Virus record (IMG/VR): IMGVR_UViG_3300032132_000748
DNA from: a virus
Taxonomy: Duplodnaviria > Caudoviricetes
DNA length: 64,000 nucleotides
Direction: 5' to 3' (one strand)
The notes below the pieces were generated by a model that saw only the letters and a program-made list of their open reading frames with translations, was not told where the DNA came from and made no database searches. Position 1 is the first letter of the stretch. Every line of letters starts with the position of its first letter. Of this stretch, positions 1 to 64,000 are shown in pieces. Position numbers and translations under genes: made by a program.

Positions 1-98
1 AAGCTCGACTTAAGAAAATTTGGAGTTTGATGACACCGGGAGGCCCCCCGCTAGTCATTGGTAGTGAACAGGGAGTAAAACCTCTGCTCAACAATTAT

Positions 99-171
99 CC
101 GCTCGTAGCTCAATTAGAAGAGCACCCGGCTGTCTACTGGAAGGTTGCGAGTGCAAGTCTCGTCGAGCGGG
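99..171 (+). tRNA. tRNA-Asp(GTC)
   Basis: Acceptor CCGCTCG/CGAGCGG, anticodon loop CTGTCTA, T-loop TGCAAGT. Confidence 0.85.
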
Positions 172-262
172 TCGTGTTAAAGGTCAGGTGATACTGCATC
201 TTTATCACAAATGATTGTTCATTTACAATTCGGAAGAGTGTGCGCTGAAAGGCGTACATCAT

Positions 263-334
263 GCACGTCGAGCCATAGTAGTGAGGCGACAGTCTGCAAA
301 ACTGTATAACCCGGTGCAAGTCCGGGGGCGTGCT
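263..334 (+). tRNA. tRNA-Cys(GCA)
   Basis: Acceptor GCACGTC/GGCGTGC, ACAGT-CTGCAAA-ACTGT, U73. Confidence 0.9.
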
Positions 335-340
335 TAATTT

Positions 341-412
341 TGCCTGGTGGTGTAATAGTAGTCACGTTTGGTTTTGAACCAAAAAGCGAAGGAGCGTAAC
401 CTTCTCGGGCAG
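341..412 (+). tRNA. tRNA-Gln(TTG)
   Basis: TTTGG-TTTTGAA-CCAAA anticodon arm; acceptor TGCCTGG/TCGGGCA. Confidence 0.85.
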
Positions 413-484
413 TACCTGGTCGTCTAATTAGTAGGACGCAAGGCTTTGGACTTTGTAATGCTCGTGCGAATCGAGCCCAGGTAG
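413..484 (+). tRNA. tRNA-Gln(TTG), second copy
   Basis: Acceptor TACCTGG/CCAGGTA; loop CTTTGGA. Confidence 0.8.
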
Positions 485-488
485 TTTT

Positions 489-559
489 AGCCCGGTGGTG
501 TAATAGTATCACTTCTGACTCTGACTTAGACAATGCGCGTGCGAATCGCGCCTGGGCTG
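489..559 (+). tRNA. tRNA-Gln(CTG)
   Basis: Acceptor AGCCCGG/CTGGGCT; loop CTCTGAC. Confidence 0.85.
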
Positions 560-594
560 TTGCATATATTTGTATGCTTGTTACTATGCTTCTT

Positions 595-1002
595 ATGACT
601 GACAAAACACAAACTGTAGCTCGATTGTTACGAAAAGGCGTTTGCCATGATTGTGAAGCTAAGCCTGGCGAATACCATGATATGGGTTGCGACGTAGAAC
701 GTTGTCCTGATTGTGGTGGGCAATTAATAGCTTGTCAGTGTGACGAACCCCGTGAAACCTTCGATGAAGGTGAACGTTTGATTTGGACGGGGGTATGGCC
801 AGGAACGGAAGAATGTATTGAATATGGATTCTTTAATAAATGGGTCGTAACAGGGACAAGGGAATTTAGGGGTCACACCCTAGAAACAGGAGACTGGATA
901 CCTTGTGATATTGACGATCCTGACGCCTCGGCTGACCTATGTGAGCTTTCAGAAAAAGCTACATGGGATAGTAACAAGCGCAAATATGTGCTTAACAAAT
1001 AA
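595..1002 (+). CDS. Cys-rich hypothetical protein (putative Zn-binding)
   Basis: CHDC, H-x3-C, CPDC motifs; start moved to ATG 595, 7 nt after a TACTAT -10 box. Confidence 0.7.
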   Translation: MTDKTQTVARLLRKGVCHDCEAKPGEYHDMGCDVERCPDCGGQLIACQCDEPRETFDEGERLIWTGVWPGTEECIEYGFFNKWVVTGTREFRGHTLETGDWIPCDIDDPDASADLCELSEKATWDSNKRKYVLNK

Positions 1003-1006
1003 TCCT

Positions 1007-1079
1007 GGGGGATTAGTTTAAACAGGTAAAACACAGCTTTTGCAAGGCTGAGAAAACGGAGCATTACCGTTATCCTCCA
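1007..1079 (+). tRNA. tRNA-Ala(TGC)
   Basis: G3:U70 pair; CAGCT-TTTGCAA-GGCTG. Confidence 0.9.
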
Positions 1080-1080
1080 T

Positions 1081-1209
1081 ACGGGCCGATTGTTTTCGGT
1101 TATCATTTCCTGAATAGAAAAAGGGGTGGGTTCGACTCCCACGCTCCCCATACGAGGGGAGTTGGTGTACGGTGCATGTAAAAACTACTCGAAGACGCTT
1201 ATTGCTCGT
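1081..1209 (+). ncRNA. Y RNA (YrlA)-like RNA 1; permuted tRNA body, GAA anticodon-like loop
   Basis: ACGGGCCGA...TTGCTCGT closing stem, GTTTTCG/CGAAGAC stem, GGTTATC, TTTC-CTGAATA-GAAA, T arm GTGGG-TTCGACT-CCCAC, loop-closed acceptor, D arm. Confidence 0.75.
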
Positions 1210-1214
1210 TATTT

Positions 1215-1287
1215 TCTCCTTTAGCTCAATAGTTAGAGTACCGGTTTGTTAAACCGAGGGATCTGGGTGCAATTCCCAGGGGGAGAG
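1215..1287 (+). tRNA. tRNA-Asn(GTT)
   Basis: Loop TTGTTAA; acceptor TCTCCTT/GGGGAGA, G73. Confidence 0.9.
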
Positions 1288-1345
1288 TTAATATTTTTAA
1301 CAGTAATATTTATCACAAACGTCTTAAATATGTGCAATAAATTTT

Positions 1346-1419
1346 GCCTCCATAGCTCAATTAAGCAGAGCAGCAGGTTTTTACCCTGAAGGTTGAAAGT
1401 GCAATTCTTTCTGGAGGTA
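1346..1419 (+). tRNA. tRNA-Lys(TTT)
   Basis: Loop TTTTTAC; acceptor GCCTCCA/TGGAGGT. Confidence 0.85.
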
Positions 1420-1460
1420 TTGTGTTTAACAAATTGTTTGTTAGACTAATGAAATAACAA

Positions 1461-1528
1461 ATGGGCCGAATGTCTTAGGTTATCTTGACTTGTAATCAAA
1501 CCTCCACCTAAAACAACTTTTTGCTCAT
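1461..1528 (+). ncRNA. Y RNA-like RNA 2; minimal form with TGT anticodon-like hairpin
   Basis: ATGGGCCGAA...TTGCTCAT, TGTCTTAGG/CCTAAAACA, GGTTATC, TTGA-CTTGTAA-TCAA. Confidence 0.7.
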
Positions 1529-1538
1529 TACTACACTA

Positions 1539-1619
1539 GCCGGTGTGGTGGAACGGCAGACACGCGACATTTAGGATGTCGTGCCTTAGGGCGTGGGGGT
1601 TCAAATCCCTTCACCGGCA
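1539..1619 (+). tRNA. tRNA-Leu(TAG)
   Basis: CGACA-TTTAGGA-TGTCG, long variable arm, TTCAAAT. Confidence 0.95.
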
Positions 1620-1621
1620 TA

Positions 1622-2140
1622 ATGCGAGAATCTAAATATACAAAGAAATTACTTGCTCCGATGGTTAAAAGAGCGACATCTATTGCAGAAGTTTTAGACG
1701 AGCTTTGTCTCAAACCCTCAGGAGGAAATTATAGAAATATTAAAGGGCACATTGTAAGACATAACATAGATATATCTCATTTTACAGGTCAAGCCTGGAG
1801 TAGAGGTAAAACTGTTGAAACTTCACCAGCAGTTAAGCGAATAACTAGACTTATATCCTATAAAGATTCTGAAATTTTCAAAAAAAATACCAATTGGAAC
1901 AACAGAGAGCTAATAAAACGTCTCTTTAAAGATGGAAAGAAATATGCATGTGAAATTAAAAAATGTCCTTTGTATGGCCAAGAAACCCCTGAATGGGCTG
2001 AAAAGAAACTAACTTTACATCTTGATCATATCGATGGTAATAAAACAAATAATGAAAAAGAAAACTTAAGATTTATTTGTCCAAATTGTCATCAACAAAC
2101 CCCTACTTGGGGTAACAGTAAGGCTTCGTGGCAGACTTAG
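1622..2140 (+). CDS. HNH homing endonuclease
   Basis: LHLDHIDGNKTNNEKENLRFICPNCHQQT motif; inserted between tRNAs. Confidence 0.9.
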   Translation: MRESKYTKKLLAPMVKRATSIAEVLDELCLKPSGGNYRNIKGHIVRHNIDISHFTGQAWSRGKTVETSPAVKRITRLISYKDSEIFKKNTNWNNRELIKRLFKDGKKYACEIKKCPLYGQETPEWAEKKLTLHLDHIDGNKTNNEKENLRFICPNCHQQTPTWGNSKASWQT

Positions 2141-2204
2141 TAATGCACCAGACTCTTAATCTGGGATCGAAAGATCAATGTGGGTGCGAACCCCACCGAA
2201 GTTA
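2122..2204 (+). tRNA. tRNA with CTT (Lys) anticodon and a long variable arm
   Basis: CCAGA-CTCTTAA-TCTGG; variable arm GATC-GAAA-GATC; acceptor GGCTTCG/CGAAGTT. Confidence 0.8.
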
Positions 2205-2210
2205 TAAAAA

Positions 2211-2272
2211 GCGGGCCGCTAATATTCGGTTATCTATTTTGAAGAAACCCCCGAATATATTCTTTTGCTCGT
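2211..2272 (+). ncRNA. Y RNA-like RNA 3; minimal form
   Basis: GCGGGCCG...TTGCTCGT, ATATTCGG/CCGAATAT, GGTTATC, short TATTTTGAAGA loop. Confidence 0.65.
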
Positions 2273-2283
2273 AATAAAATAAA

Positions 2284-2357
2284 CGGAGAGTAGCGTAGTC
2301 TGGTATCGCGCTGCGTTTGGGACGCAGAGATCGCAGGTTCAAATCCTGTCTCTCCGA
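2284..2357 (+). tRNA. tRNA-Pro(TGG)
   Basis: Canonical cloverleaf, CTGCG-TTTGGGA-CGCAG. Confidence 0.95.
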
Positions 2358-2360
2358 ATT

Positions 2361-2444
2361 GGATCATAAACTTGACAAGGGTCAGGCGCGGTTTTGAAAA
2401 CCGATGGTGCTGAAAGGTATGGGGTGCAAGTCCTCTGTGATCCG
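2361..2444 (+). tRNA. tRNA-Ser(TGA)
   Basis: Loop TTTGAAA, long variable arm, G73. Confidence 0.85.
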
Positions 2445-2446
2445 TA

Positions 2447-2546
2447 ATGGGCCGAATGTTTTTGGTTATCTAATTGGCAAAGAACCCTGGTTTAACAGGG
2501 AAAGAAGGTTCAAATCCTTCATACTTCAAAAACACCATTTGCTCAT
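2447..2546 (+). ncRNA. Y RNA-like RNA 4; non-permuted D/anticodon/T arms
   Basis: ATGGGCCGAA...TTGCTCAT, TGTTTTTG/CAAAAACA, D arm TCT-AATTGGCAA-AGA, CCCTG-GTTTAA-CAGGG, T arm GAAGG-TTCAAAT-CCTTC. Confidence 0.7.
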
Positions 2547-2549
2547 ATT

Positions 2550-2639
2550 GGAAACGATCCGGTTAGATGAGGAGCATGTTTGCTAAACATGTAATGCTTA
2601 CGTGAGTAGGTATTGGGGGTGCGAATCCCTCCGTTTCCG
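2550..2639 (+). tRNA. tRNA-Ser(GCT)
   Basis: CATGT-TTGCTAA-ACATG, long variable arm. Confidence 0.9.
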
Positions 2640-2701
2640 TTAAGTTTGTTGTCTTTATACATTATTTTGTATAATTAAACCTCTTTAAGAGGTTAATTAT
2701 C

Positions 2702-2968
2702 ATGGCAAGCCCGACAGCAATAGCAGCAGCAAAAAAAGAACTAGCAGAAGCAACATTGGCAATGAATGTGCCGTCTTGCACTCAGGGACCCGCACAAGGA
2801 TTACCAGCGGTTGTTTGTAATCCAGCTCTAGCTGCGAAAACAGAACAAGCAGGAAAGAAACTTGCAGCCCTTATGGGTGGCGGCGGTCATATGAAAATGA
2901 TTCTTCTTACTGTGGCTGTAGCAGCGGGTATCGGCGGCTTCCTTTGGTGGAAGAAAAAGAAATCGTAG
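2702..2968 (+). CDS. Small protein with C-terminal membrane anchor
   Basis: RBS GAGG; ILLTVAVAAGIGGFLWW-KKKK tail. Confidence 0.75.
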   Translation: MASPTAIAAAKKELAEATLAMNVPSCTQGPAQGLPAVVCNPALAAKTEQAGKKLAALMGGGGHMKMILLTVAVAAGIGGFLWWKKKKS

Positions 2969-3004
2969 TATTGACTCCTCGATTATCCCTGTTAATTTAG
3001 GTGT

Positions 3005-3361
3005 ATGAAATCACCGAAAATCGACTCCATCGAGTGGGGTCAAATCAAAGTAAACGAACAAACTTTTAAAGATGTCAGACTATTCCCCGGAGGAGTAGAA
3101 GGCTGGGATTGGCGAAAAACAGACACGCATCACAGGCCCGGCATTCAGATTGCTGATCTTGAAGGGTTAATGGATGCAGATATTGTTGTTCTAAGTAAAG
3201 GTTTCAAAGGTTGTCTGTGTTGCATGGATGAGACAATTAAGCATCTAGAAGATGCCGGAAAGATTGTTTATCACGAAGAAACAAAAGAAGCGGTAGAGAC
3301 ATATAACTCATTTGTTGAAAATGAAAGTAAAGTGTCAGCTTTAATTCACTCTACTTGCTAA
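3005..3361 (+). CDS. Mth938/AAMDC-like domain protein
   Basis: KDVRLFP, WDWRKTDTHHRPGIQ and C-terminal HSTC are typical of the family. Confidence 0.85.
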   Translation: MKSPKIDSIEWGQIKVNEQTFKDVRLFPGGVEGWDWRKTDTHHRPGIQIADLEGLMDADIVVLSKGFKGCLCCMDETIKHLEDAGKIVYHEETKEAVETYNSFVENESKVSALIHSTC

Positions 3362-3365
3362 AAAT

Positions 3366-3449
3366 GGACAGTAGACCAGATGGGATCTGGCCTCGCTTGG
3401 AAAGCGAGTGGTGCCCTAGCGGCATGAGGATCGAGACCTCTGTTGTCCG
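3366..3449 (+). tRNA. tRNA-Ser(GGA)
   Basis: CTCGC-TTGGAAA-GCGAG, long variable arm. Confidence 0.9.
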
Positions 3450-3500
3450 AAATTAGTTGACAGGACTCTTCGAGTTCTGAGTCATCTAAATAACAAGCTT

Positions 3501-3571
3501 GGGTCCATAGTGTAACAGCAGCATACCGGCTTCCAAACCCGTTGGTGAGGGTGCAAATCCTTCTGGACTCG
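3501..3571 (+). tRNA. tRNA-Trp(CCA), weak anticodon stem
   Basis: Acceptor GGGTCCA/TGGACTC, G73, loop TTCCAAA; a Gly(TCC) register is less likely. Confidence 0.65.
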
Positions 3572-3578
3572 TTATTTA

Positions 3579-3650
3579 GGGTGCGTGGTGTAACAGCTAG
3601 CACTAGAGCCTGAAAAACTCTCGGAGAAGGTGCAATTCCTTCCGTGCCCA
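3579..3650 (+). tRNA. tRNA-Phe(GAA)
   Basis: Loop CTGAAAA; acceptor GGGTGCG/CGTGCCC. Confidence 0.85.
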
Positions 3651-3682
3651 ATTAATCAAACCCATCCTTAAAGGAGGATACT

Positions 3683-3972
3683 ATGAGGAGAATTGAAACA
3701 AGAAATTAAAAGAGATCCGCTTCCGACCACGGATAGCGGATCATGATCTGAAGATCAGGGTGAAACAAGCCAAGAACTTCCTAGATAAAGGTCACCGAGT
3801 AAAGGTAACCGTAATATTTTGGGGTAGAAAGTTTTCAGACCGTAAGCATTTTATGAAAGATGCTGAACAACGGTTGAAAGTGTTCGAAAGTCTTGGTAAA
3901 GTGGTGTCACCCGTGAAGATGAACGGATCAAATTACTCAATGATACTTGAGTCAGTCAAGAAGAAAGAGTAA
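3683..3972 (+). CDS. infC: Translation initiation factor IF3, C-terminal domain only; 5' start out of frame
   Basis: Frame open from 3697 gives KEIRFRPRIADHDLKIRVKQAKNFLDKGHRVKVTVIFWGR; the SD-led ATG at 3683 is in another frame. Confidence 0.8.
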
Positions 3973-3980
3973 TACATGTT

Positions 3981-4052
3981 GGCCCTATCGTCTAGCAGTT
4001 AGGATACTAGTTTCTCGAACTAGTGACGCCGGTGCAAATCCGGCTGGGGTTA
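3981..4052 (+). tRNA. tRNA-Glu(CTC)
   Basis: CTAGT-TTCTCGA-ACTAG. Confidence 0.85.
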
Positions 4053-4060
4053 TTAAAATT

Positions 4061-4136
4061 GGGTGCGTGGCCAAACTGGATAAGGCATCTCGCTACGAAC
4101 GAGAAGATTTTGCAGGTTCGAATCCTGCCGTGCTCA
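4061..4136 (+). tRNA. tRNA-Arg(ACG)
   Basis: TCTCG-CTACGAA-CGAGA, canonical T-loop. Confidence 0.95.
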
Positions 4137-4147
4137 TATAAAAACAC

Positions 4148-4220
4148 GCTCCTAAAGCATAAGTAGTGATGTGCCTGTCTTGTAAGCAGGAAAACGTGGG
4201 TGCAAATCCCCGTGGGAGCT
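4148..4220 (+). tRNA. tRNA-Thr(TGT)
   Basis: CCTGT-CTTGTAA-GCAGG. Confidence 0.85.
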
Positions 4221-4223
4221 TTT

Positions 4224-4294
4224 GGGTCCTTAGTGAAGTAGAATCACGCTAGGTTTCGAACCTTGTATCGAGGGTGCAAATCCTTCAGGACCTA
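4224..4294 (+). tRNA. tRNA-Arg(TCG)
   Basis: Loop TTTCGAA; acceptor GGGTCCT/AGGACCT. Confidence 0.85.
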
Positions 4295-4303
4295 TTAATA
4301 CTC

Positions 4304-4375
4304 GCCTCCGTGGTGTAACAGAAGCACGCTTCTCTTCTAAAGAAGATGGTTCGGGTGCAAATCCTGACGGGGGTA
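4304..4375 (+). tRNA. tRNA-Arg(TCT)
   Basis: CTTCT-CTTCTAA-AGAAG. Confidence 0.9.
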
Positions 4376-4381
4376 TTAAAT

Positions 4382-4452
4382 GCGGGATTGATGTAGCAGT
4401 AGCATGACATCCTTCCAAGTTGTTCGCACGGGTGCAAATCCCGTATCCCGCT
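4382..4452 (+). tRNA. tRNA-Gly(TCC)
   Basis: Acceptor GCGGGAT/ATCCCGC, U73, loop CTTCCAA. Confidence 0.9.
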
Positions 4453-4470
4453 TTTTGGTATAATGTTTTC

Positions 4471-4803
4471 ATGGGCTATGAAGCATTCGGTAACTTTGGA
4501 AGAACTCCTGAAGAAGTAATAGAAACCGCAAAGAAACAAAAGAAAATAGAGACTGCCGCAAGAGCGGTTTTACATCCTCTTTCTACTATTGTTTCAGGAA
4601 CAGCTAAAGTAGCTGGAGGAAACGGAAAACCTGTTGATGAGGAGCTTTATATTAAGGCCATTATTATCAAAATAATGAAAGACAAAGGTCTTCATCCTCA
4701 TGCTTCACTAGAAGATTTAATTCGCAAAACAGTTAAACAAGTAATGCGAGAAGAATCAGCAGGGCATCCTCATTGGAAACATCCAACGCTAAAAAGAAAA
4801 TAA
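4471..4803 (+). CDS. Hypothetical protein with N-terminal FGNFG motif
   Basis: ATG 6 nt after TGGTATAAT; the longer ORF-track start overlaps a tRNA. Confidence 0.7.
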   Translation: MGYEAFGNFGRTPEEVIETAKKQKKIETAARAVLHPLSTIVSGTAKVAGGNGKPVDEELYIKAIIIKIMKDKGLHPHASLEDLIRKTVKQVMREESAGHPHWKHPTLKRK

Positions 4804-4806
4804 TTT

Positions 4807-4878
4807 GGGTCTATAGTGTAATAGATAACATGTTTCTCTCCTAAAGAAACGATCTGGGTGCGACTCCCGGTAGACCTA
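4807..4878 (+). tRNA. tRNA-Arg(CCT)
   Basis: TTTCT-CTCCTAA-AGAAA. Confidence 0.9.
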
Positions 4879-4880
4879 TT

Positions 4881-5012
4881 GATGGGCCGATAATTGTCAG
4901 TTATCGTTATCATAAAACCAAGGCGACGGTTCGATTCCGTCCCCCGCGATTCGTAGCGGGGTGGAGTAATGGCAGCTCGTGAAAAACACTTGACAGTGAC
5001 CCTTTGCTCATC
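4881..5012 (+). ncRNA. Y RNA-like RNA 5; permuted initiator-tRNA-like body, CAT loop
   Basis: GATGGGCCGA...TTGCTCATC, GTT-ATCATAA-AAC, T arm GACGG-TTCGATT-CCGTC, CCCCGC-loop-GCGGGG, D arm GGAGTAATGGCAGCTC. Confidence 0.8.
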
Positions 5013-5028
5013 AGTCATATACATACAA

Positions 5029-5114
5029 GCTAGCGTGGCGTAATTAGCAGGCGCGGAAGGCTTAAACCCTTCTGGGAGTTAAATCCCGTGCAGGTGCAAA
5101 TCCTGTCGCTAGCA
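5029..5114 (+). tRNA. tRNA-Leu(TAA)
   Basis: GAAGG-CTTAAAC-CCTTC, long variable arm. Confidence 0.9.
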
Positions 5115-5240
5115 TTTGATGGGCCGAATTGTTTTCGGTTATCGCATTCCAAGCCGGAAGTCAGGGCGCGAATCCCTGCTTTGTAGTGTAATAGTAGCAC
5201 GCCGTAAAAAACGTCGAAGACGCATTTATTGCTCATCAAA
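5115..5240 (+). ncRNA. Y RNA-like RNA 6; permuted, acceptor stem deleted, TCC loop
   Basis: TTTGATGGGCCGAA...TTGCTCATCAAA, GGTTATC, GC-ATTCCAA-GC, T arm CAGGG-CGCGAAT-CCCTG, D arm GTGTAATAGTAGCAC. Confidence 0.75.
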
Positions 5241-5244
5241 ACCA

Positions 5245-5317
5245 CCTGGGTAGGTGTAATTAGAAGTCACGCGTATCTGTGGAATACGAGGATTGGGTGC
5301 AAACCCCAGACCCAGGA
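5245..5317 (+). tRNA. tRNA-His(GTG)
   Basis: CGTAT-CTGTGGA-ATACG; A73, no encoded G-1. Confidence 0.8.
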
Positions 5318-5320
5318 TAA

Positions 5321-5391
5321 GCCCGATTAGTTCAATAGTAGAATGTATGTGTGACTTACATAAGACAAAGGTGCGATTCCTTTATCGGGCA
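5321..5391 (+). tRNA. tRNA-Val(GAC)
   Basis: TATGT-GTGACTT-ACATA; acceptor GCCCGAT/ATCGGGC. Confidence 0.8.
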
Positions 5392-5411
5392 TGATATGTT
5401 ATTCTTTAGAT

Positions 5412-6068
5412 ATGCTTTGCGAGAATTGTAAAAAATATTCCTATAAAGGACCGCTTCCTAACTGTGGGGTGTGCCCTAAATCAGAATTTACTCCAAATCT
5501 ATTTATTAGAATTCCAAAAACGGCTAGTGTTTCTATTCATGTGGTGCCAGGCATTGATGCCTACCACAAAGTTGTGTCAGGAATAGGGCATAATACTGCC
5601 GAACAACTTAAGGAGTTTCTTGGAGAGGATCTATACAACTCGCGGTTCACCTTTGCTATAGCCAGAAATCCTTATGACCGACTGGTAAGTGCTTACCACT
5701 ATTTTGTTCAAAAAGCCGCCCGTAAATGGTCCAAAGCCCTTGCTAAAGAATTCCCAACATTCAAAAGTTTTTGCTATCAATTTAATAGGGAAAAATACGA
5801 AGGTGAGAGGCAACAGTTTAGATTACAAAAAGAATTTGTTGTTGATAAGAATGATGAAGTAATTGTTGATTACATTGGGAGGTTTGAGTCCTTACACCAA
5901 TCCTGGGAAGTAATTAAAAAAAGGCTCAATTTGAGTGACAGTTTAGACCACCTAAACAAGTCTAAACATAAGGCATGGCAGTCATATTATGACGAAAAAT
6001 GTCAGGATATAGTTTATAGAAGCTACAAAGAAGATTTTGAGTTTTTTGGCTATCCGGAAAAAATATAG
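5412..6068 (+). CDS. Sulfotransferase family 2 protein
   Basis: FIRIPKTASVS, RNPYDRLVSAY, DYIGRFE, EDFEFFGY motifs. Confidence 0.9.
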   Translation: MLCENCKKYSYKGPLPNCGVCPKSEFTPNLFIRIPKTASVSIHVVPGIDAYHKVVSGIGHNTAEQLKEFLGEDLYNSRFTFAIARNPYDRLVSAYHYFVQKAARKWSKALAKEFPTFKSFCYQFNREKYEGERQQFRLQKEFVVDKNDEVIVDYIGRFESLHQSWEVIKKRLNLSDSLDHLNKSKHKAWQSYYDEKCQDIVYRSYKEDFEFFGYPEKI

Positions 6069-6139
6069 CGGCCTATAGTAGAGAAGCAGCACGCTTGTTT
6101 TACACGCAAGAAAAGATGGAGCGTTACCATCTAGGCCGA
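6069..6139 (+). tRNA. tRNA-Val(TAC)
   Basis: CTTGT-TTTACAC-GCAAG. Confidence 0.8.
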
Positions 6140-6142
6140 TAT

Positions 6143-6216
6143 TGGTGTTTCGTCTAATTGGTAAAGATCCTGTGCTCATAACACAGATAATCTCGGTTCG
6201 AGTCCGAGGGCACCAA
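6143..6216 (+). tRNA. tRNA with CAT anticodon (Met or Ile2)
   Basis: CTGTG-CTCATAA-CACAG, canonical GG/TTC elbow. Confidence 0.85.
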
Positions 6217-6221
6217 ACTAC

Positions 6222-6294
6222 GCCCCTGTAGTATAATAGATAATTACAAGTCTTTGGTAAGGACTAGACCCGCGTGCAATTCGCGGCAGGGGCT
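6222..6294 (+). tRNA. tRNA-Thr(GGT)
   Basis: AGTCT-TTGGTAA-GGACT. Confidence 0.9.
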
Positions 6295-6327
6295 TGATGA
6301 TATTATCATAAAAGCTATAAAGCTATT

Positions 6328-6978
6328 ATGGCCGCTCCTCATCCAAAAAATACTAATTTTTACCAAGACACCTTAAATTTGAGACAAAGATATCGGTTGA
6401 GTAATCAACAAATAAACGATATTATCAATAATAAGGAAAAAAGAGTAAGTCAATCAGCGATAAACGGCTGGCTTAAAAAATTTCCTCTTTCCGGGGAGGA
6501 GCGACTAGAGAGTTTTGTCAAAAATATGAAACTCACCCGCTACAATCCCGGAGAACCTTCTAAATTTTGGACCCCTGAAATCAAAAATTTTAGTCGAAAT
6601 CAAGTTGGTAAAATAGCAGAAGCAGCGATTCTTTATCGACTGCTCCTTAACAACCACACAGTTTACTGCTCTCCTTTTGATGGAGACGTTGCTGACTGGT
6701 TGGTAGTTACACCTACTAAAAGCTACAAAATTCAAGTGCGAAAAGCTAAAACTCCAAAAACAGGTAAACCTATCATTTCTCTGTGTTGTAAGGACAACTC
6801 TAAAACAGATGAAATAATGAGGAGATTAACAGCCAATGACTACGATTTTATCGTGGGATATGATATCTATAAAGATAATGCTTACGTTTTTTCTTATGAG
6901 GAAACAAAAAATAATAAGACTTCTATAACAATAAGAGATGATGCACTTGAGGCGTGGCATAAAATAAGTTGTTTATAG
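6328..6978 (+). CDS. PD-(D/E)XK homing-type endonuclease with N-terminal HTH-like region
   Basis: GKIAE...P...DWLV...KIQVR and DYDFIVGYD pattern. Confidence 0.75.
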   Translation: MAAPHPKNTNFYQDTLNLRQRYRLSNQQINDIINNKEKRVSQSAINGWLKKFPLSGEERLESFVKNMKLTRYNPGEPSKFWTPEIKNFSRNQVGKIAEAAILYRLLLNNHTVYCSPFDGDVADWLVVTPTKSYKIQVRKAKTPKTGKPIISLCCKDNSKTDEIMRRLTANDYDFIVGYDIYKDNAYVFSYEETKNNKTSITIRDDALEAWHKISCL

Positions 6979-7021
6979 TTACAAATATTGCGATGTCAGA
7001 GCCATCTGATATCATCCAAAT

Positions 7022-7429
7022 ATGGCCTATTCCGAAAAAGTTGTAGATCACTTCAATAATCCACGAAATGTTGGATCATTAAACAAGAATGATCTAGACG
7101 TAGGAACTGGTATTGTCGGTGCCCCCGAATGTGGGGACGTAATGCGTTTACAACTCAAAATAAAGAACAATATTATTCAAGAAGCGAAATTTAAGACCTT
7201 CGGTTGTGGTTCAGCCATAGCAAGTTCTTCATTAGCTACTGAATGGGTCTTAGGAAAGTCCCTTGATGAGGCTAATAAAATAAAGAATGTTCAATTCGTT
7301 GAAGAACTATCTTTACCTCCTGTAAAAATACACTGTAGTGTGCTCGCAGAAGATGCGATCAAGGCTGCAATTAAAGACTACAAAGCAAAACAAAACACCA
7401 AAGTCGAAGACTTTACAGTTAAAGTATGA
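7022..7429 (+). CDS. iscU: Fe-S cluster scaffold IscU
   Basis: YSEKVVDHF, GAPECGD, FKTFGCGSAIASS, LPPVKIHCS. Confidence 0.97.
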   Translation: MAYSEKVVDHFNNPRNVGSLNKNDLDVGTGIVGAPECGDVMRLQLKIKNNIIQEAKFKTFGCGSAIASSSLATEWVLGKSLDEANKIKNVQFVEELSLPPVKIHCSVLAEDAIKAAIKDYKAKQNTKVEDFTVKV

Positions 7430-7653
7430 CTGATCTAGCTGATCTTCAGCGGATTCTCAAAGAGATGAGAAAAGAAAATAAAAGACTTCGATCAGAACGA
7501 AAACATTTCATAGCTAGAGATGGTCTACGACACTTAAATAATTACACCATTAGAACAATAGAATCATCTTACTACCAAGATAAAAAAGGTAGATACAGAT
7601 GCCAAGATTGTAAACGTTTTGTAATTGAACCTCGACATACAACGCTCTTATAG
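7426..7653 (+). CDS. Hypothetical protein
   Basis: ATGA overlap with iscU; coiled coil plus CxxC. Confidence 0.6.
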   Translation: MTDLADLQRILKEMRKENKRLRSERKHFIARDGLRHLNNYTIRTIESSYYQDKKGRYRCQDCKRFVIEPRHTTLL

Positions 7654-7715
7654 TTTAATTAGTAGAATCTCTGTTTCGTAATCAGAGGGAGTCAGTGCAA
7701 TTCTGACTAAGAGCT
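7644..7715 (+). tRNA. tRNA-Thr(CGT)
   Basis: Acceptor GCTCTTA/TAAGAGC, loop TTCGTAA. Confidence 0.85.
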
Positions 7716-7733
7716 TTTGGTATAATTCGTATC

Positions 7734-8015
7734 ATGCAATTATCCTACTACACAACACCAGGAACCGGACCCTTAAGCTGGCAAAAAACAAACGAAAATG
7801 TTCGTAAAGTCAGTGATAATGAATTTCGTAAGCATACGTCTTCATTTTATGACCTAGATGGCAAAAAAGAAGGCTTTCTTTCAAAGTTAGCCAAAGCTTT
7901 CAAAGGCAAGAAGAAACGTCCAAAAGGTTCTTGGGGGTTACGTGTTGGTCATAGAGGAGATACCTCTCAGCGACCAGGATTTTTGCAGGGCATTGACGAT
8001 CACTGGTGGGGTTAA
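7734..8015 (+). CDS. Hypothetical basic protein
   Basis: ATG 7 nt after TGGTATAAT. Confidence 0.6.
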   Translation: MQLSYYTTPGTGPLSWQKTNENVRKVSDNEFRKHTSSFYDLDGKKEGFLSKLAKAFKGKKKRPKGSWGLRVGHRGDTSQRPGFLQGIDDHWWG

Positions 8016-8096
8016 GTCCTTCAACTTCAAGCATTTAAGAAAATATCAATCAAGTGACAGCTAACTTCGGTTAGTTAGTCATTAATATACAACCGC

Positions 8097-8168
8097 AGCG
8101 GTATGGTGTAAGTAGTAACTCACTAATTTCATACGTTAGAGTTATGGGTGCAAGTCCCGTTACCGCTA
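8097..8168 (+). tRNA. tRNA with CAT anticodon (Met)
   Basis: CTAAT-TTCATAC-GTTAG; acceptor AGCGGTA/TACCGCT. Confidence 0.8.
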
Positions 8169-8172
8169 TTAC

Positions 8173-8243
8173 GGGGATATGGTGAAACAGGATCATATTT
8201 GCCTGGCAGGCAAAAGTTTTGGGCGCGATTCCCAATATCTCCA
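8173..8243 (+). tRNA. tRNA-Ala(GGC)
   Basis: G3:U70; TTTGC-CTGGCAG-GCAAA. Confidence 0.9.
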
Positions 8244-8246
8244 TAT

Positions 8247-8384
8247 ATGATGGGCCGACTTTGTTTTCGGTTATCGATCTACGGAATCCGTGGAGGAGGT
8301 TCGAATCCTTCACTCTCGATACGTCGAGAGTTAGTGTAATGGTAGCACACGCAAACCCCGAGGACGCCCTTTATTGCTCGTCAT
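8247..8384 (+). ncRNA. Y RNA-like RNA 7; permuted tRNA body, ACG loop
   Basis: ATGATGGGCCGA...TTGCTCGTCAT, GGTTATC, GAT-CTACGGA-ATC, T arm GGAGG-TTCGAAT-CCTTC, ACTCTCGA-TACG-TCGAGAGT, D arm GTGTAATGGTAGCAC. Confidence 0.8.
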
Positions 8385-8388
8385 GTTT

Positions 8389-8462
8389 CAGGCTGTAGCT
8401 CAGCTTAGTAGAGCGCTAGTTCGGGGAACTAGAAGTCGCAGGTGCGAATCCTGTCAGCCTGA
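8389..8462 (+). tRNA. tRNA-Pro(GGG)
   Basis: CTAGT-TCGGGGA-ACTAG; acceptor CAGGCTG/CAGCCTG. Confidence 0.85.
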
Positions 8463-8514
8463 TTTTTTAAAAGTGTCAATCATATTGACTGGAGCAGAAG
8501 GAAAAGGTGAACCG

Positions 8515-9399
8515 ATGGGTTACCAAAAAATCAAAAATCTGTACCAGGATCCAACAATCCTAACACTCTTCCGAGAAGTATACTGTCTAGAAAAAATTCA
8601 CGGCACATCAGCTCATATTACATGGAAAGATGGAAAAGTGAGCTATTTCTCTGGCGGTGAAAAGCATGCTAATTTCGTAAAGCTATTTGATGAGGAAACT
8701 CTTGTTAAAAAGCTCACCGAAGAATTCGGTAACTACACTACTGTTACTATTTACGGTGAGGCTTACGGAGGTAGCTGCCAGAGAATGTCTACCACTTATG
8801 GTAAGCAGCTAAGATTCGTTGCTTTTGAAGTCAATATTGACGATCACTGGCTCGACGTTCTAAACGCTGAAGATGTTACTAAGAAAATGGGTCTTGAATT
8901 CGTTGATTACATTAAGGGTCCTGCTACTCTTGAATTTGTTAACGAACAACGGGATCGTCCCAGCACTCAGGCTATTCGTAATGGTATTACTGATGAGCCT
9001 AAGCTTCGAGAAGGTGTCGTTATTCGACCCTTAATTGAGCTTGCTAAGAATGACGGTAATCGTCTTATGGTGAAGCACAAGGGAGAAGCATTCTCAGAGC
9101 ACAAAACTCCTCGTGAGGTTAACCCTGAGAAAGTGAAAGTCATGTCTGACGCTAGAGAAATAGCCGAAGACTGGGTCACTGCAATGCGTCTTGAACACGT
9201 AATGGACAAACTCAGCCCTGACGGTATTGAATTAACTGTTAAAAGCACTAGAGAAGTGATTTCTGCAATGGTTCAGGACGTTAAGGACGAGAGTGAGGGA
9301 GAAATCGTATGGACTCCTGCTGTCTCCAAGGCAATCGGTAAAGCGGCTGCGAACTTGTTTCATAGGCATCTTAAATCGAAGCTTGCCAGCCTAGAATAG
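8515..9399 (+). CDS. ATP-dependent RNA ligase, Rnl2-like
   Basis: Motif I EKIHGTS, IYGEAYG, FVAFEV, REGVVIRP, KHK; start moved to ATG 8515 because the upstream part overlaps RNA genes. Confidence 0.85.
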   Translation: MGYQKIKNLYQDPTILTLFREVYCLEKIHGTSAHITWKDGKVSYFSGGEKHANFVKLFDEETLVKKLTEEFGNYTTVTIYGEAYGGSCQRMSTTYGKQLRFVAFEVNIDDHWLDVLNAEDVTKKMGLEFVDYIKGPATLEFVNEQRDRPSTQAIRNGITDEPKLREGVVIRPLIELAKNDGNRLMVKHKGEAFSEHKTPREVNPEKVKVMSDAREIAEDWVTAMRLEHVMDKLSPDGIELTVKSTREVISAMVQDVKDESEGEIVWTPAVSKAIGKAAANLFHRHLKSKLASLE

Positions 9400-9400
9400 A

Positions 9401-9436
9401 GTTCGGGGCTTAGTCGATCTTCGGCTAAGCCCTAAC
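9401..9436 (+). terminator. Hairpin after RNA ligase
   Basis: GGGCTTAGTCGA/TCGGCTAAGCCC inverted repeat. Confidence 0.5.
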
Positions 9437-9486
9437 TCTTGACTAAGATCAACGATACAGTATAGTAGTAGCAACAAGGAAGTATC

Positions 9487-9582
9487 ATGGGAAACAAAGA
9501 TAAGAAAAAAGAGAAGAAGAAACCTAAAAAGGTTAAACCTCCAAAAAATCCAAAACCTAATACTGATCCAAAGAATAAATAA
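9487..9582 (+). CDS. 31-aa Lys/Pro-rich peptide (not in ORF track)
   Basis: MGNKDKKKEKKKPKKVKPPKNPKPNTDPKNK; AAGGA RBS and TTGACT/TATAGT promoter upstream. Confidence 0.6.
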   Translation: MGNKDKKKEKKKPKKVKPPKNPKPNTDPKNK

Positions 9583-9599
9583 TGTTATGATATAAATAG

Positions 9600-9803
9600 T
9601 TCTAATACAGCCCCGTTTGCTCTATTAGAAGTATGAGTGGTTGCCAAAACCACTCCGATGATATAATACTCACCGAGTATATCTAGCGGAAGACGGGCCG
9701 CTAGCTTAAATGAGGACCTGTGCCAGCCTCAAATCGGCACCACCCACTTGGGGTTAGTAATTTTGCTGCCCCTTAAATTAAAATCAACTAATAGGAGGTT
9801 GAC
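9600..9803 (+). ncRNA. Candidate structured RNA/leader with two pseudoknots
   Basis: Five or more hairpins, kissing loop CCCGTTT/AGACGGG, H-type pseudoknot TGAGG/CCTCA + GTGCC/GGCAC. Confidence 0.5.
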
Positions 9804-9804
9804 T

Positions 9805-10712
9805 ATGACACCGCTAAACGCATTTTAACTCGATTTGAGGAATTCGGATTTCCTCTCCATATCGACAAAAACATTCTTCCGAATGACAATTCAACTGTCT
9901 TTGTTTGCTCAGGGATGCAACAGGTTAAAGAGAGATTCTCAAATCCTGACGGATCCAAATACGGCTCACTTCAGAGCTGCATTAGAACAAACGATATAGA
10001 CTTAATCGGTGATGGCTCACATCTCACATATTTTGAGATGATGGGCAATTTTTCTTTTGGGGGCGATGATTACTTTGCTTCAATTGATCTTTGGGATTGC
10101 TTACTCAAAGATCTAAAAATCCCCGTTACCCACATTACCGTTCACCCAACTCAGGATCACCACAAACAATATTGGCTCAATAAGGGCTACCAAGTCAAAC
10201 CGGACGAAGAATGTGTCTGGAGCGACGGAAATATTGGTGGATATTGTTGTGAGGTATTTGTAGGAGACCTAGAGATAGGTAACCTAGTTAATACTTTGGG
10301 ACACTCGACAGACGTTGGGTTTGGTTTCGAGAGAATTATTCAAATAATCGAGCAAAAGTCTAGAGTAGACGAAACTTCGATATTTGACCAGACTCTCCAC
10401 CCAATTGTTCGGGACCACTACCGAACATTACTATCCCTCAAAGAAAATGGGGTAGATCCTGGCTATAAAAGTAGAAACTGTATTACTCGAAGGCTACTTC
10501 ATCGTGCCCTCGACCTAGAAGATCAATCTAAACTATCTGAATTTTCAGAATGGATTGAATCTGAAAAGCAGCTCTACGAAAAAAAGCTTAGAACTGCTAA
10601 GAGAGTTTGGAAGAAGCATAAAAAGAAGCCCTACTCCTGGTGGAAAGAAAGCTTCGGTTTAACAGAGGACGAGTATGATCTTCTTGTTAAGATGAAAGCT
10701 AAGCCAGGTTAA
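9805..10712 (+). CDS. Truncated alanyl-tRNA synthetase-like protein (catalytic domain only); 5' start out of frame
   Basis: DNSTVFVCSGMQQVK, QSCIRTNDIDLIG, HLTYFEMMGNFSFG, GPCCE-like GYCCEV, LEIGNLV, DVGFGFERI; homology extends upstream of ATG 9915. Confidence 0.85.
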
Positions 10713-11389
10713 GTAGGCTTTTTATAGACGTAGACTGTATACTCATACATGTTGTAATCATTTCTAATTACAAAATGTCGGCTGACTTCCTTTGTTAGGA
10801 AGTCAGCCAGAGTATCTAGAGGGAGATGAAATAAATCGTCTCTCTCCCAGTCTACCTGTTTCGACATCACGTTAAATGCAATCCCACGAGCCGCCCCATC
10901 ATAGGCGGCTTTTATTATGTCTCTAGAAAATCCCCACATCTCGTCAAAGGAGAGTTTGTCTTTGACGGTGAGGATACCATTCATGACTATATAGTCATAA
11001 GACTCAGGAGTAAGGGGGTTTTTGAGTATATCTTGAGCAATGAATTTATCTTTTATGTTTGGGTATTCTTCTTTACAGAATTTTATAAATTCTGGATTTA
11101 TATCCATACCAGTATACCTACAACGCCAATTTATTTGCTTATGTTTTGGAGATATGAGATGCGGCCAAAACTTACCAGTCCCACAACCTAAGTCTAATAA
11201 TTTCCACCCAACGTAGGGGACAATACTATCATCGTCTGTATCAGAGGGCCTTTCTCGCATGACATCAGCCATGATGTTGAAACGTTTTTCCATGCCTTCC
11301 GCATTTTGCCAAGCTAGACCTTCAGGGGTGTCTCCAAATTGGGCAAAAGTAGCATCATAGTAGTCTTTGATAACATTGTAGTCAGTCAT
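10709..11389 (-). CDS. Class I SAM-dependent methyltransferase
   Basis: LLDLGCGTG, YTGMDI, YDYIVMNG. Confidence 0.9.
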   Translation of the reverse strand: MTDYNVIKDYYDATFAQFGDTPEGLAWQNAEGMEKRFNIMADVMRERPSDTDDDSIVPYVGWKLLDLGCGTGKFWPHLISPKHKQINWRCRYTGMDINPEFIKFCKEEYPNIKDKFIAQDILKNPLTPESYDYIVMNGILTVKDKLSFDEMWGFSRDIIKAAYDGAARGIAFNVMSKQVDWERDDLFHLPLDTLADFLTKEVSRHFVIRNDYNMYEYTVYVYKKPT

Positions 11390-11440
11390 ATTACCTTAAA
11401 GATAAGTGATACCTCTATATTTACAAGGTATAATGAATCA

Positions 11441-12043
11441 ATGAGCAAAATATTTGGAATAGGTTTTCATAAAACAGGAACAACATCTCTAGAAAAATGT
11501 CTTCTAGATTTGGGTTATAGACCACAAGCTGCTTGGGGAGAATCAAATCATCTAAACAAAAATTGGTTTAATAAAGATTATGATCCTATAATTAATTTCG
11601 CTAAACGTTTTAAAAGTTTAAGTGATGGTCCTTGGAATTTCGGAGATTTTTATAAAGTTCTGGATAAACATTTTCCGGATAGTAAATTTATTCTTACGGT
11701 AAGAGACTCAGATAGTTGGTTTAATTCCCTAAGAAAATGGTGTACACCTCGCTACGGGATTAAATCTTCTATAAAATGCTTGCCAGATGGTCCGGCCTTC
11801 CATAAGGCTATATTTGGTATGACAGAAGACTCACTAGAAGACCACGAGACGCGATATAAGAGCGTCTACGAGCAGCGCAACCAAGACATAGTGGATCACT
11901 TCAAAGATACTAATAAGTTGCTTGTAGTGGACTGGAATCAGCATGGATGGAAAGAACTCTGTGAATTTTTAGAAATTCCAACAGTTAAAAGAGCATTCCC
12001 TCACATGAATAAGGGTAAAATAAACCACATTAAACAAAATTAG
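11441..12043 (+). CDS. Sulfotransferase (P-loop type)
   Basis: KIFGIGFHKTGTTSL, KFILTVRD..W..S, GWKELCEFL, FPHMN. Confidence 0.88.
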   Translation: MSKIFGIGFHKTGTTSLEKCLLDLGYRPQAAWGESNHLNKNWFNKDYDPIINFAKRFKSLSDGPWNFGDFYKVLDKHFPDSKFILTVRDSDSWFNSLRKWCTPRYGIKSSIKCLPDGPAFHKAIFGMTEDSLEDHETRYKSVYEQRNQDIVDHFKDTNKLLVVDWNQHGWKELCEFLEIPTVKRAFPHMNKGKINHIKQN

Positions 12044-12087
12044 TTCCTGTTCTTTCGGCTGAGATGTGTTTGTGGTACATTAAATCG

Positions 12088-13242
12088 ATGACCATTCCCT
12101 TATTCAAAGTATTTATGGCGGATACAGCCGGTGACGCTGTCTCCAAGGTGTTAGACAGTGGTTACATAGGGCAAGGCCCGAAGGTGGAAGCCTTTGAGTC
12201 TCAGCTTAAGTCTTGGTTTAACCATGACCTTTGTCTTACCTTGAACAGTGCCACGTCAGGACTACATCTAGCTCTCCATCTCCTCAAAAAAGAATTCTAC
12301 AGCGGTTTACGTGGCTGGGAAGGGATTCAACCAGGAGACGAAGTTTTAGCAACACCGTTAACATGCACAGCCAGCAATTGGCCAATATTAGCGAATAATT
12401 TCAAAATAAAATGGGTAGATGTAGACCCAACCACGTTGAATATGGATCTAGATGATCTTGCTCGTAAAATAACACCTACCACGAAGGCCATTATGTTAGT
12501 TCATTGGGGCGGCTACCCGGTGGACTTAGATAGAGTTAAAGAGATTCAACAAAAAGCTTTTGATATGTATGGTTTCAAACCTGCTGTCATAGAGGATTGT
12601 GCTCACAGTTTTGGTAGCACCTATAAAGGAAAAAGAATTGGAACTCATGGCAACATAAATGTTTTTAGTTTTCAAGCTATTAAGCATTTAACCACTGGTG
12701 ATGGTGGTTTAGTGGTGCTACCCCACCAAGAGCTATACAATCGTGCCAAGCTCATACGTTGGTATGGAATTGACAGAGATACAAATAGGAAAGATTTCCG
12801 TTGCGAAGCAGATATCACTGAGTGGGGTTACAAATTTCATATGAATGATATTGCTGCGGCTATCGGTCTGGAGAACTTTAAACATGTTGAAAAAGAAGTT
12901 ATTGAAAAACAGCAGCAAAATGCGGCGTTCTATGATGCATCATTCAAAGATTTTGAAGGCGTGACTCTGCTGGAAAATAAAGACGATAGAGAATCCGCCC
13001 ACTGGCTTTATACTATTAAAGTTCAACGTCGTGAGAATTTCATCGCGGCACTCAAAGCTAGGGGTGTAACAGCAAGTCGTGTTCACGAAAGAAATGACAA
13101 ACATACTTGCACCAGACCTTTTCTGACTCAACTACCTAATTTAGAAAAAGTTGTTAAAGAGATGGTATGTATACCAGTTGGGTGGTGGCTATCTGATGAA
13201 GAACGTCAGCAAGTAGTTGATGCGGTTAAGGAGGGTTGGTAA
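12088..13242 (+). CDS. DegT/DnrJ/EryC1/StrS sugar aminotransferase
   Basis: NSATSGLHLAL, IEDCAH, FSFQAIKHLTTGDGG. Confidence 0.95.
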   Translation: MTIPLFKVFMADTAGDAVSKVLDSGYIGQGPKVEAFESQLKSWFNHDLCLTLNSATSGLHLALHLLKKEFYSGLRGWEGIQPGDEVLATPLTCTASNWPILANNFKIKWVDVDPTTLNMDLDDLARKITPTTKAIMLVHWGGYPVDLDRVKEIQQKAFDMYGFKPAVIEDCAHSFGSTYKGKRIGTHGNINVFSFQAIKHLTTGDGGLVVLPHQELYNRAKLIRWYGIDRDTNRKDFRCEADITEWGYKFHMNDIAAAIGLENFKHVEKEVIEKQQQNAAFYDASFKDFEGVTLLENKDDRESAHWLYTIKVQRRENFIAALKARGVTASRVHERNDKHTCTRPFLTQLPNLEKVVKEMVCIPVGWWLSDEERQQVVDAVKEGW

Positions 13243-13868
13243 TGCAAGTTTCTCATGAAATACTATATGGTATTAAAAGCTTTTACGATCACAAGGAAGG
13301 TATTTCTTTAAGAAAGGTTAATGAAACAGATTTGCCTGATTTGATGAATCTTAAAAATGAATCATGGTTTGGAACAGTAAATACTGTGTGTCTTAATATT
13401 CATGATCAACGTAAGTGGTTCGAAAAAATAAGTAACGACTCCTCTAGTATGTATTTCATCTGTAGTTCCGATCTAGGTAGGGGTGAAACAGATAATATAG
13501 GTCTTTATGGGTTTACTGATATAGACCCTATAAATCAAAGCTGTAGTTTTACTCATTCCCTTTACGAACGGTTTAGGGGCCAAGGGTTGGGTAAGAAAAC
13601 TCTCTACGCTGGAATAGATATGACCTTTGAAGTTTTCAACATGCGTCGTATTGAAACGTGGATTCTAGAAAATAACCAAGCAGAGATAGCCGTCGCCAAG
13701 TCAGTAGGTTTTGTGGGAGAGGGCTCTAAACGAAAAGCTATCTATAAATGTAATGAATACTTAGACTGCAATCTTTATGGTCTTCTAAGGGACGAATGGC
13801 AAGCCACTGATCGAGTAAAAGATTACAAGGGCCTCTGCAACACGTCCTACATGCCCAAGACGAGGTAA
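13242..13868 (+). CDS. GNAT N-acetyltransferase (RimJ/PseH-like)
   Basis: FRGQGLGK, N..A....KSVGFVGEG. Confidence 0.85.
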   Translation: MQVSHEILYGIKSFYDHKEGISLRKVNETDLPDLMNLKNESWFGTVNTVCLNIHDQRKWFEKISNDSSSMYFICSSDLGRGETDNIGLYGFTDIDPINQSCSFTHSLYERFRGQGLGKKTLYAGIDMTFEVFNMRRIETWILENNQAEIAVAKSVGFVGEGSKRKAIYKCNEYLDCNLYGLLRDEWQATDRVKDYKGLCNTSYMPKTR

Positions 13869-13870
13869 GC

Positions 13871-15907
13871 ATGCGTTATGTAACTTCTCTTTTAGTAACC
13901 GGAGGGGCGACCGGACATAGATTTAAAGATCAGCTTACGGCTCGCGTGGCCTCCGAGCTATATGATCTTACCTACGTCCACTCCCCTTTCCCTAAAGATC
14001 TTTATGATGAGCATCTTTGGGAAGAGTTCCTGGGTTTCGGTGACGACCATCCTAAGCTCTATGAGATAGATTTTTCTAAACTTAAACAAGTACGAATAGA
14101 TAAGAATGCTTGGAGGGGGTCTGATTTCTCCTATATTGAGAATATAATTAAATCACATCCTGAAGATAATGTAATTTTTATCTTTACAGAGTCTGCTAGA
14201 ATTCTTGTTGAACAGGTAGAAAAATCGATTCGAGATAGAACTATAGGTGCTCTTAAAGAAAAATACTGGAATAGGCGAGCTATATCTCCCATTAAGAGCT
14301 ATTTCAGTGAGAACACTATAAGTGTAGCGCTCCATGTTCGTCGAGGTAAGGATGTTACTTTAGATAAGCCCACTAAATGGAGATTTACTAAAAATAACTA
14401 TTACATAAAGATAATTAAGAATTTAATTAAAGCAATTCCACATCCTATAAATTTTCATATTTATTCAGAAGGTGTTGCTGAAGAATTTAAAGAGTTTACA
14501 AAAATTCCTGGCGTATTTATTCACCTCTGTCCTTGGCCTCCCGCTAATTACAACGATTTATTTAATGTGTTTCATCACATGATAACTGCGGATATACTAG
14601 TAACCGCTACTAGCGAATTTTCATATTTTCTATCTCATATGAGTTCTGGTTATGTGCTGACGCTACCTATGAAAGGTGTTGTTAAATTACCAATAGATGA
14701 ACGATTTGCTAAAACTACGTCTGATGGTTCTTTTGACGAGGACCAGCTAAGAAACTATTTATTTAAAACCGGAAAAATAACACTTAAAAACATGAATGAA
14801 GACTTTCCTCACGCATACAAAGCTTTTATTAAAGCAGATACTTTAGAAAATCCCTACGTTATCAATACACTCTATAAAAGATTGCTTAATCAAGGCATTA
14901 CTCCTATGCTTACTGATAAAAAATGGCAAGATATCGATAATAATGGAGACCCCTTTCTCTACTACAGAAATCCGTACCTAAGATTTGATAAAGAAAAAGA
15001 AATTCTGCAGTTTCATCACAATAACGACTTTCCTTTTATTCAAACGCAAGATGAAGAAATAATAAGTGTTAATCCCGCCAGTAAGGCTGTTACAGAATTT
15101 AATCTAAATGATAGAACCTATTTACATAATCCGAGTATTGAACCTTTGCCTATACTTCTAGGAACGCATCAGCGCCCGCTATACCTGGAACTCACATTAA
15201 ACAGTCTCATATACAATACAAAACACATACCTGACCAAAAAATATACATAGTTGCAAGTGCTCCTGATGATAAAACTAAAGAGATCATAACTAGGTTTAT
15301 GTCTGATAATGAAAATATAAATACAGTTTTGGTAGAGGAAAACATAGGTTATGGATTAACCAATTTCGGTGCTAAATTCTACAAACTTAAAAAGTTTATT
15401 CACTTCGAAGACGATGGTATTCTTCCAGACTCTACTTGCCATCTGTTGCCTTACTGGACGAAACAGCTCAATTATCGGACCCAAACAGCCGGGTTGGTAG
15501 GATTTAGAATATCTGAGCAAAATAGATGTGCCTATCTTCATACCCAGAGAGAAAAACACCTAGAAGATTACCGTGATTTATCGTTTACTGGAGCGATCTG
15601 GAACTACTTTACCCCACAACCTAATGATCTGCCCCCTATTAGTGGTCTGGGCCTTGTCATAGATAGCAACACAATGTATAGAGATTTTAAGAGAATCGGC
15701 ACCTTTCAAACAGATCTTAATCTCTATAATAATTCGGATTCTGTTTGCATCATAGATATTCCGGTCTACCATCTAGGCGCAAATCAAAAAATGGATTATG
15801 GTCTCAAAGCAACCCCCGCGATTAAGCAACATTACATAGGTATGGATCTAAAAAGTAGAATAACTCAGCAGATAGATTTGCTAAGGGATTGGTCAGAATA
15901 TGCGTAG
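13871..15907 (+). CDS. Two-domain putative glycosyltransferase (fucosyltransferase-like N-domain + GT-A-like C-domain)
   Basis: VALHVRRG and ADILVTATSEFS; C-half THQRPLYLELTLNSL...FIHFEDD. Confidence 0.6.
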   Translation: MRYVTSLLVTGGATGHRFKDQLTARVASELYDLTYVHSPFPKDLYDEHLWEEFLGFGDDHPKLYEIDFSKLKQVRIDKNAWRGSDFSYIENIIKSHPEDNVIFIFTESARILVEQVEKSIRDRTIGALKEKYWNRRAISPIKSYFSENTISVALHVRRGKDVTLDKPTKWRFTKNNYYIKIIKNLIKAIPHPINFHIYSEGVAEEFKEFTKIPGVFIHLCPWPPANYNDLFNVFHHMITADILVTATSEFSYFLSHMSSGYVLTLPMKGVVKLPIDERFAKTTSDGSFDEDQLRNYLFKTGKITLKNMNEDFPHAYKAFIKADTLENPYVINTLYKRLLNQGITPMLTDKKWQDIDNNGDPFLYYRNPYLRFDKEKEILQFHHNNDFPFIQTQDEEIISVNPASKAVTEFNLNDRTYLHNPSIEPLPILLGTHQRPLYLELTLNSLIYNTKHIPDQKIYIVASAPDDKTKEIITRFMSDNENINTVLVEENIGYGLTNFGAKFYKLKKFIHFEDDGILPDSTCHLLPYWTKQLNYRTQTAGLVGFRISEQNRCAYLHTQREKHLEDYRDLSFTGAIWNYFTPQPNDLPPISGLGLVIDSNTMYRDFKRIGTFQTDLNLYNNSDSVCIIDIPVYHLGANQKMDYGLKATPAIKQHYIGMDLKSRITQQIDLLRDWSEYA

Positions 15908-17006
15908 AGCCTTTATAAAAACAGATCTCATGGAAGATCCTGAAATACTAGAAAATCTTAGTAACAGGCTACGAGGACAAGGCATAACCCCCATTCATAC
16001 GGAAAAAGAATGGAAAGATATCTTGTCAAAAGAACCTTTTCTATACTTTAGAAATCCTTATGTTCGTATTGATGGAGAAGGAGACGTTGCGGCGTTCCAC
16101 GCAAAAAGTCCTGATATACCTAAATTAAGGACCGCCAACGGAGAAATAATATCAATAAGTCCACTTGCTAGTGGAACATGTGATTTTCAGCTTAACAAAG
16201 GAACTTACTACCAGAGACCGGACTACGATCCTTTGCCAATACTCATAGGAATTCATTCTCGACCACTATACTCAGAATTAACCCTAAATAGTCTTCTCTA
16301 TAATTTACATGATGATCAAAAGGTCTACATTGTGGCCAGCCAGCCAGATCCGAAGTGTAAAGAAATCATAGAAAAAGCCCTCAAGGCGAGTCCAGTCGAG
16401 ACACATGCAGTTATTACTGAGAAAAATTTGTTCTATGCTTTCTCTAATTTTGGTGCTAAATACTTCAATCTAAAAAAGTTTATACATTTTGAAGAGGACG
16501 CAATACTTCCCGAAAATATTGAATATCACATTCCTTTTTGGACTAGACAATTCAATTATCGGTCAACTACTACAGACCTGCTCTCTTTGAGAGTTAGCGG
16601 CATAAACTATTCATCAGAGTTTTTTAAATCTCCTATGTATGCCAACGGAGAAATCTTAAAAATTCCAGATTCTTCACTATGGCATTACACAAGGCCGGAC
16701 AGCAGTAAGATAACCCCGATTGGGGGTATGGGAATGGTGATAGATTGTCCCACTATGTATAAAAACTTTTTACCACCTAACTTCTGTACTAGTGACCATA
16801 TTCTCTATAATGCTTCTTCTTCGATCTGCATTGCTAACGTTTCTGTATATCACCTTGGAGCGAATCAAGAAATGGATTATCAGGAGTATTTTCAAAGCAA
16901 GCGAACAGGCCACGCTCCAGTAGTTGAGCGGTTTCAAGTTGGCAAAGATATGCGAACTGGCGAAGAAAAGCGTATTGATCTAGCTCAAGACTGGGGGAAG
17001 CACTAA
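15900..17006 (+). CDS. Putative GT-A glycosyltransferase, paralog of the C-half of the upstream gene
   Basis: Shared AFIK.D..E.P, PFLY.RNPY.R, ELTLNSL, NFGAK, FIHFE.D, YHLGANQ.MDY. Confidence 0.6.
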   Translation: MRRAFIKTDLMEDPEILENLSNRLRGQGITPIHTEKEWKDILSKEPFLYFRNPYVRIDGEGDVAAFHAKSPDIPKLRTANGEIISISPLASGTCDFQLNKGTYYQRPDYDPLPILIGIHSRPLYSELTLNSLLYNLHDDQKVYIVASQPDPKCKEIIEKALKASPVETHAVITEKNLFYAFSNFGAKYFNLKKFIHFEEDAILPENIEYHIPFWTRQFNYRSTTTDLLSLRVSGINYSSEFFKSPMYANGEILKIPDSSLWHYTRPDSSKITPIGGMGMVIDCPTMYKNFLPPNFCTSDHILYNASSSICIANVSVYHLGANQEMDYQEYFQSKRTGHAPVVERFQVGKDMRTGEEKRIDLAQDWGKH

Positions 17007-17839
17007 TGCGAAAAGCTATAGTAAATATGTGCCCTACAGGGATGGTGCCTACCAAAGAAATGAACCCTTTTGTGCCTATATCTCCTGATGAAATAGGGCA
17101 GGCAGTGGGTGGTTATGAGGGATTGAAACCTAGTATTATTCATATTCATCCACGAGATGAGGACGGAAAACCCACATGGGACCCTGATATCTACAAACAA
17201 ATAGTAGATTCAATTAGAAAACACTATCCTGAGGTTTTACTCTCAGCCACGACTAGTGGTAGGCTTTGGTCGGATTTCGATAAGAGATCAGCACTGCTCG
17301 AACTAAAGGGGGACTACAAACCGGATTTAGCTTCCCTTACTCTAGGTTCTAACAATTTTGCGAGAACAGCCAGTCAAAACCCTCCGAAAATGATTAAAGA
17401 TTTAGCTCTTAAGATGGTAGACAACGGCATAAAACCGGAGTTAGAGGTTTTTGAACCGGGAATGATACATACAGCTAATCATCTAATTAGTAAAGGTATT
17501 CTCTCGAAGGAAGCACCTTATTTTAATATTCTGCTAGATTCCCCAGGAACATCTCCCTTACACCCATCAACGCTTGCATCGTTTCACGCGTTGCTTCCAG
17601 AAAATGCTGTATGGGGTTTGGCTGGTATTGGAATACAACAAACAGCCGCTAATTTGATTGCCTTAGGTTTTGGCGGGCATATTAGGGTGGGTCTAGAGGA
17701 TAGTGTATATGTGATGAGTCGGGGGAAAAAGAAAGTTATTAGTAATTATCTTTTGCTTAAAAGATTAAATCCAGTTTTTGATTTATTAGATATAGAGGCC
17801 GCCACACCTACAGAAACTAGGGAACTATTAAATTTATGA
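17006..17839 (+). CDS. Beta-keto acid cleavage enzyme (BKACE/Kce family)
   Basis: IIHIHPRD..G.P, PELEVF, GGHIRVGLED. Confidence 0.92.
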   Translation: MRKAIVNMCPTGMVPTKEMNPFVPISPDEIGQAVGGYEGLKPSIIHIHPRDEDGKPTWDPDIYKQIVDSIRKHYPEVLLSATTSGRLWSDFDKRSALLELKGDYKPDLASLTLGSNNFARTASQNPPKMIKDLALKMVDNGIKPELEVFEPGMIHTANHLISKGILSKEAPYFNILLDSPGTSPLHPSTLASFHALLPENAVWGLAGIGIQQTAANLIALGFGGHIRVGLEDSVYVMSRGKKKVISNYLLLKRLNPVFDLLDIEAATPTETRELLNL

Positions 17840-18420
17840 TACTAGTAATGCTATCGGGAGGCTTGGACAGCACGGCGATGCTGGTAAAGCTCCTACAGGA
17901 AACAAATGAACCTATTCATGTTCACCATGTAATTTTAAGAAACGTAGAAAAAAGATGGATGGCCGAGAATGTGGCAACAGGAAATATAGTAAATTACTGT
18001 CGTAAGAATTATCGGGATTTTAAATATACAGCAAATGTGTTTGGATTTACACAATTTGATTCTTTCTTCGGTTGGGATAATGACATTGTTCGTTTTATTG
18101 CAGCGCAAATATGTAAAGGAAATCCTTTAATAACTGAACTAGCTCTCGGTAAATGTAAAGATGACGTTTCACAAACCTTCCGAGTAAGGGCATTACAATC
18201 TGCGACCATCTGGAGAGCATGTTTCTTGGATGGAATAGGAAAGCCTCCAGAAATAATACGGCCCGTGGAGAATATGACTAAAAAACAGTTGGTAGAATAT
18301 CTATCTCCTGAATTATTCAAGATGACGTGGTCCTGCAGAACCCCAAAAAAAGAAAGAGGTCAACTAGTGAGGTGCGAAATCTGTGATACGTGTAAAATAT
18401 TTATTGAGCAGGGATTATAA
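17836..18420 (+). CDS. QueC-like PP-loop ATP pyrophosphatase
   Basis: SGGLDS, TWSC, CxxCxxC. Confidence 0.75.
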   Translation: MILVMLSGGLDSTAMLVKLLQETNEPIHVHHVILRNVEKRWMAENVATGNIVNYCRKNYRDFKYTANVFGFTQFDSFFGWDNDIVRFIAAQICKGNPLITELALGKCKDDVSQTFRVRALQSATIWRACFLDGIGKPPEIIRPVENMTKKQLVEYLSPELFKMTWSCRTPKKERGQLVRCEICDTCKIFIEQGL

Positions 18421-18920
18421 TGGCACTAATACTAATGAAAGCACTGACTTTTTGTCATGATAAAAGATTTACTACTCCAGATAAAGCTTTTATTTATGAA
18501 GAAATTCTTAGGTTAATGAAGCCTTTTAATATGCATCGAGTTCCGAGTCTTGAGATGCCTGAACTTGAATTAGATAAGTTCTTTCTAGCAATTATCGACG
18601 GTAATATTGTTGGTGCTGCGGGCTATAAGATGATTTCAGATACTGAAGGTAAAACTACTCTTATGGCAGTTGATCCTAAGTATTCTGGACAAGGAATAGG
18701 GTTAGAGCTTCAGAGAATGCGAATGAACGAGATGAAAACTCTCGGAGCCACTAGCATTGTTACTAATGCTGATCGACCTAAGAGCATTGCCTGGTATAAG
18801 AAGCATTTTGGTTATCAAGAGGTTGGCACTATTCCGAAAATCCATAGTTTCGGTTGGGAGGGGGTTGATCATTGGACAACGCTAAAAACTACTGATTTTA
18901 GCCTAGAGGCCGCACCTTGA
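18420..18920 (+). CDS. GNAT N-acetyltransferase
   Basis: MAVDPKYSGQGIG, WYKKHFGY. Confidence 0.85.
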   Translation: MALILMKALTFCHDKRFTTPDKAFIYEEILRLMKPFNMHRVPSLEMPELELDKFFLAIIDGNIVGAAGYKMISDTEGKTTLMAVDPKYSGQGIGLELQRMRMNEMKTLGATSIVTNADRPKSIAWYKKHFGYQEVGTIPKIHSFGWEGVDHWTTLKTTDFSLEAAP

Positions 18921-18969
18921 ATCCTGCTTAACATTGACAAATGGCTTTAGTGCGGTATCCTTAAGACAA

Positions 18970-19989
18970 ATGATTAAGTATGTGCAAAATAAACTGATAG
19001 ACTACGCCTCAGTGCAAGTCTTGTTAGATAAATCAGCCAAGGTCTGCCGATTTTCAAATGGCGGCCCAGTTAAATTTGAACTGGAATCCTATCTTGAAGG
19101 TCTGTTGGAACTACCTGAAACCAAAAAACTGATTTGTGCCAATAATGGTACGTCGGCTTTGCATGTTTTGATGTTCCTATATGAGCATCTTTCCGAGAAA
19201 AAGAAATTCAACTGGGCCACTGTCGCTTATAACTTTCCTTGCCCTGTTGTAAATAACTTTAATGCACACATTTTTGATATAACTCTTGAGCCAAACAGTT
19301 ATGCAATTGATCTATCCAAAAAACTTGCTAAATATGACGGGTTTGTTTTACCTACGCTATTTGGAACGCTCCCTCGTAACTTAATGGACTGTGTTTCGTT
19401 TTGTAAAGAAAATGATATTATTTTATTACTAGATAATGCTAGTTCCTTTTTATCAAAAAAAGATAGTGTGAATATATGTGCATTAGGTGATGGTAGTATT
19501 GGAAGTCTTCACCATACAAAATATTTAGGTTTTGGGGAGGGCGGCTTTCTTGTTATTGACAAAGATCTTTATCTTAAGGCTGATTCCCTAACTAATTTTG
19601 GTTTCTTTCAAGATCGTATCTATAAGCCATATTCATCTAATTTCAAAATGTCTGATATTAGTGCGGCTTTCATTCTTTCACACATACGAAACTATAACTT
19701 AGAAATGCACAAAGAGATACAACAAAAGTTTAGAGACTCTTTAGATCTGTTCAATGATTCTGCAGAGGTGGTATACGGTAACTTACCTATTCAGTTCAAA
19801 AATCCTACGAGTCAGCTTCTTTTTAGAGATTACGGTATCGAAGCCAATAAATATTATGTTCCTCTAAAAAGTCTTCCAAATAGTGACTATTTATATGAAA
19901 GAATGGTTAATTTCCCTTTACACGCTGAATTATCAGATTATGAAATTAATAAGATAGTTGAGCAAATAAATATTCAGGCAAAAAAATGA
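18970..19989 (+). CDS. DegT-family sugar aminotransferase (VioA-like)
   Basis: NNGTSAL, LDNASS, SLHHTKYLGFGEGG, NFKMSDISAA. Confidence 0.88.
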   Translation: MIKYVQNKLIDYASVQVLLDKSAKVCRFSNGGPVKFELESYLEGLLELPETKKLICANNGTSALHVLMFLYEHLSEKKKFNWATVAYNFPCPVVNNFNAHIFDITLEPNSYAIDLSKKLAKYDGFVLPTLFGTLPRNLMDCVSFCKENDIILLLDNASSFLSKKDSVNICALGDGSIGSLHHTKYLGFGEGGFLVIDKDLYLKADSLTNFGFFQDRIYKPYSSNFKMSDISAAFILSHIRNYNLEMHKEIQQKFRDSLDLFNDSAEVVYGNLPIQFKNPTSQLLFRDYGIEANKYYVPLKSLPNSDYLYERMVNFPLHAELSDYEINKIVEQINIQAKK

Positions 19990-20693
19990 AACTCGCGATA
20001 ATGCAGCCTTATTTTTTCCCGTATATTGGGTATTTTCAGATGCTCAGTGCGGTAGAAACTTTTGTTTTTTTGGATAATGTGAATTTCATCAAAAAGGGAT
20101 GGATCCATCGAAATAATATATTTCTTGAAGGAAAAGACCATCCATTTCGATTGCCGCTTAAAAAGGCTAGTCAAAATAAACTAATTTGTAATATAGATCT
20201 TCATGAGTCCTACGATGAATGGAAAGAGAAGTTCAAAAAAACCCTACATCACGCATATAGAAAAACAGAAAACTTTGATTTAGTATATCCAAAAGTTTGT
20301 AATTTTTTAGATTACTACAGCGGAAAAAAGGGATACTCTACTCAATTACATAAATTTTGTGCTGATTCTATTAATCTTTCTGCCAGATTGCTTGGTATTA
20401 GTACTAAGACTTTGTCTTCGTGCGACATAGACACAGGGAGTCTCTCCGGGGAAGCGCGTATTCTTAGAATTTGTCAAAAACGTAAAGCTACGCACTATAT
20501 AAACGCTATAGGGGGGAAGAAACTATATAACCAAGAGGTTTTTGACAGTGCGGGAGTGGATTTGAGGTTTTTGAGATGTGATCTCGAACCTTCTGAAAAT
20601 TTTAACCCATATAGATCAATTCTAGACTTATTATTCCGATACTCTTTGGATGAAGTTAAAGAAATGCTCTACGCCTATAAATTAGAGAGATAG
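19986..20693 (+). CDS. WbqC family protein
   Basis: IMQPYFFPYIGYFQ, WIHRN, YINAIGG, SILDLLF. Confidence 0.93.
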   Translation: MKLAIMQPYFFPYIGYFQMLSAVETFVFLDNVNFIKKGWIHRNNIFLEGKDHPFRLPLKKASQNKLICNIDLHESYDEWKEKFKKTLHHAYRKTENFDLVYPKVCNFLDYYSGKKGYSTQLHKFCADSINLSARLLGISTKTLSSCDIDTGSLSGEARILRICQKRKATHYINAIGGKKLYNQEVFDSAGVDLRFLRCDLEPSENFNPYRSILDLLFRYSLDEVKEMLYAYKLER

Positions 20694-21356
20694 ATGAAAG
20701 TAATAATATTTGGAGTAAAGGACATAGCTCAACTAGCGCACTATTACCTAGAAAACGACACCCCCGATACAGTTGTTTCAGCCTTTTGCGTCAATGAAGA
20801 GTATATGCCAGAAAACAGAGAATTCTGCGGAAGACCTGTCTACCCCTTTGAGACCATAGAGACAGTACTACCGCCAGGAGAATATAAGTTTTTCGCTCCT
20901 ATGACTGGCTCTCAGATGAGCACTTTACGTGAAAAAGTTTACATTGAGGCTAAGGCTAAAGGTTATGAATTTATTTCATACATAAGCACTAAAGCTACTA
21001 ATTTTGCCTCTAAAATAGGTGAGAACTGTTTTATTTTAGAAGATAACACCATTCAACCTTTTGTGGAAATAGGTAATAATGTCGTGCTTTGGAGCGGTAA
21101 CCATATCGGGCATCACTCCGTAATTAAGGACCACGCATTTTTTACGTCTCAAGTCGTCCTCTCGGGCCACTGCACGGTCAACTCATACGCCTGGTTTGGG
21201 GTCAACTCGACCGTCAGAGACGGCTGTGAGGTCGCTGAAGGCACTTGCCTCTCTATGGGGGCCTGCCTCACTAAATCGAAGACAGACCCGTGGTCCCTTT
21301 ATATGGGAATGCCAGCCAAGAAGAAAGACGGGGTTGATCCCCGGAAAATAATTTAA
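20694..21356 (+). CDS. Hexapeptide-repeat sugar acetyltransferase (NeuD/PglD-like)
   Basis: IGENCFILEDNTIQPFVEIGNNVVLWSGNHIGHHS. Confidence 0.92.
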   Translation: MKVIIFGVKDIAQLAHYYLENDTPDTVVSAFCVNEEYMPENREFCGRPVYPFETIETVLPPGEYKFFAPMTGSQMSTLREKVYIEAKAKGYEFISYISTKATNFASKIGENCFILEDNTIQPFVEIGNNVVLWSGNHIGHHSVIKDHAFFTSQVVLSGHCTVNSYAWFGVNSTVRDGCEVAEGTCLSMGACLTKSKTDPWSLYMGMPAKKKDGVDPRKII

Positions 21357-22264
21357 TGCAGAACTGGACCTTTCAAGATAAAATTTTTAACGAACAAGCT
21401 CAGTGCCCTACGGTTTTGCAGCTTGCTGATCGTTGGAGAATATTCTTCTCTCAGAGAGATATTGAAAATAGAAGCCTCCCTTACTACATTGATGTAGAAC
21501 CTGGAAACCCTTCAAAAATAATTACAGAAAAAACAGGGCCGCTACTGTCTTTAGGGAAACCCGGAACGTTTGATCATTTCGGTATTATTCCTTCCTCAAT
21601 AGTAACGGAGTCGGATGGTAGTGTATATTTATACTATGTTGGATGGAGCGTTAGAAAAGACGTTCCATACCATAATACAGCAGGGCTTGCGGTCAGCTTA
21701 GATAACGGAGAAACCTTCTCTAAAGTGTCCGAAGGGCCTATTTTAAGTGTTACTGCATTAGAACCATATTTCAATGGAACAACGTGTGTAAAACTCGTCG
21801 ATCATCAATGGACTTGTTGGTATATGTCGTGCACGGAATGGGTTGAAATTGAGGGTAAACAAGAGCCTCGATATCATCTGAAATTAGCAACATCGGAAGA
21901 TGGGATTAATTGGGACCAATCGGGATTGACTGCCGTAGATTACACGTCTGATCTTGAAGGAGGGCTCTCCAAAGCATCGGTTATAGTGAATGATGATAGC
22001 TATAAGATGTGGTATTCATATCGAGCCCTTCACAACTATAGATCTAACTGGGACAAGTCCTATAAAATAGGATATGCAGAATCTCTTGATGGGGTTAGCT
22101 GGGAAAGAATGGACGATAGTATTTCTGTTAAATCTGGCCAGGGATGGGATTTGCAAATGCAATGCTACCCTTGTGTTGTTGCCTACGAAAACAAGTTATT
22201 CATGTTCTACAATGGAAATAACTTCGGAAAAACGGGCTTTGGCTTTTCAACTTATTTACTTTAG
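21356..22264 (+). CDS. Beta-propeller glycoside hydrolase-like protein
   Basis: Repeated S-x-D-G-x-x-W Asp boxes; MFYNGNNFGKTGFG. Confidence 0.8.
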   Translation: MQNWTFQDKIFNEQAQCPTVLQLADRWRIFFSQRDIENRSLPYYIDVEPGNPSKIITEKTGPLLSLGKPGTFDHFGIIPSSIVTESDGSVYLYYVGWSVRKDVPYHNTAGLAVSLDNGETFSKVSEGPILSVTALEPYFNGTTCVKLVDHQWTCWYMSCTEWVEIEGKQEPRYHLKLATSEDGINWDQSGLTAVDYTSDLEGGLSKASVIVNDDSYKMWYSYRALHNYRSNWDKSYKIGYAESLDGVSWERMDDSISVKSGQGWDLQMQCYPCVVAYENKLFMFYNGNNFGKTGFGFSTYLL

Positions 22265-22321
22265 CTTAGTCTACATATAGCTTATATGTTATAATAGACT
22301 GTGCGCTGCAGGGCGCTTAAA

Positions 22322-22546
22322 ATGACTGAACCTGATTTTGACAACCAACCCGATAAAATTTTCCTTGACGAAAATGGTGAAATTACCAGAAATTGGAAAA
22401 CTTATTGGAGACATCGCTTGCAGAACCCTATCACCAGACGGGAGGTTCGCCAGGAAAAGGCTGCAACCAGAAAACGAATCCATAGAACTAATAGGAAAAA
22501 GACTAAGAGATGGCTTAACGATATGAAATCTGATTTATCGTCTTAA
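22322..22546 (+). CDS. Hypothetical basic protein
   Basis: ORF only. Confidence 0.5.
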   Translation: MTEPDFDNQPDKIFLDENGEITRNWKTYWRHRLQNPITRREVRQEKAATRKRIHRTNRKKTKRWLNDMKSDLSS

Positions 22547-22565
22547 TGTTGTTATACTACATACT

Positions 22566-22934
22566 ATGCATACTATTTTAGTAGTAGACGACGATGATAG
22601 CATCCGTGATCTATTGGAAATAATCTTAGGGAGACTCTATCACGTCATTACAGCCGATGGTGTTGGAGCGGCTACTGCCGCGTTAGATACTTATGAAAAT
22701 ATTGATCTAATCTTAACAGATTATCATATGGATGACGGTGTAGGTACGGATTTGTGTGGTCAGGAAGTTCCTGTATTTTTAATGTCTGCAGGCTTTGATC
22801 CTGATTTAGCTAAAGATTTGCTACAATCCGGGGATATAGCGGGCTTTATACCTAAACCTTTTGACAAATTTCACCTCTTTATAGGAATAGAAGATATCCT
22901 CTCCCCACGAAACAATCCTTATGATTTTTTCTAG
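22566..22934 (+). CDS. Stand-alone response regulator receiver (CheY-like)
   Basis: ILVVDDD, DLILTDYHM...G, MSA, KPF. Confidence 0.92.
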   Translation: MHTILVVDDDDSIRDLLEIILGRLYHVITADGVGAATAALDTYENIDLILTDYHMDDGVGTDLCGQEVPVFLMSAGFDPDLAKDLLQSGDIAGFIPKPFDKFHLFIGIEDILSPRNNPYDFF

Positions 22935-23012
22935 CAATATCAGCCCTCAATATTGCAAGTAATGATTCCAAGGCTATACTAGGGGCAGTTATCCATTAAA
23001 GGAGTCTTTAGT

Positions 23013-23399
23013 ATGAGTGATACAGTTAAAAGTGCAAAGAAAGCCAAAGTCGATCCAAATGAGCCAAAGGACGCCAGATTCCGGCGGCTGGCTTCAGCCC
23101 GTGGAGATAAATTGATCCACCAAATGAAGCTTCTCAAGAATTTAGGTACTTCATATGCCTATCGATTGGACCCGGATGTAGCCGAAGAGCTTTTGAGCAA
23201 ATTTGATAAACATGTAAACGATCTTCGCGACACTTGGGTTGCAAAGATCAACGAAATGAGAAAAACCACAGAACCTGTTGGCGATGACGACGTTATTGTC
23301 GATAATGTAGTCTCTCTTGACGATGTGGTCGTTGACGACGTTGAGGTTGACGTAGAAGTGGAAGTGGAAGAAGAGCCAGTAGTCGCAATTAACGACTAA
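23013..23399 (+). CDS. Hypothetical protein with acidic tail
   Basis: AAGGAG RBS; RFRRLASAR helix. Confidence 0.7.
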   Translation: MSDTVKSAKKAKVDPNEPKDARFRRLASARGDKLIHQMKLLKNLGTSYAYRLDPDVAEELLSKFDKHVNDLRDTWVAKINEMRKTTEPVGDDDVIVDNVVSLDDVVVDDVEVDVEVEVEEEPVVAIND

Positions 23400-23422
23400 T
23401 TAGCACTTTAGCTTACTTTATT

Positions 23423-23459
23423 AAATAAGGACTGGGAGATCTTCTCTCAGTCCTTATTT
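23423..23459. terminator. Bidirectional intrinsic terminator
   Basis: AAATAAGGACTGGGAGA/TCTCTCAGTCCTTATTT between convergent genes. Confidence 0.75.
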
Positions 23460-24380
23460 TTTTCTGAAAAACCTCTGAGCATCTTGTGCTCTTTTATTTT
23501 CTAGAAACTCCTCGAAGGACCCTTCTCCGAAAATGAATTTATAGGGGCCAGATGCAATCCATCTGCATACGACAAAACTAGAAATAACTCTAGTTAAGTT
23601 GGGCTCTGGAATAGTAAGAGTGTTAGATACTCTAACTCCAGTTACTTGAACAACTATTCCAAAAATCTTACCAGATAGAGTAAAAACCCCACCCCCACTA
23701 TTTCCAAATATGGCAAAACCTGTAACTAGGTGTCTGTCTGTAGTAATAGACGATATATTACCATTTGTAATGGCTGGAGTGTTTCCTAGGCTGCATCCAG
23801 ATATAAAAATAGGATCGTAAATAGATACTTTTTCAAAATCTTCTAATGTTATAAAATGTGCAACTTCTCCTATAGGATGTGGTGATCTTATTTCTATTAG
23901 TGCTAAATCTCTAGAGCTACTGCGGGCAAGAATTTTTCCACTATACGATATTGTTTCTCCGATAGTTTGATTATTTAAATAATTAAACTTTTCTATAGTA
24001 ACGGTACTTGCAGTTCCAACAACATGTCTATTTGTTATTACGTAGGTATAATATTCTTGTGGTGACGCGGTACCAGACCATATTATTACTCCAGTTCCTC
24101 TATTCGTGCCAGTGCTGATTCTAACGGTCGAATTAAGTATAGAAAACGCAGTTTCTCTCGGTAATCTATTTCTAACAATTGAACTTGAGACTATTTCTGC
24201 TACAAGAGCGCTATCCACATGAGATATGTTGGTCTCGTGAGGGCAACTCGCGGGAATAGATATTATGGTGGGCTCTAGGCTAGTCGCTAATCTTTCTGTT
24301 AGTCCAAAAACACCGACTACAAAGAGTGCAGTTGCTGCAATAGTTAATGATATTTTGAGGTAGAATTTTTTACTTCGCAT
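23454..24380 (-). CDS. Membrane-anchored trypsin-like serine protease
   Basis: N-terminal TM; TNRHVV, DLALI, GNSGGG catalytic triad. Confidence 0.9.
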   Translation of the reverse strand: MRSKKFYLKISLTIAATALFVVGVFGLTERLATSLEPTIISIPASCPHETNISHVDSALVAEIVSSSIVRNRLPRETAFSILNSTVRISTGTNRGTGVIIWSGTASPQEYYTYVITNRHVVGTASTVTIEKFNYLNNQTIGETISYSGKILARSSSRDLALIEIRSPHPIGEVAHFITLEDFEKVSIYDPIFISGCSLGNTPAITNGNISSITTDRHLVTGFAIFGNSGGGVFTLSGKIFGIVVQVTGVRVSNTLTIPEPNLTRVISSFVVCRWIASGPYKFIFGEGSFEEFLENKRAQDAQRFFRKK

Positions 24381-24461
24381 TTCCTATTTATTTATTGTCC
24401 AGTATTTTACGTACCCTGTCAAGAAAGTTACCATACAGCAATACTTTTAACGAGGATCTCA

Positions 24462-26309
24462 ATGGAAACAATTGTCGGTATTGACCTAGGCACCACTAAC
24501 TCAGCCATTGCCATAATGGAGAATGATGAAGTAAAAATCATTCAAAACAGGCATGGCGACGCTACAACACCATCTGTTGTCGCATTTACTAACGAAGGAG
24601 GCATCTTAGTCGGAAAAGAAGCTAAGAACCAGGCAGCCTCTAATCCCAAGAAAACTATTTCTTCAGTTAAGAGAGTCATAGGTAGTCGAGTCATGGAAGT
24701 TCCTGACGCGGCCAAAAAAGTCCCCTACTCTTTAGTAGGCAGACCTACGGATCCTGTCCAGATTCTAATTGGAGACGATCCTGCTAGTCAAAAAGCTTTT
24801 ATGCCTCAAAGCATTTCCGCACGTATTCTTCAAGACCTTAAAAAGAGTGCTGAAGAATATCTTGGGCGACCCGTAACAGATGCCGTTATTACGGTGCCTG
24901 CATACTTTAATGACGGGCAGCGCCAAGCAACTAAACGAGCAGGGGAGCTAGCAGGCTTAAATGTCCGTCGTATTATTAACGAGCCGACAGCGGCAGCACT
25001 TGCTTATGGCATTAGTGTCGAAGATCCTACAGTAGAAAAGAAAATTGCAGTCTTTGACCTCGGAGGAGGAACCTTTGATATTTCAATTCTTGAAATTGGT
25101 GGTGGGGTTTGGGAAGTCAAAGCCGTAAACGGTGACACCTTCTTGGGTGGTGATGATTTTGACCGAGAAATCGTAAACCTTCTTGTTCGTAATTTTCTAA
25201 ATAAACCTGATGGAATCGACTTGAGAGAATATCCTTCCGCCATGCAGCGACTTAAAGAAGCAGCAGAGGGGGCCAAATTTGGACTTTCCTCTTCTCTAGA
25301 GTCTAAGATTACACAAGCATTCCTTGCAGAAGAGCTTGGAGAAAATGGTCACCTCGAATTTGTTCTATCCAGAAGTAAATTTGAATCTCTTATTGATAAA
25401 TACATGAAACGCATTGAGAGTTGCTGTAAGCAGGCTCTTAAAGATGCTAACATCTCAGCATCATCAATTACTGACGTGGTGCTTGTAGGAGGCTCTACTA
25501 GAGTTCCTCTAGTAAAAGATCTTGCTAAGAAAATCTTCGGCAAAGACCCAGATACTTCGGTTAATCCTGATGAAGTTGTTGCACTTGGTGCTGCAATTCA
25601 AGGTGCAATCCTTTCTGGAGCTAAGAAGGGGATGATTCTTGTAGATGTAACCCCTCTCTCTCTTGGTATAGAGACTGAACATGAAATTATGGATGTTCTT
25701 ATCCCTCGAAATACCTCTGTTCCGTGCGTTGCCAAAGAGGTTTATACCACAACAGAAGACGAGCAAGAGGAGGTAGACGTATATGTCTATCAAGGAGAAA
25801 GCCGTAGAGTTAGTCGAAATAGGCTTTTAGCTCAATTTGTTCTTGATGGTATCGAGCCTGCTTACGAAGGAGACCCGCAAATCGAAGTTCGTTTTGCTAT
25901 CGACGCAGATGGTATTCTTCAGGTTTCAGCAAAAAATCTTGCGACAGGCTCTGAACAGGCAATTACTGTTAAAGATTCTTCTACGGTATCTGACGCAGAC
26001 GTTTTGAAATTTCAGAGTGCTGCGGAGCAGGATCAATTTGATACCTTTGACTATGATGACGGAGACGATGAGGACGAGGAATATGATCTAGAAGATCTAG
26101 TCCAAGTAGCAGAAGTGCTTCTACAAGATACAACTAGTGGTTTGGACGAATTTGCCACGGTATTAGACGCGCTTACCTTGTCCAAAGTAAAGCAAGCAAA
26201 AGAATCGCTTGCAGAAGCCCTCGACGAAGAAGATATGGAGCTTATAGAAAGCAGCCTAAATAATCTACTTACTCTCTGGGATACAATCGAAGCAACCCTA
26301 GAGGAATAG
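24462..26309 (+). CDS. dnaK: Hsp70/DnaK chaperone (divergent acidic C-terminus)
   Basis: [42 protein letters not shown]. Confidence 0.95.
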   Translation: METIVGIDLGTTNSAIAIMENDEVKIIQNRHGDATTPSVVAFTNEGGILVGKEAKNQAASNPKKTISSVKRVIGSRVMEVPDAAKKVPYSLVGRPTDPVQILIGDDPASQKAFMPQSISARILQDLKKSAEEYLGRPVTDAVITVPAYFNDGQRQATKRAGELAGLNVRRIINEPTAAALAYGISVEDPTVEKKIAVFDLGGGTFDISILEIGGGVWEVKAVNGDTFLGGDDFDREIVNLLVRNFLNKPDGIDLREYPSAMQRLKEAAEGAKFGLSSSLESKITQAFLAEELGENGHLEFVLSRSKFESLIDKYMKRIESCCKQALKDANISASSITDVVLVGGSTRVPLVKDLAKKIFGKDPDTSVNPDEVVALGAAIQGAILSGAKKGMILVDVTPLSLGIETEHEIMDVLIPRNTSVPCVAKEVYTTTEDEQEEVDVYVYQGESRRVSRNRLLAQFVLDGIEPAYEGDPQIEVRFAIDADGILQVSAKNLATGSEQAITVKDSSTVSDADVLKFQSAAEQDQFDTFDYDDGDDEDEEYDLEDLVQVAEVLLQDTTSGLDEFATVLDALTLSKVKQAKESLAEALDEEDMELIESSLNNLLTLWDTIEATLEE

Positions 26310-26801
26310 TAATCCAGCGGCTAGCGCTGCCCCAGCAGCTAATGCGGGATTAATTCTAGGTCTCGGTGCCATTCCTGGTCTGCCTGCAGGTAATGCTGAG
26401 GTAGCCGGGAAACCGGTAGGCATCCCATATCCTGGTAATCCGGGAGCATAGGGGTAGGGCATTATAGGAGCCGTGGTGGGGATCGTCGCTGTAGGATCTA
26501 CAGGTAATGGTGCTGCGGGATCTACGGGTAATGGTGCAGGATCTACAGGTAATGGTGCTGGGGGTAGTGGTAATCCTTTAGGTGGTAACTTAGGGAACAT
26601 CTTGGGCATTATTTTAGCTGCCAGCTTAGGAAATCTAGCTAACCTTTTAGGGGGTGGTAATCCTGCGGCAGCGCGTCTTTTTGCTGTGCGACGTACTCTT
26701 GCTCGTCTTTTACCTCGGGTTCGTCTCCGACCCCTTCGGCCAGCAAATCCGTGATAATTCGATAACCCTCCGTAGGATCCTGTGTTAGTGAATTGATACA
26801 T
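26298..26801 (-). CDS. Arg/Pro-rich protein with hydrophobic C-tail
   Basis: YGGLS N-terminus, PLPVDPA repeats, LAAGLLFL end. Confidence 0.7.
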   Translation of the reverse strand: MYQFTNTGSYGGLSNYHGFAGRRGRRRTRGKRRARVRRTAKRRAAAGLPPPKRLARFPKLAAKIMPKMFPKLPPKGLPLPPAPLPVDPAPLPVDPAAPLPVDPTATIPTTAPIMPYPYAPGLPGYGMPTGFPATSALPAGRPGMAPRPRINPALAAGAALAAGLLFL

Positions 26802-26808
26802 ATTTCTC

Positions 26809-27582
26809 CTATAAGAATAGTAATCCTGCCGCGAGAGCAGCGGTTATAGTTCCTAGTCTGGCTTGTTGTGGTGTAATTGCTGCCTTCGGCAGAGGTCCTC
26901 TGGGTCTGATCATTCCTGGCCCCTGCCTTACAGGTCCTCGCATCATTACTCCTCTGGGGAGCATTAATCCGGTAGGTGTCATTCCGACCGGTGCGCCAGG
27001 AACTACTGCGGGTCCTGTGGCTGCAGGGGGAAGCCCACCTGGAGGGATCATCCCAGGCATCGCAGGAACATACTGACCGGTAACAGGATCTAACATATAA
27101 GGTATTTGTTGCTGCTGTGCAAGAGGGTCAAACTCTTTAGTTGTTCTCGCAATAACGTCCTCTTTTAGTTTTGCCATCTCATCAGTAAGTGGTGGCACTC
27201 CGGGTCTAATTTCTGGAGGTAGTGGTGCAACTACTACAGGGGGTAATTTTGGTTTAACCTCCGGCAAGGGTAGCGGTCTTGGTTTTGGTTTTATTATGAC
27301 CGGTGGTGCCGGTGGGCGTTTAGGTGCCGGTGGGCGTTTAGGTGCCGGTGGGCGTTTAGCTGCCGGTGGGCGTTTAGCTGCAGGCTTAGGGGGCCTAGGT
27401 TGTGGTTTTGGTTTAGGGGTTCTAGGTCTTGGGGTTGGGGGGCGTGCGGCTGCTGTCATTCTTCTGGCGATTTGCCTAAGAATTGAAATATTACCTAACC
27501 CACCTCTTGCACTAGCATTAGGGCCGCCCCACATACCGGATAATCCGCCATAATTTCTTGAATTTGAGTATTCGTAAGCCAT
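26809..27582 (-). CDS. Pro-rich protein, paralog of 26298-26801
   Basis: YGGLS N-terminus, identical ALAAGLLFL end. Confidence 0.7.
   Translation of the reverse strand: MAYEYSNSRNYGGLSGMWGGPNASARGGLGNISILRQIARRMTAAARPPTPRPRTPKPKPQPRPPKPAAKRPPAAKRPPAPKRPPAPKRPPAPPVIIKPKPRPLPLPEVKPKLPPVVVAPLPPEIRPGVPPLTDEMAKLKEDVIARTTKEFDPLAQQQQIPYMLDPVTGQYVPAMPGMIPPGGLPPAATGPAVVPGAPVGMTPTGLMLPRGVMMRGPVRQGPGMIRPRGPLPKAAITPQQARLGTITAALAAGLLFL
27307..27380. repeat. 18-bp tandem repeat, about 4 copies (KRPPA[PA])
   Basis: GCCGGTGGGCGTTTAG(G/C)T repeated. Confidence 0.8.
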
Positions 27583-27585
27583 TAG

Positions 27586-27948
27586 TTATCCTTTCTGCCT
27601 TTTTCTTATAAATATTTTTTGATAATTAGAATCGTCATAAGAATCAAAATTCCACTTAACTTGAGATACGGGGGTAGCTGTACTATCAAAGGACAAAACT
27701 GGATATAGAGGATGATCTTCTAGAGATTTCTCTACCGCCTTTAAAATGCTTGGTAAGTTCTGAGCTTTATCTTCAACTACCGCTACAGTTATTTTTAAAT
27801 GCTTTCTAGCTCTTCTAGAGTTTGTTCTATAGCTCTCTAGACCGCAGGCAACAAAGCCTAGATCCTTGCGGTTAGATACTATTTGTCGATACACCAGCTT
27901 TGCTGCGTCTTTATCACCATATTTAATTGTATATAGTTCTGCGTTCAT
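27586..27948 (-). CDS. Hypothetical protein
   Basis: ORF in a tight operon. Confidence 0.6.
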   Translation of the reverse strand: MNAELYTIKYGDKDAAKLVYRQIVSNRKDLGFVACGLESYRTNSRRARKHLKITVAVVEDKAQNLPSILKAVEKSLEDHPLYPVLSFDSTATPVSQVKWNFDSYDDSNYQKIFIRKRQKG

Positions 27949-27952
27949 TTTC

Positions 27953-28339
27953 CTACTTCTTGGTTAGAATGTTTAGATAGATTGATAGCGTGGCCAGTCC
28001 GGCTAAGTAAAGTAAACTTTTCTTCATGAAACCAGATAAGGAGAGCAACTCTTCCACGGCTAATTTTGTTTTGTAATCGAAGCGGCGAGCTAGCTCTTCG
28101 ATGGGTATGTGTTGAATTCGCTGGATATATCTTTCCATATCCTCAGCGGTTCTGGCGACGGTGGTTAGTACACCCCGTCCCTGTCGAATAGCGCCCTGCG
28201 CTTCTTCGATAGCTTTACTAGCTTTCTTCGCGGTTGTACTCGCGGCTGATGCTGCACCTTTTGCTGCAGAAAAGGTGTCAAATATACCACCTAAATTCCT
28301 GTTTGTTCCGGTGACATCACGGCTCATGCCATAGACCAT
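27953..28339 (-). CDS. Tail-anchored membrane protein
   Basis: GGAGGAGG RBS; LGGIF motif; C-terminal TM. Confidence 0.7.
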   Translation of the reverse strand: MVYGMSRDVTGTNRNLGGIFDTFSAAKGAASAASTTAKKASKAIEEAQGAIRQGRGVLTTVARTAEDMERYIQRIQHIPIEELARRFDYKTKLAVEELLSLSGFMKKSLLYLAGLATLSIYLNILTKK

Positions 28340-28373
28340 CGCTATACCTCCTCCATATTATACAAAAAGGAAC

Positions 28374-28904
28374 TCATTTTGAAGACATCCAAAGAAAGAA
28401 ACCTCCTACTCCTAGTAATAATAAGTTTTTTTTATTAATAAAATCGTCATCGTAATCGCTTAGCCCTTTATGTATTTTATTCAGAGATTTCTGATCTAAG
28501 CTTTGGATTTCTGAAATTGTTATCGGGTTCGCCACCCTAGCCCACAAACCATCCGGGTCTGTTTCAGATATCGGTTTACATTTATATTTTCGATACCAAG
28601 ATCTGAGCTTCTCTTTAGAAGCTACTTTTGTGTCGTAAGGTATTATTTTTCCTATTAAATTAATGTTAACCTCATCGGCCAAACCCATGACGGACTTAAT
28701 CGCATCGGATCCGCTGCCCTCTCCCGGCCTCAAAGCTCTTATAGAAATAAAATGCACCCAATTACTTGTGATCGGGACCATCTCTACTGCAACTGAATCA
28801 TTGATAATAAATTCTTCATCATCATCCGGGTTTATGGCAAACCTAGAAGACATCTTTGCTAAATGATAGAGCTTATCCATAAATTGGTTGGAGAGGGTTT
28901 TCAT
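28374..28904 (-). CDS. GNAT-like domain protein with C-terminal TM
   Basis: PGEGSGS...LADE, LRSWYRKY; LLLLGVGGFFLWM tail. Confidence 0.55.
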   Translation of the reverse strand: MKTLSNQFMDKLYHLAKMSSRFAINPDDDEEFIINDSVAVEMVPITSNWVHFISIRALRPGEGSGSDAIKSVMGLADEVNINLIGKIIPYDTKVASKEKLRSWYRKYKCKPISETDPDGLWARVANPITISEIQSLDQKSLNKIHKGLSDYDDDFINKKNLLLLGVGGFFLWMSSK

Positions 28905-28926
28905 ATTTATATGATATACTATTGTT

Positions 28927-29241
28927 ATGGACCGTAAACAGAAATTTCACGCAAAAGAGTCTGCGCTCGATGCCGCAACTAATAAGATGGAAGAAGCCAT
29001 AGCATCAGTTAAATCACTCTCCAAAAGTGTTAAATCGGGAACCGTTGATAAGCGAGAACTAGAAGACGCCATAAAAGAACTAAAGAGTTTAGCTAGGAAA
29101 GTAGAAATTCTAACGGCTGAATCTAAAATGCTCGGGGGTTTCTCCGCAGTTAAAGAGTTTGCCCCCAAAGAAGAAAAAGCCACTAATCCGGTCTGGTATG
29201 TTGCTGTTTTGGCCTCTGTTTGGTTTTTATTCTTAAGATAG
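28927..29241 (+). CDS. Coiled-coil tail-anchored membrane protein
   Basis: LGGFS motif; VWYVAVLASVWFLFLR tail. Confidence 0.7.
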   Translation: MDRKQKFHAKESALDAATNKMEEAIASVKSLSKSVKSGTVDKRELEDAIKELKSLARKVEILTAESKMLGGFSAVKEFAPKEEKATNPVWYVAVLASVWFLFLR

Positions 29242-29277
29242 CTTGAAGATATTGGTGGTCATGATAATTTAAGAGTT

Positions 29278-30399
29278 ATGACTGACGTAGACCAATTATT
29301 CTCAGATAGCCCTGAAGAAGCAGCTTTCTCCAATTTCGTTAACAAGTTAGAGGCGTCTACTGCTCCTACAGCCGTTAGGGGGGAGTTTACTCTTGTTCCT
29401 CGCGGGATAGGTCCCTTCAGAGACAAATATCGTCCCCAAAAGATTGAAGAAATTGTCCCTACTTGTTCTGTAGAACAACTTGTCAATCAAATAGGTAATC
29501 CCAGCGCATCTCAGGTGTATCTATTTGAAGGAAATACCGGAACCGGGAAAACGACTTGTGCTCGCATTTTAGCTAAAGCAGCCAACTGTCTTGCGGGTAA
29601 TGCTTCGGAAAGACCTTGTCTGAAATGTAAATGTTGTTCTTCTTTCGAGAACAGCTACGATAAGGTTGAAATTAATACAGCTAATCAAAACAAAATTGAT
29701 GATGTCAGAAATCTTGTGGCAGATATGCGTTACGCCCCCGCTATCTACAATAAAAAGATTTACATCATGGATGAAGTTCAGAGATTAACCGCTGACGCGC
29801 AGCAAGTTTTGCTGACTGAACTTGAAGAGCCCTATTCGTATCTTCTTGTTTTTCTATGCACCACCAATATTAAAAAAATAGACAAAGCTTTAGTGGACAG
29901 GGCATGTAGAATAACATTCTCCGCCCTAACCCCTCGGCAAGCGAGTCTGATTACTCAGCAAATATTTAAACACGAGGGTCTTTCTGGAGATGACGACTTA
30001 ATCGAAAGTCTATATCAACAATCTGATGGCTCAGTAAGAGCGCTTCTTAATAATATAGAGGCGTATAAGGATAAAGGATTTAATCCTGATTCTTGGGAGG
30101 AGGATGAAGCTCCTGCTGAGGTTAAAAGCCTCTTCCAGGTGATAAATAAGGGCGATTGGGTAGGACTCAGTAAGATACTTAAAAGACCCAACGTTAGAAA
30201 AGAACCTGAATCTTTGAGAATTGGCTTAGAAAGCTATATTAGAGGGGTAATGTTGCGGCAGGCGTCTATTGCTGATGCTACGAAATATGGAACAGCCTTG
30301 ATGCGCCTAGAAGGAACCCTTATGAATGAGCCTTCAGTCTCTCAGTACAATGGTTTTGTTCTTAAATGTCTGCGTGCCTGTGCCCTATTTAAGCAATAG
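29278..30399 (+). CDS. dnaX: DNA polymerase III gamma/tau-like clamp loader ATPase
   Basis: KYRP, Walker A GNTGTGKTT, ANC...PC..C..C, DEVQ, LEEP, GSVR. Confidence 0.92.
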   Translation: MTDVDQLFSDSPEEAAFSNFVNKLEASTAPTAVRGEFTLVPRGIGPFRDKYRPQKIEEIVPTCSVEQLVNQIGNPSASQVYLFEGNTGTGKTTCARILAKAANCLAGNASERPCLKCKCCSSFENSYDKVEINTANQNKIDDVRNLVADMRYAPAIYNKKIYIMDEVQRLTADAQQVLLTELEEPYSYLLVFLCTTNIKKIDKALVDRACRITFSALTPRQASLITQQIFKHEGLSGDDDLIESLYQQSDGSVRALLNNIEAYKDKGFNPDSWEEDEAPAEVKSLFQVINKGDWVGLSKILKRPNVRKEPESLRIGLESYIRGVMLRQASIADATKYGTALMRLEGTLMNEPSVSQYNGFVLKCLRACALFKQ

Positions 30400-30715
30400 C
30401 TAAGATACTTATAACAATTCCCATTATTGTTTGTATTACTGCAAAAACAGTTATTGCTTTGGTTTTAAAATATTTCAGATCATCAACAGTTTGTTTTAAT
30501 TCTTTAAACTGAGTAGGAGAACAAACTTCGGATATATCTTTTTTCCACTCCTTTAGCTCATGAGTTTGATCTTCAAGAACTGCCATTTTTTGCATTCCCG
30601 TCTTTACAGACTGTAGTTCGGAGTGAAGTCCATCAATCCCATCATTGAGCCGTTCTAGCTCCTTGAGGACGTGCTTTGACCACTCGTTCCACCCATTTTG
30701 GACATCATTACTCAT
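30389..30715 (-). CDS. Coiled-coil membrane protein (holin/XhlA-like)
   Basis: WNEWSKHVLKELERL; C-terminal TM. Confidence 0.5.
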   Translation of the reverse strand: MSNDVQNGWNEWSKHVLKELERLNDGIDGLHSELQSVKTGMQKMAVLEDQTHELKEWKKDISEVCSPTQFKELKQTVDDLKYFKTKAITVFAVIQTIMGIVISILAIA

Positions 30716-31160
30716 TTAGCACCCCGCTTTTACATATTTTAGATAACTCAGAATTTGGGGCTACTTCAATAGAAAAGCCTACCATCCTCTCGTCTACTAA
30801 TTTGGCTATAGTATGTAAGACTTTTTCTTTTCCTCCCAAGGTTAGTATTCTATGACATTCATCAAAACTATTTCCGCTACTAAGAGTGTTTTCCAGAGCA
30901 GCTTCTATTCGACTTAGATCATCTAAATGGCAGGATTCCTTGAAATCATTAGGTGAAGTTATTTTTCTTCCAAAAACTTTCTCCATCCCGCAGCCGCAAC
31001 TATCTACTATAGTATTATTTTCTAACTCCCAAACCCAGGCACACGATACCACGACCCCCATTACTAGTTGTAATAACTCATTTCGTTGGTGGATTTCTTT
31101 GTCTTTTTTGTGAAGATTATCCGTTAACGTCCGTAAATAGTCTAATTGCTTTTTGGGCAT
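30708..31160 (-). CDS. PAS-fold protein
   Basis: WVWEL, VFG, HLDD, FDECHRI pattern of PAS_3. Confidence 0.7.
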   Translation of the reverse strand: MPKKQLDYLRTLTDNLHKKDKEIHQRNELLQLVMGVVVSCAWVWELENNTIVDSCGCGMEKVFGRKITSPNDFKESCHLDDLSRIEAALENTLSSGNSFDECHRILTLGGKEKVLHTIAKLVDERMVGFSIEVAPNSELSKICKSGVLNE

Positions 31161-31289
31161 GCTCTAAAGCTCCACTCAGAGTATATCAAATGTGTTGTAT
31201 ATTTAATCTAGATCCTTATAAGTTTTATGGCGACATAATCCTTGAACGCCTAATAAGGTGTGCTAGAATTACATATCCTTAGAGACTCT

Positions 31290-31772
31290 ATGCATAAAAG
31301 AACAACTGACATCTTCAAGAATTTAGGGTTCGGTGATGAAACAATAGCAAACATTGAAAAAACCGCATCCAAAGCCAAAACCCCATTTAACAGACGAATG
31401 ATGTCATCTCTTAAAAAAATGGGGATGCCTGATACTGCTTTAAAGCAGATAAAGTATCTAGAAGAACCAATTCTAGACGAAGATACTGAACACACAAATA
31501 AAGAATTAATTTCTCTCTTAGTTAAGAAGCTAAGAAGAAGTTTTGACGCTTTTGCTAATAAAGATGTAAAAGCAATGATTATTTTTTCTGAACAAGACTG
31601 GACCATATACGCAGAGGAGTATAGTAGAGAAATCCAGCATCTTCATGAAATTTGTAAACCCTATTTTGATGAATGGTGTCTTAAAAATATAGAAGTCAAA
31701 TTTGAATTTGATGGAACTTCTACATGGAAAATTATTGCACCAAAGAAATCAGATTTACCCGACACTTTTTAA
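31290..31772 (+). CDS. Hypothetical protein
   Basis: ORF only. Confidence 0.6.
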   Translation: MHKRTTDIFKNLGFGDETIANIEKTASKAKTPFNRRMMSSLKKMGMPDTALKQIKYLEEPILDEDTEHTNKELISLLVKKLRRSFDAFANKDVKAMIIFSEQDWTIYAEEYSREIQHLHEICKPYFDEWCLKNIEVKFEFDGTSTWKIIAPKKSDLPDTF

Positions 31773-31788
31773 TAATAAGGATTTTTTA

Positions 31789-32052
31789 ATGGACAATTGG
31801 TCACCGGAATTTAGGTATTGCAGAAAGTGCTATAAAACTAGTCATAGACATGTTTATGATGGCTACTGTAAAAAATGTTATCACGAAATGGAACAGGAAA
31901 AACTTTCTAAAGAAAAGAACAGAAACTGTCTTAAATGCGACGCAATCTTTTTATCAAAAGGACCTGGGAATAGAAAATGTAAAGAATGTTTGTCGAAAGA
32001 TAATAATTCTAAGTACACAGATAAGCCTAGGCATAGAGTTAATATTACGTAG
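31789..32052 (+). CDS. Zn-finger protein
   Basis: Four CxxC pairs; CLKC...F.SKGPGNR.C..C. Confidence 0.7.
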   Translation: MDNWSPEFRYCRKCYKTSHRHVYDGYCKKCYHEMEQEKLSKEKNRNCLKCDAIFLSKGPGNRKCKECLSKDNNSKYTDKPRHRVNIT

Positions 32053-32057
32053 TTATT

Positions 32058-32810
32058 ATGGGAATCAGGAACATATTCAGCCGACTATTTAGAAGCAAGT
32101 CAAATATAGATAATGCTCCGCTAACACCGGAGTTAATAGAATCATTGCCTACGGCAGATGATCCTGTTTTTCATAGAGACTCAAAAAGGCTTATGCAACG
32201 TTTTGATGAATACATCACAGCAGCAGAAGCTGAAAGCGAAATATTGAGTATCGAATTAGATAATACTTTGAATCAAGAAGATATACTACGAACTCAATTG
32301 CAACATCTCAACAAACCTGGCTCTTGGCATGAACGTCATATTTTTCTAAAAATAGATAGACTTCAATTACATAGCACAAACCTAAAACAACGTATTGAAA
32401 TTTATTCTCAAAATATAAAGATATACTTAAATTTAATTGCGAAAATTCAAGATGTAAAAGCTATGCGACTTAACGGCCTAGACCAAGAAAAGATAGAAAC
32501 TATTTGGTTAGAATTTAAGGATACTCTTGAAGAGTACAGAGATAGGATTCAACACGAACAGGCTGGCTATCACAATGAGCAAGTTACTTCACAGCATCAA
32601 GAAGAAAGAATTGTAGAGCTTCGAAAAGAAATCTTTCCCGAAGAAATTGAAAAAAAATCGGATCAAAAACAAGTCGTCGAATTTGAGCCAGAGCCCGAAG
32701 TAATAAGACCATCTATCTCAAGTCTCATCGAGACTGAAGCTCAAGACCAGGAATTTGATATTGAGGACGATGATTACTACGAGGATGAGCAGGAGCTAGT
32801 TTTAGAATAA
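32058..32810 (+). CDS. Helical coiled-coil protein (possible PspA/ESCRT-III-like)
   Basis: N-terminal amphipathic helix, long helices, acidic tail. Confidence 0.45.
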   Translation: MGIRNIFSRLFRSKSNIDNAPLTPELIESLPTADDPVFHRDSKRLMQRFDEYITAAEAESEILSIELDNTLNQEDILRTQLQHLNKPGSWHERHIFLKIDRLQLHSTNLKQRIEIYSQNIKIYLNLIAKIQDVKAMRLNGLDQEKIETIWLEFKDTLEEYRDRIQHEQAGYHNEQVTSQHQEERIVELRKEIFPEEIEKKSDQKQVVEFEPEPEVIRPSISSLIETEAQDQEFDIEDDDYYEDEQELVLE

Positions 32811-33367
32811 TGTTCATTAAAGAAGGGGATACTGTAATCCTCGTGGCAACAGAAGAACCTAACTTACGTCATTATATAGGATTAGAGTGGAAAGTTCGAG
32901 CGGTCATATTTACCTACCATCCGGCGTCGGCAATCATTGTTCGAGACAATTTACAAGCTAGTTGCTATATAAAACAGCTTGAAGTTGTTCCTCCAGATCA
33001 TTGCCCTTTTGGGCACAACGAACTCGTTTCTATTAAAAAGGAAATACCAAAGGCTTCCTCCTGGGCAGCCCCCTACCATTTTCATACAGAATTGTTAGGA
33101 AAAGTAGGTCATGTTCGCGGATATGATTCAAGAAACGAGTATCTGCTCATTAGGGCAACTTCTGGAGGCGCAGGCTGGTTTCCGGTTCAGGCTCTCCTTC
33201 CCCTAGACTACAAAGGCGAAAGATTTTTTTATCCGCTCGAAACAGTTTTGTATAAGAACAAAGAACACGTCATCAGTAGGATTAAAAAATCTAGATTCAA
33301 ATGGGGTCAGCTACTGTTGATAGATGGAGAGTGGGTTCCGTCAACTGACGTTGAGCCACTCCCTTAG
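32810..33367 (+). CDS. Hypothetical protein, tandem SH3/KOW-like modules
   Basis: IKEGDTVIL, GKVGHVRG...GWFPVQAL. Confidence 0.5.
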   Translation: MFIKEGDTVILVATEEPNLRHYIGLEWKVRAVIFTYHPASAIIVRDNLQASCYIKQLEVVPPDHCPFGHNELVSIKKEIPKASSWAAPYHFHTELLGKVGHVRGYDSRNEYLLIRATSGGAGWFPVQALLPLDYKGERFFYPLETVLYKNKEHVISRIKKSRFKWGQLLLIDGEWVPSTDVEPLP

Positions 33368-33476
33368 CCCCGTCTATTGCCTCAAGCCCTTGGCTGAGGT
33401 AGTATAGATATATTAACCCACTATATGGTTTAATTTAAATGCTAGTAGTAAATAATAATTACAAAGGTAACTTGAT

Positions 33477-33764
33477 ATGGCGACATTCGAGGTCGGACTA
33501 ATCTATTCAGCACCCTCCACAAAGAAAAAAGAAAAAATTTATTTCGTTGCTATTCACGAGAAAACACTCGTAACGCACAGAAACGGTAGATTTGGTAAGT
33601 TTTCTTCTAAGAAAAAAGGACATTCGCTAGAAAGTAATATTTCAGTAGGTGATTTATGTAGACATTGGGATATTAAAGTCTCTAAGCTTGATGGATACAT
33701 GGTGGATCACTTCTCCCCTGATAATGAAGCTAGAGAGCGGGCTAAAAAGAGTCGAGATGGTTAA
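33477..33764 (+). CDS. Hypothetical protein
   Basis: AAAGGT RBS. Confidence 0.6.
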   Translation: MATFEVGLIYSAPSTKKKEKIYFVAIHEKTLVTHRNGRFGKFSSKKKGHSLESNISVGDLCRHWDIKVSKLDGYMVDHFSPDNEARERAKKSRDG

Positions 33765-33837
33765 TAAATAAAACATCAGACTATTGACATATAGCGTTAT
33801 TTGACCTATTATATCTATAGTAGGAGAGTAGCGCTAT

Positions 33838-34287
33838 ATGGCACTTAAAGCAGTAAAAATAAGCACCAAAGCTCTTGGGCAATTAAACGATATAACTGCC
33901 GCCACTCCAGAAGCTCGTCAAAAGATTGGTGCTGCCCTTAATGGGGCTATAAACGATTTATGGATCAAAGTTTGCAAAGGAGAAGTTACCCTTCTTCTTT
34001 CAGATGATGAAGAATTTCTTGTGTCACCTAAATCCGAGTTTTCGCAAGACGCGAAGAATAAACTTGGTTGTTCAGGTCCTTACACAGTAGTCCAAACTTG
34101 TAAATCTTGGGTTGGGGTTTCTGAAGGTATCTACAAAATAAAAGATTGTGACGGCTTTGTTCCTGTTGCATGGTTCTCTAAAGTAGAGCCAAAAAAAGAA
34201 CAAAAGACTAACAATCTCTTAACTGTGGTTTTAGCGGTCGCCAGTTTGATTCAAAGTGGGGCGATCTTCGCTTTATTTTTACTCTAG
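33838..34287 (+). CDS. Hypothetical protein with C-terminal TM
   Basis: TTGACA promoter, AGGAG RBS. Confidence 0.7.
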   Translation: MALKAVKISTKALGQLNDITAATPEARQKIGAALNGAINDLWIKVCKGEVTLLLSDDEEFLVSPKSEFSQDAKNKLGCSGPYTVVQTCKSWVGVSEGIYKIKDCDGFVPVAWFSKVEPKKEQKTNNLLTVVLAVASLIQSGAIFALFLL

Positions 34288-34325
34288 AAATTGTTATTTT
34301 GCTATAATGATTTTGGAGTATTTAA

Positions 34326-34733
34326 ATGTATCAATTCGGTGAATTACCCTCAGACATAGATGATATGGATGACACCCTAGGACCGCCTCCAGCTTGGTTC
34401 AGGTCCGAGCAAAGCTATGTAAATCCCAGTTCTTATTATTACACTCCGGGCTATAACACTTTTTATGGTCTAGGAGATAGAGAACAGGAGCCTGAAGCAA
34501 ACCCAATTGAGGAATTGCAAGAACTTAAGTATAAGCAGGAATTAAACAGAAAAATTCCTTCTGTTGCTTACCGATACACCGCTATTGATCCTCTATCCCC
34601 GATGTTCCGCGACAGAAGAACAAAATACGGGTATGGTGGTCTGGGTGAAGATGGTAAAGCTAAAAAAGCCGTCCTACCTCTCCTAATCGCCGGTGTAGCA
34701 TTTTGGTTTTTATTTCTTAGAAAGACTGCATAA
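34326..34733 (+). CDS. Tail-anchored membrane protein
   Basis: FGE, YGLGD, YGGLGE motifs; C-terminal TM. Confidence 0.7.
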   Translation: MYQFGELPSDIDDMDDTLGPPPAWFRSEQSYVNPSSYYYTPGYNTFYGLGDREQEPEANPIEELQELKYKQELNRKIPSVAYRYTAIDPLSPMFRDRRTKYGYGGLGEDGKAKKAVLPLLIAGVAFWFLFLRKTA

Positions 34734-34805
34734 CTTAGCCAACGTTGACCCTGATACATTCCTTGGTAACCTATACGTAGCCTCATAGGTTAAGGAGTGT
34801 TATTT

Positions 34806-35195
34806 ATGGCTACTAATGAAGTACCGTTTAATAGAGTTGTTGTTCCAAGCGAGGGTGGTAACCCTGGCGTTAAATTCGCTGAATTTCTCAATATTGATGA
34901 GGATAGCGAAATCACTTTTGCAGAAATGCAAAGCTACATCTACGACCGCCTGTTCCGCCTAGGAATGGTTCGTCATGTTGATGGCACTAGGGCTCGTCGC
35001 CCTCGCGCGAGAGACAGAGATGCTGCAAGGCGTCGTCGTAGTGGTGCCCGTGCTGTTACCGTAAAGGTAGGCAAAAAGGCTAAAGCTAAGACTAAAGCTA
35101 AGACTAAAGCTAAAGCTAAGACCAAAACCAAGACCAAAGGTGTCAAGGCTAAAGGTCGCAGCCGCAAAGCTAAAGCTAAAGCTAAAGCTAAATAA
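34806..35195 (+). CDS. Basic protein with KA/KT-repeat histone-H1-like tail
   Basis: KAKAKTKAKTK repeats; AAGGAG RBS. Confidence 0.7.
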   Translation: MATNEVPFNRVVVPSEGGNPGVKFAEFLNIDEDSEITFAEMQSYIYDRLFRLGMVRHVDGTRARRPRARDRDAARRRRSGARAVTVKVGKKAKAKTKAKTKAKAKTKTKTKGVKAKGRSRKAKAKAKAK

Positions 35196-35205
35196 CTCCT
35201 CTGTT

Positions 35206-35244
35206 AGAGAATAGCCCCTAGGTTTTCTTAGGGGCTATTTCTCT
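35206..35244 (+). terminator. Intrinsic terminator
   Basis: AATAGCCCCTA/TAGGGGCTATT. Confidence 0.7.
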
Positions 35245-35255
35245 GGGTGAAAATA

Positions 35256-36149
35256 ATGAAAATAGAACTGATAAGTCAACGCTCGGGAATTTACGGCGGT
35301 CTTAAAAGACTTTACCGATTAGCTGCTTATTTCATCGAGGCTGGTCACGAAGCCGTTATCAATATCGATGATGGCTCTACCTGTGATTGGTTTGAACACT
35401 CCGTAACAGAGAATGTTGATATAGACCCTGATGTCAGAATCATGCCAGAAACCTGGCAAAAGCCTCACCCGACAGCTAAAAATATTCTCTACGTTCAAGC
35501 TCAGTTCGATCCTCCCGAAGATCGCTTCGATGGTATAGTCACTACTACTGATTTCCTGGCTGAAACTATTTCAGAAGAAGGCTTTGCGCCTGATTGGGTC
35601 ATCCCCTATGGTTTTGATTCTAATAAGTTCAAAGAGAGTGGGAGAGACAGAAGTAAAAACTGGCCTTGGAATCGAACTGCCTATATGCCCAGAAAAAATA
35701 AGCAGGAAGCGGACTTAGTCGAGATGCTCTATCCGGCAGACCCTACTTATGGTGCAATATTTGATCCAATAGAAGGGTGTAATGAGCAAGAAGTTATCGA
35801 GAAACTACAGAAAGCAGACATATTTCTAGCGCTATCCCGCGTCGAAGGCTTCGGAATGCCACCTTTTGAGGCTTCTTTGTGTGGCTGTTTAGTTATCGGA
35901 TATCACGGTAAAGGCGGAAGAGAATGGCTCAACTCCAACACATCCGTTATGTGTGGAAATCCTCAAGAAATTGTTGCAGCTATCGCTGACGCCGCGCAAG
36001 GTAAGCATGAACCTGAGAGACTTGCCTTGCAAGAGCTTATCAAGACGGATCTTACACTGGAAAAAGAAGCGGCTGCATGGTTAAATATTATTAATGATGT
36101 CAACGACGGAGCTAACCAAATCACAGATATTGAGGGGGAACTCGCTTAG
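35256..36149 (+). CDS. GT-B (GT4-like) glycosyltransferase
   Basis: ADIFLALSRVEGFGMPPFEASLCGC. Confidence 0.88.
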   Translation: MKIELISQRSGIYGGLKRLYRLAAYFIEAGHEAVINIDDGSTCDWFEHSVTENVDIDPDVRIMPETWQKPHPTAKNILYVQAQFDPPEDRFDGIVTTTDFLAETISEEGFAPDWVIPYGFDSNKFKESGRDRSKNWPWNRTAYMPRKNKQEADLVEMLYPADPTYGAIFDPIEGCNEQEVIEKLQKADIFLALSRVEGFGMPPFEASLCGCLVIGYHGKGGREWLNSNTSVMCGNPQEIVAAIADAAQGKHEPERLALQELIKTDLTLEKEAAAWLNIINDVNDGANQITDIEGELA

Positions 36150-36801
36150 CTGGCTTCCGTTACTCCCAAAAAACCAATTTTCTCTTCTTTTAAGTGATCC
36201 TCCTTATGAAATTAGTAGAGATAATAATTTTGATTCTATGGGTCGTCGAGGAATGGATTTTGGTGAGTGGGATAAAAACTTTAATCAAACGGACTGGATC
36301 AAATTAGCGGAGCCCACTCTCAAGCCTTGGGCTAATGTAGTTATCTGGAATGACTGGAAAAAATTAGGGACTATTGCTACTTTTCTTGAAGAAGAACTAG
36401 GCTTTCAGATCAAAACAGTCTTGACGTGGATTAAATCCAACCCAAACCCTGCCAACTGTAAACGTAGATTCCTACAAGGAACAGAACACGCGATTTGGGC
36501 TGTTAAACCTGGTCCGAAAAAGAAAGGTGTATCCTGGACGTATAATGAGAGCTACCATCCTGGCTGGTTTAAGCACTCTGTCATAACTAACTCTAAACAT
36601 CCTACTAAAAAACCTGACGTAATTTTTGAAGAGATAATCAAGAAACTTACTAACCCCGGTGATTGGATCTTAGACCCTTTTGCTGGTGGGGGTACGACCG
36701 CATACGCTGCAGAAAAAACAGGTAGGCAGCACCTCTCAATTGAGCTTGACGAAGCTTATCATAAAATAGCAACGGATCATTGGGGGAAAGCTCTTGTTTA
36801 A
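36097..36801 (+). CDS. DNA N6-adenine/N4-cytosine methyltransferase (beta class)
   Basis: DPPY, HPTKKP, LDPFAGGGTT. Confidence 0.93.
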   Translation: MSTTELTKSQILRGNSLSWLPLLPKNQFSLLLSDPPYEISRDNNFDSMGRRGMDFGEWDKNFNQTDWIKLAEPTLKPWANVVIWNDWKKLGTIATFLEEELGFQIKTVLTWIKSNPNPANCKRRFLQGTEHAIWAVKPGPKKKGVSWTYNESYHPGWFKHSVITNSKHPTKKPDVIFEEIIKKLTNPGDWILDPFAGGGTTAYAAEKTGRQHLSIELDEAYHKIATDHWGKALV

Positions 36802-37120
36802 TTTAGGTAATTTTTTAAAGGAAGCGTTTAATCCTGAAGATATCCTCTATCAAAATACGTCTAACTCATTTCTCCCGGAACTTGTGATCAGTCCTACCCT
36901 TAAAAAGGGTATAGATCAAATATCATTAGATTTTTTAACCAGTCTTTATTTTGCTTCTAAAAAATCACAATCGTTACGAGAACAGTCAGAAGTATGGTTT
37001 CTTGAAGAGATAAACCAGGGAATTCATGATGTCTATCCAAATAAATCTCGTAGAGAATACGTCGCTATATTACAACAAATTATAAAAATGTCAGATCCAG
37101 ATTATGGGACGGAGAAATAG
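36794..37120 (+). CDS. Hypothetical protein
   Basis: ORF in operon. Confidence 0.5.
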   Translation: MFNLGNFLKEAFNPEDILYQNTSNSFLPELVISPTLKKGIDQISLDFLTSLYFASKKSQSLREQSEVWFLEEINQGIHDVYPNKSRREYVAILQQIIKMSDPDYGTEK

Positions 37121-37123
37121 ATT

Positions 37124-38095
37124 ATGGAAAGATTACTAATAACTGGTGGAGCGGGATTTATCGGTTCTAACTTTATTCACTATATGCAAAAGAAGCATAA
37201 GAAGCTTGTCATTATGAACTATGACAAACTTACCTATGCAGGTAACCTTAATAATTTAAAAGACATAGACGTAACACGATATACATTCTGTAAGGGAGAC
37301 ATAGTTCTTGAAGAGGATTTTAAGACTGCTGTTAAAGCGTTTAACCCTGATGCTATTGTTGCTTTCGCAGCAGAAAGTCACGTAGATAATTCAATTGATG
37401 ATCCTCAACTCTTTATCACTACAAACGTCTTAGGTTCTGAAAATATTTTAAGAGTTTCCAGAGATTTAGGAATTAAAAAAATAGTTCATATCTCTACTGA
37501 TGAGGTGTATGGCAGTTTAGACGCACCCATAGAAGCAAACGAAAATTTCACATTTAAACCAAATAGCCCCTATTCTGCATCCAAAACTTCTGGAGACCTT
37601 TTCTGTCGCGCCTATTATGTAACCTATGGAACTCCTGTGACTGTGATCCGTGGTAGTAATTGCTACGGGCCTCGCCAGCACCCGGAAAAACTAATTCCGA
37701 AGTCTATTACCAATCTCCTATCGGACAAGCCTGTATCGATTTACGGGGACGGTAAACAGATCAGGGAATGGATATATACCGAAGATTTCTGTAGCGGGGT
37801 AGAAACAGCTTTACTTAGAGGTAAGCCAGGAGAGGCTTATAACTTAGGTGGTGGCAAAGATAACAGAATTTTCAATTTAGACATTGCTTGTGAGTTACTC
37901 CAAAACCTTAATTTGGACAAAGAAAGTAATATTGAATATGTTGCAGACAGACCCGGCCATGACATGAGATACGCACTTAATAGTAATAAATTAAAGGCTT
38001 TAGGTTGGCAACCAAAGTATAGCCTTACTACCGGGCTCAAAAATACTGTTGAATGGTATAAGAAAAATGAGTGGTGGTGGAAACCTTTGATTTAA
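37124..38095 (+). CDS. rfbB: dTDP-glucose 4,6-dehydratase
   Basis: TGGAGFIG, AAESHVD, STDEVYG, YSASK, DRPGHD.RY. Confidence 0.95.
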   Translation: MERLLITGGAGFIGSNFIHYMQKKHKKLVIMNYDKLTYAGNLNNLKDIDVTRYTFCKGDIVLEEDFKTAVKAFNPDAIVAFAAESHVDNSIDDPQLFITTNVLGSENILRVSRDLGIKKIVHISTDEVYGSLDAPIEANENFTFKPNSPYSASKTSGDLFCRAYYVTYGTPVTVIRGSNCYGPRQHPEKLIPKSITNLLSDKPVSIYGDGKQIREWIYTEDFCSGVETALLRGKPGEAYNLGGGKDNRIFNLDIACELLQNLNLDKESNIEYVADRPGHDMRYALNSNKLKALGWQPKYSLTTGLKNTVEWYKKNEWWWKPLI

Positions 38096-38125
38096 CTTCG
38101 AATCATTTGCTATACTTAGACTATC

Positions 38126-38599
38126 ATGGGATACACTAGATTAGGACAATTAGTTCAGACTCAACAGCAGACTTATAGACAAGCCTACCGTTTCCCTCCC
38201 GTATACATGCCCTATGGACATCCCGCCGCTTATGCTGCAGCACAGCAGCGACAACAGGCTAATGTTGATCCAGAGGAAGTACAGAAGGCTATCTATAAAG
38301 ATCTCACAAAAGAGATTAAAAAAGAGCCTTCGGCTGCGGGGACGGAACCTCAGAAAATTCTAAAGCTCAGCTCGGGCCTCGAAGTTCCGCAGTATATAGT
38401 TCAAAGAGACGTTGCTAGAAAGAAGAATGATAAGTTAGCCGCCGAAGCTGCAGCTAAAGGCCCGCCTCCTGAAATTCCACCTATTTTTTACACAATAGGT
38501 GTGTTTGCATCAGAACAACCAGCGATGGCTTCGATCATAGCCGTGGGTTTGGGTGCTGTTGCGGGCAACGTTTATTTTAACTCCCGAAAAGACCATTAA
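38126..38599 (+). CDS. Tail-anchored protein
   Basis: RLGQL N-terminus; hydrophobic C-terminus. Confidence 0.65.
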   Translation: MGYTRLGQLVQTQQQTYRQAYRFPPVYMPYGHPAAYAAAQQRQQANVDPEEVQKAIYKDLTKEIKKEPSAAGTEPQKILKLSSGLEVPQYIVQRDVARKKNDKLAAEAAAKGPPPEIPPIFYTIGVFASEQPAMASIIAVGLGAVAGNVYFNSRKDH

Positions 38600-38648
38600 T
38601 ATTTCAACATTAGTACACACTTTTGTATAATAGACTAGAGGTGTATAA

Positions 38649-40208
38649 ATGTATAGTTCTCCATTCGGATCTATTTTCGGGCAAGACGATTCTGCCCCTA
38701 AAGCTGCCCCACCCAAGGCTGTAACTAAACCTGCTCCAAAAAAGCAGTCCGCTAAAATTATGCGCGAAATGCAAGAGCGTATGGAAAGTGTGGAAAAAGA
38801 AGAGGTTTATAAACCGGGCCAAACGAAGGGCAAGGATTCTGATAAGAAAAAACTCTTTGACAACACTCTTCCCCAATTTAGAGCAGAAGTTGAGGTGGAG
38901 AGTAAAAACCCTGAAGTTCGTAACGAGCAAGCCAAGTTCGCATTAGAAAAAATGCAAACAAAGTATGCGGCTGTTAAAAGAAAACTAGCAGAACTCAAGA
39001 GAAAACATGCCTCTGCACGCCTATATAATGATATGTTGGTGCAATACACCCAATTAGACCCCCAACACAAGCAAGATATAACCGGCTGGCTTAATCAAAA
39101 TATTGATGCGGTTAAGCAACTCGCTTCAGCTAGAAAACTTAAAAAGCTGACCAAAGACACAAAAGAAGCGGCTAGGGCCACTGATTTAGAGATTAAGCAT
39201 CTTGAAAAATTATCTGAGATAAAAGATACCGGAGTTAATGTTACCGGGGGAAGAACCCTTAAGAGCTTTAGAACTAAGGGTATGAAAAAAATACAAGATT
39301 CGTCAATCTCAGCCGATACCGGCCCCCTACCTAAGCTTGGAGGAAAAGTTTCTCTCAAGGATATAGTTCGCCTAGGAAACCGAGGGGTTTCTGAAATTCA
39401 AGGCTATGGAGAGGACGTTGATGAATTCGCCAGCCAAACAGAACGACCTTCAAAAAAGATCCCTAAAAAGGAAAAAGATGTCGTTCTTACCAGAAAGCTA
39501 GCTAAGCAACTTCACAAAAAGGACAGTTTCAAAGAACTCTTTGCTAAGGGGTTGAAGGGCAAGCGATATTACATGAATCAGCGTAAGTCTCGCGGGAAGG
39601 TTGAAAGACTTGAACATGGAACAGAACTGGCTCTGCTAGATCGCATGCAAATTAAATGGAAGCTTGAAAAACTTGAGACAAGAGTTAATAAAGAGCTAAG
39701 TGCTTACAAGGATACTCAAAAATCCATAAAGGGTTTAATATCTAAAGTCAAGAATAGCGGTGTTGAAGGTGGTAAGGTTACGACAGTGATTGGGATCCTA
39801 TCTGAAGCACGCCCAGAAAAATTTGTAGCCTCCGCTACACTACTCGACGCCCTCAAGAACTCTTTCAAACAACTATCACAGCTCGGATATTTTGGTCAGG
39901 AAGCTAAAACTCCTTCACAGGAAGCTAAAACTCTTCTTGCTACCTCAGCTAAAGAGTCAGAAGACGCAATAAGAGAGCTTGAAAGCCGCCAAAATGCAGC
40001 AGCTAAGCTTAAAGCAAAAGTAGAAGATAAACCTGCCCCAGCACCTGTTAGAACGCCAACTCCTGTTATTATTATTCAAATTAAGCAAGAACTTGAACAA
40101 CAAGAACAGGCGCAGCAAAAGAAAGAAGATACAATTAAAAAAGCAGGCACCATATTTCCTCTACTAATCGGTGGACTTATCCTGTATAAGATACTGGTAG
40201 GTAACTAA
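38649..40208 (+). CDS. Large basic coiled-coil protein with C-terminal TM
   Basis: FGSIFGQ, QGYGE, LGYFGQ motifs; IFPLLIGGLILYKIL. Confidence 0.75.
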   Translation: MYSSPFGSIFGQDDSAPKAAPPKAVTKPAPKKQSAKIMREMQERMESVEKEEVYKPGQTKGKDSDKKKLFDNTLPQFRAEVEVESKNPEVRNEQAKFALEKMQTKYAAVKRKLAELKRKHASARLYNDMLVQYTQLDPQHKQDITGWLNQNIDAVKQLASARKLKKLTKDTKEAARATDLEIKHLEKLSEIKDTGVNVTGGRTLKSFRTKGMKKIQDSSISADTGPLPKLGGKVSLKDIVRLGNRGVSEIQGYGEDVDEFASQTERPSKKIPKKEKDVVLTRKLAKQLHKKDSFKELFAKGLKGKRYYMNQRKSRGKVERLEHGTELALLDRMQIKWKLEKLETRVNKELSAYKDTQKSIKGLISKVKNSGVEGGKVTTVIGILSEARPEKFVASATLLDALKNSFKQLSQLGYFGQEAKTPSQEAKTLLATSAKESEDAIRELESRQNAAAKLKAKVEDKPAPAPVRTPTPVIIIQIKQELEQQEQAQQKKEDTIKKAGTIFPLLIGGLILYKILVGN

Positions 40209-40639
40209 TGGCAACATATGAATACGCAAGCGCCCAGACAAGCCGCCTTGGAGAATTTCAAATAGCTCAAGGAGAGCGAGCATTTGGAGAATTCGGGCAA
40301 AGTGACGTTGTCGCGGGAATTAATGCAGTCGGTAATGCAGTTAATGGCATTGTAGGCTCCATAACTAGGGCTAGTGTACTCAAAACGCAGTCCAAAGACA
40401 GACGAAAAATTGCTCTCCATGTTGCAACAGAAAACACTAAAAAACTTGATATTCAAACTAGAGGTGCGGTGGAGCAAAAAGCCATCGAAGTAGAGCAAAC
40501 TAAGGCTACCCTAGGATCAATCTCTAAGCTTGTTCTAGTGGGAGGAAGCGTATTCATAGGAGTGATAATTGCCGGGGCCGTGGCCTATAAAGTAGCGGCA
40601 GGAGACTCAGGAGAATACGACCTAGAATACGCATACTAG
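40208..40639 (+). CDS. Membrane protein, FGEFG family
   Basis: LGEF, FGEFGQ; C-terminal TM. Confidence 0.7.
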   Translation: MATYEYASAQTSRLGEFQIAQGERAFGEFGQSDVVAGINAVGNAVNGIVGSITRASVLKTQSKDRRKIALHVATENTKKLDIQTRGAVEQKAIEVEQTKATLGSISKLVLVGGSVFIGVIIAGAVAYKVAAGDSGEYDLEYAY

Positions 40640-40648
40640 GAGGTACGG

Positions 40649-41014
40649 ATGTATGTTACAGAATCCAGCCAACTAGGTGAATTTGGTGAATTTGGAATAA
40701 TCATCCAAGGCATCGTAGCTGCCGTACAAGGAGTTACTCTAGGGGCTGCAGCGGCAGTCGAGCATCAGGGAGTCAAAAAGTATCTCAAAAAGGAAGGGCG
40801 AACTTTTCAAATAGAGAGAGACGAAGCCCTCAAAGTAACAAAGCAACATCTGGCCAATAAAGAACGTCTTTTACGCGTCCAAGGACAGATAGAACTCACA
40901 AAAGATGCAAATGTTAAGAAATTAGTTATACTAGGTAGTGTGACTTTAACTGTAGTAACTCTTGTTGGATTAGGTGCTTATTACATGGTGTCCGTGGGAG
41001 ATGACGATGAGTAA
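40649..41014 (+). CDS. Membrane protein, FGEFG family
   Basis: LGEFGEFG; C-terminal TM; GGAGG RBS. Confidence 0.7.
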   Translation: MYVTESSQLGEFGEFGIIIQGIVAAVQGVTLGAAAAVEHQGVKKYLKKEGRTFQIERDEALKVTKQHLANKERLLRVQGQIELTKDANVKKLVILGSVTLTVVTLVGLGAYYMVSVGDDDE

Positions 41015-41354
41015 CTTTGGCCAAATAATGGCTATCTTTGACACAGTCAACAGAGCAGGTGCCTTAACCTCCCATACTATAATTCAGAACAAAAAACTTA
41101 AAGGTGAACAAAAACTTGCTAGCCAACGAATTTCTAGCCAAGAACGCCTATCCAAGCTCGGAATTGATTTTCAAGGGAAAGAGCTAGAAGCCAAACTAAT
41201 TATCTCTCAACGAAGAGATAAGTTATTTAAAGATATTGCCCTTTATGCTGGTATAGGTATTGGAACAATTGCTATGATAATAACAGTAGGGGTGCTTTTT
41301 GTTGGAGCAAAGAGAGAAGATCAATACGAATATATGGAGGAAATAGTAGTTTAA
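41007..41354 (+). CDS. Membrane protein, likely paralog of the two upstream genes
   Basis: SNFGQ; C-terminal TM plus acidic tail. Confidence 0.65.
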   Translation: MSNFGQIMAIFDTVNRAGALTSHTIIQNKKLKGEQKLASQRISSQERLSKLGIDFQGKELEAKLIISQRRDKLFKDIALYAGIGIGTIAMIITVGVLFVGAKREDQYEYMEEIVV

Positions 41355-41597
41355 ATGGCCTATTATGAAACATTTGGAGGGTTTGGAAAAGGTTTCGCAC
41401 CGCCGCCCCCACCACCACCAGAGGACCCTACCGCGCCTACCATCACTCCTGAAGAGGAGGCTGCAATATTGCAAGCTACTCTTCCCATCCCAGAGCCAGA
41501 ACCTAGTTTTCTGCGGCGTAATGCTGTTCCACTTTTTGTCGGGGGCGGGATTCTAGTCCTAGGTACCGTAGGCATGCTCTTAATGATCAGAGTATAA
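41355..41597 (+). CDS. Small Pro-rich tail-anchored protein
   Basis: FGGFGKGF; C-terminal TM. Confidence 0.65.
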   Translation: MAYYETFGGFGKGFAPPPPPPPEDPTAPTITPEEEAAILQATLPIPEPEPSFLRRNAVPLFVGGGILVLGTVGMLLMIRV

Positions 41598-41637
41598 AAA
41601 CCTTGTACCTAGTTTCTATTTTTGGTAAAATACTGTT

Positions 41638-42639
41638 ATGGCGTGGAAAGAGCAACTTTTATTTTACAAACAAAGCCCCTATCAGCGTATAGCTTTCTTC
41701 ACGGAGAGTGATGGATCTCTGTCACTAACTCTTGATGATTATTGGCAGTTTAATAGCAAATGTGAGCACATCTATCATGAATGCCTCTTCACAATGCCAG
41801 GACTTTTCCCTAAGAACCTCAAAAACGTTCTGATTCTTGGTGGTGGTGATGGTTTGGGTGTGCGAGAGCTGCTTAAATACAAAACAGTCGAACATATTGA
41901 TATGGTAGATCTTGACCCTGAGATGATCAAATTTGCTAAGACAAATATCTTCATGAAGAATCTAAATAAAGATAGCATGAATAACCCTAAATTAAAGGTA
42001 GAGGTTACTGACGCTAAAAAATGGTTGGCTAAGCCAGTAACTAGAAAATATGATCTAGTTATTGTAGATTTCCCGGATCCAACGTCGGACCTCTTATGGA
42101 CTCTATATACTAAAGAACTTTACGGACAAATAGCCAGCAGGCTATCTAAAACCGGTATAGTTGCTATTCAGTCATCTACATATAACACAAAGACATTTGA
42201 ATTAATTTATGACAAATTAGATAAGGTATTTCCGTTCATTTTGGGTTACCACACAGGAGCCTCATCTGTATTTTGTGGATTTTTCCTAACTTCCTTTACT
42301 CCGATCAAAATGCAGCGTCCTATTCCGGTAAGCTGTCGCTGGTTGAAACCAGAATTGATCAATATGATACTTGGGCTACCCGTTGCTAACTCTAAAACTA
42401 AAAAGAAAAAATCCAGGCAGATACTTGACCCCGACAAGCTGGTCCTCAGAGCAAAACCCCAACTCAAAGGTCCAGCTAGTTTAGGTGAGCTAGGTCAGCC
42501 AGACCCTAATTTTTTCCCAGATAAAAATCCCATTAACGTACCACAGGAAGGTCCTTCCTTGTTTGCCAGCCCTGTCGTTAAGGGAGGGCTTGCAGTAGCG
42601 TTCATTATTCCGTTACTCTTGAAGGTGATGGGTAAGTAA
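41638..42639 (+). CDS. speE: Spermidine synthase with C-terminal LGELG motif and TM
   Basis: VLILGGGDG, VDLDP, YDLVIVDFPDP, LYTKELY. Confidence 0.9.
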   Translation: MAWKEQLLFYKQSPYQRIAFFTESDGSLSLTLDDYWQFNSKCEHIYHECLFTMPGLFPKNLKNVLILGGGDGLGVRELLKYKTVEHIDMVDLDPEMIKFAKTNIFMKNLNKDSMNNPKLKVEVTDAKKWLAKPVTRKYDLVIVDFPDPTSDLLWTLYTKELYGQIASRLSKTGIVAIQSSTYNTKTFELIYDKLDKVFPFILGYHTGASSVFCGFFLTSFTPIKMQRPIPVSCRWLKPELINMILGLPVANSKTKKKKSRQILDPDKLVLRAKPQLKGPASLGELGQPDPNFFPDKNPINVPQEGPSLFASPVVKGGLAVAFIIPLLLKVMGK

Positions 42640-43010
42640 TGGAACAACAAGATATACATAATACTGAAGCAACCCACTACGTCGTAGATTTTTATCAAAT
42701 AAAAAACGGGTCCTTACTTGATGATATGGATTTTTGTCTTACTGCAGTAAAAGACGCGGTCAACGCGGCTGGTTGTGGTATTTTGAATGAATTTTCCCAT
42801 AAATTTCATCCCCAAGGAGTCAGCATCAATCTAACTCTATCTGAAAGTCACTGCGCTATTCATACTTGGCCGGAGAGGGGTTACTGCGCCATAGATTTGT
42901 ATGGGTGTGGTGACGTGGATCTTCAAGCAGGAATTGATCTTTTTGCGGAAAGGTTTCAACCGGGTAAATCTGTAGTTCAAAAAATTAAAAGAGGTCACGA
43001 GCATGATTAA
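42639..43010 (+). CDS. speD: S-adenosylmethionine decarboxylase proenzyme
   Basis: F.PQGVS, LSESHCAIHTWPE, D.Y.CG. Confidence 0.93.
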   Translation: MEQQDIHNTEATHYVVDFYQIKNGSLLDDMDFCLTAVKDAVNAAGCGILNEFSHKFHPQGVSINLTLSESHCAIHTWPERGYCAIDLYGCGDVDLQAGIDLFAERFQPGKSVVQKIKRGHEHD

Positions 43011-43410
43011 ATTCGATGATGCAAAGTCTGACGACGAAAAAAAGATCGAACGCTCCTCTGAAATACTCTCTCGTACTATCCCAGAACAAACTGAAGATGC
43101 AATGAGTGACTACACTGCCGTGTTAGCTATCCTTAGAAAAGGGAAAGATTGGAGATTTGAGCCTCTGGTAAAGATGCTTGAAGACGTTTACATCTATCCT
43201 CGCAGAAGTGCCCATAACGAACTTGTAAGTGAGCTAAATGATCTCAAAGAGACACTATTAGAAGAAAGAATACAGAGAGTTCTTTCAAGCAAAGAAGCTA
43301 GTAAGCATTCTCAAAAATTCTTAGGGGATAATAAGCCTGCTAGTAAGATTACTCTTTGGAGAGTCTTGGTTGTTGGGGCGCTGGCCTACCTATTGTTTGG
43401 GCGAAAATAG
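43003..43410 (+). CDS. Tail-anchored membrane protein
   Basis: LWRVLVVGALAYLLFGRK. Confidence 0.65.
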   Translation: MIKFDDAKSDDEKKIERSSEILSRTIPEQTEDAMSDYTAVLAILRKGKDWRFEPLVKMLEDVYIYPRRSAHNELVSELNDLKETLLEERIQRVLSSKEASKHSQKFLGDNKPASKITLWRVLVVGALAYLLFGRK

Positions 43411-43961
43411 TGAAAATACCGCGTAGTCCTCAAATCTTGCGCCCCCTACCTTATGCTTATGACGCCATAGAACCTGTTCTCAGTGCCGAAGCTATGCTTA
43501 TACATCACGTAAATCATCAAGGCGGTTATGTTAAAAAATTTAATAAGCTACTAAAGAATGGAGGATCAGAAGAAGATTTAGAATTTAATTACTCTGCCCA
43601 CATCCTACACACCTTATATTTTAACAACCTTGCCTCACCCCACTCTACCCACCCCGGACCAAAATTCCTTGCCAGCTTCCCCTCTGCTGAGAACTGTCTT
43701 CTTGAGATGCTTCAAGAAGCTTCAAACATTAAAGGCTCAGGCTGGGCTTTACTTGTGGAAGACAATAAGGGTCTTTCTATCAAATCAATCCCTAACCATG
43801 AACTTGGTCGAGTTGTAAATAAGTGTAAACCTATACTGGTATTAGACTTATGGGAACATGCCTGGTATCTAGATTATCAATCTGATAAAGCAGATTTTTT
43901 AGAATCTATTAAGAGTTGTATTAACTGGGATAAAGTAGAATCTCGTTTAGCACAAGTTTAA
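43410..43961 (+). CDS. Fe/Mn superoxide dismutase
   Basis: LPYAYDAIEP, HHVNHQGGYV, H.LH..YF, GSGW, DLWEHAWYLDY. Confidence 0.92.
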   Translation: MKIPRSPQILRPLPYAYDAIEPVLSAEAMLIHHVNHQGGYVKKFNKLLKNGGSEEDLEFNYSAHILHTLYFNNLASPHSTHPGPKFLASFPSAENCLLEMLQEASNIKGSGWALLVEDNKGLSIKSIPNHELGRVVNKCKPILVLDLWEHAWYLDYQSDKADFLESIKSCINWDKVESRLAQV

Positions 43962-43978
43962 ATTTAGTATAATACAGC

Positions 43979-44401
43979 ATGAGTAGATTCGGCGTAGTTC
44001 CAGACCCATACAGTGTATTTAATCCACCGGATTACTGGACACAAATGATTGACGACCCCACCCAGGTTCCGGTCCAAATTAACCCGTATGGTGGAGGATA
44101 TGGGCCTCAAGGTCCTTATCCCGGTTTTTATTACGGTCAACGCACGTTCACTCCTGAAGATATGCGTAGAGAAGCTCGCCGTAGAGCCGACTATATGGAT
44201 AGGCGCGCTGACGTATCAGAAGACCCTTCGCATAGATACCTTAACCCTGAAGGAAGACTAAAAGGCCCTGCTGGGTCAGTTCTTCGAGCTTTGAGAGCTA
44301 AAAAGAAGGCTCCTGCACAACAGGACATAGTAAAACAAATCCAAAAGAAAGTCATAACAACGGTTCTAATTGGAGCGGTGCTATCCGCACTATTAAAGTA
44401 A
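43979..44401 (+). CDS. Tail-anchored protein
   Basis: ATG 5 nt after TATAAT; hydrophobic C-tail. Confidence 0.65.
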   Translation: MSRFGVVPDPYSVFNPPDYWTQMIDDPTQVPVQINPYGGGYGPQGPYPGFYYGQRTFTPEDMRREARRRADYMDRRADVSEDPSHRYLNPEGRLKGPAGSVLRALRAKKKAPAQQDIVKQIQKKVITTVLIGAVLSALLK

Positions 44402-44402
44402 A

Positions 44403-44714
44403 ATGAAAATTGCGGCGGGGCGGAAAGAAGATCCGTCAGACTTCTCAGTTACCTACTCTATACAAGAAATACTAAGAAGAGCTACAAAAAAACTCAAGAT
44501 ACATGATAGAGGCATCCCCCTTACTTCGGATGTTTTTGGTAGGTTTCCTACTTTGGTAGGGCGGCTACGTCGATTTGGTAAGTGGAATAGGGACGGAGTT
44601 TCTCACGTAAAAGTGTTCTATGATCCCAACTACTATCATAGAAACGCCCATACTGTTCATCTGATGGATCCTATTCACATCTATGCGGTGTTAAAGTATG
44701 CAGGTATTAAGTAG
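44403..44714 (+). CDS. Hypothetical protein
   Basis: ORF in operon. Confidence 0.55.
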   Translation: MKIAAGRKEDPSDFSVTYSIQEILRRATKKLKIHDRGIPLTSDVFGRFPTLVGRLRRFGKWNRDGVSHVKVFYDPNYYHRNAHTVHLMDPIHIYAVLKYAGIK

Positions 44715-45255
44715 TTATTTTATTAACTATCCACTGCTCATCAGGCTTCTTCATCAGTTTTCCTTTAGATATAGTTTGTATGGAAGGTTGCCAAAGATCT
44801 ACTTGTTTTGACACAAAAATTGTATCAGCAGGCATACCATAGTCATATAATCTTTGTGCCATGTGTCGTAATCTGAGATTCAAATAATTTATGTTTGTGG
44901 TTTCAAGAAAATCAAAAACAACAACTGGTGCGTGGTGTTGTATAGTTTCTTCTGTGTGTTCAATTCCCGACATCTCCTGCTCAATGTCTGAATAGGTTAG
45001 TCGAGGTGAGCTATCTTTTGGATATACAATTCCATATTCTCTTTTGTCATCCATATCAAATATTTTATCTATGTGATGAGGATAGACCGAAAATTGTCCT
45101 ACATATAGATTATATTGACCATCGAAAGCGAAGATATGCCTAAATTTTGCATTTTCCCATTGGTTATGGGGGTTAATGTAAAATCCGATGCTACGGAGAA
45201 TCTCTCCTGGGGAATAATACCAGTTGAAAAGTTGACGTAGCTTATCTTTGTCCAC
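44707..45255 (-). CDS. Hypothetical protein
   Basis: ORF only. Confidence 0.6.
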   Translation of the reverse strand: MDKDKLRQLFNWYYSPGEILRSIGFYINPHNQWENAKFRHIFAFDGQYNLYVGQFSVYPHHIDKIFDMDDKREYGIVYPKDSSPRLTYSDIEQEMSGIEHTEETIQHHAPVVVFDFLETTNINYLNLRLRHMAQRLYDYGMPADTIFVSKQVDLWQPSIQTISKGKLMKKPDEQWIVNKITT

Positions 45256-45264
45256 GTCTATAAT

Positions 45265-45591
45265 TTAGACTTTTTTGCGGAGTAAAACCAGCCCTAAAAT
45301 GATAAGGCCGATAGTGGCGAGGCTGGTTTTTGTCTTTTTCTCGGTCTCAAGCTGTCCTAACTCTGTTAGAACGTCACGAGGAGGAAAGTGGCTATCAATA
45401 TAGTACTTATCTACAATAGATTCTGAATCTCCGTAACCTTGAAAAGTACTTCCAGTGTTTACTTTACGTCGAATCTTATTAACGAATCGCGTAAGATCAT
45501 ATTTTCCACGTAAGGATTTTCTAGATTCGTATTTTTTACTAAACTTCATCTCGTCCCTATTTTTTCTCTCAGCTCTATGCTTATATTTCAT
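45265..45591 (-). CDS. Basic tail-anchored protein
   Basis: FQGYGD, ELGQL; C-terminal TM. Confidence 0.7.
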   Translation of the reverse strand: MKYKHRAERKNRDEMKFSKKYESRKSLRGKYDLTRFVNKIRRKVNTGSTFQGYGDSESIVDKYYIDSHFPPRDVLTELGQLETEKKTKTSLATIGLIILGLVLLRKKV

Positions 45592-45911
45592 TAAGCCCCC
45601 TTTAGGCTCTTAACTCTAAAAATCATAGCCACTAACAGGGCAGCAAGAATTGTTTTTGTGCTAAATCCGTAGTATTCATCCGGAAAAATGGCACCTGTTT
45701 TAATTTGAGTGAGTAAGTCGTCTTCCATCCCAAAATCTCCTAATCCTTCTAGCTGTCCGGTAGCGCGCGCTGCGGTAAACGCAGTTCTTTCAATCTTATT
45801 ATGAAATTTACTTACTCCAGAGATTTTTGTTTCTCTATCAGCAAGAGCAACTCCTTTATGGAGTCTTTTCATGATATTTTTGTATTTCATAGCAGAGCCT
45901 GTTAATCTCAT
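45591..45911 (-). CDS. Basic tail-anchored protein
   Basis: LEGLGDFG; C-terminal TM. Confidence 0.7.
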   Translation of the reverse strand: MRLTGSAMKYKNIMKRLHKGVALADRETKISGVSKFHNKIERTAFTAARATGQLEGLGDFGMEDDLLTQIKTGAIFPDEYYGFSTKTILAALLVAMIFRVKSLKGA

Positions 45912-46888
45912 TAGTAACTCCTATTCCATCGATATGGATTTCTTCTAGCGTAGATTGAGGAATAAAGCCCGCTCTTAGGAAATAATCCTTCAGGGTTTCT
46001 TCTCCTTCTAGCGTAGATTGAGGAATAGAGACCATTCTTAGGAAATAATCCTTCGGGGTTTCTTCTCCTTCTTCGTGGGGCTCTTGGGGCTGCGGTTGGT
46101 GTGCGGCCCCAATCTTCAAGTTTTCTTCCTGCCGTCTCTGCGAGACGAGCGCCTTCCGTAGTTAAAGCTCGTCCAGTTACTCGCGCAGCACCTTTAACTC
46201 CTTCCATAAAGGAGTTTCTACGATACCTTTTATCCGGTTTTTTGCGAGTAGGATACATGGCGTCAAGCTCTCTGTCATGAGAGACAGGTCGTCCGCTATT
46301 AAAGCTCCATCCCGGATTACGGCGATACCTATCGGCTCCATAATCTCTTCTGTGTATTTTTGGTCGGCCACCTCTGAAACTCCATCCAGATATTTCTTCA
46401 TGGTCAAAATGCCTCTTTGGTCGATTTCCCGTAAAGCTCCACCCAGGGTTTCTACGATAGCTTCTAGCGCGCAGAGGGTTCCGTCTGCGGGTTCTTCTGC
46501 TATTCCAGGGGTTTCGCCTGCTATTGTGTCTACGTCGTCCCCAGGGGTTTCTACGGCGGCGTGAGTAGATACTATCGAATAACCCGTCGTCGCCCTGTAG
46601 GGGATTCTTTTTATAAAGCTTAGAGATTACATTTTTATAATGACTCTCATCTTTGAATTTATTATTTTTGTCGGCTAGAGGATCATACAGTGAAGGTCCC
46701 CAAGGGTTTCCTTCTGGGTCTGGATTCCTTCGGAAAGAAGATAAGCGGTCAAAATCTACATTTCTTCTGCGAAATGAAAGTAATCTACCGGGATCTAAAG
46801 AGTTACGTCGTCTAGATAGTCCAGAAGAGCGGGTTAGAGGTCGTGGGTGATTTCCCCATCTGTTATATCTACGTGCATATCTTCTCAT
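45911..46888 (-). CDS. Arg-rich RRNP-repeat protein (putative nucleoprotein)
   Basis: About a dozen RRN[PSV] repeats; internal 63-bp tandem duplication. Confidence 0.75.
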   Translation of the reverse strand: MRRYARRYNRWGNHPRPLTRSSGLSRRRNSLDPGRLLSFRRRNVDFDRLSSFRRNPDPEGNPWGPSLYDPLADKNNKFKDESHYKNVISKLYKKNPLQGDDGLFDSIYSRRRRNPWGRRRHNSRRNPWNSRRTRRRNPLRARSYRRNPGWSFTGNRPKRHFDHEEISGWSFRGGRPKIHRRDYGADRYRRNPGWSFNSGRPVSHDRELDAMYPTRKKPDKRYRRNSFMEGVKGAARVTGRALTTEGARLAETAGRKLEDWGRTPTAAPRAPRRRRRNPEGLFPKNGLYSSIYARRRRNPEGLFPKSGLYSSIYARRNPYRWNRSY

Positions 46889-46940
46889 GCATTGATTATA
46901 TCAATTGGTTAAGTAATTAACAAATAATTAGGTTAAGCTA

Positions 46941-47579
46941 TTACGCTTTATTAAGCAGCTTCCAAGCGGCAGCGGCAATAATGGCCCAGCCAAGGAGTTT
47001 AACTATTCCAGCAGGTTTTCCTTCACCGAAACCAGATAGCCCTTTGCTTTTCATGCTCTTCTTGTATTCTGCGGCTTCTTTTGCGTTAAGTTTTTTGCCG
47101 AACTGATCGAATAATGGATAACCTTTTCTAACTTTCATAGCTGTTCCTACATAAGTAGAAACACCTGTAGCATTTTTGTTATCTTTAACAACCTTTTTAA
47201 TAACAGAATCCAACCCCGGCATATTCTTTGCATAGAGGGAGTAGAGTTTTTCTAGGTCCTCAGACTTAATAAATTCAATAGGATAATTAGTCATCAAGTG
47301 TTTAATGACTTCAAGACGAACCTTTAATTTTCTATATCTTTTACCCGCATCAGAATCGTAACCCAGGACTTTCATTTGCTGAGCGGCTGCTTCAACTTGC
47401 ATTGAAACACGATCAGCTTCTCTTTTCATATTAACTGTAAACTCTTTACGACCAAGATTGTGCGTTAGAGGATACATCTTATATGATGATACTTGTGTAG
47501 TCTCTTCTGGGACATCAACGTTAACGTTGAATCCTTGTCCAGTCGAGTATCTATAAGTTGCGTGACGATAAGTCTCCAT
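46941..47579 (-). CDS. Tail-anchored protein
   Basis: LSGFGE then C-terminal TM. Confidence 0.7.
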   Translation of the reverse strand: METYRHATYRYSTGQGFNVNVDVPEETTQVSSYKMYPLTHNLGRKEFTVNMKREADRVSMQVEAAAQQMKVLGYDSDAGKRYRKLKVRLEVIKHLMTNYPIEFIKSEDLEKLYSLYAKNMPGLDSVIKKVVKDNKNATGVSTYVGTAMKVRKGYPLFDQFGKKLNAKEAAEYKKSMKSKGLSGFGEGKPAGIVKLLGWAIIAAAAWKLLNKA

Positions 47580-47625
47580 AGTCCCTCATTAACAGTATAT
47601 CAAATTAGAGTAAATATTAGGCTAA

Positions 47626-48765
47626 TTAAGCTCTAACTTTTTTAACCCGTTTTGTTCTTTTGACAATGGGTATTAATCTTCCCGGTTGACTATCCTTGGC
47701 TTTGGTTCGGGTCTTGGCTTTAGCTGGTTTAGAAGGTTTCATCGGTTTCTTTGTAGTAACTTCTTTATTTACAGGTGCTTTCTTTTTTCTTCTAGGTTTG
47801 GGTAGGGAGGGTCCTGCGCTAATTATGGGAGTTTCCACTACAGGGGCTGGTTTTGGTTTTCTTTTCCGCTTCCTTTTTGGTTTTGGTTTTTCTACAGAGG
47901 GACTCTCATCTTTATTAGATCTTGTTAGTTTGATAATCGCGTTTGGGTCAATGCCTCTTGGTTCTGGTAGTTGAGGTAAGTCAACCTTAACTTTTGGTTT
48001 AGTACCTATAACATGAAAAGCCGAATCCATGTTACGCATGAGAGCGCGCTCTTCCTGATCCCATTCAGTAGACTTGTCCATTTCTGGCTTTTTCTTAACC
48101 TTTCGGGGTTCAACTGTTTGTTTACCCATCACCAGGGCTTCGTAATCACCCATGAAATCGGGATCCTTACTCGCCTGAGTGAAGGCTCTATATCGTTGAA
48201 TAGATTTGATCGTTTTATCAAAACCGCTTTCTTTTTCTTCGGGATTTTCTTTCTTTGTTTCATCCTTTGTTAAGAACTTATACATCCAAAAAAGGCCGCC
48301 GACAGATGATGCTAGTGCAGTTCCTAGTAGGAGTGTCTTTTTCTTTGATTTAAGCCAATTAACAACCATTAAAGGCCCATTCAAGCCACTAAACGCACTT
48401 GCTTTGACCATTTGTTTCTTATTACTCTCTTTTTTGGGAGGTTTCGGAGCTGGTTGTACTTTTTGTGGAACTGGTTTAGGCGGTTCAGGCGCTATTTTTG
48501 CGCTTTTAAGGACTACATATAAATCTCTATATTTCTGGTCTAAATTAGACACCTGTTGAGGATGTCCTTGGTATTGTTGTAGTTCAGTTGCTTGTTTTTT
48601 CCTCATTGTGCGAGCAATGGCATCCCTCGCAAAGTGGGCATCAGCAGGTGGGGTAAAAGCCATCATTCTTATGATGGTGTCTTTGAGGGTTACGTAGTCA
48701 TCTACAGTCTGGATGACTTTCAGCCCTTCTCTAAAGGTTATAAGTGTTTCGCGACTTGGCATCAT
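47626..48765 (-). CDS. Lys/Pro-rich membrane protein
   Basis: FSGLNG then central TM; basic C-tail. Confidence 0.7.
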   Translation of the reverse strand: MMPSRETLITFREGLKVIQTVDDYVTLKDTIIRMMAFTPPADAHFARDAIARTMRKKQATELQQYQGHPQQVSNLDQKYRDLYVVLKSAKIAPEPPKPVPQKVQPAPKPPKKESNKKQMVKASAFSGLNGPLMVVNWLKSKKKTLLLGTALASSVGGLFWMYKFLTKDETKKENPEEKESGFDKTIKSIQRYRAFTQASKDPDFMGDYEALVMGKQTVEPRKVKKKPEMDKSTEWDQEERALMRNMDSAFHVIGTKPKVKVDLPQLPEPRGIDPNAIIKLTRSNKDESPSVEKPKPKRKRKRKPKPAPVVETPIISAGPSLPKPRRKKKAPVNKEVTTKKPMKPSKPAKAKTRTKAKDSQPGRLIPIVKRTKRVKKVRA

Positions 48766-49061
48766 TTACTCCGAGACTTTATTTTAGCAAACTTTCTCCA
48801 GACCTTGAAACCGATGTACACTAAAGTCATAGTTCCTACTACTGTCAAAGTGCTTCTTACAGGAAAATCTTTTACCGCAGAAAAAACATTCTTAAAGTCA
48901 TCCCGAAGACCGGATAATTCATTGGCTGCCATTTCTCCGAAATTTATTCCACCGAAGTTCATTCCCATAAAAGGGTTACCTGGATTCTCAGAAGAGGGTT
49001 GCTCAGCGGCATCTGGCTCCTCCGTGTAATAATCACTCGATTTGTAAACTTTGTCTGCCAT
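48762..49061 (-). CDS. Small membrane protein
   Basis: FGGINFGE; C-terminal TM. Confidence 0.65.
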   Translation of the reverse strand: MADKVYKSSDYYTEEPDAAEQPSSENPGNPFMGMNFGGINFGEMAANELSGLRDDFKNVFSAVKDFPVRSTLTVVGTMTLVYIGFKVWRKFAKIKSRSK

Positions 49062-49073
49062 CTTTCTATTATA

Positions 49074-49916
49074 TCAATTTTTTTCAAGACCATTAGTCAA
49101 TCGGTCAAAGTCTTTCTCTAGTTTATAAAGTCTGCGAGCTAGTCTGCTACTCATCTCTCCGTAGACATCAGAAAATTTGATATCTACAATTGTTCCATCA
49201 TCAAATTCAAGACTAGTTTCATGCTCACCTTCGTGATCATAATTCAAACCCATCGTACACCCACCGATCGATCTGCTGAGCAATTTTAGGTCTTTAGCCG
49301 TTTTGATTATTAATTTCTCTTCACTTCTCTGAAGAACATTAACAACATGCCCTTCTTTGGGTTCCTCATGGTCTTCAAAACTACCCCACTCAGCCATTAT
49401 CCACTCGGAAATGAAATCATCGCTGCTTATATAGTCTCCTGCAACCGGACGTTCGAGAGTAATAGTGTCTTGCCCAAGCCCCCAGGAATTTGAGGCGTTT
49501 CTTTCTGTTGCTTCTATTTTTGTGTCTTTTAAGAACGAAAGATCTATTTCCGTAGCTATAAGAGAGTCTAATGCGCGCCTTGATTCTTCATCTCTTCCTG
49601 CGCGTTTGAGCGCAGTTGCCCACGAAAGAATATCCCCAACAGATCCAGTTGTCCTAGCTCGTCTCTCTAGAGAACGAAGATCAGTGTCTGCATTTCGCCT
49701 ATAAACAGGATTTCTTCTTTTGGAAGTTGCTGGTTCAGGGAGAGCTTTGACTGCAAGGATATACCACTGATCTAAGTAGTATCGAAGATCCTTTTCCATA
49801 CTCTCTTGATATTTATCAGGATCCCAGCCTTTTTTGACTAAGATTTTCTCGACAATATCTGGGTCTTTACTCTTTTCGGAAGCCCAAGAGGTTACGTGTT
49901 GCTTCCAATAATTCAT
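49074..49916 (-). CDS. Hypothetical protein with RRNP/RRN motifs
   Basis: SKRRNPVYRRNADTDLRSLERRA. Confidence 0.65.
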   Translation of the reverse strand: MNYWKQHVTSWASEKSKDPDIVEKILVKKGWDPDKYQESMEKDLRYYLDQWYILAVKALPEPATSKRRNPVYRRNADTDLRSLERRARTTGSVGDILSWATALKRAGRDEESRRALDSLIATEIDLSFLKDTKIEATERNASNSWGLGQDTITLERPVAGDYISSDDFISEWIMAEWGSFEDHEEPKEGHVVNVLQRSEEKLIIKTAKDLKLLSRSIGGCTMGLNYDHEGEHETSLEFDDGTIVDIKFSDVYGEMSSRLARRLYKLEKDFDRLTNGLEKN

Positions 49917-50815
49917 TACTTACAACCGAAAAGTAAGAGTGCTCCTAGAGTAGCGCCTGCTGCAACTGCAGCTAATGCAAGTTTAGGATCTACCGATTTA
50001 GCAGTGGCCGGAGCCTTTCCTGCGTTTGTTAAAGCAGTTGCTGCTTCTTTTTCTATCGCCCCTTCAGTTGCTGCAACAACGTCGTCTGCGAGGTAACTAT
50101 ATCCATTCATTGCCCTATCGTTAGTAGGGTTATAAGAGGTTGAATTTATCTTATCCATACCTTTGGATAGTGACTTATTATGCATCATAGCGATTTTATC
50201 TACCTGATGCTCTCTATTGAGGTTTTCTCTGGCTTTTGGAGGTAACTTGATGCTAGCCTTGTGCATCAGCTTCTGAATTCCTTCAGATAACTGTCTCATT
50301 TGTTTTTTCTGTAAAGCTACTGCTTGAAAGCAACGGTTAAAGTCGGAATCTATGTCGTCTAATCTTAGTCCGATTTCTTTACGCATTCCGATTTTTTTAT
50401 GTCGGTCGGCAAGAGCACTTTTAAGTGTTTCTCCGATTAATTGATAGTTAACAGTTGTCTCATGTAGAACGCGTTTACACCTATCTAGGGTATACCCAAT
50501 TCCATCATTTTGGGTTGCCAGAGTTCTGTGCATATTCTCAAGAAATTCTAGTCTTTCTCTGTCCTTAAATGTGACGATACTTTCTAGGCGCTTCAACCCT
50601 ACGGTTGCCATATCACCTTTCTTGGTTAATTCTCTATGTGCGGATGCCAGTTTATCATATTTGGCTCTGTGATCACGAAGGGTTTCGGTAATCCATTTCA
50701 AAACTTCTGTCGGATTTGGCGGGACTAGACGCCTATCCTGAGCAGCAGATTCTTGTTTAGCTAGATCACCTAATAAATCTTCATATCCGTTAAACCCATT
50801 AGGTATTATTGTCAT
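49916..50815 (-). CDS. Coiled-coil tail-anchored protein
   Basis: FNGYE, MNGYS; C-terminal TM; GAGG RBS. Confidence 0.7.
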   Translation of the reverse strand: MTIIPNGFNGYEDLLGDLAKQESAAQDRRLVPPNPTEVLKWITETLRDHRAKYDKLASAHRELTKKGDMATVGLKRLESIVTFKDRERLEFLENMHRTLATQNDGIGYTLDRCKRVLHETTVNYQLIGETLKSALADRHKKIGMRKEIGLRLDDIDSDFNRCFQAVALQKKQMRQLSEGIQKLMHKASIKLPPKARENLNREHQVDKIAMMHNKSLSKGMDKINSTSYNPTNDRAMNGYSYLADDVVAATEGAIEKEAATALTNAGKAPATAKSVDPKLALAAVAAGATLGALLLFGCK

Positions 50816-50879
50816 ATGGAACCTCAACTGTAATTATAACAAAAGGCTTGCTGTAATCGGATAAATAGATTTTTAATTC

Positions 50880-51188
50880 CTACGAAGCTGCTTGCTTCTT
50901 TCGTCTCATGGACCAGGCAAAACCTAAAAGGAAGAGTCCAATAAGCCATGTAGGGAAACCTTTGTATTTTTCAGAGAATAATGCGGCCTTCTTAGGGCCA
51001 GGAACAGTAGGTTTCTCGTCGTCATCGTCATCGTCATCGTCTTCAGCCTCAGCCTGTCCGAAGTAACCCCCTAAACCACCTAACCGAATATCGGTTCTTT
51101 GGGTGGGCGGTGATGATCCTCGTTTGCTATAAAGATCATTATAGATACCATCTTTAGAGTAAATTGATTTAAATAATCCTTTAGACAT
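50880..51188 (-). CDS. Tail-anchored protein
   Basis: LGGLGGYFGQ, poly-Asp, C-terminal TM. Confidence 0.7.
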   Translation of the reverse strand: MSKGLFKSIYSKDGIYNDLYSKRGSSPPTQRTDIRLGGLGGYFGQAEAEDDDDDDDDEKPTVPGPKKAALFSEKYKGFPTWLIGLFLLGFAWSMRRKKQAAS

Positions 51189-51589
51189 TAGAGCCCCCTC
51201 AATGATCTTGCGGCAAAATACATCCTAAAAGTTGTCTGTGCTGCTCCGCCGTTAACATATACAACTCTAGCAAAAGGGGCCACTATTTGCACTTGTAATG
51301 CATTGTCTGTAATATTGCCCCCTGTGATAGCATGAGTTGATATTGTAGTGTGTGTTGTCGATAGTGCTCCTGAAGGAAAATCAGCAGGAGATAGTCCTTG
51401 TTCTATGATGATTCCATCAGGAGAAGCACTATCAACGTCTGAGAAGGCAAACCCTGATATGTGTGCGTAACCTGCTACAGTGATTACTTCTCCGAAGAAT
51501 GAGGCCCCTGCGCCGAGAATATCGGCATCAACGGCTGCGCCCACAATAAGTGTATCAATCTGAGAAAGGTGAACTTTATTACTACTCAT
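51188..51589 (-). CDS. Small beta-rich putative virion protein (jelly-roll-like)
   Basis: Beta-strand pattern; APFARVVYVNGGAAQTTF. Confidence 0.5.
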   Translation of the reverse strand: MSSNKVHLSQIDTLIVGAAVDADILGAGASFFGEVITVAGYAHISGFAFSDVDSASPDGIIIEQGLSPADFPSGALSTTHTTISTHAITGGNITDNALQVQIVAPFARVVYVNGGAAQTTFRMYFAARSLRGL

Positions 51590-51601
51590 TTATCTCCTTT
51601 A

Positions 51602-52342
51602 TTAGCGGTTACGGAATACATCGTCTAGTTCATCAATAGGGAACATATGACCAAATATTACTGCTTTAACTGCAATATCTCTTGCTGCAATTGCTGTTGT
51701 GGCAATGCAGTTTTTTACACTTACCTGAATCGGCGTATTTTCGTTAACTATAGCAAACATCTTTGTGTTGTTATCTAAAGAAGATATCATGCAGGGGAAG
51801 TTGCCATAGTTGAAAACGGGTGTCCCACCCGCTTGGACACTCCAGGCTATGTCGTCAGGAGAGCCGTCTGGTTTCTGGAATGCAGTGCTATCACCGATCC
51901 ACTGACCGAAGCTTGTAATAACCGCAGAAAAACCTGATGGGATGTCTAGCGTCCCACTAGACCCAGTTTGGGGTGATCCAGGTGATATAACTGTAGTTGC
52001 ATCAACAAATAGATCAACAAAAGTTGTGGGATCTGGAGGAAGCAGAGCAGAACCAAAAGCAAAGAATCGCTGGGAACGGAACGATTCAAAGTTTGCTCTT
52101 GGTAAGTAGTTGATAGCCGCAAAGCTAACCTGATTACCGCTTAGAGAGGGTGGTATCGGTTCAACGAAGGATCTATAAGATCCTCCAGATGTTTGATAAA
52201 CATCACCCTCAAATCCCGGTAAGAAAGTTCCATCGGGCAAGGATACTGGACCCATGCCACGAAGGTCCTCAGGGAGTTCTCCGAACTCCCCAAAGCCTGA
52301 AAAATCAGGTAACTCTCTTTCAGTAAATTCCCGATCTGCCAT
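51602..52342 (-). CDS. Putative single jelly-roll capsid protein
   Basis: FSGFGEFGE leader; IPSGFSAVI, DDIAWSV..GGTPVFNY, AVIFGHMFP strand pattern. Confidence 0.5.
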   Translation of the reverse strand: MADREFTERELPDFSGFGEFGELPEDLRGMGPVSLPDGTFLPGFEGDVYQTSGGSYRSFVEPIPPSLSGNQVSFAAINYLPRANFESFRSQRFFAFGSALLPPDPTTFVDLFVDATTVISPGSPQTGSSGTLDIPSGFSAVITSFGQWIGDSTAFQKPDGSPDDIAWSVQAGGTPVFNYGNFPCMISSLDNNTKMFAIVNENTPIQVSVKNCIATTAIAARDIAVKAVIFGHMFPIDELDDVFRNR

Positions 52343-52347
52343 AAAAA

Positions 52348-52956
52348 TTATCCAGTAGTGGTCTTAAGATCTTCAACGTGATAGACCTTATAACCGATCA
52401 GACCAAGACGAACTTCGTTAGAAGCAAGTGAGAGGTCAGTTAGTTCTATTGTTATTGTTGAAGCACGAGCAATAAAGCGTGGCTTCGGCAAAATTAGCGG
52501 TAGCTGTGCTGTTCCTGCACCGATATCGGAGTGAACAGCAATGTTTGACCACTGACGATCGTTGGACGAATCTCGAACCAGGAACGCAAAAGGGGCTGTA
52601 GCTACACGAACCAACTTAGTTAGATAGAAGTCGGCTTCACGGGTAATTGAGATCGTGGTTGTTGCTGTTCCGCCTGAAGCGAGAGTTATAGGACTAGTAG
52701 CGTAAATGAAATACTCATCGAAGTTACCAGATTCGATCTTTCTGATCTTTTCTGCTAGCTTGAAGTTATCTTTACGTAGTCTTTTATTTTCTTCCTGCAT
52801 AGATAGCAGAATTTCTTGTAGAGTTTGTAGGTTTAAGCTTCCGCCTGCAGCGGCACCGCCGCCTGCGTCTGCTTGACCGAAGCCATTACCACCACCATAT
52901 CCACTAAATTGTGGTTGCTGTGGTTGACCCCAGTTTCCAATATTATTGTAAGGCAT
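52348..52956 (-). CDS. Putative single jelly-roll major capsid protein (Helvetiavirae-like)
   Basis: YFIY...LASGGTATTTISITREADFYLTKL...RDSSNDRQWSN...GTAQLPLILPKPRFIARASTITIEL...LIGYKVY. Confidence 0.6.
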   Translation of the reverse strand: MPYNNIGNWGQPQQPQFSGYGGGNGFGQADAGGGAAAGGSLNLQTLQEILLSMQEENKRLRKDNFKLAEKIRKIESGNFDEYFIYATSPITLASGGTATTTISITREADFYLTKLVRVATAPFAFLVRDSSNDRQWSNIAVHSDIGAGTAQLPLILPKPRFIARASTITIELTDLSLASNEVRLGLIGYKVYHVEDLKTTTG

Positions 52957-53089
52957 GTTATTTTCCTGATTCTTATTCGATTATCTCGAACGTTTTTAAT
53001 TCAACCTGTGTATCATTAGTTGGCCACTAATTCAGGCTAGTTTAATTAGATCAAATTATTGATTGTAAAACAAGTTTCTAATTTGTACA

Positions 53090-53125
53090 TAAAAATAGCC
53101 CAGAAGTATTTCTGGGCTATTTTTA
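53090..53125 (-). terminator. Intrinsic terminator
   Basis: TAAAAATAGCCCAGAA/TTCTGGGCTATTTTTA. Confidence 0.75.
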
Positions 53126-53143
53126 GTCTAACTAAAGGAGCCC

Positions 53144-53731
53144 TTAGCGACGGCGGCGGCGAGCCTTCTTACGACCACGTTTCTTGGCCTTGCCTACCTT
53201 AGCGAGTTTCTTGATTCCCTTTGACTTAAGCCACTTACGGCCAACCTTTGACTTACGCAACTTTCTAACTGCGCGGTTGAAAACCTTACGTGCTGCGATG
53301 GTTCTACCCTTTCCACGACTAATGCAAGCCTTAGCTGAGCGGACTGTTGGTGCCTTACGAGTCTTAGGGCAACGGCTGCTCTTACGCTTACGTGCGGAAA
53401 GCTTAGGGCGTCCGACCTTACGTTTGCGTCCGCGCTTCTTGGCCTTAGCCTTACGACGCTTCATCTTGCGCTTCTTACCGGCCATTACGCCATTCTTAGT
53501 CTTCCAAACAGAGAGAAGCTTTCCTCTCTTACCCTTAAGATAAAGAACAATTTTTCCTGCTTTTCTAGCTTTAACTAGATCTTTGCCTACAGCACTTTTA
53601 ACAAGAACGGAACCTTGACCCTTCTTGAAGGGCTTGTTGCATCGAACGTTACCTTTTTTATCAATCCAGCAACTGGATTTAATCTTGGGACGCTTTGTCT
53701 TAAGCGCAGCGACTTTTGTTTTCTTTGCCAT
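53144..53731 (-). CDS. Extremely basic histone/protamine-like protein
   Basis: K/R dominated with almost no acidic residues; GAGGAG RBS; own terminator. Confidence 0.75.
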   Translation of the reverse strand: MAKKTKVAALKTKRPKIKSSCWIDKKGNVRCNKPFKKGQGSVLVKSAVGKDLVKARKAGKIVLYLKGKRGKLLSVWKTKNGVMAGKKRKMKRRKAKAKKRGRKRKVGRPKLSARKRKSSRCPKTRKAPTVRSAKACISRGKGRTIAARKVFNRAVRKLRKSKVGRKWLKSKGIKKLAKVGKAKKRGRKKARRRRR

Positions 53732-53817
53732 TGTGGTTACTCCTCGAACAAGTTAATTTTAACAAACTTAGATATTGTTATGCTAACAAAATCTACGATT
53801 AATTAACATCATTTTTC

Positions 53818-54735
53818 TTAATTTTCAGATTTATTGCTATTTTTCCAGTATTTTTCCAGCCATTTAAATGTCTCAGATAGATCTTCTTTATTCGCATAAT
53901 CGATTAAATTGTCCAAAATTCCAACATTATCAAGCGCAACTTTCTCATTAAAAATCGAATCAATTCGATGGTATTTGTCTCCCAGCAAGCGACTGCACTG
54001 ATACTCTGTAGTGAATTTCATGCAATCGAAGAAAATATCGATGAGAAGGGGAGCCCACTGGCTAACACCCCAGTCTAATTTTTTCCCGGATACAAAGGTT
54101 GGGGAAAATCCAGGGCCTATAGATAGAAGATTGATATCTTCTAACTTTTGCTGTCCGGTTTTGGTGTCTAAAGCCTGGGCAACCGCTGAAATACAAGGGC
54201 TATTAGCTGCAAACCCTCCATCCACGTACCCTTGATACGAAGGGAAATAAGTAGGTGCTGCAGCGCCCTTTATGAGAGCGTCAACAACAAGCTCCTCTAG
54301 GTCCGTATCCTGATAATTATTGTAGAATTTAGGTTTCCAAGTTCTTGGGGTAGATTCATTATCTAAATCAAAAGCTGGGATTAGTATTTTTTTCTCTAGG
54401 TCCCCTAGTTTCTTGCTTCCGAAGTATTTTTTCAATACAGATTTGAGATTTGCATAATCATAGTCTGCACCGATGAGCTTTCCAAGATCCTTTATGTCAT
54501 CCCAATAAGAATCTTTGAATATTTTCTTTAGGTTGCTTCGATATAGGTCTACTATCTGCTCTGGGGCTACTTTCGCAGCTATGGCAGCAGCTATAATTGC
54601 ACCTGTAGACGCTCCAGCCAGAGCGTCTATGTTATTAATTAATTCGGGATACTCTTTGAAGCATCTTAATAAGATTTGTGCGGAATAGAGGCCCTTAACG
54701 CCTCCACCATCTATAACTAAAATATTGTAGCTCAT
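53818..54735 (-). CDS. Patatin-like phospholipase
   Basis: DGGGVKG, GASTG, APTYF, DGG. Confidence 0.93.
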   Translation of the reverse strand: MSYNILVIDGGGVKGLYSAQILLRCFKEYPELINNIDALAGASTGAIIAAAIAAKVAPEQIVDLYRSNLKKIFKDSYWDDIKDLGKLIGADYDYANLKSVLKKYFGSKKLGDLEKKILIPAFDLDNESTPRTWKPKFYNNYQDTDLEELVVDALIKGAAAPTYFPSYQGYVDGGFAANSPCISAVAQALDTKTGQQKLEDINLLSIGPGFSPTFVSGKKLDWGVSQWAPLLIDIFFDCMKFTTEYQCSRLLGDKYHRIDSIFNEKVALDNVGILDNLIDYANKEDLSETFKWLEKYWKNSNKSEN

Positions 54736-54776
54736 ATTTAAATAATATCAAATATGAGCTACAAAAATTTCTAATT

Positions 54777-55280
54777 TCAGTCTGCTGTATCTGGGCCTAA
54801 ATTAATAAAAGGGCGGCTAAGTCTAATGTCATTAGCTATCTGTGAACCCCTCAGATCTCTGCTCGGCCAATCTATATGGTCATGATTTACATCCCCGCCA
54901 GGAGTATTGAGATGCCACAACTCATGATACATGGCAGGAACTTCAAATTTTTGTCCAGAAATAACAGTAATATTACCCCCAGGAAATCTAATACAGCCAA
55001 TTGCATTTTGGGTATCACCACAATCAACTGTTGTTTCTGTCGTAACTGCAGCTACCGCGAAAGCTGTTGTTTCTCCAAAATCTTTTTCGAACTCATCCAG
55101 ATGAATCTCAACAGCGTCTAGTATTAGTTTTTGATTCTCTTCTGAGACAGCGGGTAGTTGAATAATTAAATTTCCTACAACTACTCCAGGGGGTGTTCTA
55201 TTTTTCTTTTTATGATTTCCACAGCCAACAGGTGTTAGCAGTAAAAGAACCATTGCCACGTAAGTAGCTACTTTAGTCAT
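54777..55280 (-). CDS. Lipoprotein with HExxH zincin-like motif
   Basis: Signal peptide ending VGC; YHELWH. Confidence 0.6.
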   Translation of the reverse strand: MTKVATYVAMVLLLLTPVGCGNHKKKNRTPPGVVVGNLIIQLPAVSEENQKLILDAVEIHLDEFEKDFGETTAFAVAAVTTETTVDCGDTQNAIGCIRFPGGNITVISGQKFEVPAMYHELWHLNTPGGDVNHDHIDWPSRDLRGSQIANDIRLSRPFINLGPDTAD

Positions 55281-55290
55281 ATATCCTTCT

Positions 55291-56331
55291 TTAAAAGACA
55301 AGCACTTCACCCCAGCGGTGAAGATGCTTGTCTAACATATAATTGCTATTAATGTATTTCATTGCGTTCTTGATTAACTTCTCTCTGAGAGCCTCGTTCT
55401 CTATGAGAAGTGACAAACACGTAAACCATTCTTTTTCGTTTGAGGCTAAAAACCCATCCTCTCCGTGGTCTATATGCTTGTAGGGGCCATAGTTTGATCC
55501 TATAAAAGCCGCCTCCATCAAAGTCATCTGGCTGTATTTCAAATTAGATTTTGATGCGTTAAAAACATGTGGGCGAAGAGGTGCTATTGCGATATCTGCA
55601 TTTATATCTTGAATTGTGTTTAAGTAATCGCCAAAAGGAACTGCAGGGTGGCATATAGCTCCAGGTATGAGTTCTTGAAGAGTTTTCTCGTCTAAAGTGC
55701 TTTGAAGATGTATTTCAATCTTATCTCCATATTCATCACTTATTTTTTGAAGAGGGCCTTTTACAAGCTCCAAGTCTGGTAGATGACTTGAACTCCCAGT
55801 CCAGAGTATTCTAATTTTTTCATTCTTAGTTTTTGGGATATCCCGACGCATCTCGTCTGAGACACAGTTAGGGATTACTTTTATATTTTTATTCCATGTC
55901 TGATAAAGAGCTTTGAGTTCATTTGTCGTAACAATTACCATATCTGCAAGTTGTATGAACATTTGCACATAAATGCTTCTCATCTCTGGAGGAAAGCTAT
56001 ATGTCTCTCCGGTAGTTTTATCTATAATTTCAGTTTGCTCAGGAGAGTCCTCAGGAATATTGAGATAGTCGTCATCAAAATCGATGATAATTTTCTTTCC
56101 TTTTGCTTTCCAATCAGCATAGAACTGGTAAGCCGAAGGGGCATACAGGCACTGTATATAGAGTATCTCTGCCCACTCATACTGCTCTAGCTGATTTTCC
56201 TTTTCTCCGAGAAATTGGACAGGATGTCCTTGTTCCATCAGACTATACAGGGGTTGAATTACCCTGTGATAGGAAGTGGCGTTATTATCTAGGGGGACGC
56301 CTAGGACTCGACGTTTACTCTTAATTAGCAT
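55291..56331 (-). CDS. GT-B glycosyltransferase
   Basis: IDFDDD, VIPN, DIAIAPL...FN.SKSNLK. Confidence 0.85.
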   Translation of the reverse strand: MLIKSKRRVLGVPLDNNATSYHRVIQPLYSLMEQGHPVQFLGEKENQLEQYEWAEILYIQCLYAPSAYQFYADWKAKGKKIIIDFDDDYLNIPEDSPEQTEIIDKTTGETYSFPPEMRSIYVQMFIQLADMVIVTTNELKALYQTWNKNIKVIPNCVSDEMRRDIPKTKNEKIRILWTGSSSHLPDLELVKGPLQKISDEYGDKIEIHLQSTLDEKTLQELIPGAICHPAVPFGDYLNTIQDINADIAIAPLRPHVFNASKSNLKYSQMTLMEAAFIGSNYGPYKHIDHGEDGFLASNEKEWFTCLSLLIENEALREKLIKNAMKYINSNYMLDKHLHRWGEVLVF

Positions 56332-56368
56332 ACTCTAACGTTACGATAATTTCTTAACGTCGCAAGAC

Positions 56369-57202
56369 CTACTTACCTACTGGTCTATGTCTAAACCCTA
56401 CGTGATATACAATATAACCTGTCATTACTTCCTTATCTTCTAACAAGAGAGTAGAAAAATTTCGTTCTACTCCTATAATCACCCCGTATCTTAATGCTCT
56501 ATTCAATTCAGCTATCTGCTTCTTCGCCATCTCCTCACGCTCTTCTCCAGTTAGGTCCTCACGGGGATGTTTCATCCCGATAGCATATCTATCAACCCAC
56601 CTAATATCAGGAATATCATAAGTGACCATACTATAGGTTTGATCGATGCTTGGTCCGTGAAGAGGTTCTCTTTGTAAAATTAATAATCCATTATTTTTTC
56701 TTTCGTTAAAAACAATTTCCCAATGATTATTTTTTTCTAAAAACTCAAGAACTGCATCCATTATTCCAGGAGAATTTCCATCTTCTCCCCTACTGGCGAA
56801 GGCATAGGAACTAACAATCACTAAATATTTAGTAACGCTACCTGCGTGCTTCAATAATTCTTGTTTTAGTTGCGAATAGCTGTGATAAGTATCTAGAACC
56901 AGCATTTCGGTTTGTTCGATCTGAATCGAAAGGGGGTCACCTATTCTTACCTTTAAATGTGTTCTTCCAGCAGACTCGGGTAATTTTTTAGCAAGAGCAT
57001 CTATGATATTTTGATTTTTCCCATAGGCTATGAACATTGGTGGTTGTCCCGCCATTATGGAAATACATACCCCAGAGGAATTCAGCCCTAATTCCGTAAC
57101 ATGTTGACATCTTGATGCGAACTCACGAATAGTAGGGCAATGCATAAATACGTCACTTACTTTATTGCATGCCTCCGCATATAATTCATCTAAACTTGCC
57201 AC
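56369..57202 (-). CDS. Methyltransferase-like (Methyltransf_24-like) protein plus C-terminal domain
   Basis: VTELG, LDTYHSYSQLKQEL..H, NNGLLIL. Confidence 0.6.
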   Translation of the reverse strand: MASLDELYAEACNKVSDVFMHCPTIREFASRCQHVTELGLNSSGVCISIMAGQPPMFIAYGKNQNIIDALAKKLPESAGRTHLKVRIGDPLSIQIEQTEMLVLDTYHSYSQLKQELLKHAGSVTKYLVIVSSYAFASRGEDGNSPGIMDAVLEFLEKNNHWEIVFNERKNNGLLILQREPLHGPSIDQTYSMVTYDIPDIRWVDRYAIGMKHPREDLTGEEREEMAKKQIAELNRALRYGVIIGVERNFSTLLLEDKEVMTGYIVYHVGFRHRPVGK

Positions 57203-57237
57203 ATAGTCTCCATCGTATTTTGTTATAATAAACCATT

Positions 57238-59406
57238 ATGGCAGTAAATTTCAATATTGGTGACACAATTATAGTCAACCAAACATACGTACAAAATATT
57301 TTAGCTCCAAGACCCTCCACTAATGAGAGAAAAGCCCTTCTTGAACACCTAGGTAGGCTAGGAGATAGCAGTTTACTCGTTAGTAAATTTTTTCCTGTCG
57401 TCCCTACGATGAGAGTTACAAAAATAGAGGATAACTCCTCTAAAGTTTTGAGTTTTGAGACTGAGAATGATTTGAACAGTTGCTTCACGTTTGTAAGTGA
57501 TTTTACCATGACTACAAACAAGGTTGTTAACGTTCAAAACGGGACAACTGGCGTAATTAAGAAAGGATCCTTTGTCTATCAAACCGGATTCATCGGGTCC
57601 AACCCACAGAAAGCAGTTATTGCTTCCCCGAAGGCCAACCAAATAGCTGGAGCCGCCATATTTGGTATTGCTATACAGGATATTTTTGCTGGTAGCACCG
57701 GAAACGTTTTAGTAGAAGGTACTTTTAAAGGATTAGACACTCGTGCCGCCAATACTCAGGCAGAGTGTTATGTAGGAGTAGAGGGCGGCCAAGCTGTCTC
57801 AATTCCTGGTGGAGACTTTCACAAGAAAGGAATAGTTATAGACGCAGCAAGAAATGGCACCGTTTTTCTCCCGCGCCAACCTTCCGGTCCCTATAACTGC
57901 TTCGAAGTAAGGCAGCTTGATGGTCTTTGTAATCATAAGGAAAATCATGATCAGGGTCTCGCAGGTCACACGTATCGTAGAGTAATACCAGCTAAATATG
58001 CAGATGGGAAATCAGTTCCTTTCGTAGCGGCTACCAGAACAAATCCTAGAAATATAAGTAATTTAATTTTTGATAAGGGTGCTGACAAGCCAAACCACTT
58101 AAATGCCACAGACTTTGTTTGGTTGTGGGGTCAATTCCTAGATCATGATATTGCCCTAACTAAAGATACTGCGGAATATTTTCCTATAGCTGTTCCTGCG
58201 GACGACACCGTCTTTACTCCCGGATCATCTTTGCCTTTTGTGAGATCGGAATTTGATTCTGATACAGGAACTACGAACGTCCGCCAACAAGTTAACCAAC
58301 AGAGTGCCTATATAGACGCGTCCAATGTTTATGGAGCTGATCCTGTTCGCGAAGCAGCTTTGCGAGCTAATGATGGTTCTGGTAAGCTTCGCACCAGCTC
58401 AGGAGATTTACTTCCTTTCAACACAACACTTCTTGATAACGCCCCAAATAATCACGACCCCCAATACTTCCTGGCAGGAGATATCAGAGCCAACGAACAT
58501 CTTTTGCTTACGGCCTTACACACTCTTTGGGTTAGGGAGCACAATCGTCTTGCTGTTGAAATAAAATCAGTTAACAGCCATTTAACCGGGGATCAGGTCT
58601 ATGAAGTGACTAGACGAAAGGTTACGGCCTTGATTCAAGCTATCACGTATAATGAATTTTTGCCAATTTTATTGGGCTCTGATGCTATTAGTAAGTATAC
58701 CGGATATGACTCAAGCACCAATCCGCAGATAATGAACTCATTTGCTACAGCATTCTATAGATTAGGACACGCCATGGTTTCTTCTACTCTACAGCGTCTA
58801 GATAGCAACTTAGCTAGAATTTCATTAGGACACTCTAAATTAAGTGATTCTTTCTTCCGCCCAGACAGATTAACTGAGGGCGGGGGTATGGAACCTCTAC
58901 TTCGAGGAGCATCGCAACAAGTATGTCAAGCAATCACCCCTGGGACTGCAAATGAGCTTAGGAATCTTCTCTTTGCCAGTTCAGGTACCGGCGGCCAAGA
59001 CTTAGCTGCAAGAAACATTCAACGAGGTAGAGATCACGGGCTACCGGACCTAAACACTTGTAGAAAAGCTCTTGGTTTGGATACTCACAGGTCGTTTAGC
59101 AGTATCACTTCGGATTCTACTATCAAAGCAAACCTAGCTCTTGCTTACTCTAGCCTTAATGGAATAGATGCATGGGTCGGTGCTTTGGCAGAAGATGTTG
59201 ATGATGCCGGTGGCTTGGTTGGTTCAACAATTAAAAGATCGTGTAAGCTTCAGTTTGAAGCTCTAAGAGACGGCGATCGTTTTTGGTATGAGTGTCTCTT
59301 TGCTGGTGATTTGCTTGCGGAAATTAACAATACTAAGTTGTCAGATGTTATTCGTAGAAACACCACTATCGGTAGTGAGCTACAAGATAATGTGTTCATT
59401 AAGTAA
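57238..59406 (+). CDS. Animal-type heme peroxidase with N-terminal extension
   Basis: WGQFLDHD, GDIRANE, WVREHN, FYRLGH, NIQRGRDHG, GDRFWY. Confidence 0.93.
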   Translation: MAVNFNIGDTIIVNQTYVQNILAPRPSTNERKALLEHLGRLGDSSLLVSKFFPVVPTMRVTKIEDNSSKVLSFETENDLNSCFTFVSDFTMTTNKVVNVQNGTTGVIKKGSFVYQTGFIGSNPQKAVIASPKANQIAGAAIFGIAIQDIFAGSTGNVLVEGTFKGLDTRAANTQAECYVGVEGGQAVSIPGGDFHKKGIVIDAARNGTVFLPRQPSGPYNCFEVRQLDGLCNHKENHDQGLAGHTYRRVIPAKYADGKSVPFVAATRTNPRNISNLIFDKGADKPNHLNATDFVWLWGQFLDHDIALTKDTAEYFPIAVPADDTVFTPGSSLPFVRSEFDSDTGTTNVRQQVNQQSAYIDASNVYGADPVREAALRANDGSGKLRTSSGDLLPFNTTLLDNAPNNHDPQYFLAGDIRANEHLLLTALHTLWVREHNRLAVEIKSVNSHLTGDQVYEVTRRKVTALIQAITYNEFLPILLGSDAISKYTGYDSSTNPQIMNSFATAFYRLGHAMVSSTLQRLDSNLARISLGHSKLSDSFFRPDRLTEGGGMEPLLRGASQQVCQAITPGTANELRNLLFASSGTGGQDLAARNIQRGRDHGLPDLNTCRKALGLDTHRSFSSITSDSTIKANLALAYSSLNGIDAWVGALAEDVDDAGGLVGSTIKRSCKLQFEALRDGDRFWYECLFAGDLLAEINNTKLSDVIRRNTTIGSELQDNVFIK

Positions 59407-59602
59407 TTTTTCTATTCTTTAAAGAACAGCATAGTTCATCTAACTTTTTACTTGTTGTATGTACAAACAAAAATGGCAATACTGCGTGAGTTATTGCCAT
59501 CAATCCCAATCCAATTAATTTGGTGCCACAACAAAAGGCAAAGCAAAAATGCTGAAAGTAGGTTTCATTAACAGAATTGGGGTGTTTAGTAAATGGATTC
59601 AT
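59399..59602 (-). CDS. Small membrane protein (DUF6356-like)
   Basis: FTKHP.SV.ETYFQH...HA..PFLF..T.S. Confidence 0.75.
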   Translation of the reverse strand: MNPFTKHPNSVNETYFQHFCFAFCCGTKLIGLGLMAITHAVLPFLFVHTTSKKLDELCCSLKNRKIT

Positions 59603-59627
59603 CTATAAATTATAGCAAAGACTTGCC

Positions 59628-60278
59628 TCACTCAAACCTAGCGCTACGTCTCCCATTCCAGTTTATGCCTTCGTCTTGCGGTCCAACAATAGGCATATGT
59701 ATAACCGTCAGGTTATCTAGGCAGGCTTGATCTTTAAACTGCAACGCAAAGGACACGTCACTCTCAGCAGCGTTATGGCTATCTTCTGGATATAACTGTC
59801 CTGTATGGAATATCTGAGTATACCCAATAGGAATAAAGTGATTAATTACAGAGTTTTCTAATCTAAAGTAAGAAGCCTTAAGTTTTTGCCATTTTTTTGT
59901 GTGGCCTGTAAGTAGGTATTTTTCCCATGCGGATTTTGATGGGCACATTAAGCGTGGGCATCCGTATATAGTATTCTTGTCTAAATTTTCTAAATCTTTT
60001 ATATTTTTAGGTAGTAAAATATCAGAATCGAAATGGCAAACCCATCCGTCTAGGCCCCTAAGGGCCTCATTTATGGCTTTGCCTTTATTAAACTCTGCTC
60101 CGCCTTCATAAAACTTATTAGTTAAAATAACGTCAACTTGGTTTTCCTGGCAAATATTTTGAGTTTTAATGTCATCTGGGCTTGTTACTACAATCAAATG
60201 ATCAAACAAAGGTTTGTTGTGAGGTAAACTAATCTTCAGATAATCATCATAATTAACACAAACAGTTATAGCTTTCAT
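59628..60278 (-). CDS. GT-A glycosyltransferase
   Basis: VCVNYDDYL, FNKGKAIN, DSDI. Confidence 0.8.
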   Translation of the reverse strand: MKAITVCVNYDDYLKISLPHNKPLFDHLIVVTSPDDIKTQNICQENQVDVILTNKFYEGGAEFNKGKAINEALRGLDGWVCHFDSDILLPKNIKDLENLDKNTIYGCPRLMCPSKSAWEKYLLTGHTKKWQKLKASYFRLENSVINHFIPIGYTQIFHTGQLYPEDSHNAAESDVSFALQFKDQACLDNLTVIHMPIVGPQDEGINWNGRRSARFE

Positions 60279-62164
60279 AGATTCCTATAAATACTAGAAT
60301 TTACAAAGCTGTCTAAGAAATACTCTTTAGTTAGCTTTTCTTTGATGCTACTTGATTCTAGATACTTATGTGCAGAATAAATTAGATCATTATTGTCTGC
60401 CTTGGCTCCCGCCTCTTCCAAGCTGTTAAAATACAGAGGGTAGTCTTCCCCCAAATATTCAACTACAGGGTCCAGACGATTCACCAACACCGGGGTATTT
60501 CTGACAATACACTCTATTATGGCATTATTAGCGCTACTATCTATCAGATCCAAGAAAACTACATTCTGTGATAATAGCTGATCATAATCATCATTAGGTT
60601 GAAAAGGAAGCTCCATTACACATGAAAGATCCGTTCCCGTAGGGATCTTTAAATGCGTAGTCATTAGATGTTGCCAAGGGTTGTTCGTATTAAGCGTGGC
60701 TCGTATAAGCTTGGTAGTTATCTGATGTAACGAAAAAGGTCTTCTAAGCCACCAACCTACTTGAACTAGTTTTTTATCCTTATTCGCAAGATATCTATCA
60801 AAATCAAATTTTACTTCGGGTTCTTCTGTTGGATGAAAAAGAGAGACGACTGGAAGATTCGGGTATATTTTTTTAAGATCTTTTTTATGATATTCTGACA
60901 AAGTGAATAGCCCTTTACAGTGACCTATACTAGCCTGCCAATCTTTTTGAGAAAATATTTGTTGGTTACTACTTTTTCCATCTCCAAACCAATCTGGCAT
61001 GTTGGGAGGATTGTGTATGAAACCTACCCAGGGTCCTCTAAAAGGAATCTTACCTGAGGATGACATAAACTCTCTGTTCCAAGAAAAACTGCTCTCAATA
61101 AATCCGTCAAGTAACACCCCTTCTCTGGAGTGTAAGCAATTAAACGCTCCCGTGGCGTAGCCCCATCCGGACCTATGATTGTTACTGGACCATTGAGGAC
61201 CAATGTGTATTTTTCCTGGGTAGCCCCTATCTCCGCCAAAAATAGCGTCCCTATCTAAGCATCCTAGGAGGTCTTCTAGGCACTCAAAGACTACATTAAT
61301 CCCTTTCCCTTTATTAAACTTACGATGTTTCGTATCAATAGGGACCAAATTAGCAAGAAACTCTCCTTTTGTGAAGTCGCCGGTAAGACAAACTTCTACT
61401 TCCTCACCTTGTATCATACTTATTACACTTATAGTAGCCCGTAACTGTCTTGAAGGGGGTCTCCTTTTCATTTCGCTTAAATAATCTTTACTTACTTTAA
61501 CTATGTTTCCCACTCGAATCAAAGGTCCATGTTTTGCCTCTAGAGCAGAATCTACACAAAGAGCATTATAGAAACAATTAATTTTATCTATAAATACAAC
61601 TTTTTGTCCGTGTTGTTTGAAGATATCTTGTATGAAAAGACCATCCGCAGCATAATTATGGAGGCTCCATCTTCTTGGCCCTATCTGATAATTAGAAACA
61701 ACATATTGTGCGGAATCTATAGATCCCGGCTTAGTAAATTTAGCCCCTATATTTCTTCTTTGATCTTCCGAATCTAGCTGACTACATATGATGGATTTAT
61801 CATATTTGTGATCTTTGAATACCTTGTTTACCATAGGTAGGCAGTTATGATGTAGTAAGTTATCATCGTCTAAAAAGTAGACAAAACCTTCCGTTATTTG
61901 ATCTAAAGCATGATTTCTCTGGGCATTACCTACAATACTTTTCTTGTTAGCTATAAGATCAGTAATTATGTTTATATAGGCTTTGTAAGGTTGCAAACTC
62001 TCTACCGTAAGTTCATAGATTTCGGCCTCTACTACTGAGCCATCAAACATGATGTACCAATCAACATCAAAAGGGAGTCCGTTACTGTGATTTTTAATAG
62101 ACTTAGCTACTGCGCTAAGGTTATCGGGGCGGCTGCATGGAGTTACAATACTCAAGCGAATCAT
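60275..62164 (-). CDS. Multidomain glycosyltransferase (GT2-like + inserted domain + GT-B-like)
   Basis: IVTPCSR, FLDDDN; C-part SANNAIIECI..NTP. Confidence 0.75.
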   Translation of the reverse strand: MIRLSIVTPCSRPDNLSAVAKSIKNHSNGLPFDVDWYIMFDGSVVEAEIYELTVESLQPYKAYINIITDLIANKKSIVGNAQRNHALDQITEGFVYFLDDDNLLHHNCLPMVNKVFKDHKYDKSIICSQLDSEDQRRNIGAKFTKPGSIDSAQYVVSNYQIGPRRWSLHNYAADGLFIQDIFKQHGQKVVFIDKINCFYNALCVDSALEAKHGPLIRVGNIVKVSKDYLSEMKRRPPSRQLRATISVISMIQGEEVEVCLTGDFTKGEFLANLVPIDTKHRKFNKGKGINVVFECLEDLLGCLDRDAIFGGDRGYPGKIHIGPQWSSNNHRSGWGYATGAFNCLHSREGVLLDGFIESSFSWNREFMSSSGKIPFRGPWVGFIHNPPNMPDWFGDGKSSNQQIFSQKDWQASIGHCKGLFTLSEYHKKDLKKIYPNLPVVSLFHPTEEPEVKFDFDRYLANKDKKLVQVGWWLRRPFSLHQITTKLIRATLNTNNPWQHLMTTHLKIPTGTDLSCVMELPFQPNDDYDQLLSQNVVFLDLIDSSANNAIIECIVRNTPVLVNRLDPVVEYLGEDYPLYFNSLEEAGAKADNNDLIYSAHKYLESSSIKEKLTKEYFLDSFVNSSIYRNL

Positions 62165-62247
62165 TCATTCAGTATAGCACCTCATTCACATCCCGTAAAG
62201 TCAAGACTATTTGGGGAAGCAGTAGACTCATGATAGAATTAGTAGTA

Positions 62248-62628
62248 ATGACCTTTGCACCGCGAAAATTTACTACCAAATCCGGCAAATCTATTCTGGT
62301 AGGCCGAAATAGCCGAGAAAACAACTACCTAACCTTGAAGATAGCTAAGCCGGAGGATCTTTTCTTTCACGCTACGGATTTTGCAGGCTCTCACGTTATC
62401 CTACAACTAGACAAAGATGAGTTTGTTAGCAGAGTTGATCTAGAAGAAGCTGCTCTATATGCGGCTTATTACTCCAAAGGAAAGGGTAAAAAACAAGTGA
62501 AAGTTGACTACACATATAAGAAATATGTAACTAAACCGAGGAAAGCTCCTGCGGGTTTGGTTGAGATAGAGAAATTTAAAACGATAAAAGTAACTAAAGA
62601 ACAGATGTCTACGCTGGTGTTGGGGTAG
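62248..62628 (+). CDS. Stand-alone NFACT RNA-binding domain (RqcH/FbpA C-terminal)
   Basis: VGRNSRENNYLT, FHA....GSHVIL, AA..AAYYSK, VDYT..KYV.KP....G.V. Confidence 0.92.
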   Translation: MTFAPRKFTTKSGKSILVGRNSRENNYLTLKIAKPEDLFFHATDFAGSHVILQLDKDEFVSRVDLEEAALYAAYYSKGKGKKQVKVDYTYKKYVTKPRKAPAGLVEIEKFKTIKVTKEQMSTLVLG

Positions 62629-62639
62629 CTTTACAAAAA

Positions 62640-62669
62640 AATAGGGTAGCCCCGAAAGACTACCCTATT
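62640..62669. terminator. Terminator hairpin between convergent genes
   Basis: AATAGGGTAG/CTACCCTATT. Confidence 0.65.
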
Positions 62670-62697
62670 CCCGAAAGGAGGCCCTATGGGCCTTGTT

Positions 62698-64000
62698 TTA
62701 TTCTTCGCTTTCTTCACTAACTACGTCGGCTTCAATGACGTCATCATCAGCAACTGTCTCTTCAGTGGTTTCTGATTCGGAATTTGCTTGCTCAGCGTTT
62801 GCATACAGCTCTTGGGCAATTTCATGTTGTAGCGTCATTAATGAGTTACAAGCGTCTTCAATTGCTTCCATCGAATCCCCATCTCGTGCTTCCTTAAGCC
62901 GTTCTAGTAAAGATTTAATCTCTTCATCACGGCCCAGTAGTTGCTCAGGGGCTTCTTCGATTTGCTGTTCAACAGTATCAATTACTTGATCAGCCTTGTT
63001 TTTTGACTCAACAAAAGCAACGCGCTGTGCATCTTCTTCTGCATATTGCTCAGCTTCTTCCTTCATTCTCTTGATGTCGTCGTCTGAGAACCCAGTATTG
63101 GCTTCGATTGTAATGTGCTGCTCTCGTCCCGTTCCTAGATCCTTAGCTGATACATTTAAGATACCATCAGGGTTAATATCAAAAGCCACTTCAATCTTTG
63201 GGATCCCTTTAGGGGCAGGCGGAATTTGGTCCAACCGGAACACACCAAGAAGTCTGTTATCCTCTGCCATCTTTCTCTCACCCTGATAAACTTTAACATC
63301 TACGGCTGTTTGATTGTGACTAAAGGTAGTGAAGGTCTCTTTTTTGCCAGAAGGGATAGTGGTATTTCTGTCAATCATTACTGTCATGACACCACCTGCG
63401 GTTTCAACACCTAACGATAGGGGAGTTACATCCAATAAGAGCATATCAGTTTTATCTCCAGATAAAACTGCGCCCTGGACTGCAGCACCCATAGCAACGA
63501 CTTCGTCCGGGTTAACGGACTTATTTAGGTCCTTGCCACCAAAAAACTCCTTAACAGCATCTTGGACAGCAGGAATTCGCGTTGATCCACCGACCATGAT
63601 AATTTCGTCGATATCGGTGATGCTATACTTTGCATCCTTTAAGGCTTTCTCTAGTGGAATTTTAGTTCTGTCAATCAAGCTCTTAGTTAGAGAATCAAAT
63701 TTGGCTCTCGTAACATCGACTTCCAGGTGTAGTGGGTGTCCTCCATCTCCTTGAGTGACAAAAGGCAGGTTTACCTTAGTTGACTTTGAGTTGGATAACT
63801 CACATTTTGCTTTTTCGCAAGCTTCCTTAAGTCTTTGGAGGGCTAACTTATCCTTTCGGAGATCTATTCCACCGGAAGATTTCTTAAACTCATCCGCAAC
63901 AAAATCAATAAGAACCTGGTCAAAGTTATCGCCGCCAAGATGTGTGTCACCGTTAGTTGACTTAACCTCAACAATTCCATCACCAACCTCTAGGACTGAA
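62698..64000 (-). CDS. dnaK: DnaK, second copy, 5' part outside the window
   Basis: [13 protein letters not shown] at the edge, [25 protein letters not shown]. Confidence 0.95.

Follow-up and report, generated by a model that had tools for sequence, protein, structure and literature searches.

Adjacent single jelly-roll genes on an 859-kb contig suggest a giant relative of the tailless, membrane-lined phage SSIP-1

Introduction

The adjacent genes at positions 51188-52956 of a 64,000-nucleotide DNA stretch (the window) raise the question of whether single jelly-roll (SJR) proteins could build the shell of a giant, tailless bacterial virus and, if so, which part of that shell these genes would provide. 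The window is part of the 858,992-bp metagenomic contig ENA ERZ27248692 k141_839137, in agreement with the very large virus-like genome supposed by a first-pass annotation. The gene order at this locus recurs on contigs 318 and 599 kb long, and the sequence L001 is identical with window positions 42348-62956. The element (GC ~41%) is probably an uncultured bacterial virus of ~860 kb, tailless and with an SJR shell, to which this gene pair would contribute minor proteins. The cumulative GC skew peaks and reverses at window positions ~44000-46000, where the genes switch from mostly plus to mostly minus strand.

Results

The jelly-roll operon

Three co-oriented minus-strand genes, separated by 5 and 12 nt, code for proteins of 202 (52348-52956), 246 (51602-52342) and 133 amino acids (aa; 51188-51589), the third being beta-rich and 55.5% identical to an in-place orthologue in the relative L005. 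The stop codon of the 133-aa gene is overlapped by the start codon of another minus-strand gene (50880-51188), whose 102-aa product is a candidate membrane protein with a C-terminal hydrophobic helix and a basic tail, kept in position in L005 (61% identity). On the other side, a minus-strand gene (53144-53731) that is syntenic in L005 and L006 codes for a 195-aa Lys/Arg-rich protein, by composition a candidate DNA-condensing core protein. Upstream of the jelly-roll operon, the minus strand carries at 53062-53125 a sigma70-like site (53089-53062) preceded by a perfect 16-bp inverted repeat (53090-53125), a feature regarded as weak because the 9 promoter-like matches are no enrichment over shuffled sequences (mean 5.8, sd 2.7).

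The 202-aa protein had 54 matches, itself included, and the 246-aa protein 59. Nothing meaningful was detected for the 202-, 246- and 133-aa proteins and their deep alignments by Pfam, PHROG and PDB sequence searches, and the 133-aa protein had no match in the phage collection or the viral contigs either. Scans of the viral contigs with the capsid families gave no relative, and tblastn against the phage collection was also empty.

Fold models of the 202- and 246-aa proteins

The two proteins had been recognized as single jelly rolls in the first-pass annotation, and their computed AlphaFold2 models are indeed all-beta sandwiches. The 202-aa protein is composed of a Gly/Gln leader with FG motifs, a coiled coil (~43-78) and a single jelly roll (80-192), with a mean pLDDT of 89.4 over residues 66-202; in the 246-aa protein, a disordered FG-motif leader (1-85) precedes the single jelly roll (~88-235), and residues 91-235 are mostly at ~90. 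Each model aligns with viral and cellular single jelly rolls, and Foldseek against PDB and BFVD returned generic jelly rolls only, the top BFVD rows being unnamed. In the structural comparison, of the kind that had been suggested as a check, the VP17 and HCIV-1 chains ranked below 6h82_b (residues 39-173), a penton-sized chain that is the best structural match of both models. On the basis of its residue range, 6h82_b is taken as the penton protein VP9 of HHIV-2, which it fits, the first 40 residues being disordered there. In HCIV-1, the N-terminal helices of VP9 come together at the membrane in a coiled coil of five (PMC6414509), and both the architecture of the 202-aa protein (helix plus barrel) and its top match resemble VP9. 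The 202- and 246-aa proteins share no homology (hhalign probability 0.5%) and are probably small jelly-roll shell proteins of the minor or vertex type, not the main shell protein.

The 202-aa family and its predicted self-association

A profile search gave 1063 representatives of the 202-aa family at E<=0.001, and the domain is present twice in 93 of 145 members examined. Among 370 SSIP-1 open reading frames and reversed decoys, the domain profile ranks gp47 of SSIP-1 first (E 3.7e-5); it is this sequence match that bears out the proposed link to tailless phages with an internal membrane. The 202-aa gene is also the best conserved of 12 local genes in the comparison with L005 (89.5%, against 45-67% for the others). 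A 259-aa paralogue with 69% domain identity lies on the same contig ~440 kb away (L003:10001-10780, record ~666 kb); its neighbours are several proteins of 700-1300 aa made of many helix-turn-helix repeats, and a DEAD-box helicase annotated as such in L003.

Self-association of the 202-aa protein is supported by a four-copy model, with a score of 0.70 (best control 0.00), contact agreement of at least 92% between runs and pLDDT of at least 76. Of 30 solved pairs, 20 attained the mark applied, as did 1 of 23 single chains; these numbers are only roughly valid for four copies, and the score may owe something to resemblance to solved structures. In the confident interface, barrels are predicted to meet head-to-tail with strand 80-86 against 134-161, an arrangement that would fit a ring or a lattice and does not separate pentamer from hexamer. 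If the element is a giant tailless jelly-roll virus, the 202-aa protein is reasonably likely to be its penton.

Tandem 189/185-aa genes outside the window

Better candidates for the major capsid proteins were found 11.6-12.8 kb past the window end, where tandem genes (L013:5306-5875 and 5990-6547; record 200,422-201,663) code for proteins of 189 and 185 aa that are 85% identical. A divergent third copy is present at L013:14933-15682 (E 1e-19). The tandem genes close a co-oriented block; besides genes for a 933-aa protein and for membrane-anchored proteins, it contains a transglutaminase-like gene and one that codes for a basic protein of 317 aa. The tandem proteins have no PDB sequence match. 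In sequence, gp46 (E 0.013) and gp45 (E 0.32) of SSIP-1 rank first for the family profile among 370 open reading frames and decoys, and the family aligns to the gp46/gp45 pair with an hhalign probability of 81.9% (E 1.1e-5).

Codon use points in the same direction. C-ending NNY codons amount to 37/40 (93%) and 30/41 (73%) in the tandem pair, against 20/38 (53%) and 27/58 (47%) in the 202/246-aa pair and a background of 33%; the contrast between the 185-aa and 202-aa genes is significant (p=8e-5), and the bias of the tandem pair is the most extreme measured. Its proteins are 90-94% identical in three relatives in which DnaK is 72-77% identical. Taken together, the relation to gp45/46, gene order, codon use and conservation argue for the tandem pair as major and the window pair as minor or vertex proteins, so that the 185/189-aa proteins are likely the major capsid candidates on sequence grounds.

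The 933-aa coiled-coil protein of the block (L033:6073-8874) has a conserved domain with a GGGxY motif. Its weak match (E 4e-4) in the small contig L008 is the gene that precedes the transglutaminase there, and it may be a conserved morphogenesis factor. On a bacterial-looking contig (Ga0268299_1000056, L031:9926-10426), a short open reading frame starts with a signal-peptide-like leader and continues with no more of the capsid candidate than its N- and C-terminal parts (68% identity); it is either a captured fragment or an assembly artefact.

Comparison with SSIP-1

SSIP-1, a cultured 44-kb tailless phage lined by a membrane, is the closest reference virus, replacing SH1 and P23-77 to which the locus had been compared at first. 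The capsid genes of the element are distant relatives of those of SSIP-1, the transglutaminase-like gene matches gp34 (E 3e-11), and computed homology therefore covers structural proteins of the gp34, gp45/46 and gp47 types, with capsid links that are weak but top-ranked over decoys. Major capsid proteins of two kinds have been reported for SSIP-1 (PMC6356626), which would be the paralogues gp45 and gp46.

The computed gene order of small relatives is in agreement with this comparison. In the short contigs L036 (E 5e-20), L035 (E 1e-5) and L008 (E 0.03), a two-domain gp47-like gene comes immediately after a gene homologous to the capsid candidate, and in all three the candidate major capsid gene, the two-domain gp47-like gene and a further gene follow one another like gp45/46, gp47 and gp48 of SSIP-1. 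The element differs from SSIP-1 in several respects: its genome is ~20 times larger, its capsid pair is 85% identical whereas that of SSIP-1 has diverged, its gp47 homologue is a single domain with a coiled coil (gp47 of SSIP-1 is ~256 aa), and the contiguous gp44-gp48 cluster of SSIP-1 is broken up, the gp47-like gene being ~23 kb from the capsid pair. The loci examined gave no match to SSIP-1 gp40 (a Walker A protein), gp44 or gp48.

Both also have small membrane proteins that carry G[LM]G motifs. In the window, 26298-28339, 38126-41597 and 45265-50827 code for many low-complexity proteins marked by FG/LG/YGG motifs, by a hydrophobic helix at the C-terminus or by RRNP repeats (45911-46888), and similar G[LM]G motifs are seen in gp34, gp37, gp53 and ORF36 of SSIP-1. 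Such motifs might serve the transglutaminase-like enzyme as a signal for maturation or sorting.

Search for head-tail and packaging hallmarks

The 64-kb window was said to be free of terminase, portal, HK97 capsid and tail genes, and none was found there. The search was extended to 112,764 bp, or 13.1% of the 858,992-bp contig, within which no HK97 major capsid protein, portal, terminase large subunit or other head-tail hallmark and no FtsK-HerA packaging ATPase were detected. Among window open reading frames of at least 150 aa, the only genuine Walker A motif is that of DnaX, a second occurrence in the peroxidase being due to chance; over the 112,764 bp, APS kinase alone is added to these two. 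PHROG profiles were applied to the unannotated open reading frames, evident enzymes being judged by sequence, and the 46 unannotated proteins matched glycosyltransferase or unknown families only. In L003, "terminase" PHROG matches were rejected as 30-70-aa helix-turn-helix repeats. One collagen fibre matches tail-fibre profiles, mainly via its repeat.

Cargo genes

The jumbo-phage-like cargo listed in the first-pass annotation was found in part. DnaX (29278-30399) and DnaK (24462-26309) are present, IF3 occurs only as a stand-alone C-terminal domain (3697-3972), and the announced 33 or more tRNAs come down to 30, as the union of ARAGORN (23) and Rfam (26) predictions. The tRNA cluster (98-8463) is interleaved with HNH-like open reading frames; an IscU-like gene (7022-7429) and an RNA ligase (8374-9399) lie within it or at its end. 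A second DnaK gene runs off the window end (62698-64000; full gene L013:17528-19426), ~36 kb from the first, and two are also present on the relative MDTD01135090.1 (L016, L030).

An animal-type haem peroxidase (57238-59406; Pfam E 2.5e-140) and the collagen fibre (L013:13065-14936) have in common an N-terminal region of ~120 aa (27%, E 8e-9). This region may be a virion-anchoring domain, which would display the peroxidase on the particle. Aminotransferases, methyl-, sulfo- and glycosyltransferases and a nucleotide-sugar dehydratase, identified mostly by eye, form a large surface-glycosylation and modification block (10709-22264, 35247-38095, 55291-57202) that recalls capsid glycosylation in giant viruses. 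A spermidine synthase with a C-terminal membrane anchor lies beside AdoMet decarboxylase and superoxide dismutase (41638-43961); polyamines could help to condense the genome.

Discussion

From these data we infer the formation of a tailless icosahedral particle on the SSIP-1 plan, in which vertical SJR proteins would cover an internal membrane. The tandem 185/189-aa proteins would make the bulk lattice and coat a membrane vesicle studded with the many tail-anchored proteins, which would build the membrane itself; proteins with a C-terminal hydrophobic anchor are an indirect pointer to this membrane. Rings of the 202-aa protein would plug the vertices at the five-fold positions, with the N-terminal coiled coil directed inward to the membrane as in the HCIV-1 penton VP9, and the 246-aa and possibly the 133-aa proteins, together with the fibres, would be further minor vertex or spike parts. 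The DNA would be condensed by basic proteins such as that encoded at 53144-53731, and a packaging motor may not be involved, SPV1 being devoid of one (PMC8812541).

The earlier proposal that the 202- and 246-aa proteins would constitute the major capsid pair, like VP16/VP17 of P23-77 or VP4/VP7 of SH1, now appears very unlikely. The two are not homologous, the best structural match is penton-sized, and a separate paralogous pair related to gp45/gp46, with much stronger expression signals, lies ~12 kb outside the window. Moreover, gp47, the sequence relative, adjoins the gp45/gp46 pair in SSIP-1, and in L038, a relative of 313 kb, no 246-aa partner lies near the 202-aa homologue. A tailed megaphage (Caudoviricetes) with its head-tail genes in the remaining 87% is also unlikely, if less so; the jelly rolls would then be proteins for decoration, turrets or cement, or would belong to a captured module of the SSIP-1 type. 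We infer that this 87% contains no head-tail module either. No head-tail gene is present in the 113 kb read, which include the SSIP-1-like module, and the "terminase" matches proved to be helix-turn-helix repeats. In addition, many large contigs share a consistent group of SSIP-1-like genes (capsid pair, gp47-like, gp34-like and basic membrane proteins), whose conservation exceeds that of DnaK and whose codon bias is the most extreme measured.

Large phages typically have dense tRNA clusters and isolated host-like genes. The presence of both here speaks against a Borg-like giant extrachromosomal element or megaplasmid, in which the jelly rolls would form shells, vesicle coats or surface arrays and perhaps not package the whole genome, and so do the homology and co-linearity of the module with the cultured virus SSIP-1 and with small virus-like contigs. 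We consider such an element quite improbable, even though the structural genes are dispersed (with a paralogue ~440 kb away), no packaging ATPase was seen in 112,764 bp and the viral contig collection yielded no relative. Borgs, giant extrachromosomal elements of Methanoperedens, are likewise very large and carry several SJR capsid-like clusters, most like those of HCIV-1, with packaging machinery that is unresolved (PMC12660748); they are archaeal and linear, whereas this element carries bacterial-type cargo (DnaK, DnaX, the IF3 C-terminal domain). The genome of a small cellular organism is unlikely too, as the window has no rRNA and no ribosomal operon was seen among the called genes. Two possible host clues were set aside as probably mis-binned: an Anaerolineaceae MAG (one GTDB match, on a 12-kb contig) and the Bathyarchaeota label of P0011.

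The favoured reading, a giant tailless virus, describes an element that looks built like SSIP-1 and like the Helvetiavirae, now placed in the realm Singelaviria (PMC12714852). With HHIV-2, HCIV-1, SH1 and P23-77 the element shares single jelly-roll folds and, in the tandem genes, two paralogous major capsid candidates, but no detectable sequence similarity. Those viruses have an FtsK-HerA ATPase, of which none was found here within 13% of the contig, and a two-tier major protein of the VP4/VP17 type, for which there is no evidence here; genomes of sphaerolipovirids measure 28-31 kb (PMC12643093). The resemblance to Portogloboviridae (SPV1) is structural only. SPV1 has an archaeal host and a small genome. 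Megaphages such as BF3 (841 kb) and Lak/Grandevirales resemble the element in their class of genome size, in having arrays of tRNAs and in their host-like cargo; they are Caudoviricetes, no hallmark of which is present in the part read, and BF3 has 55% GC as compared with ~41% here. In 2025, BF3 was presented as the largest phage known and placed in Caudoviricetes, and to our knowledge all described megaphages are tailed. No description of the present clade was found in the literature.

An SSIP-1-like lineage of SJR bacterial viruses with a membrane seems fairly likely to have become giant independently (contigs of 599 and 859 kb, against 841 kb for the record phage), possibly motorless around condensed DNA. 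According to a 2026 review, eight of ten virus realms do not exceed ~60 kb and giants are found in Varidnaviria and Duplodnaviria (PMC13598248). If the proposal is true, viral gigantism has also arisen outside these two realms, and an SJR clade of 0.6-0.86 Mb breaks both generalizations, that on realm sizes and that on megaphages being tailed; the question then becomes by what means a virus with neither portal nor tail packages and delivers a genome of this size. Should the remaining 87% contain no tailed-phage head, this would be by far the largest virus of the SSIP-1 build. Such a clade would escape virus detection based on hallmarks, because its capsid genes have no match in Pfam, PHROG or viral contigs. 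By volume scaling of SSIP-1, its particle is estimated, very roughly, at ~270 nm.
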